Below the pieces are notes generated by a model, which was given only the letters and a program-made list of their open reading frames with translations, was not told the DNA's origin and did not search any database. A DNA stretch of 35,790 nucleotides from Armatimonadota bacterium (lineage in GTDB: Bacteria > Armatimonadota > UBA10988). Location of the stretch: NCBI GenBank assembly GCA_016235455.1, contig JACRKZ010000131.1, forward strand, positions 1 through 35,790. Reading direction: 5' to 3'. Within the stretch, counting starts at the first letter, position 1. Every line of letters starts with the position of its first letter. Positions 1-35,790 of this stretch are shown here, in pieces. The translations under genes were made by a program, and so were the position numbers.

Positions 1-720
1 CACGACCTCGGCGCTGACCTGCGCGGGTGTGTGCCGGCGGTCCGTGTTCCAGTTCTCGGCTCGCAGCGTGACGCTCTGGCTCACGCGACCGCCGGAGCGG
101 TTGCCAAGCGCCAAAGTGACCAGCGCCACGCGCCGCGCTACGGCGGACCGCACGCGGGCCGATTCCACCCACACCGGTGCGGTGCGCAGCAGCTCGATGC
201 GGCCGATGATGCCGTTCCAGTTGCCCTGCATCCCGCCCAGGTGATGGCCGCCGATGCCCGGCGGGAAGCCCTCGGTGTCGACGCGAATCGTCAGCCGATG
301 CCGGCCGGGACTCAGGTGCTCGCTCAGGTCGTAGGTCTGCGCGGTGCAGACGCCGTCCTGGGCGCCGATGCGCTGGTCGTCGAGCCACAGCGTGGTGCGT
401 TTGGTGCGCTCCAGCGTCAGCGTGACGTGGCTGCCGGCCCAGTCGGCGGGGATGTCGATGTCGCGCTGGTACCAGGCCAGTCGCGGTGAGTGGTGCAGCG
501 GCGTCCAGCCGTTGGCCGCACGGTTGGCGTTCGGCGTGCCCTTGGCGTTGGTCTGGGTGGTGCCCGGCAGGGCGACAGTGTCGGGCAGCGCGCGCTCGAA
601 CCAGCGCTCGCCCAGGCCGTGGTCGTCGGCGTCGATGGCGAACCGCCAGGGGCCGGCCAGCGAAACGACCTCGCGCGTGGCAGGCGCGGTGAGAGCGAGC
701 GACAGGAGAGCGATCATCAT
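1..720 (-). CDS. Glycoside hydrolase family 2-type protein, N-terminal sugar-binding domain (partial; runs off the left edge)
   Basis: Absent from the ORF track because it has no stop in the window. Manual minus-strand translation from ATG at 720 gives MMIALLSLALTAPATREVVSLAGPWRFAIDADDHGLGERWF...LPGT...AWYQRDIDIPADWAGSHVTLTLERTK...WLDD...GNWNGIIGRIEL: a signal peptide plus the typical GH2 N-terminal pattern (SLxGxWxF, WYxR, WNGIIG). Confidence 0.8.
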   Translation of the reverse strand, partial: MMIALLSLALTAPATREVVSLAGPWRFAIDADDHGLGERWFERALPDTVALPGTTQTNAKGTPNANRAANGWTPLHHSPRLAWYQRDIDIPADWAGSHVTLTLERTKRTTLWLDDQRIGAQDGVCTAQTYDLSEHLSPGRHRLTIRVDTEGFPPGIGGHHLGGMQGNWNGIIGRIELLRTAPVWVESARVRSAVARRVALVTLALGNRSGGRVSQSVTLRAENWNTDRRHTPAQVSAEVV

Positions 721-819
721 GCCGTCAGCTTCGGCGTCCGCCGACCGGCTCCTCTGCCGCCGGGCTCGGCAGGATGTGCACCGTGCGCCGCGAACCAGCC
801 TGGCCAGCGGGGTAGGGCG

Positions 820-1266
820 ATGCTGACCTGGCGGCGCGTGGTGATGGGCTTGATGGTGCTGGCGCTCGGCGGTTGCGGAGGGCAGACGGCGACCGCGGTC
901 ACCGACCTGGCGGCCGCGCGCTCGCGCTGGCGGGCGTCGGGGTCGGCCAACTACCACCTCACGCTGGCCACCTACTGCTTCTGCCCCGACCGCGAACGGA
1001 TCGTGGTGACGGTGCGCAACGGCGTGCTGTCGACGGCCAACTGGGAGACCAGCGGCACGCCCGTGCCGGCCGGGCAGCTCTCGCTGGCGCTGACCATCGA
1101 GGGCCTGTTCGCCAAGCTCGAAGATGCGTACCAGCGCCACGCGGCCACGGTGACGGTCACCTACAACGCCGCCGACGGCCACCCCGAGCACATCGCCATC
1201 GACTACGACCTGCAGATGGCGGACGAGGAGATTGGCTACGGTGTGAGTAGCTTCGCGCGGGACTGA
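820..1266 (+). CDS. Small lipoprotein, DUF6174-like (CFC motif)
   Basis: Start moved to ATG 820 within ORF 490..1266. Basic N-terminus, hydrophobic stretch and lipobox LGGC; ARSRW...Y...CFC and TIEGLF...Y...GHP...DEE pattern. Confidence 0.7.
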   Translation: MLTWRRVVMGLMVLALGGCGGQTATAVTDLAAARSRWRASGSANYHLTLATYCFCPDRERIVVTVRNGVLSTANWETSGTPVPAGQLSLALTIEGLFAKLEDAYQRHAATVTVTYNAADGHPEHIAIDYDLQMADEEIGYGVSSFARD

Positions 1267-1293
1267 GCGCTGGTGCTTGGGGCTGCGAAGAAC

Positions 1294-1348
1294 TACAGAT
1301 TGCGCAGATTGCACAGACGGCCAGTCAGGTAATCTGCGTAATCTGTGG
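1294..1348. repeat. Intergenic inverted repeat built from 9-bp subunits (REP-like hairpin)
   Basis: TACAGATTGC GCAGATTGC ACAGAC ... GTAATCTGC GTAATCTGTG; the arms are complementary allowing G:U; lies between convergent genes. Confidence 0.7.
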
Positions 1349-1367
1349 ATCCTCAGGGGCTCGATCC

Positions 1368-2606
1368 TCAGATCGCCCACGGTCCGCGCCGTGGCCGTGA
1401 CAGCCAGCGGCTGGCCTCGGGGTCGCCGAGGATCTCTTCCTTCTCCGGGTCCCAGCGCAACGGCCGGCCGAGCCAGGTGGCGATGTTGCCCAGGTGGCAG
1501 ACGGTGACCGTGCGGTGGGCGACGGCGATGTCGCGGAAGGGCTTCTCTCGGGTTTGCACACAGTGCAGGAAGTCGCCGATGAGGCCGCCGTTGCCCTTGT
1601 AGTTGGGGATGTCCAGGTTGGCCGGCAGCTTGGGCGCGCGGGTGCGCTGGGTGCGCTGGTCTTCGGTGAACTCGCCACCCTCGAACTTGGCGGTGAGGAT
1701 GCCGCCCCAGCCGCCGCCGTGGTAGAAGGTCATGCCGTTGGCGAAGCGATAGGTCAGCCGTTTGGTGTCCCGGCCGTCGGCCGGGATGATCTCCGTCGGC
1801 CCGGTCTCGTGGAGCCCGCTGAGGAACAGCGCGCCGCCGAAGCCGTGGGCGCCCCAGTCGGTCATGCCGCCGCCCGAGTAGTCGCGCCAGGCGCGGAAGT
1901 CGAGCAGCCGGTGGTTGAATGGCACCTTGGGCGCCGGCCCCAGCCACATATCCCAGTCCAGCCCGTCGGGCACGGGCTCGGCCGGCAGGCAGTGGTCGAC
2001 CGACGGTCCGCCGACGTTGACATAGACCTCCTGCAGCGCGCCCATGACGCCACTGCGCTGGATGCGGTGGAGGAAGTTGTAGTCCTCCCAGACGCGCTGG
2101 CTGCCGCCCGAGAAGACGCGGCCGAGCCGGCGCGCCGTCTCGATCATCACCTGGCCCTCATGGACGGTGAGCGTCTCGGGCTTCTCGCAGAAGACGTCCT
2201 TGCCGTGCCGCATGGCGTCGCACGAGATCGTCGCGTGCCAGTGGTCGGGCGTACCGATCATGACCGCGTCGATGTCGTCGCGGCTGGTGATCTCGCGGAA
2301 GTCGTTGACCGCGGCGCAGGCCTGGTTGGCGTAGCGGCGATCGACGATGCCTTTGGCGTTGAGCACATTGGCGCGGACGACGTCGCACACGGCGACCATC
2401 TGCACCTCCCGCCGGCCCAGGAAGTCGCCCATGTCGCCCGTGCCACGACCGCCCATGCCGATGGCGCCCATGACGATGCGGTTGCTCGGCGCGGGCCGCT
2501 CGTCCTTGCCCAGCGCGCTGGCCGGCACGAACAGCGGCGCCACCCCGGCGGCCAGAGCGCTCTTGAGGAAGCCACGACGGGACGGGTTGCTGTCTGCGAC
2601 GCGCAT
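1368..2606 (-). CDS. Gfo/Idh/MocA family oxidoreductase with Tat signal peptide
   Basis: ATG 2606 preceded by GGAG. SRRGFLK twin-arginine motif, Rossmann IGMGGRG, GTPDHWH, CEKP, WDMWLGPAP, DWGAH. Confidence 0.92.
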   Translation of the reverse strand: MRVADSNPSRRGFLKSALAAGVAPLFVPASALGKDERPAPSNRIVMGAIGMGGRGTGDMGDFLGRREVQMVAVCDVVRANVLNAKGIVDRRYANQACAAVNDFREITSRDDIDAVMIGTPDHWHATISCDAMRHGKDVFCEKPETLTVHEGQVMIETARRLGRVFSGGSQRVWEDYNFLHRIQRSGVMGALQEVYVNVGGPSVDHCLPAEPVPDGLDWDMWLGPAPKVPFNHRLLDFRAWRDYSGGGMTDWGAHGFGGALFLSGLHETGPTEIIPADGRDTKRLTYRFANGMTFYHGGGWGGILTAKFEGGEFTEDQRTQRTRAPKLPANLDIPNYKGNGGLIGDFLHCVQTREKPFRDIAVAHRTVTVCHLGNIATWLGRPLRWDPEKEEILGDPEASRWLSRPRRGPWAI

Positions 2607-2661
2607 CGGAATCTCCGGCTGTATGCTCCGAGGTTCGGCGCGGTGCGCGAGAGTCCTTCGC

Positions 2662-3879
2662 TCAGTAGACGGGTTCCACCCAGGCCGTGAGCGCTGGGAA
2701 CAGCTGCTCGAACACGGCGGCCTCGCCGCGGGCCACGTAGGCATCAAGATAGAACTCGCGGATCTTGGGCAGCGTGCGATAGCCCAGCGCCAGCGGTGCC
2801 AACAGCGGCGGCGGGAGGTGCAGGTGGTGGTCGGGCTCGCCGACGGGCGGCCCGACTCTCGTGACGCGACCGTCGACCAGCTCAATCGCCACGGTCGGGC
2901 CGTACAGGCCGAGATGCACCACCGCCGTCAGGCCGGCCGCTCGTCGCTCCAATTCCGGCGCCAGCGCCGAGAGCAAGGCGACGGGATCGGCGACGCGCAC
3001 CTGCCAGGCATAGCAACTCTCGCAGCGCGCGCCGAGCGCATTGGCCGTGAGCACCAAGGGGTGGCTGGCCGGCAGATCCAGGCGCAAGTGGGGTTTGCCG
3101 CGCGCTATCGCGAGCCGCCGCGCATGGGCCAGAACGGCCAGGTCGGCGCCCTCGGGCAGGTGAGAAGCCTGCCCCAGAATGAGCCCCTGGCCGAACCCGT
3201 GGAAGAAGACGCGGGCATAGCCCAGGGTCTCATCGCCTCGGTCCACCAGCCAGGTCTCGGCCTCGTAGCCGCTACCTTGGCTGTCGGCCAGTTGGTAGCG
3301 CCAGATGGCCTCGTCGCGCGTGGAGGCCAGGTCGAGCTCGGCACTGACCTCGTTGCGCCAGCAGTTGAGTCGCTCCGCGTCGCGCGGTTCGGCCAGCCGG
3401 AAGGTGAACCCGTCGGAGTCCGCGGGCGCCTGGTCGAGATCGAGCAGGTGATGGGCGTCCAGCGGCACGGAGTACTCGTAGCCGTAGCGCCGGTAGAAGT
3501 ACGGGATGCCGGCGATGAGCGTCAGCAGGGCGCCGCGGCGAGCCAGGTCGGCATGGCAGGCGGCCATCATGGCGCTGGCCAGGCCCTTGCCGCGCCACGG
3601 CTCAAGCGTGCCCACCAAGCCCACTTCACAGTACGGGACGATGGTCTGGCCGAGACGCAGGTGGCCGGGGATGAGGCATTGCGAACTCACCACTTGGCCC
3701 GCGGGCGTGACGCCGACCCAGAAGTCGGAGGGGCTCATGTGGGGGTGGACGGTCATCAGCTGGCGAGCCAGCTCACCCACGGTGGCGTCGTGCACCGTGG
3801 TGTTGAGCGCCACGATGCCCTCGATCTCCGCCGCCGTGGCCGGGCGCACGGTCAGGTTGTCGGGTAACGTCTTGGTCAT
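2662..3879 (-). CDS. GNAT family N-acetyltransferase, Eis-like multi-domain
   Basis: VGLVGTLEPWRGKGLASAMM (acetyl-CoA motif R/QxxGxA) and GIPYFYRRYGY; second degenerate GNAT domain and an SCP2-like tail; 405 aa. Confidence 0.85.
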   Translation of the reverse strand: MTKTLPDNLTVRPATAAEIEGIVALNTTVHDATVGELARQLMTVHPHMSPSDFWVGVTPAGQVVSSQCLIPGHLRLGQTIVPYCEVGLVGTLEPWRGKGLASAMMAACHADLARRGALLTLIAGIPYFYRRYGYEYSVPLDAHHLLDLDQAPADSDGFTFRLAEPRDAERLNCWRNEVSAELDLASTRDEAIWRYQLADSQGSGYEAETWLVDRGDETLGYARVFFHGFGQGLILGQASHLPEGADLAVLAHARRLAIARGKPHLRLDLPASHPLVLTANALGARCESCYAWQVRVADPVALLSALAPELERRAAGLTAVVHLGLYGPTVAIELVDGRVTRVGPPVGEPDHHLHLPPPLLAPLALGYRTLPKIREFYLDAYVARGEAAVFEQLFPALTAWVEPVY

Positions 3880-3944
3880 GGTGCTTACTTGTCGCCTGAG
3901 CGGCGCACCATGCTAAGCACGGGACACCTGGCGCGAACCGCGCG

Positions 3945-3973
3945 TTGACGCAGACGGGCAGCGGCACTAGACT
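3945..3973 (+). promoter_or_regulatory. Putative sigma70-type promoter for the HD-GYP gene
   Basis: TTGACG-N17-TAGACT in a divergent intergenic region. Confidence 0.55.
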
Positions 3974-4068
3974 CGGACTCCACACAGGGTGGCGCTGAGG
4001 CCGGCGGCAGGGATGCGGTTTGGCCAGAATCGGCCATGGCGGGCTAGCCGCGAGGGCCGATTGGAGCA

Positions 4069-5367
4069 ATGGCGGATTCTCTCATCATGAGCACAGCACA
4101 GACGTTGTTGCGACAAATGGCGGGTCTCGGTCCGGAGCCTGAGGCGCTCGCTCGCGAGTTGGCGGCCTGCTACGAGAGCCAACTCGAGCAGATGACCAGC
4201 CATCTGGGCCAGATGTATGAGGAACTGATGCTGCTCTACGGCGTCGGCGACGACGTGGCCGCCACGCTGCACCCCGATACCATCGCCGACCAGGCCCTTG
4301 ATCGCATCGTCGACCTGATGGATGCGGAACTGGGCTTCGTGGTCCACGTGACCGAGCCCGACCAGCCGCTCGAGATTGTCGGGTCGGCGGTTCTTCCGGC
4401 CGGCGCGGCGGTGCTGACCCACTGGGCAACCTGGCAGGCGGTCAAGCGCGACCGCGCGCTCATCCTCAATGGCGACCTGCTGGTCGAAGCGCCGCCCAGC
4501 AACGGTGTGACCAGCCTGCTCTCGTGCCCCTTGCGCGCGCGCGGCAGTGTCATTGGCGCGCTGCACCTGCTTAACAAGACGGTGCCCGGCGGCTTCACCA
4601 CCGTCGACCAGAGTCTGCTCCAGGCGGTGGCCACGCAACTCGGCACGGCCATCGAGAACGCCCGCTTGTTCGAAGCCGAGCAGGACCACGCGCGGCGCGT
4701 CACCGCCGCCCTCGACGAACTGCAGAGCACCTACGACGAAACACTCAAGGCCCTGTCCAGCGCCCTCGACCTGCGGGACAACGAGACCGAGGGCCATGCG
4801 CAGCGGGTGACCCGCTATGCCGCCCGGATCGCCGAGGCGATGGGCTACTCCGGCGCGCTACTGGTCGAGATTGAGCGCGGCGCGCTGCTGCACGATATGG
4901 GCAAGATCGGCATTCCCGACGGCATTCTGCTCAAGCCCGGCCGGCTGACCGAGGACGAGTGGGTGATCATGCGCACCCACGCCGAGCTCGGCTACACGAT
5001 GCTCCGCAACATCGGCTTCCTCGAGCGCTCCGCCCCGATCGTGCGGCACCACCATGAGCGGTTCGACGGCACGGGCTACCCCAGCGCGCTGGCCGCCGAG
5101 CAGATCCCCATCGGCGCGCGCATCTTCGCCGTGGCGGACACGTTCGACGCCATGACCTCCGACCGGCCGTACCGCAAGGCGCTGGGCTACGAAGAGAGCT
5201 GCGAGGAGATCCTCCGCTGCGCGGGCTCGCAGTTCGATCCGGCGGTGGTCGAGGCCTTCCAGCATGTGTCGCCCGACGCGTGGTCGATCATCCGCGCGGT
5301 GGTTGAGCGCGAGATTGAAGCCAAGCGGGCAGCAGCGGCGGCGGCCGACCGTGCCGAAAACCTCTAG
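4069..5367 (+). CDS. GAF + HD-GYP cyclic-di-nucleotide phosphodiesterase
   Basis: GAF segment (SLLSCPLRARGSVIGALHLLNK...FT), then ETEGHAQRV, LLHDMGKIG, HHHERFDGTGYP, VADTFDAMTSDRPYRK. The start may be 4087. Confidence 0.93.
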   Translation: MADSLIMSTAQTLLRQMAGLGPEPEALARELAACYESQLEQMTSHLGQMYEELMLLYGVGDDVAATLHPDTIADQALDRIVDLMDAELGFVVHVTEPDQPLEIVGSAVLPAGAAVLTHWATWQAVKRDRALILNGDLLVEAPPSNGVTSLLSCPLRARGSVIGALHLLNKTVPGGFTTVDQSLLQAVATQLGTAIENARLFEAEQDHARRVTAALDELQSTYDETLKALSSALDLRDNETEGHAQRVTRYAARIAEAMGYSGALLVEIERGALLHDMGKIGIPDGILLKPGRLTEDEWVIMRTHAELGYTMLRNIGFLERSAPIVRHHHERFDGTGYPSALAAEQIPIGARIFAVADTFDAMTSDRPYRKALGYEESCEEILRCAGSQFDPAVVEAFQHVSPDAWSIIRAVVEREIEAKRAAAAAADRAENL

Positions 5368-8300
5368 GGCAAGCCTGGTAGCCGCGGCAGACCCGGTAGG
5401 CCCGGCACGCCCGGCACGCTGGGCAGACCGGGGAACAGGTCTGTGACGTTGGGTACATGCAGCCCTGCCAGCGCCTGGCTGACATACCCGTTGATCGAGG
5501 GCAGCGACGGCATGGGCCAGTTGGCGTGGCCCAGCAAGTTGGCCAGGTCGGGCTGTGCCAGCAGGTCGCGGAGCGCTGGCAGGTTGGGTAGCTGCACCGA
5601 CGGCAGCAGCGCCGGGGCGTACAACACGTCTGGTACATCGGTGCCGACCAACGGCGGTCTGGCCCGCTCTTCACCGACCACGAAATGCTCCACCCACAGG
5701 TTGTCCGCGGCGTAGGCGTCGGGCTCCGCGCTGAGGGCCGCGACGAACAGCTGGGGTGTCTGAGGCGCACGGCCGACCACGCGCAGGACGACCGCGCGGG
5801 TCTCGCCTGGCGCCAGCGCGCCCACCGCCACCTCGCCCAGCCGGCTGGTGTCGTTACGGCTCAGCGCGTCGCGGGGGTCGGTATCGTAGGCCACGAGGCG
5901 GACCCGGCTGGCGGGCTTGGCGCCGAGGTTGGCCACGCTGAGCGGCAGGGACAGCACGCGACCGGCAGCCAGCGTCTGGGGCAGGTCCCTCACGCCGTTG
6001 GCCGATAGGGCTAGGTCCACCTGGTCGTGGTTGGTACCGACCCCGGCGCGGTCAGCGAGTTGGTCGGCCTGCCCCTGCGACGTGGCGGCGACGGCGATCT
6101 GCGTGAAGCGGCGGCGCACAATGAGCCGCGTGTCCGTGGCCAGCAGGTAGTGGGCACCGCTGCACCCGACGGCCTGGATGTGAATCCTGGCGCTGGGCAG
6201 GCGCGAGGGCGCGGTGGGGATCAGCTCGCGCGGCACCTCGAAGAGGTAGGTGCCATCGGGCACAACATTGGCCAGGCGGCCGACCTCGCGGTCATTGACC
6301 GAGAAGACGAGGGTGAATGGCTTGTAGCTGCCGCGCGGCCACTGGAGCTGGAAGGTGGCCGCCAGCCAGGCTCGCTCGACGCTGTTCTCGAGCGAGGGCA
6401 GCGCGGCTCGCGGGCCCCAGCTCGCGCCGCCATCGGTGCTGCGGATCTCGTACTTGAGGTCGGCCACGCCCTCGGAGTCGCCATGCCAGGTGACCCACAG
6501 CAAGTCGTCGTCGTAGCCGACCAGTGGGTACTCGGAGTAGACGGAATCGTTGGACAAGACGCGTGGCGCCGACCACGCGCCGCCCGCGCGGGCGCTGGCG
6601 AAGCACGCCTCGCTGGCCGCGCCGTCGGCCTCGCGCCACACCGCCGCCAAGTCGCCCCGCGCGTTGGCCGCCACTTGCGGCTCGCCACAAACAGCACCAG
6701 GCCGGCTGAGCACTGTGGCGGCGCCGACCGGCTCGCCCTTGGCGCTGAGTGCGACGGTCATGATGCGTCGCTCCGCGCCGCGCACCGACACCCAGACCAG
6801 TTGCAGGCCGCCAGGGGTGAAGGAGAATTGAGGCCAGGCCTGGGTCTCGCCAGGCTCACGTGGGAGCGGCAGCTCCGGCCCGAAGGTGCGGCCATCGTCC
6901 TGGCTCAGCCGCAGGTACACCTGCCCGCCGGCGCGCAGATCACACCACGCCACGCCGACTGTCTGCTCGCCGCTCACTTGGACCACCGGGTCGTCGACGC
7001 CCTTGCCGTGGTCAGTCAGGTACTGCGTCTTGCGCCAGGCGTTCATGTCGCGCCCGCTGGCCTTGAAGGCCACATCGCCGGCCCGGCCGGGCGCGCGGTC
7101 CTCCCACGTCAGATAGGCCTGGTCCGTGGCGCGGCGCACACGCAGGTACGGCCAGAGCGCCTCGTGTCCCGGCGCCGAGGCGCGCAGCACGCCCATCCTC
7201 CGGCTGGCCTGCGCGCCATGCGACAGTGCGGCGAAGTGGACCGCCACGCGGCCGTCCTGTTCAGGCTCGTACCAGGCCAGACCTAGCCATCGGTTGCCGT
7301 CCGCGGCCATGGGGTGGTCGCTGGCGTCGCGCTCCAGGCCGCCCAGTCGGGCCGCCACGGTCGGCCGAATGGTCATACCGCGCACATCGGCGGCCCGCGT
7401 GGGCTCATGGTTGCCCGCGCCGGGGAACCCGGTGGTGTCCAGCACCCACTGCCAGCCGCGGTTGAGGATGAGTGTCTCCCACTCCTGCCAGGTGCGCTTC
7501 ACGTCGGGTGCGACGGCATCCTCGTCGAGGCACTTGAACATCATCTTGCCGTCGACGGAGCCCCAGTCGAGCAGGATGTCGCCCTGGTTGACGCAGGCCT
7601 CGAAGCTGTCGCTCATGTACTGCGCGCTGTGGCTGGTGCCCAGGTACATGCGCTTGCCCTCGGGCAGTTCAAAATGCAGCGGCCATTCGTAGGCATGCTC
7701 CACGCCCAGGTAGCCGCGCAGCTTGACATCGAAGGCGCGCGCGTCGATGCCCATGCGTGGCACGACCTGGAAGGTGAAGGAGCCGTGCGCCGGCAGCACG
7801 GCGCCGTGGATGGCGTTGCTGCCCATGCCGGGCAGCAGCTGGACGCGCCCGTCATCGGGATCAGGCCGCAGGCGGAGGCCGTTGACCGCGCTGTCGGATG
7901 GGTTGCTGACGCGGCAGGTGTAGGCCAGTGTCAGCGGGTCCTGGCTGACCACTTGGAAAGCCACCTGGCCAACCTGAGCGCCGAACTCGACGCGCACCGT
8001 GGCCTTGTCGACGGGGGCGCCCTCGATGGGGGGCACGGAGCCGGCGGCAGCCGAGTAAAGGCCGAGCACCAGATCTCCGGCAGTGACCTGTCGCGGCGCG
8101 TTGAGCACCAGGCGCACATACTTGTACTGACCGGGTGCCAGCGTGCATGGCTCGCCTGGCGCGCCGAGCCCGAGCACCGCGCCATCGATGCCCGGCGGCT
8201 CGGTGATCGGTCTGATGATGAAGGAGCGTGGTTGGGCGCCGCGGTTGAACACGGCGACGGTGTCGCGGCGGCCATAGCCGGCAGAGATCGAGGTCGACCA

Positions 8301-8981
8301 CTGGGCACGCTCGAAGGCGGCGTCTGCCGGCGCATCGGCGCGCTGCGTGGGTGGGGTGGTGGCGACGGCGCTGAGGCGTGGCAGCGCGGCCGCGATGTCC
8401 TTGGCCAGCGCGGCCCGCAGGGCGGTCACCACCGCGCCCATGGGGCTGGTGTCGAGGTCGCGCGTCCCGACGCCCTCGCGCAGCAGGCGCTCACAAGCCG
8501 GGCCCTTGGCGCCGCGCGCCTCGCGCTTCTGCGCCTGGTCCAGGTTGGCCACGGCGGCGCTGGTGGCCACGTCGAGCAGGCCGCCGCGCAGCCGCAGGCT
8601 GGCGCGCCGCGTGGTCACATTGCCCACGAGCGGCAGCCGCGTCGTCTTGTCGGCAAAGTCGAGTTCGGCCACCGTCAGCACGAGCACGCCGCCGCAACCC
8701 GCTTGGCGACCCAACTCGATCAGCGTTTCGAACGTCGGTCGGTCGTCGGGGCGCAGCGCGGTAGGCCAGGCGAGGGCGCGCACCTGGCCCACCTGGGCCA
8801 GCTCGAGGTCCCCGCGCAGGGCCTCGGTCAGCGAGTTGATGAATGCCGCCTCGGCGGCGCTGGCGCCCACGCCCGGCTGCGGCCGCAGGGGCAGCATGCC
8901 CAGGCAGGTGCGCGGCTGCGCAACCGTTCCGCCAGACGAGAGGGTCAGCGCGGCCAGCAGAAGCAACAGCATCGAGCGCAT
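5364..8981 (-). CDS. Large secreted multidomain protein (CsgG/TolB_N-like N-terminus, Ig-like domains, BNR/sialidase-like propeller, CARDB-like domain, Pro-rich tail)
   Basis: ATG 8981 with GAGGAG RBS and signal peptide MRSMLLLLLAALTLSSGGTVAQ. Asp-boxes SQDDGRTF and STDGGASW; CARDB-like VANLGAKPASRVRLVAY...VGALAPGETRAV...DN; tail of xPG/xPS triplets. Confidence 0.75.
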   Translation of the reverse strand: MRSMLLLLLAALTLSSGGTVAQPRTCLGMLPLRPQPGVGASAAEAAFINSLTEALRGDLELAQVGQVRALAWPTALRPDDRPTFETLIELGRQAGCGGVLVLTVAELDFADKTTRLPLVGNVTTRRASLRLRGGLLDVATSAAVANLDQAQKREARGAKGPACERLLREGVGTRDLDTSPMGAVVTALRAALAKDIAAALPRLSAVATTPPTQRADAPADAAFERAQWSTSISAGYGRRDTVAVFNRGAQPRSFIIRPITEPPGIDGAVLGLGAPGEPCTLAPGQYKYVRLVLNAPRQVTAGDLVLGLYSAAAGSVPPIEGAPVDKATVRVEFGAQVGQVAFQVVSQDPLTLAYTCRVSNPSDSAVNGLRLRPDPDDGRVQLLPGMGSNAIHGAVLPAHGSFTFQVVPRMGIDARAFDVKLRGYLGVEHAYEWPLHFELPEGKRMYLGTSHSAQYMSDSFEACVNQGDILLDWGSVDGKMMFKCLDEDAVAPDVKRTWQEWETLILNRGWQWVLDTTGFPGAGNHEPTRAADVRGMTIRPTVAARLGGLERDASDHPMAADGNRWLGLAWYEPEQDGRVAVHFAALSHGAQASRRMGVLRASAPGHEALWPYLRVRRATDQAYLTWEDRAPGRAGDVAFKASGRDMNAWRKTQYLTDHGKGVDDPVVQVSGEQTVGVAWCDLRAGGQVYLRLSQDDGRTFGPELPLPREPGETQAWPQFSFTPGGLQLVWVSVRGAERRIMTVALSAKGEPVGAATVLSRPGAVCGEPQVAANARGDLAAVWREADGAASEACFASARAGGAWSAPRVLSNDSVYSEYPLVGYDDDLLWVTWHGDSEGVADLKYEIRSTDGGASWGPRAALPSLENSVERAWLAATFQLQWPRGSYKPFTLVFSVNDREVGRLANVVPDGTYLFEVPRELIPTAPSRLPSARIHIQAVGCSGAHYLLATDTRLIVRRRFTQIAVAATSQGQADQLADRAGVGTNHDQVDLALSANGVRDLPQTLAAGRVLSLPLSVANLGAKPASRVRLVAYDTDPRDALSRNDTSRLGEVAVGALAPGETRAVVLRVVGRAPQTPQLFVAALSAEPDAYAADNLWVEHFVVGEERARPPLVGTDVPDVLYAPALLPSVQLPNLPALRDLLAQPDLANLLGHANWPMPSLPSINGYVSQALAGLHVPNVTDLFPGLPSVPGVPGLPGLPRLPGLP

Positions 8982-9021
8982 CGCATCGCTCCTCACGGGC
9001 ACAGGCACATTACCTGCGGCA

Positions 9022-9050
9022 AGGCTAGTGCGCGCAATCCCCAGCGTCAA
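9022..9050 (-). promoter_or_regulatory. Putative sigma70-type promoter for the large secreted protein
   Basis: Minus strand TTGACG-N17-TAGCCT, about 40 nt upstream of ATG 8981. Confidence 0.5.
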
Positions 9051-9087
9051 GTCACATCACGCGTGTGCGCGTGGTCCGTCGTCGGTC

Positions 9088-9116
9088 TTGGCGTTGTGCC
9101 CAAGGTGTCGTAGACT
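9088..9116 (+). promoter_or_regulatory. Putative sigma70-type promoter for HAD-uxaC
   Basis: TTGGCG-N17-TAGACT, 19 nt upstream of ATG 9136. Confidence 0.4.
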
Positions 9117-9135
9117 GCGCACCCAACGGTGATGT

Positions 9136-9798
9136 ATGCAGCCCAGAGCAGCGATCTTCGATCTGGACGGCACGCTGGTTGATAGCGCCCGTCTCCACCA
9201 CGTCAGTTGGCAGCAGTTGTGCGGCGAGCTCGGCCTGCCGCCCATGACAAGCGAGGCCTTCTTCGCCTGCTTTGGCCAGGCCAACCGCGACATCATCCCC
9301 GATCTGCTGGGCCGGCCGCTGAGCGCTGAGGAGGTCGAGCGCCATTCCGAGCGCAAGGAAGCCATCTACCGCGAGGTGGCCGTGCGCGAGCTGACGCTGT
9401 TCCCCGGCGCGCGCGAACTGCTCGACGGGCTCCACGCGGACGGCTGGCAGCTGGCCATCGGCTCCTCCACGCCGCGCGCCAACCTGGCCGCGCTGGTCCC
9501 TGCGCTGGGCCTCGACGGTCTGCTCTCGGCCACGGTCGGCATGGAGGATGTCACGCGCCATAAGCCCGCGCCGGACGTGTTTCTCGAGTGCGCGCGCCGG
9601 CTGGGCGTGGCGCCCGCGCGCTGCCTGGTGTTTGAAGACGCGCCCGCCGGGGTGCAGGCGGCGGTGGCTGGCGGTATGGCCGTGGTGGGCGTGCTGACCC
9701 ATCATTCGCGCGAGTCGCTGGCCGGCGCGGTGGCTCTGGTGGACGGTTTGTGGGAACTCACCGCCGCCGACTGCGCGGCGTGGGTGGGCGCCGCCTGA
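9136..9798 (+). CDS. HAD family phosphatase (beta-phosphoglucomutase-like, subfamily IA)
   Basis: Motif I FDLDGTLVDS, motif II GSS, motif III KPAPD, motif IV FEDAPAGV. Confidence 0.92.
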   Translation: MQPRAAIFDLDGTLVDSARLHHVSWQQLCGELGLPPMTSEAFFACFGQANRDIIPDLLGRPLSAEEVERHSERKEAIYREVAVRELTLFPGARELLDGLHADGWQLAIGSSTPRANLAALVPALGLDGLLSATVGMEDVTRHKPAPDVFLECARRLGVAPARCLVFEDAPAGVQAAVAGGMAVVGVLTHHSRESLAGAVALVDGLWELTAADCAAWVGAA

Positions 9799-9855
9799 GG
9801 CGGGCCCGCAGGATGTTGCTGGCGCGCGGTGAATGCGCCGGTGCGGAGATGGACC

Positions 9856-11124
9856 GTGTCAATCGAACCTGGCTGCAGCCTGCGTACCGAAGCCGAGGTG
9901 CGTGCCTATCTGGGCGAAGCCGTGGCGCGCACGCCGATCGTCGACCTGCATACGCATCTGTATGCGCCGTGCTTTCGCGATCTGCTGCTCTACGGCGTCG
10001 ATGAACTGGTCACCTACCACTACCTGATCGCCGAGGTGCACCGCGCCGACCCGACGCTGCGACCGGCTGCTTTCTACGCGCTGAGCAAGCAACAGCAGGC
10101 CGACCTCATCTGGAAAACGCTGTTCGTCGACCGATTGCCGGTCAGCGAGGCGTGTCGCGGCATCATCACGGTGTTTGGCAAGCTCGGCATCGAGCCTGAC
10201 CGCGACGGCCTGGACAACGCGCGCGCCTTCACCGCGCAGTTCACGCCCGAGCAGTACGTCGACAAGATCCTGGGCCTGGCCAACGTGTCGTCGGTGGTCA
10301 TGACCAACGACCCGTTCGACGAGATGGAGCGGCCCATCTGGGTGGCCGGCGGCGACATCGACCCGCGCTTCCTGCCGGCCTTGCGCATCGACACGTTCCT
10401 GCTACGCTTCGCCGAGGTGGTGCCGAAGCTGCAGCTCTGGGGCTATCAGGTGGCCGCCGACACCAGCACTCAGACGCTCAGCGAGGCGCGGCGCTTCCTG
10501 ACCGACTGGATCGACATCATGCAGCCAGTCTACCTGGCCGCGTCGATGCCGCCGCAGTTCCCAGTGCCCAGCGACACGCTACAGTCGTGGCTCACCGAGC
10601 AGGTCATTGTGCCGGTCTGCCGCGAGCGCAACCTGCCCTGGGCCGTCATGCCCGGCGTGCGCCGCGCGCTGAACCCGGCGCTCGGGCAGGCCGGCGACGG
10701 CCTGGCCACCTCGGACTTGCGCTGGATCGAGTACCTGTGCGCCACCTACCCCGAGAACCGTTTCATGATCACCGTGCTGGCGCGTGAGAACCAGCACGAG
10801 CTGTGCATCATCGCGCGCAAGTTCGGCAACCTGCTGCCGTTCGGCTGCTGGTGGTTCCTCAACAACCCGAGCCTGATCGAGGAGATGACGCGCATGCGCT
10901 TCGAACTGCTCGGGCTAAGCCACATCCCGCAGCATAGCGACTGCCGCATCCTGGACCAGTTGCTCTACAAGTGGGAGCACTTCCGCCCGATCCTGACCCG
11001 CGTCATGGGCGACAAGCTGGCCGACCTGGTGCATGCCGGCTGGCAGCCCACCAAGGCGGAGGTCGATCGCGATGTGGAGCGGTTGCTGGCGGGGAACTTC
11101 AAGGCCTTCGCCGGGCTGGACTGA
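9856..11124 (+). CDS. uxaC: Uronate (glucuronate) isomerase, Bacillus halodurans-type amidohydrolase fold
   Basis: DLHTHL metal motif, TYHYLIAE, MTNDPFD, GCWWFLNNP, PQHSDCRILDQLLYKW. GTG start at 9856 after GGAG. Confidence 0.85.
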   Translation: MSIEPGCSLRTEAEVRAYLGEAVARTPIVDLHTHLYAPCFRDLLLYGVDELVTYHYLIAEVHRADPTLRPAAFYALSKQQQADLIWKTLFVDRLPVSEACRGIITVFGKLGIEPDRDGLDNARAFTAQFTPEQYVDKILGLANVSSVVMTNDPFDEMERPIWVAGGDIDPRFLPALRIDTFLLRFAEVVPKLQLWGYQVAADTSTQTLSEARRFLTDWIDIMQPVYLAASMPPQFPVPSDTLQSWLTEQVIVPVCRERNLPWAVMPGVRRALNPALGQAGDGLATSDLRWIEYLCATYPENRFMITVLARENQHELCIIARKFGNLLPFGCWWFLNNPSLIEEMTRMRFELLGLSHIPQHSDCRILDQLLYKWEHFRPILTRVMGDKLADLVHAGWQPTKAEVDRDVERLLAGNFKAFAGLD

Positions 11125-11136
11125 GCGGCGCGGCGG

Positions 11137-11526
11137 CTAGAGCGGCTGGCGGCCCGAGAAGCCGGAATCGAGCGCGTGCCACCAGGCGACATCGGCCTCG
11201 CCCATCTGCCAGCACAGCAGGATCTCCTCGCCGTCTTCGCGCAGATGCGGGAAGTCGCACAGGCCGCGTGCCAGGTCCTTGACCTGCACGCCGGCCTCGA
11301 CGAATCGTTCCGCAACCACCCGCCACCGGACGGACAGTTCGGCCCAGCGGCCCAGGCCGGCGCCGCCCACGTTGTGGGTCTCGGCGCGCAGCAGCAGGTC
11401 ACGATGCAGGTCGGCCAGGGGCGCCAGTTGCTCGTCGAGCCGCCAGAGCTCGGCCAGCCAGACGCGCAGGCTGGGCAGCAGGGCATTGGCCTGGTCGACA
11501 CTGAAGTGCTGATCGAACTGCGGCAT
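11137..11526 (-). CDS. DUF2203 family protein
   Basis: FSVDQANALLP, GVQVKDLARGLCDFP, LCWQMGE..V.WWH..DSGFSGRQPL; GAGG RBS before ATG 11526. Confidence 0.85.
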   Translation of the reverse strand: MPQFDQHFSVDQANALLPSLRVWLAELWRLDEQLAPLADLHRDLLLRAETHNVGGAGLGRWAELSVRWRVVAERFVEAGVQVKDLARGLCDFPHLREDGEEILLCWQMGEADVAWWHALDSGFSGRQPL

Positions 11527-11533
11527 GGACACC

Positions 11534-11965
11534 TCAGCGCTGGCTGCAGGCGGCGCAGCGGCCGGTGATGACGAGTCGGTGACTGGTGGCCACGAAGCCG
11601 TGCTCGGCCTGGGCCATCTGGTACAGTCGGTCGACGCAGGGGTTGGGCATCTCCATGATGGCGCCGCACTCGGTGCAGACCAGATGGTCGTGGAGTGGCT
11701 CGCCGAACACGGCTTCATAGCGCGCCGCGCCATCGGGGAAGCGGCGCTCCTGGGCCAAGCCGGCGGCCACCAGGGTCTTGAGCGAGCGATACACTGTGGC
11801 CAGCCCCACCTTGGTGCCCTCGTCGAGCATCACGTGGTAGAGTTCCTCGGCGCTCAAGTGACCTTCGGCGGCCAGGAATCGCTCGGCGACCAGCAGGCGC
11901 TGGCGCGTGACTTTCTGACCCGTCTTGGCCAGGTAGCCAACCAACAGCTCGATCTCGGGCCGCAT
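11534..11965 (-). CDS. Fur family transcriptional regulator
   Basis: KVTRQR, HLSAEELY, VGLATVYRSLK, HDHLVCTECG, GRCAAC; GAGGAG RBS before ATG 11965. The subfamily (Fur/Zur/PerR) cannot be resolved. Confidence 0.92.
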   Translation of the reverse strand: MRPEIELLVGYLAKTGQKVTRQRLLVAERFLAAEGHLSAEELYHVMLDEGTKVGLATVYRSLKTLVAAGLAQERRFPDGAARYEAVFGEPLHDHLVCTECGAIMEMPNPCVDRLYQMAQAEHGFVATSHRLVITGRCAACSQR

Positions 11966-12025
11966 GGGCGCTCCTCGTCGCAGGAAGGCCATGGTACCAC
12001 GGCCCACATCGCTGCGCCATGGCAC

Positions 12026-12054
12026 TTGACAGTGCCGTCGGCACGGCTTACACC
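12026..12054 (+). promoter_or_regulatory. Putative ppk2 promoter overlapped by palindromes
   Basis: Perfect TTGACA, N17, TACACC; palindromes GGCACT-N4-AGTGCC and GTGCCG-T-CGGCAC overlap it. Confidence 0.5.
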
Positions 12055-12125
12055 CTAGAGTGCTGGGTCGTGCATGCTCGCGGTGACCGCTGGCCGCCGC
12101 GCGATCGCGGGAAGTGAGCGAGATC

Positions 12126-13010
12126 ATGGCCAAGAAGGCACAAGCCGAGAAGGAACCCAAGGGCGGCAAGGGCAAGCCGGCACCCGCCACCGTGACGACG
12201 TCCGATGGTGGTCCACCCCAGGCGCCATCGGGCAAGCTCAAGACCAAGTACTACGAGGAGGAACTGGCCAAGCTGCACGTGGAGTTGGTCAAACTGCAGG
12301 AGTGGATCCGCGCCCAGAAGCTCAAGGTGGTGGTGCTGTTCGAGGGGCGCGACGCCGCCGGCAAGGGCGGCGCCATCAAGCGCATCACCGAATGCATGAA
12401 CCCCCGCGTGGCCCGGGTCGTGGCCCTGGGCACGCCGACCGAGCGCGAGAAGAGCCAATGGTACTTCCAGCGCTACGTGCCGCACCTGCCGGCGGCCGGC
12501 GAGCTGGTGCTGTTCGACCGCAGTTGGTACAACCGCGCCGGCGTCGAGCGGGTCATGGGCTTTTGCACCGAGGAGGAGTACTCCGAGTTCCTGCGTTCTT
12601 GCCCCGAGTTCGAGCGCATGCTCGTGCGCTCGGGCATCGTGCTGGTCAAGTACTGGTTCTCGGTCAGCGACGAGGAGCAGGAACGGCGGTTCCAGTCACG
12701 CATCGACGACCCCACCAAGCGCTGGAAGCTCAGCCCCATGGACCTCGAGTCCCGCGCGCGCTGGGGCCTCTACAGCCAGGCCAAGGACGAGATGTTCTCG
12801 TACACGGACATCAAGCAGGTGCCGTGGTACGTCGTGGATGCCAACGACAAGAAGCGGGCGCGGCTCAACTGCATCTCGCATCTGCTGTCGTTGATCCCCT
12901 ACGAGGACCTGACTCCGCCGCCGCTGGTGTTGCCGCCGCGCCAGGATGCGGTGGGCTACGTGCGCCCGCCCATCACTGACCAGTCCTGGGTGCCCAACCG
13001 CTATCCCTAA
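12126..13010 (+). CDS. ppk2: Polyphosphate kinase 2 (single domain)
   Basis: Walker A FEGRDAAGKGG, QWYFQRY, FDRSWYNRAGVE, KRWKLSPMD, DKKRARLN. The start is 12126 or 12114. Confidence 0.95.
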   Translation: MAKKAQAEKEPKGGKGKPAPATVTTSDGGPPQAPSGKLKTKYYEEELAKLHVELVKLQEWIRAQKLKVVVLFEGRDAAGKGGAIKRITECMNPRVARVVALGTPTEREKSQWYFQRYVPHLPAAGELVLFDRSWYNRAGVERVMGFCTEEEYSEFLRSCPEFERMLVRSGIVLVKYWFSVSDEEQERRFQSRIDDPTKRWKLSPMDLESRARWGLYSQAKDEMFSYTDIKQVPWYVVDANDKKRARLNCISHLLSLIPYEDLTPPPLVLPPRQDAVGYVRPPITDQSWVPNRYP

Positions 13011-13032
13011 GGCGCGCAGGCCGAGCCTGACA

Positions 13033-13068
13033 AACCAACAGCGCCCCGGCCTTGCGGCCGGGGCGCTG
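13033..13068 (-). terminator. Rho-independent terminator of hppA
   Basis: Perfect 13-bp stem CAGCGCCCCGGCC/GGCCGGGGCGCTG, GCAA (GNRA) loop on the minus strand, followed by TTGGTTT; between convergent ppk2 and hppA. Confidence 0.8.
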
Positions 13069-13091
13069 ACTGCCTTGTACTGGGGCCTGAG

Positions 13092-15470
<2,379 letters not shown>

Positions 15471-15737
15471 GGGTCTGCTTACCCTTTCAGACGCTTTGCG
15501 TCTTTGGCGGACAGCCCGCGGCCACCTGGCCACGGGATACGCACTATCAACGCCGACGGTTTGGCCGCCGGTGCTGCACGACATCACCAAGCACCGCTCT
15601 CGCCAGACTCCACTCTCGGGGCACACCTGCCCCCCAGCGCGGCCTTGGCCGCCGATTCTGGGTGATGACTGCGCGCGACTGCAACTGCTTGTCCGCGAAC
15701 ACTTCCTCAGCGTTCAACGAGTCTGCCAACCCCCGGA

Positions 15738-15766
15738 TTGACCGTGGGTTGGCCCGCGATGATAAT
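15738..15766 (+). promoter_or_regulatory. Putative sigma70-type promoter for the pfkA-comF-tamB run
   Basis: TTGACC-N17-GATAAT; the -35 lies at the centre of an inverted repeat (15725..15753). Confidence 0.55.
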
Positions 15767-15838
15767 ACCCCCGACCGCCCTTTGACTCAACACTTACGTC
15801 GGAGAGTCTCGGAGTCGGCGGCGGCTGGGATGGTAGCA

Positions 15839-16834
15839 ATGAAGCGCATCGGGGTGCTCTGCAGTGGTGGTGATTCGCCGGGGATGAATGCGTGTGTGCG
15901 CGCGGTGGTGCGCACCGGCCTGGGCCTGGGGCTTGAGGTGTTTGGCGTTGAGCGCGGCTACACCGGACTCGTGAACGGTGTGGTGCGGCCGCTTGTCTCC
16001 CACGACGTCAGCGGCATCATCAACCATGGCGGCACCATCGTCCGCACGGCGCGCTGCCCTGAGTTCCGTGAGGCCGAGGGCCGGGCGCGCGCCGCGGAGC
16101 ACTGCCGCCGGTTGGGCATCGAGGGGCTGGTGGTCTGCGGTGGCGACGGCTCGTTCGCCGGCGGCCGGCAGTTCTGGCACGAGCATGGCATCGGCATCGC
16201 CGGCACGCCCGGCACCATCGACAACGACCTGGCCGGCACGGACTTCACCATCGGCTTCGACACCGCGGTGAACACCGCTGTCGAAGCGTGCGACAAGATC
16301 CGCGATACCGCCGACTCCCACGACCGGGTGTTCGTGGTCGAGGTGATGGGCCGCGCCAGCGGCTCCATCGCGCTGCAGGTGGCAGTGGCCGCCGGTGCCG
16401 AGGTGGTGCTGCTGCCCGAGCGCCCGCAGGTCGGGCCCGAGCAGGTGGCCGCGCTCATGGCGCAGGCGCGCGCCCTGGGCAAGACCTCCATGCTGGTCAT
16501 CGTGGCCGAAGGCGCCGGCACCGGCCAGGGCGTGGCCCATGCCATCGAGTTGGCCACCTCGGGGCTCAGCGTGCGCGCCTCCGTGCTCGGCTATATCCAG
16601 CGCGGCGGTTCACCGACCAGCAACGACCGTGTGCTGGCCACCATGACCGGCGCCGGCGCGGTGCACGCGCTGGTCGATCTCGGGCCAGCTTGCTGCCACC
16701 ACATCGGTGTGGTCACGGGCGCGGTGACGCGCACGCCGCTGGACGACGTGGTGGGCCGGCCCAAGCCGCTGCCCGCCGACCTGCTCGAGCTGGTCGACGT
16801 CTCATCGGGGCTGCGCCTGCCGTCGTTGGCTTAG
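15839..16834 (+). CDS. pfkA: 6-phosphofructokinase, ATP-dependent type
   Basis: MKRIGVLCSGGDSPGMNA, GGDGS, PGTIDND, IGFDTA, VEVMGR, LGYIQRGG; start ATG 15839. Confidence 0.93.
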   Translation: MKRIGVLCSGGDSPGMNACVRAVVRTGLGLGLEVFGVERGYTGLVNGVVRPLVSHDVSGIINHGGTIVRTARCPEFREAEGRARAAEHCRRLGIEGLVVCGGDGSFAGGRQFWHEHGIGIAGTPGTIDNDLAGTDFTIGFDTAVNTAVEACDKIRDTADSHDRVFVVEVMGRASGSIALQVAVAAGAEVVLLPERPQVGPEQVAALMAQARALGKTSMLVIVAEGAGTGQGVAHAIELATSGLSVRASVLGYIQRGGSPTSNDRVLATMTGAGAVHALVDLGPACCHHIGVVTGAVTRTPLDDVVGRPKPLPADLLELVDVSSGLRLPSLA

Positions 16835-16837
16835 CCG

Positions 16838-17647
16838 GTGGCTCGCGCGGTTCTGGCCTGGCTGGCCAGGTGGCTCTTCCCAGCGCGTTGCCAGGGCTGC
16901 GGCCGACTGGGCCCGGAGCCGCTGTGCGACGCCTGCCTGCCGCGCGTACCGCTGATGCTGCTACCCCGTTGTCGATGGTGCGGCCACTGGCTCGACCCCC
17001 TGGCGCGCGGCGTCGAACGCTGCGCCGACTGTCGTTCGGCGCGCGCGGACGACCTGCTGCTGGCGCGCTCGGCGGCGCCGCACGAGGGTCTGACGCGACG
17101 GCTCGTGGTGCGGCTCAAGTACCACCGGCATCAGGCCGCCGCCGAGGCCCTGGGGGCTATCCTTCGCCGCTGGCTGCGTCATGATGAAGAAGCGGCCCGC
17201 GCGCTGCCGTTGGACAGTGCGGCGGCGCTCGTGCCCGTGCCGCTGCACCGACGGCGCCAGCGGTGGCGGAGCTTCAACCAGGCCCGGCTGCTGGCCGAGA
17301 CGCTGGCCGAAGAGTGCGGTCTGCCGGTGGTGGAGGCGCTGGTGCGGGTGCGACCCACGCGGCCGCAGGTGGGGCTGGCGGCCGCCGCGCGCGAACGCAA
17401 TGTCAAGGGCGCGTTCGCCGCTCGCGACGAATGTATCGTGTCGGGTGCCACCTATGTACTGGTGGATGACGTCTATACCAGTGGGGCGACGTTGCGCGAG
17501 TGTGCACGCACGTTGCGTGCCGCGGGTGCTGGCCAGGTGGTCGCGGTGACCGTGGCGCGGCCTATCCGCGAGGATCTGCTCGGGTTGGCGCGCCGTTGGA
17601 CGGCCGAGATGGATCGGTCGTCCGATGGCGAAGGACGCGCTTTGTGA
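16838..17647 (+). CDS. comF: ComF family protein (double zinc ribbon + phosphoribosyltransferase domain)
   Basis: CQGC..LCDAC..CRWC..CADC, LKY, VPVPLH..R...FNQA, R.RNVKGAF, VLVDDVYTSGAT. Confidence 0.9.
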   Translation: MARAVLAWLARWLFPARCQGCGRLGPEPLCDACLPRVPLMLLPRCRWCGHWLDPLARGVERCADCRSARADDLLLARSAAPHEGLTRRLVVRLKYHRHQAAAEALGAILRRWLRHDEEAARALPLDSAAALVPVPLHRRRQRWRSFNQARLLAETLAEECGLPVVEALVRVRPTRPQVGLAAAARERNVKGAFAARDECIVSGATYVLVDDVYTSGATLRECARTLRAAGAGQVVAVTVARPIREDLLGLARRWTAEMDRSSDGEGRAL

Positions 17648-20600
17648 GCCAAGAGCCGGACAACCAGGCCCCGTCGGCGCTACCGCCGGCAGCCAACCGC
17701 CATCGGCGGTGGTTGCTCCTGCTTGCCCTCGGCGCCGTGGTGGCCATGGTGGTTACCATGCCCGTCGGGCCCCAGCACGGTGCCGTGCGCGCCAAGCTGG
17801 TGTCGGCCCTGGAACAGCAGACGGGCCGCCAGGTACGCATCGGCCGGGTGTGGGGCTCGCTGTGGCAGGGCCTGGTCATCGAGCAGGTCTCGCTCTCCGA
17901 CGAGGGCGGTTTTGGCGCCGACGGGCGCAACATCCAGTTGACCTGCGATCGCATCCGCATCCGCTACCACCTGCTGACCATGGCGCGCACGCGCGACCCG
18001 ATGCGTGGCATCAGTTCGGTGGTGCTGGAGCATCCCCAGGCCAAGCTGACCTGGCGGGCCGACGGCACGGTAGACCTGGTGGAGCTGTTCCGCCGCAAGA
18101 AGCCGGTGCCGGACGAGGTGACGACCTTCACCGGTCGGGTGCGACTGAGCCGCGGCATGATCCTGCTCGTGGATGAGCGGCATCCCATCGCCGGCCGGCC
18201 CCGACGCCACGACCTGCGCGAGGCCGACCTCGACGTACGCTTCCTGTCGCGCGGCCATGCGCGCGTGGCACTGGAATCGACGGTGCCCGGCACGGTGGAG
18301 CGTGTGGCGCTGGGCGGTGACCTGGTGCTCGACGGCGGCTGGCGCTTCGACGGCCATGGCGCGCTCGAACATGCGCGCCTGGAGCAGTTTGCGCCGTACC
18401 TCAACGGCCCGCTGGCGCCGAACGTGGAGTTGCGCTCGGGTCTCCTGTCGGTCAGAGGCACTTTCCGGCTCAACCGGCCGCGCGACCCCAAGCTGCCGTT
18501 CGACTCCGGCTACGACCTGCAACTCGAGGCCGAAGGCTGCAGCCTGCGCAGTACGCCGTTCCGCGAGGCCGGGATGGGCGTGACCGGCCGCGCCCGCTAT
18601 CGGCAGCAGAGCACGGCGAACCACACCTTCAACCCCGAGGACGGCGTCTGGTTCGACAACCTGCGGTTCACGATGATCGGCGCCCGGGCCACGCTCAATG
18701 GCCGGCTGATCGGCATCAGCCAGCTGGCGCTCGACCTGCGCATCGCGGTCGAGCAGTTGTCCATGCGGCGGCTGGCCGGTGCGCTCAGAGTGCCCGGCTG
18801 GCTGGCCCAGATGACCGGCGACGGCACAACCAGCGGCGAGTTGCGGTGGTCTGGCCGCGGCGGCGCATGGCGGTTGGCGGGCCGCGCTGCGCCACGCGGT
18901 GTGGGCTGGGCCGGTGTGGCCCGCGTCGATGGCGGCCGGCTGGACTTCGATCTCAAGCAGGACCGCGCCGCGAGCGACGGCTGGGCTGGCCGCGTCGACC
19001 TGGTGGGCGTCGACGCCGTCACGCCACGGCTGGCCGCGCCGCTGACCGGCTGGCGCGGACGCGTCGTACTGGACCACGGCCAGGTGGCGCTCGACCGGCT
19101 CAGCGGGCGACTGGGTGGCGCCGCCCTGGAGATCGATGGCCGCCTGCTGGGCGTCGGCGGCGGTCGTCGCCCCGACCTCGACCTGCGGCTGGCCACCACC
19201 GGCCTGAGCCCGTTGGTGCTGCGGCCGCTGCTGCCCGCGCGCTGGCAGCCCCGCGAGGCCGGCGGCGGCCTGACGGGCGAGATCAGGCTGCGCGGCGCGA
19301 TCGGCTCGCTCAATGTCGCGGGCCATCTGGCCTTCCCGGCGCTGACCGTGGCACAGGGCCGGTTGCTGGGGGGCCGTGCCGCGTTCGATCTGCGGCTTGG
19401 TACCGCCATCGTCGGTTGGGCCGACCTGACCGACGTGGGCCTGTCCACACCGCGGCTTGGCGTGCCCCTGACCGGCATCACCGGTCGCCTGGAACTGGCC
19501 GGCGGCGAGATCACCGCGCACGGTCTGCGCGGCCGGCTGGGCGGTGACGCCCTGCTGGTCGAGGGGCGCGTGCGGCAGGACTTCTCGCACTTCGCGCTGA
19601 CCATCGACGCGCCTGATTTCGATTTGGGCCGCAGCCTGGTGGTCGCCGGCGGCGCCAACCTGGCGGCGCGCGGACGCGCCTCGGCGCGGCTGCGGCTGGT
19701 GGGCTCGCCGCAGCGCCTCCAGGTCTCTGGCCGAGCCACCGTGCCGTACCTGCGCGGCCATGGCTGGCAGTGGGGCCAGGGACGTGTGGCGCTCGATGTC
19801 GAGTTGCAGCCGCGGCTGGGCGTCGAGGGCCTGCGCGGCTGGCTGCGGGTCGAGGACGCGCGGCTGCGGGTGCGCGGCGTCGACGGCCTGCTGACGATCG
19901 CGCGCGCCGATCTCTACCCGGCCGGTGATCGGCTGCGTATCGAGCGCCTGACCGGCGCGGTGAACGGCGATACACTGGCCGCCAGCGGCCTGATCGTCGG
20001 CTTGCGACGCGTGCGCTCGTTGGACGTGCTGGTGACCAGCGCCGAGCTGAGCCAGAGCGGCTGGAGCGCACTGGCCAAGGGCAACGCGCTGCGACTCGAC
20101 CAGCCCGCGGCCGTCGACCTGCACGTGCACGGCACCTGGCCGACACCTACCATCGACGGCACCATCGCCACGGCCGGCGCCACCTGGACCGGTGAGCAGC
20201 CGGTGACGCTGGCGGGCAGCGTGGAGGTGGCGCTGACGCCGGCGGCCGCCGGCCAGCCTCGACCGCCGCTGCCCGCGACCGGGCAGGTGCGCTTGCGCGA
20301 TGTGCGCGTCACCAGCGACCAGCTCGGCGCGCCGCTGAGCGGGCTCAACGGCTGGCTGCGCCTGGCGCGCGACGGCAGCATCAGCATCGTTCGCGAGCGC
20401 GACAGTCTGGTGCCGGGCGAACTGGCCGGTCGGCTGGGCGACAGCCCGCTACGGGTGGCAGGTGCGGTCTGGTCGCGCGGGCGGAACCCGTGGGAGCTGG
20501 ACCTCGTGGCCGACACGCCGGCGCTGGCCGTGGCCGACGTGAGGTCGGCGCTGAGCCGCCTCAAGGAGCCGCCGCAGTTGGCTGGCGAGGGCACCTTCGC

Positions 20601-23600
20601 CATGACCGGCCTGCGGATCAGCGGCCCGCTCGACCGGCTGCGCATCGTTTCGGCGGCGGGCGATGCGGGCTGGGTGACCTTGCCCGGCCGGCTGAGCTAC
20701 CAGGATTGGCAGATCGGCGGTGGCCGGGCGCGAGCCGATCTCACGATCACCAAGGAAGGGGCCAGGCACCGCACCGACGGCACGCTGCTGGTCGAGGGCA
20801 GCCGCATCAGCGGCGGATCGCTACGCGCCGAAGCCACGGTGACCGGGTCGTTGCGCCTGGCGGACGGCCGGCTGGCCACGGCCGACATGGCCGCGGCGGT
20901 CGCCGGCGGCACTGTGCAGGTGGCCTCGCGGGCACAGGGCGACCACGGGTATGGCAGCACGGTGTCGGCCCGCGGTGTGACGCTGGCCGAACTCCTGCCC
21001 GACCAGCGTGACGCTCTGGCGGCACTGGCTGGCGGTGTCGTGGACTCCGACCTCACGGTGGAAGGGCCGCCGGAGAACCTGGCCATCACCGGCCGGCTCT
21101 CGCTGGACACCGGTGCCGGCGGCGTGCCGGCCCAAGCGACGGTCAGCCTGCGGCTGGCGCGCGCCAGGGACGACAAGACGTCGGCGCAGTTGCTCGGCGT
21201 GGCCCGGCTGGCCGGCGGCGACCTCAGCCTGTCCAGCCTCGACGAGCCGTTGCGTGACCTGCGCGGCGAAGTGCGCTTCACCCGCGACCGTGTCGTGTTC
21301 GACCGCGTCACCGCGCTGCTGGCCCAGGCGCCGGTCCGGCTGGACGGCCGCATCACCGACCTGCCACGAGGGCTGTACGACCTCGTCGTGGACACCGACC
21401 CCATCGACCTGGGCGCCGTCGCCTCGGCCATTCGGGTCCCGCCGGCCGCCGGCGCATCGCCGGTCGCCGGCGCATCGCCGGTCGCCGGCGCAGCTGACAC
21501 GCACGTCAGCCTGTGGCAGCGCTGGGGTCTGCCGGCGCTGGCCACGCCGCAGCCTGGCCGGGCGCGGCTGACGCTGCGCGGTCCACGCGAGCACGTGGTG
21601 GCCGCCATCGAGGCTGACCTGCCGCAACTCGCCTTGCCGCGCGCCGCGGTGGTGCCCACGCCGCGTGGGCTGGAGACGAGCGAGGCTGGCAGTCCCACGG
21701 TGACGCTGGCCACCAACCTGCGCCTCCGCGGCCAGGCGGTGGGCTCGCTGGGCGCTGATCCACTGCCCACGGGCGACCGTGCCGCGGCGCTGCTCGAGCA
21801 ACTCGCCGGCCTGCAGCCGACACGGCAGGTGCGCGCGGAGTCGGCCGCAGACGACACGGCGACCAAGGAGCCGCTGTCGCATCGGTTCACACTGGACTTG
21901 CGAGCCACGGGTGACGGGCTGCGCGCGCGGCAGATGCTGGCGCTGACCAGCAAGAAGTCGCGCGACGACGCGCTCAACGGCTGGCTGGGCCAGGCCTACA
22001 CCTTCGCGCCGGGCAACCTGAGCGCGACCATTGCCGGTCGCGCCGACCAGCCCGAGCTGGAGGTCGATCTGAACTGCCCGCGCTGGGAGCTGCGCGGCAT
22101 GCCCGTGCGTGGCATCACGGCCCATGTGCGCGTGGCGGGCGGCGCCGACGAGCGGTTGCTGACCTTCACCAACTTTGCCGCGCAGATACGCGGCGCCACG
22201 CTCCACGGCTCGGGCGCGGTCAGGCTGCGGCCCGATCAGCCGGTGGCCATGGAAGGGCGCTTCCGGGGTGACGGGCTGGAAGTGGCGGCCTTGCAGGCAC
22301 TTGGTCTGACCAAGTCGCGTCCCGATGGCGTCGCCTCGGTCGATGTCGTGGTGCAACTCACCGAAGGGCGCAAGCTGGCCTCGGGCACCGTGCGCGCGCA
22401 GCGGCTGCGGCTGGCTGGCCAGCGCGTCGGCGACGGCGAGGCCCAGTTCGAGCTGGCCGACCGCACGCTGACGCTGCAACGGCTGCTGCTGCGCGACCCC
22501 GAGACAAACGCCTTCTGTCGCCTGCACGGCACGCTCGGCTTCGACGACGACAGCCCGCTGGCGCTCGCGGGCGATGTGCGCGGGTTCGAACTCGACCGGC
22601 TGACGCCGCTGCTGGGCAACGAGCAGAAGTGGTCGGGCCGGCTCAGCGGCCGGCTGGACTACGCGGGCGACATCACCGGCACTCGCCAGTTCCCGCTGAT
22701 CGGCGGCGTGGCCAACGTCTTCTTCGGGTCGGTGGCGGGCGTGCCGTTCACGCGGCTGAGCCTGCGTTCGGCGCCTCAGGGTCCGCGCGAGGTGGCGCTC
22801 AGCGCCGACCTGAACGATAGCGCCTACACGGCCCGCCTGGACGGCACTATCAGTGATCTGGACAGCCGGGCCGGGACGGCGCGCTATGCGCTGGAGGGCA
22901 CGCTGAACAGCCGCGACCTGGGCCAGGTGGCGCCTCTGGCCGCGCCCAAGGTGCCGGCCCTGGCCGAGAGTGAAGGCACCGTTGTGGGCAAGGTGTCGCT
23001 CACCGGCCGCGTCGTGCGGCGCGAGGAGGGTGAGGATGCCGGCCGGCTCAACGCGCTGGCCGACCTGCGCGGCACGGCCAGCCTGCACCTGGGCGGTGCC
23101 GCGCGCAGCCCGCTCAAGATCGCTGGCATCGAGCTGGACGGCGCCGACCTGGACCTGGTGGCCGACAAGGATCACGTGCGTATCGACCGGCTCGAGTTCG
23201 CCACCGGCAGCACGCGTGTGGCGCTCAAGCCAGGCACTTCGAACGCCGTGCGCGACCTCGACACCCAGGCTCGCGTGGAACTGCACCTGGTCACCCAGCG
23301 CCTGCGCTACGACGATCTGGTCGGCTTGACCCGCGTCCCACTGCGCACCGAGGGGTATGTCGATGGCGAGGCCGAAGTGACTGGCCTGGTCCGCAAACCC
23401 GCGGCACGGGTCACCTTCGCCACGCACGGCCTGCGCATCGAGGGCGACCAGGTGCCCGACCAGGTCATCGGGCTGAGTCTGGCGCGCGGCGAGATTCGCC
23501 TGGACCGGCGCATCACGCTGGACCTGTTCGGCGCTCGGGCCGAGATCGAGGGCGGCTGGGTGGACGGTCGGCCCGAAGGCGAGGGGCGGCTGACGCTGCA

Positions 23601-26202
23601 CAACCTGACGCGGCTGAGGCAGGTGGCCGAGACCGTGGCCGGCGCCAGCCAGGACCGGCAGCCGCGGCTGTGGCAGTCGCAGTTGCGCGGCTACCTGGAT
23701 GACCTGCCAGCCTTCGCCGCGGGACACCTGTCGATGGTGGCGACCTTGCGTCGCGACGGCGAGGCGACCAACGGCCTGGTGCGGCTCAACGCGGTCGGCC
23801 TGCAGGCGGTGGGTGCAGACGGCCCGCGCCCGCTGCCGCCGGTGGACGCCGAGGTGCGGTTGGGCCTGGGGCTGGGCGCTGGCCCCAAGGCCATCGAGGC
23901 GCGCAGCGAGCCGGGCATCGTCTACCTGACCGGCTCGGCCCGGCTCGAGGCACTGCGCTTCGCCGACGTGCGGCTGCGGCTGAGCGCCGACGAGGTCGAT
24001 CTGCGACCGTATGCCGCCTGGTCGCCCAGCCTCAAGGGCCTGGGCGGCAGTTGCTCGCTGGCCGCCGACATCAGCGCACCGGCCAGGCGCCTGGTGATCA
24101 GCAACGGGCACCTGGCCGCTGCGGGCCTGTCGTTGGGGCAGGTGCGGCTGGCCACGGTGCGCGCGGAGCGCGTAGCCCTGCGAGACGGTGTGCTGAGCTT
24201 CCAGCCGCTGGAGATCCAGGAGCGCAGCCTCACCGCCAGTCTGTCGGGCAAGGTGCCGCTGGAGCGCACGGCCAAGGGCGTGCGGCTCCGCGACGACCCG
24301 GCGCGGCCGGTTGACCTGCGCGGCGGCATCGACGTCTTCGACCTGTCGGATTTCGAGGACTTGATGGGTTCGGTCGGCTGGCTTGAGGGCAATGCCAAGC
24401 TGGAACTCGTGGCCCAGGGCCGCGCCAGCGAGGCACGCGTGGCCGGCGCGGCGACGCTGCAGATGCCGCTGCTGCAGATCGTGGACCGGCCAGCCACCGA
24501 AGCACCGCTCACCGCGGGCGGCATACGCACCTTGGACCGGCGCGGCGAGGTGATGCTGCTGCAGGACACGCAGGTGCGCCTGACCATCGACCAGAACCTG
24601 GTGCGGCTCGACCAGTGCGACGGTGCCGTGGTGCCGGCCAGCTACGCCATGACGCCGATGCCCAACGCTGACCGGCTGGCCAAGGATCGCGCCGACGGGC
24701 GGATCGGCAGTTTCTCGCTGCGCGAGGCGGTGCTGCCCGGCCGCGACCGCAGCGAGCCGGCGCTCGAACTGCGCCACCTGGAGCGCGCCCGCCTGCTCGA
24801 GAACCCGCTCAATCTGGACCTGTTCTTGAACCATGTGACGGCGCGCACCAAGTGGGTGGCGGTCCGCGACCTGTCCATCGCCGGCCAGATCAGGGCTCGG
24901 CAGGAGAACAATCGCTTCACCGCCAACGAGGCGCGACTGGTCAACTGCTCGGGCTGGGTCAACGACGGCTGGGCCAGCCTGACGGGCACCATGCTGGCGC
25001 GGGTGGGCGACCCGCGGCGCTGGGCGGAGCAGGAGTACCATCTGCGCCTGACCACGCCGTCCGTCGATGCCAAGGCGCCCGCCGACAGCGCCGACGGGCG
25101 ACTGGTGGCCTCGGCGCCGAAGGCCGCCACGCCGCGGCCGACGCCCGACGGGCGCGTGGTCTATCCGGTACAGATCAACGATCCCGCCTCTGGCCTGCTG
25201 CGCGTAGCGGCCGACGTGGGTCTGGATTCGCACACTCGGGAGTACGGGCCGCTCACCTTATGGGGCAAGGTCATGCTGACCGACGTCATCCTGCGCGAAG
25301 GCGCACTGGCGCTGCTGTCGGCCGACCCCAACCGGCCACGGCGCGACTGGCCGGCCTCGCCCGAGCTGCGGTTGAGCATCACCGCGCCGGACCGACAGCG
25401 CAACCGCATCCTCACGCGCGTGCCCGCCATCGACCTGCCCTTCGCCACCAGCCTCAGCCTCAGCGAGACCCCGCAGCGGCTGCGCCTCGAGGGTACGGTG
25501 GACGTGGCTTCGGGCTCGGTGTATGCTAGCGTGCTGAAGGCGCCCATCGAGGTCCAGAGCGGTACGGCCACGCTGCGCGTGCAACGCAACCCGCAGAGCG
25601 GTGCGTTTGAGCCGCACGCCGAGTTCGACAGCCGTTCGGAAACCGTGCTGCGTGCGGCGCGGCGCGGATCGAGCAGCGGGTTCAGCGGTGAGGACAACGT
25701 CGACTACCACGTGTCGCTGCGCGTACGCGGTACGGTGCGGCCGGGCGCGGAGAAGCCGGAGACCGAGTTCAGGGTTGACGCGCGCAGCACGCCGCCGCTG
25801 CCCGAGGAGACCATCTTCGCGCGGCTGTCGACATCGAACGACTTCGCGCAGGCCCTGGAGCGAGGCACGTTGGAGTCGTTTGTGAAGGAGGAGTTGGCCA
25901 ATGCGGCGTTGCAGACGGCCATCACCTACACCTTCACGCCGGTGTTCGAGGAGATCCGCAAGGGTATCGGGCTGGACGAGTTTGCCGTGCAGTATGAGCT
26001 GAACCAGCCCTTCGAGGTCCGTCTGGGCAAGTACCTGGTGCGGAACTTGTTCGCTGGCGTCAAAGTCAGCGTCAATGAACGGGGCGACAGCAGGCAGGTG
26101 TACCGGGTGAGCTATCAGATCTCCAATTCGTTCAAGATCGGTGGTCAGGCGGACACCCGTGATGACTACCGGTTCACCGTCGAGTATCAGGCTGGATTCT
26201 GA
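17644..26202 (+). CDS. Giant TamB/AsmA-like periplasm-spanning protein (~2850 aa)
   Basis: GTG start overlaps the comF stop (GTGA). N-terminal TM anchor followed by an AsmA-like N-terminus (LEQQTGRQVRIGRV..SLWQGLVIEQVSL); long Gly/Leu-rich beta-strand repeats; DUF490-like C-terminus (STPPLPEETIFARL, IGLDEFAV, VRLGKYLVRNLF, ends YQAGF); lies upstream of bamA. Confidence 0.82.
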   Translation: MSQEPDNQAPSALPPAANRHRRWLLLLALGAVVAMVVTMPVGPQHGAVRAKLVSALEQQTGRQVRIGRVWGSLWQGLVIEQVSLSDEGGFGADGRNIQLTCDRIRIRYHLLTMARTRDPMRGISSVVLEHPQAKLTWRADGTVDLVELFRRKKPVPDEVTTFTGRVRLSRGMILLVDERHPIAGRPRRHDLREADLDVRFLSRGHARVALESTVPGTVERVALGGDLVLDGGWRFDGHGALEHARLEQFAPYLNGPLAPNVELRSGLLSVRGTFRLNRPRDPKLPFDSGYDLQLEAEGCSLRSTPFREAGMGVTGRARYRQQSTANHTFNPEDGVWFDNLRFTMIGARATLNGRLIGISQLALDLRIAVEQLSMRRLAGALRVPGWLAQMTGDGTTSGELRWSGRGGAWRLAGRAAPRGVGWAGVARVDGGRLDFDLKQDRAASDGWAGRVDLVGVDAVTPRLAAPLTGWRGRVVLDHGQVALDRLSGRLGGAALEIDGRLLGVGGGRRPDLDLRLATTGLSPLVLRPLLPARWQPREAGGGLTGEIRLRGAIGSLNVAGHLAFPALTVAQGRLLGGRAAFDLRLGTAIVGWADLTDVGLSTPRLGVPLTGITGRLELAGGEITAHGLRGRLGGDALLVEGRVRQDFSHFALTIDAPDFDLGRSLVVAGGANLAARGRASARLRLVGSPQRLQVSGRATVPYLRGHGWQWGQGRVALDVELQPRLGVEGLRGWLRVEDARLRVRGVDGLLTIARADLYPAGDRLRIERLTGAVNGDTLAASGLIVGLRRVRSLDVLVTSAELSQSGWSALAKGNALRLDQPAAVDLHVHGTWPTPTIDGTIATAGATWTGEQPVTLAGSVEVALTPAAAGQPRPPLPATGQVRLRDVRVTSDQLGAPLSGLNGWLRLARDGSISIVRERDSLVPGELAGRLGDSPLRVAGAVWSRGRNPWELDLVADTPALAVADVRSALSRLKEPPQLAGEGTFAMTGLRISGPLDRLRIVSAAGDAGWVTLPGRLSYQDWQIGGGRARADLTITKEGARHRTDGTLLVEGSRISGGSLRAEATVTGSLRLADGRLATADMAAAVAGGTVQVASRAQGDHGYGSTVSARGVTLAELLPDQRDALAALAGGVVDSDLTVEGPPENLAITGRLSLDTGAGGVPAQATVSLRLARARDDKTSAQLLGVARLAGGDLSLSSLDEPLRDLRGEVRFTRDRVVFDRVTALLAQAPVRLDGRITDLPRGLYDLVVDTDPIDLGAVASAIRVPPAAGASPVAGASPVAGAADTHVSLWQRWGLPALATPQPGRARLTLRGPREHVVAAIEADLPQLALPRAAVVPTPRGLETSEAGSPTVTLATNLRLRGQAVGSLGADPLPTGDRAAALLEQLAGLQPTRQVRAESAADDTATKEPLSHRFTLDLRATGDGLRARQMLALTSKKSRDDALNGWLGQAYTFAPGNLSATIAGRADQPELEVDLNCPRWELRGMPVRGITAHVRVAGGADERLLTFTNFAAQIRGATLHGSGAVRLRPDQPVAMEGRFRGDGLEVAALQALGLTKSRPDGVASVDVVVQLTEGRKLASGTVRAQRLRLAGQRVGDGEAQFELADRTLTLQRLLLRDPETNAFCRLHGTLGFDDDSPLALAGDVRGFELDRLTPLLGNEQKWSGRLSGRLDYAGDITGTRQFPLIGGVANVFFGSVAGVPFTRLSLRSAPQGPREVALSADLNDSAYTARLDGTISDLDSRAGTARYALEGTLNSRDLGQVAPLAAPKVPALAESEGTVVGKVSLTGRVVRREEGEDAGRLNALADLRGTASLHLGGAARSPLKIAGIELDGADLDLVADKDHVRIDRLEFATGSTRVALKPGTSNAVRDLDTQARVELHLVTQRLRYDDLVGLTRVPLRTEGYVDGEAEVTGLVRKPAARVTFATHGLRIEGDQVPDQVIGLSLARGEIRLDRRITLDLFGARAEIEGGWVDGRPEGEGRLTLHNLTRLRQVAETVAGASQDRQPRLWQSQLRGYLDDLPAFAAGHLSMVATLRRDGEATNGLVRLNAVGLQAVGADGPRPLPPVDAEVRLGLGLGAGPKAIEARSEPGIVYLTGSARLEALRFADVRLRLSADEVDLRPYAAWSPSLKGLGGSCSLAADISAPARRLVISNGHLAAAGLSLGQVRLATVRAERVALRDGVLSFQPLEIQERSLTASLSGKVPLERTAKGVRLRDDPARPVDLRGGIDVFDLSDFEDLMGSVGWLEGNAKLELVAQGRASEARVAGAATLQMPLLQIVDRPATEAPLTAGGIRTLDRRGEVMLLQDTQVRLTIDQNLVRLDQCDGAVVPASYAMTPMPNADRLAKDRADGRIGSFSLREAVLPGRDRSEPALELRHLERARLLENPLNLDLFLNHVTARTKWVAVRDLSIAGQIRARQENNRFTANEARLVNCSGWVNDGWASLTGTMLARVGDPRRWAEQEYHLRLTTPSVDAKAPADSADGRLVASAPKAATPRPTPDGRVVYPVQINDPASGLLRVAADVGLDSHTREYGPLTLWGKVMLTDVILREGALALLSADPNRPRRDWPASPELRLSITAPDRQRNRILTRVPAIDLPFATSLSLSETPQRLRLEGTVDVASGSVYASVLKAPIEVQSGTATLRVQRNPQSGAFEPHAEFDSRSETVLRAARRGSSSGFSGEDNVDYHVSLRVRGTVRPGAEKPETEFRVDARSTPPLPEETIFARLSTSNDFAQALERGTLESFVKEELANAALQTAITYTFTPVFEEIRKGIGLDEFAVQYELNQPFEVRLGKYLVRNLFAGVKVSVNERGDSRQVYRVSYQISNSFKIGGQADTRDDYRFTVEYQAGF
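21448..21492 (+). repeat. Perfect 18-bp in-frame tandem repeat, 2.5 copies (AGASPV)
   Basis: GCCGGCGCATCGCCGGTC x2 plus GCCGGCGCA. Confidence 0.9.
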
Positions 26203-26204
26203 GC

Positions 26205-27650
26205 ATGAACAAAAGGTCCTCGAAGTCCCCTTGGCGGCGCGTGGCGCGCTGGCTGGCCGTGTCGGCCGGCATGGTCGCGGTGGTGCTCGGTGGCGCGGGC
26301 TGCGGCTCGAGTGGCACCAGCTTCGCCGAAGGCGTGCGTGTCGATGAACTGAAGGTGCGCGATATCGGCGTGGTGGTCACGGATACGACGGCGACCATTT
26401 CGTGGGTGACCCGCGTGACCCAGGGCAGCCACGTGTACTACGGCCCGACCAGTCGGCTGGGCACCACCGTGGCCGGCTCGATCGTCACGCGCCAGACCAC
26501 CACCGTGGACGGCGTCGACCATCAGGCGCAGATCACCGGGCTGACGGCCAACACGGTCTACTTCTTCCAGGTGGAGGGCCGCAAGACGACCTTGCGCTTC
26601 CGCACCGCGGGTGGCACGCGCACGCGGCTGGCCTTCGTCAGCGACCGCCTCGACGGCCGGCGCGAGATCTATCTGGCGCACGAGTTTGGCGAGAACGTCA
26701 CGCGCCTGACCACCACCGGCGGCTGGAGCCCCGCGCTCAGCCTCGACGGCACCCGGGTGGCCTGGGTGGGCAATCGCGTGGGCGGCGGTACCGACATCTT
26801 CCTCGCCACGCTCGACGCGAGCGGGCTCGTGGCCGGGTCGGTGCAGAACCTGACCGACACCGCCGACCGCGACGAGGCGCATCCCTGCTGGTCGTCCGAC
26901 GGCACGGCGGTCACCTTCTCCTCGGCCGGCGGGCTGGTCCAGCGCGTGGTGGCCGGCGGCGCGGAGACGACGCTCATCGGTGGACGCTACAGCTTCGATC
27001 AGCCGACCTGGCGGCGCGACGGTGCACGGCTGGCCTTCATCTCCAACCGGCGCACGGCGACCATCCAGCTCAAGCACCGGCCGGTGCTCGAGGGCAGCGT
27101 GTCCATCAAGGTGCGCGACCACAACAACTCCGTGCTCGCCCCGGCGCTCTATGAGCTGTACGACGCGACCACCGGCCTGATCGACCTCAGCGCGGCCGGC
27201 GTGGGCAACCTGCACGTGCGGGTCACCTACCGCAGCGGCGGCGTGCTCTACAGCGACGAGCAGTATCGCTCGCCGGTGCCGCGCACGGCGCTCTACACCA
27301 TGGCCGCCGACGGCACCGACTTGCGCCGCATCACTGACCTGGACTACTCCGTGGCCAGTCCCGAGTGGTCGGTCAGCGGCTCGCAGTTGTTCTACTGCCG
27401 CGAGTCGTCGGGCCTCAGTTCGATCCTGCAGATCAACGCCGACGGCAGCTCGGTCAAGGCCCTGTCCAGCGGCGACTTCCTGGATCGTGATCCGGTGGTG
27501 GCGCCCGACGGGTCGGGCATCATGTTCGTCAGCAATCGCGATGCCAACCGCCTGGTGAATCTGTGGCTGCTGCCCTCGGGCCAGTCTATGTATATGGTCA
27601 ACCTGTTCAGCAGCGGCGACACGGAGCCGAGCTGGTCTGTGGTACCCTGA
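26205..27650 (+). CDS. Lipoprotein with FN3-like domain and TolB-like PD40 beta-propeller
   Basis: Lipobox GAGC; FN3/purple-acid-phosphatase-N-like TATISWVT...YYG...ITGLTANTVYFFQV; PD40 repeats LAFVSDR, PALSLDG, PCWSSDG, PTWRRDG..LAFISNR, PVVAPDG..IMFVSNR. Confidence 0.85.
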   Translation: MNKRSSKSPWRRVARWLAVSAGMVAVVLGGAGCGSSGTSFAEGVRVDELKVRDIGVVVTDTTATISWVTRVTQGSHVYYGPTSRLGTTVAGSIVTRQTTTVDGVDHQAQITGLTANTVYFFQVEGRKTTLRFRTAGGTRTRLAFVSDRLDGRREIYLAHEFGENVTRLTTTGGWSPALSLDGTRVAWVGNRVGGGTDIFLATLDASGLVAGSVQNLTDTADRDEAHPCWSSDGTAVTFSSAGGLVQRVVAGGAETTLIGGRYSFDQPTWRRDGARLAFISNRRTATIQLKHRPVLEGSVSIKVRDHNNSVLAPALYELYDATTGLIDLSAAGVGNLHVRVTYRSGGVLYSDEQYRSPVPRTALYTMAADGTDLRRITDLDYSVASPEWSVSGSQLFYCRESSGLSSILQINADGSSVKALSSGDFLDRDPVVAPDGSGIMFVSNRDANRLVNLWLLPSGQSMYMVNLFSSGDTEPSWSVVP

Positions 27651-27670
27651 ACCGCGCGCGAGGAGACTCC

Positions 27671-28630
27671 ATGGAGCGCAAGCGCAACTCGCATACCCGC
27701 CGGACGCTGGCGGTAGTGTCCGCCCTGCTGGCCGCGTGGGCCATGTCCGGCTGCGGATCGGGCAGTGCCAGCGACTTTGTCTGGGGACGTACGCCGTCCA
27801 TTACGCCTGATGGCACCAAGCTGGTCTTCTGCCAGAACCTGTCCACGCCCAGCGACCAGTTGACCACGACGGTCTCTGTCCTGGACACGGGGGCCATCTG
27901 GACCTCGGCCGCCGACGGTACCAGCCCGCTACGGCTGACGCCCGACGGACGTGGCCCGGACTACTACCCGACGGTGTCGCCCGACGGCCAGCGCATCGCG
28001 TTCATCAGCTCCGAGGACAAGCAGTTCGACCTGTGGGTGGAGCGCCTCGACGGCAGCGATCGGCACAAGCTGACCTTCGACACAGCCGTCGACACCATGC
28101 CCTGCTGGAGCCCCGACAGCCGGCGCATCGCCTTTGTCAGCGACCGCGGCGGCAACACCGACATCTGGATGATCAACCTGGATGGCACCGGTCTGCAGCA
28201 GGTCACCTCGTTGCCCAGCGATGAATCGGGCCCGGCTTTCAGCCCGGACGGCAACAAGATCGTCTTCGGCACGAACCGCGACCGCGGCAATTTCGACCTG
28301 TGGATCCTGGACCTGGTGGGCGGCGGGTTGACCCAGTTGACCCACAAGCCCGAGGTCAAGGCCAAGGTCAGTGACGGTGGCCCCTGCTGGTCCCCAGACG
28401 GCGCGAGCGTGGTGTTCAGCCGCTGGGACGGGCACTGGGAAGTGTACACCATCGCCGCCGACGGCACGGCGCTGACACAGTTGACGAGCACCGTGGAGCA
28501 CTCGGGCGACCCGCGCTACAGCAGCGACGGCTCGACCATCTACTTCACCTCGTCACGCACCGGCTGGTGGCAGGTCTGGGCGATGGACGCCAACGGCGCC
28601 AACCCGCGCCAGGTGACTGGTCGCAACTAG
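27671..28630 (+). CDS. TolB-like PD40 beta-propeller lipoprotein
   Basis: AGGAG RBS, ATG 27671, lipobox MSGC; six P.wSPDG..IAF.S repeats. Confidence 0.9.
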   Translation: MERKRNSHTRRTLAVVSALLAAWAMSGCGSGSASDFVWGRTPSITPDGTKLVFCQNLSTPSDQLTTTVSVLDTGAIWTSAADGTSPLRLTPDGRGPDYYPTVSPDGQRIAFISSEDKQFDLWVERLDGSDRHKLTFDTAVDTMPCWSPDSRRIAFVSDRGGNTDIWMINLDGTGLQQVTSLPSDESGPAFSPDGNKIVFGTNRDRGNFDLWILDLVGGGLTQLTHKPEVKAKVSDGGPCWSPDGASVVFSRWDGHWEVYTIAADGTALTQLTSTVEHSGDPRYSSDGSTIYFTSSRTGWWQVWAMDANGANPRQVTGRN

Positions 28631-28642
28631 CGCGTAGCGGCG

Positions 28643-28689
28643 CCGACTCCCACGGAGCGCGCCGACTCCCGGGCTTCGGCCCGACTCCC
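28643..28689 (+). repeat. Three direct repeats of CCGACTCCC with exact 19-bp period
   Basis: Copies at 28643, 28662 and 28681 in the intergenic region upstream of the ECF sigma gene. Confidence 0.8.
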
Positions 28690-28824
28690 GGGGAGAACAT
28701 AAGCAGACGGTCGCGCAATGGCGCGAGAAGTGGTACAACCTGGAGCACTGAGGAGGGGACCCCCCAACCTATGCGGAGTGGCTCACCAATGCGGGAACCG
28801 GCTTGGGATCGAAACAGGCAGGCA

Positions 28825-29427
28825 ATGGACGACGACGAACTGGCTATCTCCTTTGACGAGGTGGTGGAGCGGTACGAGAAGCGCGTCTTCAACCTGTTGC
28901 TGCGCATGGTCGACGACTATGACGAAGCAGCCGATCTGACCCAGGACGTGTTCGTTCAGGCCTACAAGGCGCTCGACAGCTTCCGTGGCGATTCCAAGAT
29001 CTACACGTGGCTGTACCGCATCGCCATCAACCGCTGTAAGAACCGCATCAAGCAGATCAATCGCAATGCGGCCTACATCGCCGGTTCGCTAGACGACCCG
29101 GTGGATGGCGAGGACACCCTCTCGCGGGATGTTCCCGACCTCAGCAACGCTCCAGAAACCTACCTCGAACGCGTCGAACTGCGCGAAGTGGTGCAGCGCG
29201 AGATCGCGCAGTTGCCGCACGATTTCCGTGTGGTGATTGTGCTGCGCGACCTGCAAGGCTTGAGCTACCGCGAAATGGCCGACGTGATCGGCATCAGCCT
29301 GGAGGCGGTCAAGAGCCGCCTGTTCCGGGCCCGGACGCAGTTGCGCGAGCGCCTGACGCCTTATCTGCGCGGCGAGGACATTCCTCCCGAGCCGACGGCG
29401 TCGCGTCGCGGGCCGCGCCGGTCCTGA
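28825..29427 (+). CDS. ECF RNA polymerase sigma factor (RpoE/SigW-like)
   Basis: Region 2: DEAADLTQDVFVQAYKALDSFRGDSKIYTWLYRIAIN. Region 4: LRDLQGLSYREMADVIGISLEAVKSRLFRAR. The start could be 28771 or 28789. Confidence 0.93.
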   Translation: MDDDELAISFDEVVERYEKRVFNLLLRMVDDYDEAADLTQDVFVQAYKALDSFRGDSKIYTWLYRIAINRCKNRIKQINRNAAYIAGSLDDPVDGEDTLSRDVPDLSNAPETYLERVELREVVQREIAQLPHDFRVVIVLRDLQGLSYREMADVIGISLEAVKSRLFRARTQLRERLTPYLRGEDIPPEPTASRRGPRRS

Positions 29428-29455
29428 CGTGCAAACCTAAGCGGCGAGGTGAGCT

Positions 29456-32050
29456 GTGAGCGTGGAGCGAGGATGGCGCGCATCGCGCGCCGGTGCGGCG
29501 CTGGTCGCCGTTGTACTGTCTGTGACGGCCGGTTGGGCCGGCGGCCGGGTGTCCACCCAGCCGGTTGGCCAACAGGTCCATCGGCTGCTGGCCGCCGAGA
29601 CGGCGCCGGCGCCGACCATTGCCCCCGCCAAGCAACCGGTGGTCGCGGCGATTGACGTGCAGCCCGCGCGTTACGAGGGACTCGTCCTCGACGCCATGCG
29701 CTGCAAGGTCGGTGAGCCGTTCGACGACGCCAAACTCCAGGCGGACGTCAACACCATCCTCGACCTGGGCTGGTTCCGTTTCACCACGGCCGGCGAGGCC
29801 GGCGGGTCGCGTGTCACCAAGGTGCCCAACGCCGCGGGCGAGATGGTGATCAACGTCAACCTGGTCGAGAATCCCATCGTGTCCGGCATCGAGTTCCACG
29901 GCGTGGCCGACACCGAGAAGCCCAGCGCCGAGCAGTTGGCCAACGAAATCGGCTACCTGCGGGTCGGCTGGCCGCTGAACACCAACCGCGACAAGATGGA
30001 CCGGGCGCTGCTGGCGCTCACCACGCTCTATCGCGGGCAGCTCAAGATCGACGCCAAGGTCGATCTGCTGCCGGCGACCGTCGCGCCGGGTCCGTATGAG
30101 ACCAAGGACGGCAAGCTCATCGTCCATCTGCAGGTGACCAAGACCGGCGAAGTAGCGCCGGGCGGCACCACGCCGACTCCCGCGACCCCCGGCGGAGGCA
30201 CGCCGACTCCCGGCACGCCCGGCGGCACTGCGCCGACTCCCGGTGGCGGCGTCACCACGCCGGCGCTGCCCGACTTGCGCATGCGCATCAGCAAGATCGA
30301 GGTGCAGGGCCTCAAGACGGTATCCGAGAGCCTCGTGCGCGACACCATCACCGTGCGCGAAGGCCAGATCTTTGACCGCGCCGTGGTGCAGGCCGACATC
30401 AACCGGCTCAATGCGCTGGGCTACTTCTACTTCCAGTCGGACCGCGAGTCGCTCTCGGCCATCGGCTATCCGCTGCCGCCGGCCAGCGAGCGCGGCTCGC
30501 GCGTCGAGCCCGTGCCCGAGCCCGACGGCCAGGGCCTGACGCTGGTCTTCCACCTGGTGGAGCATCCCACCATCCGCGCGGTGGAGCTCCGGGGCAATAC
30601 GCTGTTCACGCGCGACAAGCTGATCGGCCGCCTCAACCACCTCGTGGTGGGGCGCGCCTTCAAGGCGCTGGCCGACGTCATCGACCGCGAGTCGTCGCGC
30701 ATGACCGACCTGTACGGTGAGCAGGGCTACCGCGCGTTCGTCAACCTCGGCGCCGATGGCAAGCCGCTGCTCTCGCCGGTCGATGGTGGCGTCAAGGTCA
30801 GCTTCACCATCGTCGAGGCGCGTGTCGGCACCATCTCGTTCAAATACACGGGCCGCAAGCGCACCAACCCCAAGGTCTTCAGCGCGTACATGAAGACCAA
30901 GCCAGGCGCCTACTACAACCTCAACCGGATCCAGGAGGACACGCGCGAGATCATGCGCCTGGACGTGCTGGAGTCATTCGCGTTGAGCCGTGAGTCCGGC
31001 ATCGACCCGAAAGACCCGTCGCGCCTGAACCTGATCTTCGATGTGACCGAGAAGCGCACCATCAACCTGTCGGCCGGTGGCGGTATCTCGTCACGGTACG
31101 GTCTGGTCGGCTTCGTGGATGCCTCCGAGAGCAACCTGTTCGGCCTGGCGCACCGTGTCTCGGCGCGCGTCGAGGCGGGTGGCCGGTTCAACGCCGACCT
31201 CAACTACTTCTGGCCGCTGCTCGATGGCCGGGGTACGGAGTTCACCACCCGGCTCTACAACACCGACGACAAGACCGGGGCCACCGGCCTGGGCGCGTTC
31301 ACCAACCGCCGGCAGAACTTCGACCAGACGCGGCGCGGCGCCTCACTGCTGTTCTCGCGGCCCCTGGGCACGGGCATCCGCGCCTCGGTGGGCTACAAGA
31401 TCGAGAACGTGAGCACGGCGCGGCGAGGCACGTTGCTGCCCTCGCTGCCGCCGTTCCCGTTCCAGGATGTCGGCTCCGACACCACCAGTTCGGTGACCCT
31501 GGGCATCACGCGCGATGTGCGCGACTATCCGCTCGACGCCACGCGCGGCAGCTATGCTTCGGCCAGCCTGGAGTATGCCGGTCTGGGCGGCGACAACAAC
31601 TTCCAGAAGTACCGACTGGAAGGGCGCACCTACTTCCCCGTGCTCGGCGGCAAGGTGGCTTCGGGCCGCCGCGAGCCGCGGCCGGCGTGGGTGGTGGCGG
31701 GTCGGGGGCAGGTGTCCTACAGCACCGGCCGCCTGCCGTTCAGCCAGAGCTTCTTCGTGGGCGGCGCCGACAGTCTGCGCGGCTACAGCGAGGACCGCTT
31801 CTTTGGCAACCGCGCGTTCCTGATGAACCTGGAGCTGCGCCGCGCGCTGCCCAACAACATTCAGGTGGTGCTCTTCTTCGATGCTGGCCGGGCTTGGCGC
31901 CAGGGCGAGCCGCTCGACTTCTTCAGCAACCTGGCCACCTCGCTGGGTCTGGGCGCACGCGTGGCCACGCCACTGGGTCCCATCCGCCTCGATTACGGCT
32001 GGGGTGGGGAAGGCTCCAAGCTGCACTTCAGCTTCGGCCAGGCCTTCTAG
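29456..32050 (+). CDS. bamA: BamA/Omp85 outer-membrane protein assembly factor
   Basis: Signal peptide, about five POTRA-like repeats, and a barrel with SESNLFGLAH, FFVGGADSLRGY (loop 6), FFDAGRAW, TPLGPIRLDYG and a C-terminal FSFGQAF; followed by skp. Confidence 0.88.
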   Translation: MSVERGWRASRAGAALVAVVLSVTAGWAGGRVSTQPVGQQVHRLLAAETAPAPTIAPAKQPVVAAIDVQPARYEGLVLDAMRCKVGEPFDDAKLQADVNTILDLGWFRFTTAGEAGGSRVTKVPNAAGEMVINVNLVENPIVSGIEFHGVADTEKPSAEQLANEIGYLRVGWPLNTNRDKMDRALLALTTLYRGQLKIDAKVDLLPATVAPGPYETKDGKLIVHLQVTKTGEVAPGGTTPTPATPGGGTPTPGTPGGTAPTPGGGVTTPALPDLRMRISKIEVQGLKTVSESLVRDTITVREGQIFDRAVVQADINRLNALGYFYFQSDRESLSAIGYPLPPASERGSRVEPVPEPDGQGLTLVFHLVEHPTIRAVELRGNTLFTRDKLIGRLNHLVVGRAFKALADVIDRESSRMTDLYGEQGYRAFVNLGADGKPLLSPVDGGVKVSFTIVEARVGTISFKYTGRKRTNPKVFSAYMKTKPGAYYNLNRIQEDTREIMRLDVLESFALSRESGIDPKDPSRLNLIFDVTEKRTINLSAGGGISSRYGLVGFVDASESNLFGLAHRVSARVEAGGRFNADLNYFWPLLDGRGTEFTTRLYNTDDKTGATGLGAFTNRRQNFDQTRRGASLLFSRPLGTGIRASVGYKIENVSTARRGTLLPSLPPFPFQDVGSDTTSSVTLGITRDVRDYPLDATRGSYASASLEYAGLGGDNNFQKYRLEGRTYFPVLGGKVASGRREPRPAWVVAGRGQVSYSTGRLPFSQSFFVGGADSLRGYSEDRFFGNRAFLMNLELRRALPNNIQVVLFFDAGRAWRQGEPLDFFSNLATSLGLGARVATPLGPIRLDYGWGGEGSKLHFSFGQAF
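30157..30262 (+). repeat. Degenerate 30-bp tandem repeat encoding a PGG(T/G)(T/A)PTPxT linker
   Basis: CGCCGACTCCC at 30171, 30201 and 30231; protein APGGTTPTPATPGGGTPTPGTPGGTAPTPGGGVTTP. Confidence 0.85.
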
Positions 32051-32054
32051 ACCG

Positions 32055-32083
32055 GGAACCGGGGTGGGCTGAGCCCAGTCTGA
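32055..32083 (+). promoter_or_regulatory. Candidate sigmaE-type (ECF) promoter for skp
   Basis: GGAACC-N17-GTCTGA, 22 nt upstream of the skp ATG; resembles the GGAACTT...GTCTGA sigmaE pattern. Confidence 0.4.
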
Positions 32084-32105
32084 CGAACCATCAGAGGAGA
32101 GATAG

Positions 32106-32750
32106 ATGACGAAGCGCGCCCGAGCCGGTTGGCTCATCGTGGCGGTGATGGCGGCCGTGTGCGCTCGCCCCGTGCGGGCTCAGCAGACGCCTAACATCGG
32201 CAAGGTCGAGATGGACCAGGTCTTCGCCAAGTTCGAGTACTTCAAGGAGAAGGCCAAGGAGTTCCAGGAGTTGAGCCGCCGGCTCAACGCTGAGTTCGAC
32301 GAGCGCCGGGTGAACTTCCCCTTGCTGCTCGACGAGGAGTACAACAAGCTCATCGAGCTGCGCAACAAGGCCCCGCTGAGCGCCGACGAGAAGAAGGAAT
32401 TCGAGCGCCTGACGCGTCTCGGCGACGACCGTGACGCGCAGTTGGCGCGGCTGTCGGTGCTGGAGGACAACAAGATCACCGCTGAGGAGAAGAAGCTCCG
32501 GCAGCAGTTGATGGCCATCCGCACCCAGGCTCAGGAGCAGCAGAAGGCCATGGGCGAGAAGCACCAGGCCACGCTGGCCAAGCAGGACGAGGACATGAGC
32601 AAAGAGGTCCGCTCGCGCATGGAGGCGGCCGCCAAGGCCATCGCCGCCGAGAACAACCTCATCGCCGTGCTGCAGTCCGATGTGGTGCTGTTCGGCGGCA
32701 TCGACATCACCGACAAAGTCGTTGAGCGGCTGAACGCCAAGCCCAAGTAG
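32106..32750 (+). CDS. skp: OmpH/Skp family periplasmic chaperone
   Basis: GAGGAG RBS, signal peptide ending VRA-QQ, IGKVEMDQVF, long coiled coil, VVLFGGIDITDKVVERLN; directly after bamA. Confidence 0.87.
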   Translation: MTKRARAGWLIVAVMAAVCARPVRAQQTPNIGKVEMDQVFAKFEYFKEKAKEFQELSRRLNAEFDERRVNFPLLLDEEYNKLIELRNKAPLSADEKKEFERLTRLGDDRDAQLARLSVLEDNKITAEEKKLRQQLMAIRTQAQEQQKAMGEKHQATLAKQDEDMSKEVRSRMEAAAKAIAAENNLIAVLQSDVVLFGGIDITDKVVERLNAKPK

Positions 32751-32760
32751 CCGGGCGCCG

Positions 32761-33207
32761 TCAGTCGTCGATACAGCCCGCGACCCGGGGGTCGCGGGCT
32801 GCGTCATTTGGGGGGCCAGGCCAAGCGGTCGGCTCGCGCCCGAGATAGGCCAGGTGCGAACCGCAGCCCTGCCGGCAGTCGGAACTGCCAAACCCGCGCG
32901 CCGGCAGAGTGACCCCGGCCTGCGCGCACAGCTGTTGGTGCGTAGCGCACTCACCGTCGGCGACGGGCAGCAGTCGCACCGCGACCACGGTGGCCACGGT
33001 GGTCAGGTAGTCGATGTGCCAGCGCAGCGGCTTGATCGACGCGCGGTGGCGCGCCACGCGCCGCGCCCGCGCGCGTAGCGCCGAGCCGGTGTAGACGTAG
33101 TAACCGGCGGCCAGATCAAAGGTGCCCAGGCGGCCGACGGTCACGGTCTCGGCCTGCGGCAAGTGCAGCAGCAACTGGTAGAGGCCGCTGTCGCTGTCGG
33201 CGGTCAT
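32761..33207 (-). CDS. DUF123 / Uri superfamily GIY-YIG endonuclease
   Basis: GLYQLLL, VGRLG, GYYVYTGSA, RVARH, LRWHIDYL, EC, GFGSSDC..C.SHL; the ATG overlaps the LysE stop (ATGA). Confidence 0.88.
   Translation of the reverse strand: MTADSDSGLYQLLLHLPQAETVTVGRLGTFDLAAGYYVYTGSALRARARRVARHRASIKPLRWHIDYLTTVATVVAVRLLPVADGECATHQQLCAQAGVTLPARGFGSSDCRQGCGSHLAYLGREPTAWPGPPNDAARDPRVAGCIDD
32774..32801. repeat. GC-rich hairpin between convergent skp and DUF123 (possible terminator or REP)
   Basis: 12-bp stem CAGCCCGCGACC/GGTCGCGGGCTG with a 4-nt loop; overlaps the last codons of DUF123; no clear U tract. Confidence 0.5.
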
Positions 33208-33863
33208 GCCGCGCCGGCCTCGGGCTCGGGCCGGCGCAGGCCGAAGGCCACGAAGCGCACGCCATAGACCACCAGCATCAGCGCGCAGATGCCAATGAGC
33301 CCGCGGAACACGCCGTCGCTCAGCAGCGCGCGGCCCGTGGCGACCAGCGTGGTGACCAACGTGTACCAGACCAGATCGGCGCTGAAGTGGCCAAGGTAGA
33401 AGGCGACGGCGCCGCGGCGCCCGCGTTGGGCCATGGCCGGCCCAAACAGGCCCAGCCCGATGGTGGCCCACCAGATCCAGAAGTACGGGTTGCTCGCGCT
33501 CAGCAGCATGCCGGCGAGGACGGGTCCGGCGGTCTGCGGCTGCTGCGTCACGGCCTGGAGCGACAGATGCGGCAGGCCACGGAACATGTCCCAGGCCATC
33601 AACAGCAGCGTCAGCCCGCCCACCAGGCCGATGATGCGGACCAGCGGAGAGCCCGGCTTGGACAGCCAACGCGCCAGGCCGGCCGCCAGGGCGATGACCA
33701 CCGACACCTCCAGCACGAAGTGGCCGAGCATGATGGCCGGGCCGGCCAGCGCGCCCCAAGGTCCCGCGGCGAAGAAGATGGCCGCGGCCAGCACCGGCCC
33801 CGGCATGGCCGCGCCGCTGAACCCGGTGACGAAGGCGCTGCTGGCGATCTGGCTCAGTCGCAT
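33204..33863 (-). CDS. LysE family translocator
   Basis: GFSGAAMPGP, LGHFVLE, GMLLSASNPYFWIWWATIG, FYLGHFSADLVWY; about six TM helices. Confidence 0.9.
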   Translation of the reverse strand: MRLSQIASSAFVTGFSGAAMPGPVLAAAIFFAAGPWGALAGPAIMLGHFVLEVSVVIALAAGLARWLSKPGSPLVRIIGLVGGLTLLLMAWDMFRGLPHLSLQAVTQQPQTAGPVLAGMLLSASNPYFWIWWATIGLGLFGPAMAQRGRRGAVAFYLGHFSADLVWYTLVTTLVATGRALLSDGVFRGLIGICALMLVVYGVRFVAFGLRRPEPEAGAA

Positions 33864-33869
33864 GATGTC

Positions 33870-35216
33870 CTACTCGACCTTGAAGTCCGGTTCGGCGCCA
33901 GGCGAGGTGATGCACCACGCGCCCGGGGTGTCAGGCTCCAACGGAATGGCCATCTGGTTGCCCAGCCAGCGCATGGATAGCTTCCTGGCCTCACCATCCA
34001 GTGTGACGCGCCACAGGATCTTATCGTCGAGCCGCAGGCCGGTGGCAACGTAGCGCGCGTCCCAGGCGACCGCGGCGGTGCTGACCGGCGTGCGTCGCGG
34101 GCCGGTGATGCGGCGGTTCAGGTCGGCCAGAATGCCGTCCAGCAGGCGCTCGTCGTCGGGCATCGACAAGTCCTCGGGCTTCTGCCCCGCGGCCCACGGG
34201 TGCGGATTCCAGAGCAGCATCGTGTCGCAGCCGGCCAGTGCCAGATGGAGCACCAACTCGCGATAGTAGGGTGTGCCCGCGATGGGCACCACCGGTGCGC
34301 CGGGCCCATCGCCGGCGTAGCGCGGCCAGGCGACCCACGGCATGATGGGCCTGGCCGAGCTGCGCTGCATGGCGCGCAGTTGGTTGAGCGACCGCAGCAT
34401 GCCGGCGAACGGCGACCGGCCGAGCGGTCTGGTGCCGGCCAGTGTCTTGTCACCCACCTGGCCCAGCCCACAGTAGAAGTCGGACGACTGGTGCGTGCCC
34501 ACGCCCTGCCCAAGGGTGTACTGCATATGCCCGTTGATGTCGGGCACGGCGTTGCGCTCGGTCATGGCATAGCTGCCGTAGTTGCAGGCGCGCGCTGCGG
34601 GGAAGAGCCGGCGGATAGGCGCGAAGACCGCCTCCTCCAGCGCCTTGTCGACGTTGGCCCCCAGCACCGCGTTCCAGCGCAGGTAGTTGCGGCCGGAGGT
34701 GTAGTTAGCCACGGTCATCAGGTCATTGAACCCGAGCCGGATGGCCAACTCCTCAAAGCGCGGGTCGGCGGCGATGGCGCGGTAGCGGTCGGCCTTGTCG
34801 GCACCGCCGATCGACCAGTTGCTGTAACCGCCCTCGAAGTCGAGCACGAACAGGTCGAGTTGACCACCGGCCGCCTTGAACTCGGCGAAGAACTGCTCGA
34901 AGCGCGCGCGAACGGCCTTGACGCCATGCTCCGGCCAGACGCCGCGCTGGGTCGTGGGCTGGTCGTCGGCAGTGCGGCAGACGTCGTCGGGGTGTTCGAG
35001 CAGGTCGCGGTGCAGGTCCCACGAGAACAGCACGCGCCGCCCCTCCGGCCGCGCAGCGGTCTGCGCCGCCAGTTCGGCGGGCTTGCTGTCGCGCCGCACC
35101 CAGAGCATCGGCGTGATGTGCCGCACCTCGTCGGGCACCGGCGACCAGCTGTAGGCGTGAATGTCCGGCGCGGCGGCGGCGCAGAGGGTGGTGAGCAGAG
35201 CTGCGGTGAGCAGCAT
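33870..35216 (-). CDS. Secreted hypothetical protein (possible TIM-barrel glycosidase-like fold)
   Basis: Signal peptide MLLTAALLTTLCAAAA; alternating beta/alpha pattern with LFVLDFEGG, CNYG, IMPWVAW, LLWNP; codon pattern and operon spacing consistent with a real gene. Confidence 0.65.
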   Translation of the reverse strand: MLLTAALLTTLCAAAAPDIHAYSWSPVPDEVRHITPMLWVRRDSKPAELAAQTAARPEGRRVLFSWDLHRDLLEHPDDVCRTADDQPTTQRGVWPEHGVKAVRARFEQFFAEFKAAGGQLDLFVLDFEGGYSNWSIGGADKADRYRAIAADPRFEELAIRLGFNDLMTVANYTSGRNYLRWNAVLGANVDKALEEAVFAPIRRLFPAARACNYGSYAMTERNAVPDINGHMQYTLGQGVGTHQSSDFYCGLGQVGDKTLAGTRPLGRSPFAGMLRSLNQLRAMQRSSARPIMPWVAWPRYAGDGPGAPVVPIAGTPYYRELVLHLALAGCDTMLLWNPHPWAAGQKPEDLSMPDDERLLDGILADLNRRITGPRRTPVSTAAVAWDARYVATGLRLDDKILWRVTLDGEARKLSMRWLGNQMAIPLEPDTPGAWCITSPGAEPDFKVE

Positions 35217-35301
35217 GGCAGCGACTCCAGGACTCAGCCTAGCTTACCAGCCTGGCGGCCGCGCGACGAGTCCGCCGCCCCGCGATGCTCCGATATCACA
35301 G

Positions 35302-35330
35302 TTGCGCGCCCCGTGGCGGGAGATTATAGT
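35302..35330 (+). promoter_or_regulatory. Putative sigma70-type promoter upstream of the transposase-like ORF
   Basis: TTGCGC-N17-TATAGT. Confidence 0.5.
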
Positions 35331-35428
35331 TGAAAGGTCTGAACCGAGTGCCCTAGGGGGGCATCCGGCACGTTCCGCTAACAAAGGGGGCGAACGTGGT
35401 TACGAATGGCACGTTGCATCTTGATCTG

Positions 35429-35749
35429 ATGTGCTGGCAGATCCCCGACGAGATCTGGGAGAGCTGCCAGGACGTCTTGCACCGCTACGACCCACCGCGC
35501 ATCACCGGCCGCAAGCGCATTGCGCAACGGCTGGCGCTGAGCGGGGTGTTGTACCACCTGCACACCGGCTGTTGCTGGAACCGGCTGCCTCGGCAGTTCG
35601 GCGACGACAGCTCGGTCCATCGCACGCTCCAGCGCTGGAAGCGCTCTGGGGCCTGGGAGGAGATGCGCGCCATTCTACGTGGCGCGGGTCTGCTCATGTT
35701 GCCCGAGGAGCGCAACGAGCGCATCGACGTCACGGCGTCGGTCAGTTAG
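35429..35749 (+). CDS. IS5-family transposase N-terminal domain (DUF4096-like), truncated or orphan
   Basis: IPDEIWE, TGRKR, LSGVLYHLHTGCCWNRLPRQFGDDSSVHRTLQRWKRSGAWE; stops just after IDVT, with no full DDE domain. The start could be 35396. Confidence 0.75.
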   Translation: MCWQIPDEIWESCQDVLHRYDPPRITGRKRIAQRLALSGVLYHLHTGCCWNRLPRQFGDDSSVHRTLQRWKRSGAWEEMRAILRGAGLLMLPEERNERIDVTASVS

Positions 35750-35790
35750 TTGCACGCGCGGCTTGAATTCGGCGCGCTGGGCAACGATAA

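Follow-up and report, generated by a model that had tools for sequence, protein, structure and literature searches.

A TamA-less BamA-TamB cluster of Armatimonadota with an ECF sigma factor gene and two PD40 lipoprotein genes

Nearly all that is known of BAM accessory subunits and of their stress control comes, to our knowledge, from Proteobacteria, and diderm lineages having only BamA and TamB pose an open question on both counts. In Escherichia coli, sigma-E controls bamA and skp. The locus described here, from an Armatimonadota bacterium, raises the question in a concrete form: what are an ECF sigma factor gene and two genes for PD40-repeat lipoproteins doing between tamB and bamA? The physical linkage of a sigma-E-like factor to bamA-skp makes it possible to test simply whether outer-membrane assembly came under sigma control anciently or by convergence, and it raises the further question of how a sigma factor with no neighbouring anti-sigma gene is restrained. 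Among possible non-homologous partners of BAM/TAM, the narrowly distributed PD40a-type lipoprotein stands as a concrete candidate. Should neither idea hold, the locus remains a useful annotated example of a TamA-less BamA-TamB cluster.

The window, meaning the whole stretch of DNA analysed (35,790 nt; assembly GCA_016235455.1, contig JACRKZ010000131.1, positions 1 to 35,790), contains six genes in one row between 17644 and 32750, encoding in order a TamB-like protein, two PD40 lipoproteins (PD40a and PD40b), an ECF sigma factor, BamA and Skp; these genes and all other features given below are on the + strand. The genes are co-oriented and close-packed, as the original prediction held, with intergenic gaps from tamB to skp of 2, 20, ~140-158, 28 and 55 nt, and a comF-like gene upstream overlaps the start of tamB by 4 nt. 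No tol-pal or bamB-E genes were found within the window, which bears out the earlier statement that tolQRA/pal and bamB-E are not nearby.

The same picture was obtained for the genome as a whole, which encodes a single Omp85 protein (the neighbouring BamA), a single TamB and no TamA. In model searches with curated cut-offs, BamD, BamE and TolB_N were not detected and BamB and Pal gave no match above cut-off, in a genome that is 93% complete. Matches to the BamB model (TIGR03300) in this genome were to other, larger PQQ-like proteins, all below cut-off. MotA/ExbB-family genes are present elsewhere in the genome, outside the window.

The TamB-like protein (17644..26202; 2852 aa) ends in a Pfam TamB domain (PF04357; 70.5 bits, cut-off 22.4; residues 2585-2850) and begins with a hydrophobic anchor segment, visible in the translation, followed by an AsmA/DUF748-like start (DUF748, 53.8 bits, cut-off 50; residues 14-286), where a YhdP match is also located. 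The only Omp85 protein available to it in place of a TamA partner is the adjacent BamA. Its length was proposed to be unusual, and the family to which this genome belongs does have the longest range (2807-2894 aa, against 1443-2480 aa elsewhere in the phylum), but TamB length varies continuously over the phylum. With the TamB of another family member, the alignment extends over residues 48-2852 (31% identity); shorter TamB proteins of the phylum are alignable with the 2852-aa protein at both ends only.

In BamA (29456..32050; 864 aa) a signal peptide is followed by five POTRA domains and then by an Omp85 barrel (PF01103; 146 bits, cut-off 24; residues 560-864). Five POTRA-like segments were detected, two of them with strong scores (E 3e-10, 9e-7) and the other three with weak ones (E 3e-3 to 5e-2), and the AF2 model likewise has five beta-alpha-alpha-beta-beta units, with barrel strands from about residue 534. 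The second and third POTRA domains are separated by a disordered, Pro/Thr/Gly-rich linker of ~40 residues (30149..30274; pLDDT ~31 over residues 230-271), a stretch that varies in length among family orthologues. This linker had been misread as a split POTRA domain; no domain is interrupted. The protein is longer than most other Armatimonadota BamA proteins, which have three POTRA domains, while its POTRA number is the canonical five, and since these domains are ordinary, both the "split POTRA" and the "lengthened BamA" of the original prediction were overstated. The TIGR03303 equivalog model for BamA scored 231 bits, below its cut-off of 297; the protein is nonetheless taken as the functional BamA by default, because the genome has no other Omp85 protein.

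BamA-TamB operons exist in bacteria without TamA (Heinz et al. 2015, PMC4494059), and Borrelia burgdorferi has a hybrid BAM-TAM system (Brangulis 2026, PMC13382580); the present locus resembles both in its single Omp85 protein, its adjacent single TamB with C-terminal DUF490 and the absence of TamA. It differs from them in the 2852-aa length of its TamB and in the two PD40 lipoprotein genes lying inside the cluster. The Borrelia system keeps both BamB and BamD, neither of which was detected here. The Armatimonadota locus also places an ECF sigma gene between those for TamB and BamA, a feature that the available text of the two papers does not mention.

Of 151 genomes sampled, 117 had both matches listed, and in 100 of these the sigma gene directly precedes bamA; in these 100 genomes, spread across most families sampled, sigma is on the same strand as bamA and 221-1503 nt from the barrel match. 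Among loci outside the family of this genome, sigma is directly 5' of bamA in 11 of 14, with TamB directly 5' of sigma in nine of those 11, and of 40 further loci, for which only ~600 nt upstream were covered, 27 have a TamB C-terminus 5' of sigma. All five same-family genomes compared retain the gene order as far as their contigs extend. Judged from these sequence comparisons, the tamB-sigma-bamA-skp core is phylum-wide in Armatimonadota and older than the PD40 insertion. The two components singled out earlier as unusual thereby part company among relatives, most of which have the sigma gene and lack the PD40 genes.

We favour, with modest confidence, the explanation that this is an Armatimonadota-type BamA-TamB operon in which the sigma factor transcribes itself and bamA-skp and the inserted PD40 proteins most likely serve TamB-BamA. 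The sigma factor would transcribe its own gene together with bamA and skp, and higher sigma activity would lead directly to more capacity for inserting and chaperoning outer-membrane proteins, as a cis-wired counterpart of the control that E. coli sigma-E exerts over bamA and skp. PD40a and PD40b, inserted between tamB and sigma in this genome's family, would be co-expressed with them and would most likely work alongside the TamB-BamA machine on the periplasmic side, possibly as scaffolds or substrate-handling partners, as with the unrelated propeller BamB.

PD40a (26205..27650; 481 aa) has a lipobox, an fn3/purple-acid-phosphatase-N-like beta-sandwich (Pur_ac_phosph_N, 59-127) and then a TolB-type beta-propeller of PD40 repeats that contains an inserted beta unit in the AF2 model (pLDDT 86.3). 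The best PDB matches of this model were TolB crystal structures (E 4e-16, TMq 0.49). PD40b (27671..28630; 319 aa) is a bare PD40 beta-propeller behind a lipobox (Pfam PD40, 160 bits). The lipobox Cys is conserved in six of six family orthologues of PD40a, as is the mature length, and is invariant across 21 orthologue clusters of PD40b. Both proteins gave partial matches to the TolB equivalog model (174 bits for PD40b and 94 bits for PD40a, against a cut-off of 343), Pfam TolB_N is absent from both, and neither matched the BamB model TIGR03300. They are like TolB in their PD40 repeats and unlike it in being lipoproteins without TolB_N, encoded outside a tol operon in a genome with no Pal above cut-off, and, for PD40a, in the fn3-like N-terminal domain and the inserted beta unit. 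They are like BamB in being beta-propeller lipoproteins encoded near bamA, with an analogous role proposed, and unlike it in having PD40 rather than PQQ-like repeats and no sequence relationship to it.

PD40a orthologues form 13 clusters among 5.8 billion proteins and are present in 6 of 151 Armatimonadota genomes, all from one family; the 145 genomes without PD40a still have the core cluster. The PD40 pair is, by this distribution, a narrow insertion and a younger layer than the phylum-wide core. The same figures favour the alternative that the PD40 proteins are passengers, namely TolB-like periplasmic propellers with a job unrelated to BAM/TAM (envelope tethering, peptide or glycan binding, or partnership with a protease, for example) that became co-transcribed after landing in the tamB-sigma gap. 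We regard this alternative as a serious possibility, though a doubtful one. The core cluster works elsewhere without PD40a, most of the abundant PD40-only "TolB-like" proteins have no assigned role, and further PD40 proteins are encoded elsewhere in this genome. Retention of the PD40 genes in five of five same-family genomes could reflect shared ancestry, because the whole neighbourhood, including the flanking pfk and comF genes, is likewise syntenic in the family, and the retention is weakened as evidence to that extent. Against passenger status stand the position of both genes within the operon, behind gaps of 2 and 20 nt, their narrow orthologue groups of conserved length, and a genome in which no known BAM lipoprotein was detected. 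A metagenome contig (L143) also argues against it, with a PD40a homologue (31% identity, same domain order) at the same position, directly upstream of sigma-bamA-skp; the bamA gene of this contig encodes a 3-POTRA protein. The loci of this family (f1) and L143 may derive from one insertion event.

The lipoproteins predicted to be accessory to a BAM/TAM machine are kept in all five same-family genomes and are missing from the locus in every other family; on their genomic context, PD40a and PD40b are candidate subunits of BAM/TAM. A stronger version of the favoured explanation would make the locus a self-contained module for outer-membrane protein assembly, with an RpoE-type sigma factor that has lost its linked anti-sigma gene and is tied to bamA-skp, and with the PD40 proteins, recruited in one lineage as a new kind of accessory subunit, docking on BamA-TamB and replacing BamB-E; we consider this version unlikely.

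The sigma gene (28789..29427, alternative start 28771; 212 aa) was assigned its start at 28789 by orthologue alignment. The protein has the ECF architecture, with Sigma70 regions 2 and 4 (Sigma70_r2 and Sigma70_r4_2) and no region 3, and scored 106 bits against the sigma70-ECF model TIGR02937 (cut-off 42.9). Its best equivalog model was RpoE (TIGR02939), at 146.5 bits, below the cut-off of 236.15. Beyond the phylum, it is most closely related to proteobacterial sigma genes, at 37-43% identity. Among 80 listed loci of related sigma genes, bamA is 3' of sigma in seven, all Armatimonadota-type, and the gene 3' of sigma in 12 inspected loci encodes RseA in three and a zf-HC2 anti-sigma factor in four. 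No anti-sigma gene of either kind (RseA, zf-HC2) was found beside sigma in the window or at the other phylum loci inspected. The factor is thus like sigma-E (RpoE)/RseA in being closest to RpoE models and to proteobacterial sigma factors that precede rseA, and unlike that system in its sub-cut-off RpoE score, in the missing RseA or zf-HC2 neighbour and in the physical adjacency of sigma, bamA and skp.

An ECF-type motif (roughly TGAAAC, 17-18 nt, GTCTAA) is present in the tamB-sigma gap in most other families, which gives most of the phylum the -35 AAC / -10 GTC promoter type of the sigma-E system 5' of sigma. Of 43 upstream regions from outside the family, 25 contain the pattern AAC-N17/18-GTC, as compared with 8 on the reverse strand and 4.5 +/- 1.9 in dinucleotide shuffles (maximum 10 across 300 shuffles), the count being made in the same sequences from which the motif was derived and in related genomes that are not independent. 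For four loci (L010, L011, L017 and L021), the tamB-sigma gap holds the best motif match of the entire 20-kb locus. From the RpoE-like sequence and from this motif in other families, we infer that a stress sigma factor would here serve its own cluster.

The family itself differs from the sigma-E system in its promoter region. The phylum motif was not found upstream of sigma or PD40a in the window or in other family loci; neither strand of the window has a match of at least 14 bits, and elsewhere matches are weak and non-conserved. The PD40b-sigma spacer (28631..28788), which by family alignment is longer here than in relatives, contains no PWM match of at least 9.5 bits and no sigma-70-like site. 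Direct support for sigma self-regulation in the family is therefore lacking. Of the claim that the cluster has its own stress sigma factor, the part on gene position stood (100 of the 117 genomes), and the promoter motif was not recovered in the window. RNA-library contigs of a ~96%-identical relative start at 28583 and 28589 and extend into sigma, and bridge the 3' end of PD40b to sigma (two runs) and sigma to bamA (one run); such contigs may contain DNA and are no proof of a single transcript.

These results bear on the view that the adjacency of sigma and bamA is a frozen accident, with sigma controlling other genes and bamA-skp using another promoter. A genome-wide scan with the motif gave no enrichment (156 matches, against 183 in the shuffle) and hence no derivable regulon, the motif was not found in the family, and several families keep bamA without a sigma orthologue at the cut-off applied (0 of 12 in family f11, for example), all of which this view would accommodate. 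It is nevertheless quite improbable, given same-strand adjacency over most families sampled, the ECF-type motif 5' of sigma together with very short sigma-bamA gaps across phylum loci, the one RNA-library contig that joins sigma and bamA, and sigma-E-type factors as the closest relatives of this sigma elsewhere. That the PD40 proteins are instead a periplasmic sensing arm for sigma, substituting for RseA/RseB/DegS-type input and reporting unfolded outer-membrane proteins or envelope damage, is very unlikely: it would fit a sigma factor without an adjoining anti-sigma gene, unlike relatives outside the phylum, a PD40b gene here and a PD40a-like gene in L143 immediately 5' of sigma, and a family in which the ECF motif is undetectable and control could be rewired, but neither of these plain lipoproteins has a membrane-spanning segment or a cytoplasmic anti-sigma domain, the locus has no transmembrane relay candidate, and most of the phylum has the same sigma without PD40 genes.

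Diderm Firmicutes, likewise a lineage outside Proteobacteria, also have outer-membrane gene clusters in which tamB, bamA and skp are linked. Two papers on these clusters (PMC5007114, PMC5491611) do not mention an ECF sigma in their available text, and no report of a sigma gene or of PD40 lipoproteins in such clusters was found in the accessible text of the literature searched. The last gene of the row, skp/ompH (32106..32750; 214 aa), encodes a periplasmic chaperone with a Pfam OmpH domain (PF03938; 46.5 bits, cut-off 32.4) and, in its translation, a signal-like N-terminal segment annotated as a signal peptide. It is retained 3' of bamA in the family and also at many other loci.

All six co-oriented, closely spaced genes that the original prediction placed at 17644-32750 were found on the forward strand at those coordinates, within a 6.5-Mb genome bin that is 93% complete and has ~70% G+C. 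The series opens with the TamB-like gene (start 17644; 2852 aa, DUF748/YhdP-like at the N-terminus and with TamB/DUF490 over residues 2585-2850), followed by the propeller lipoprotein genes PD40a (26205-27650; 481 aa) and PD40b (27671-28630; 319 aa), the ECF sigma gene (start 28771 or 28789, orthologues agreeing with the second), bamA (864 aa) and skp/ompH (214 aa, ending at 32750), separated by gaps of 2, 20, ~140-158, 28 and 55 nt. Upstream on the same strand, a phosphofructokinase gene (pfk; 15842-16834) precedes a comF-like gene (16838-17647; double zinc ribbon plus phosphoribosyltransferase) whose last 4 nt overlap the start of tamB; the order pfk-comF-tamB is common to two other genomes of the same family (L004 and L006). 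The flanks carry a membrane H+-pyrophosphatase (13092-15626), a DUF123 protein (32761-33200) and a LysE-type exporter (33204-33863), all on the reverse strand, and a forward-strand IS4/5-family transposase fragment (DUF4096; 35396-35749) near the contig end. Four long open frames had no Pfam match (5364-9050, reverse, 1228 aa; 9829-11124, forward, 431 aa; 12074-12979, forward, 301 aa; 33870-35216, reverse, 448 aa), and some of these may be spurious, given DNA of 70% G+C.

Within the family of the source genome, the order comF-tamB-PD40a-PD40b-sigma-bamA-skp was kept in five of five genomes as far as their contigs extend, as were pfk and comF; since the whole neighbourhood is syntenic there, within-family conservation is weak evidence of function. 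Among Armatimonadota outside the family, a sigma orthologue lay directly upstream of bamA in 11 of the 14 loci having upstream sequence. Nine of those 11 also have a TamB/DUF748 protein (1443-2480 aa) directly upstream of sigma, and no adjoining PD40 gene was detected at these loci. The phylum was then sampled with an even set of 151 Armatimonadota genomes (sigma orthologue at E <= 1e-38, PD40a at E <= 1e-25). BamA barrel matches occurred in at least 140 of these genomes, the sigma orthologue in at least 124, and both were listed for at least 117, in at least 100 of which, among the matches listed, sigma lay just upstream of bamA on the same strand. Of 40 further loci, each fetched with ~600 nt of upstream sequence, 27 had the TamB C-terminus ahead of sigma by a home-built model. 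PD40a was present in six of the 151 genomes, each from the family of the source genome. The locus is thus a real, conserved outer-membrane biogenesis operon, and tamB-sigma-bamA-skp is the core arrangement of Armatimonadota; with this core widespread and PD40a confined to one family, the two PD40 genes were inserted locally at a later stage. Absence of the PD40 and sigma genes from relatives, together with no predicted or observed interaction with BamA, had been named in advance as evidence against the predicted machine: the PD40 genes are absent from most relatives, and sigma is present in most. In a separate genome without a recognisable TamB adjoining sigma-bamA, an open frame of 2549 aa that matches nothing in Pfam (L014:4011-11660, forward), located 4.5 kb upstream of sigma-bamA, might encode a very divergent TamB-like protein.

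The sigma factor contains just regions 2 and 4 and exceeds the cut-off of the ECF superfamily model; it scores best with the RpoE and next with the SigW models, both below cut-off. Relatives were sought with the alignment of orthologues in a set holding a single genome for each species, which returned 80 loci: Armatimonadota came first (46-52% identity), then mostly Gamma- and Betaproteobacteria (37-43%). The gene after sigma was bamA in seven of the 80, all of Armatimonadota type; in 12 other sampled loci it encoded RseA (3), a zf-HC2 anti-sigma (4), an Ogt-like methyltransferase (1) or an unassigned product (4). Judged from these comparisons, the Armatimonadota protein is a sigma-E-like factor in which bamA takes the place of the usual anti-sigma neighbour. 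In E. coli, sigma-E controls bamA and skp. What stands firmly as new is that sigma, bamA and skp are linked across the phylum with no anti-sigma gene adjoining. The best relative from outside the source genome (L063:4001-5058; 52% identity, labelled Armatimonadetes) has an Ogt-like methyltransferase gene downstream rather than bamA, which indicates that some lineages moved or duplicated sigma.

Non-family loci carried an ECF-type two-block motif 120-325 nt upstream of the point where the sigma core has its conserved start (model consensus GTGAAAC, 17-18 nt, GTCTAAAC). The form AAC-N17/18-GTC occurred in 25 of 43 non-family regions, against 4.5 +/- 1.9 in dinucleotide shuffles (maximum 10 in 300 shuffles) and 8 on the reverse strand, and a stricter form in 18 of 43 against 0.76 in shuffles; these counts come from related genomes and from a pattern derived from the same sequences, and leave out eight of the 40 extra loci, whose sigma frame was not located by pattern. 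At four loci (L010, L011, L017 and L021), the top motif match of the whole 20-kb locus fell in the tamB-sigma gap. The window held no match of >=14 bits on either strand and nothing close to the end of PD40b or the start of sigma, and in the six family loci matches of 9.5-13.3 bits were scattered, none at a conserved position; family PD40b-sigma spacers (~45-160 nt) are unalignable. The best match in the window (12.5 bits; 32053-32093, forward) falls within the 55 nt that separate bamA from skp, and weaker matches near the bamA-skp junction were seen in family loci L003 and L006. Regulon prediction from the motif was given up, as a scan of the whole genome gave 156 matches of >=13 bits against 183 in a block shuffle, with no enrichment. 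A sigma-70-type scan of the forward strand over 15-34 kb yielded a sole site, 15738-15766, upstream of pfk, and no terminator excess.

RNA-library contigs from a ~96%-identical relative span the PD40b 3' end into sigma in two runs (28589-29175 and 28583-29256) and sigma into bamA (29275-29541). These runs contain 6-9% of the sampled words, as contigs, and carry no claim of habitat, expression level or transcript end; they are compatible with co-transcription, short of proof. The two contigs reaching into sigma start within 6 nt of each other (28583 and 28589). Both starts precede the stop codon of PD40b by ~45 nt and could, at best, weakly suggest that a transcript begins within the coding sequence of PD40b. 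On the most economical reading, sigma-bamA-skp would be a self-activated unit in most of the phylum, and in the family of the source genome sigma would be transcribed either by read-through out of the PD40 genes or from an unrecognised promoter.

The lipobox cysteine of PD40a and PD40b was present in six of six family orthologues, and mature length was near-constant (443-449 aa and 291-294 aa, respectively). Among 5.8 billion proteins, 13 (PD40a) and 21 (PD40b) orthologue clusters were recovered, below which came, after a steep drop, generic PD40 proteins with 26-38% identity; the source genome has no close paralogue of either. The PD40a model (pLDDT 86.3) has an fn3-like sandwich (51-133) and a propeller (140-479) with an inserted beta unit (~286-355), and its PDB matches were led by TolB structures (E 4e-16, TMq 0.49, 16-19% identity), with S9 and DPP-IV propellers next. 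BamB was ruled out by sequence as an identity for either protein, and TolB was rejected for both: the N-domain is missing, the scores stay under the TolB threshold, and neither a Pal partner nor a tol operon accompanies them. P0017, a 501-aa homologue with 31% identity to PD40a, has a lipobox and the PD40a domain order. Metagenome locus L143 carries a copy of P0017 at 99% identity, with sigma 66 nt downstream and then a 640-aa, three-POTRA BamA and Skp, without PD40b or the two extra POTRA domains. A PD40a-type lipoprotein thus precedes sigma-bamA-skp in a second, more distant lineage, which raises the odds of a functional tie and makes PD40a a better candidate partner than PD40b; one ancestral insertion could also lie behind both the family loci and L143. 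Co-folding mature PD40b (21-row alignment) with the BamA POTRA domains (6-row alignment, residues 56-532), run without controls, gave scores of 0.00 and 0.00, which speak neither for nor against binding. PD40a-type lipoproteins as partners of the BamA-TamB machine are an attractive but unproven candidate role.

Omp85 and TamB each matched once in the source genome, in both cases the gene in the window, so there is no TamA. BamD/YfiO, BamE and the TolB N-domain had no match in this 93%-complete bin, and the BamB and Pal models matched other proteins below threshold only; given the completeness of the bin, absence of these BAM and Tol-Pal parts is likely, short of proven. MotA/ExbB-family genes are present elsewhere in the genome. 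The Pfam LptD model gave no match there, and it also matches just two control genomes, so this result is uninformative. Operons of tamB and bamA in TamA-less bacteria are described in Heinz 2015 (PMC4494059), and a further report (PMC13382580) models a hybrid BAM-TAM for Borrelia, which retains BamB and BamD, whereas the source genome has no BamD match and BamB below threshold. No literature report was found of a sigma gene inside a tamB-bamA cluster or of such an arrangement in Armatimonadota, and the main text and part of the supplement of the ECF reclassification paper contain no mention of Omp85, BamA or POTRA context. The original prediction of an undescribed hybrid BAM/TAM with accessory lipoproteins and its own sigma is partly supported: sigma is tied to bamA and skp across the phylum, and the PD40 partnership is unproven.

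TamB showed no internal repeat by BLAST and aligns with shorter TamBs at its ends only; at 2852 aa it looks long against the TamB of E. coli. The split POTRA attributed to BamA gave way to five POTRA-like units (residues 60-133, 139-227, 275-364, 370-452 and 454-530), with a disordered linker at 230-271 whose length varies among orthologues. A POTRA-region search for BamA homologues returned five proteins only, low-complexity words having filled the candidate list. Other Armatimonadota BamAs of 551-644 aa have three POTRA matches, and longer ones (730-895 aa) also occur in families without PD40a, which means that there is no strict coupling of additional POTRA domains to the PD40 genes. In one family genome (L007; G003:C363, 1110-3591), bamA is read in two frames (511 and 703 aa) that overlap, owing either to a frameshift or to misassembly of that bin.
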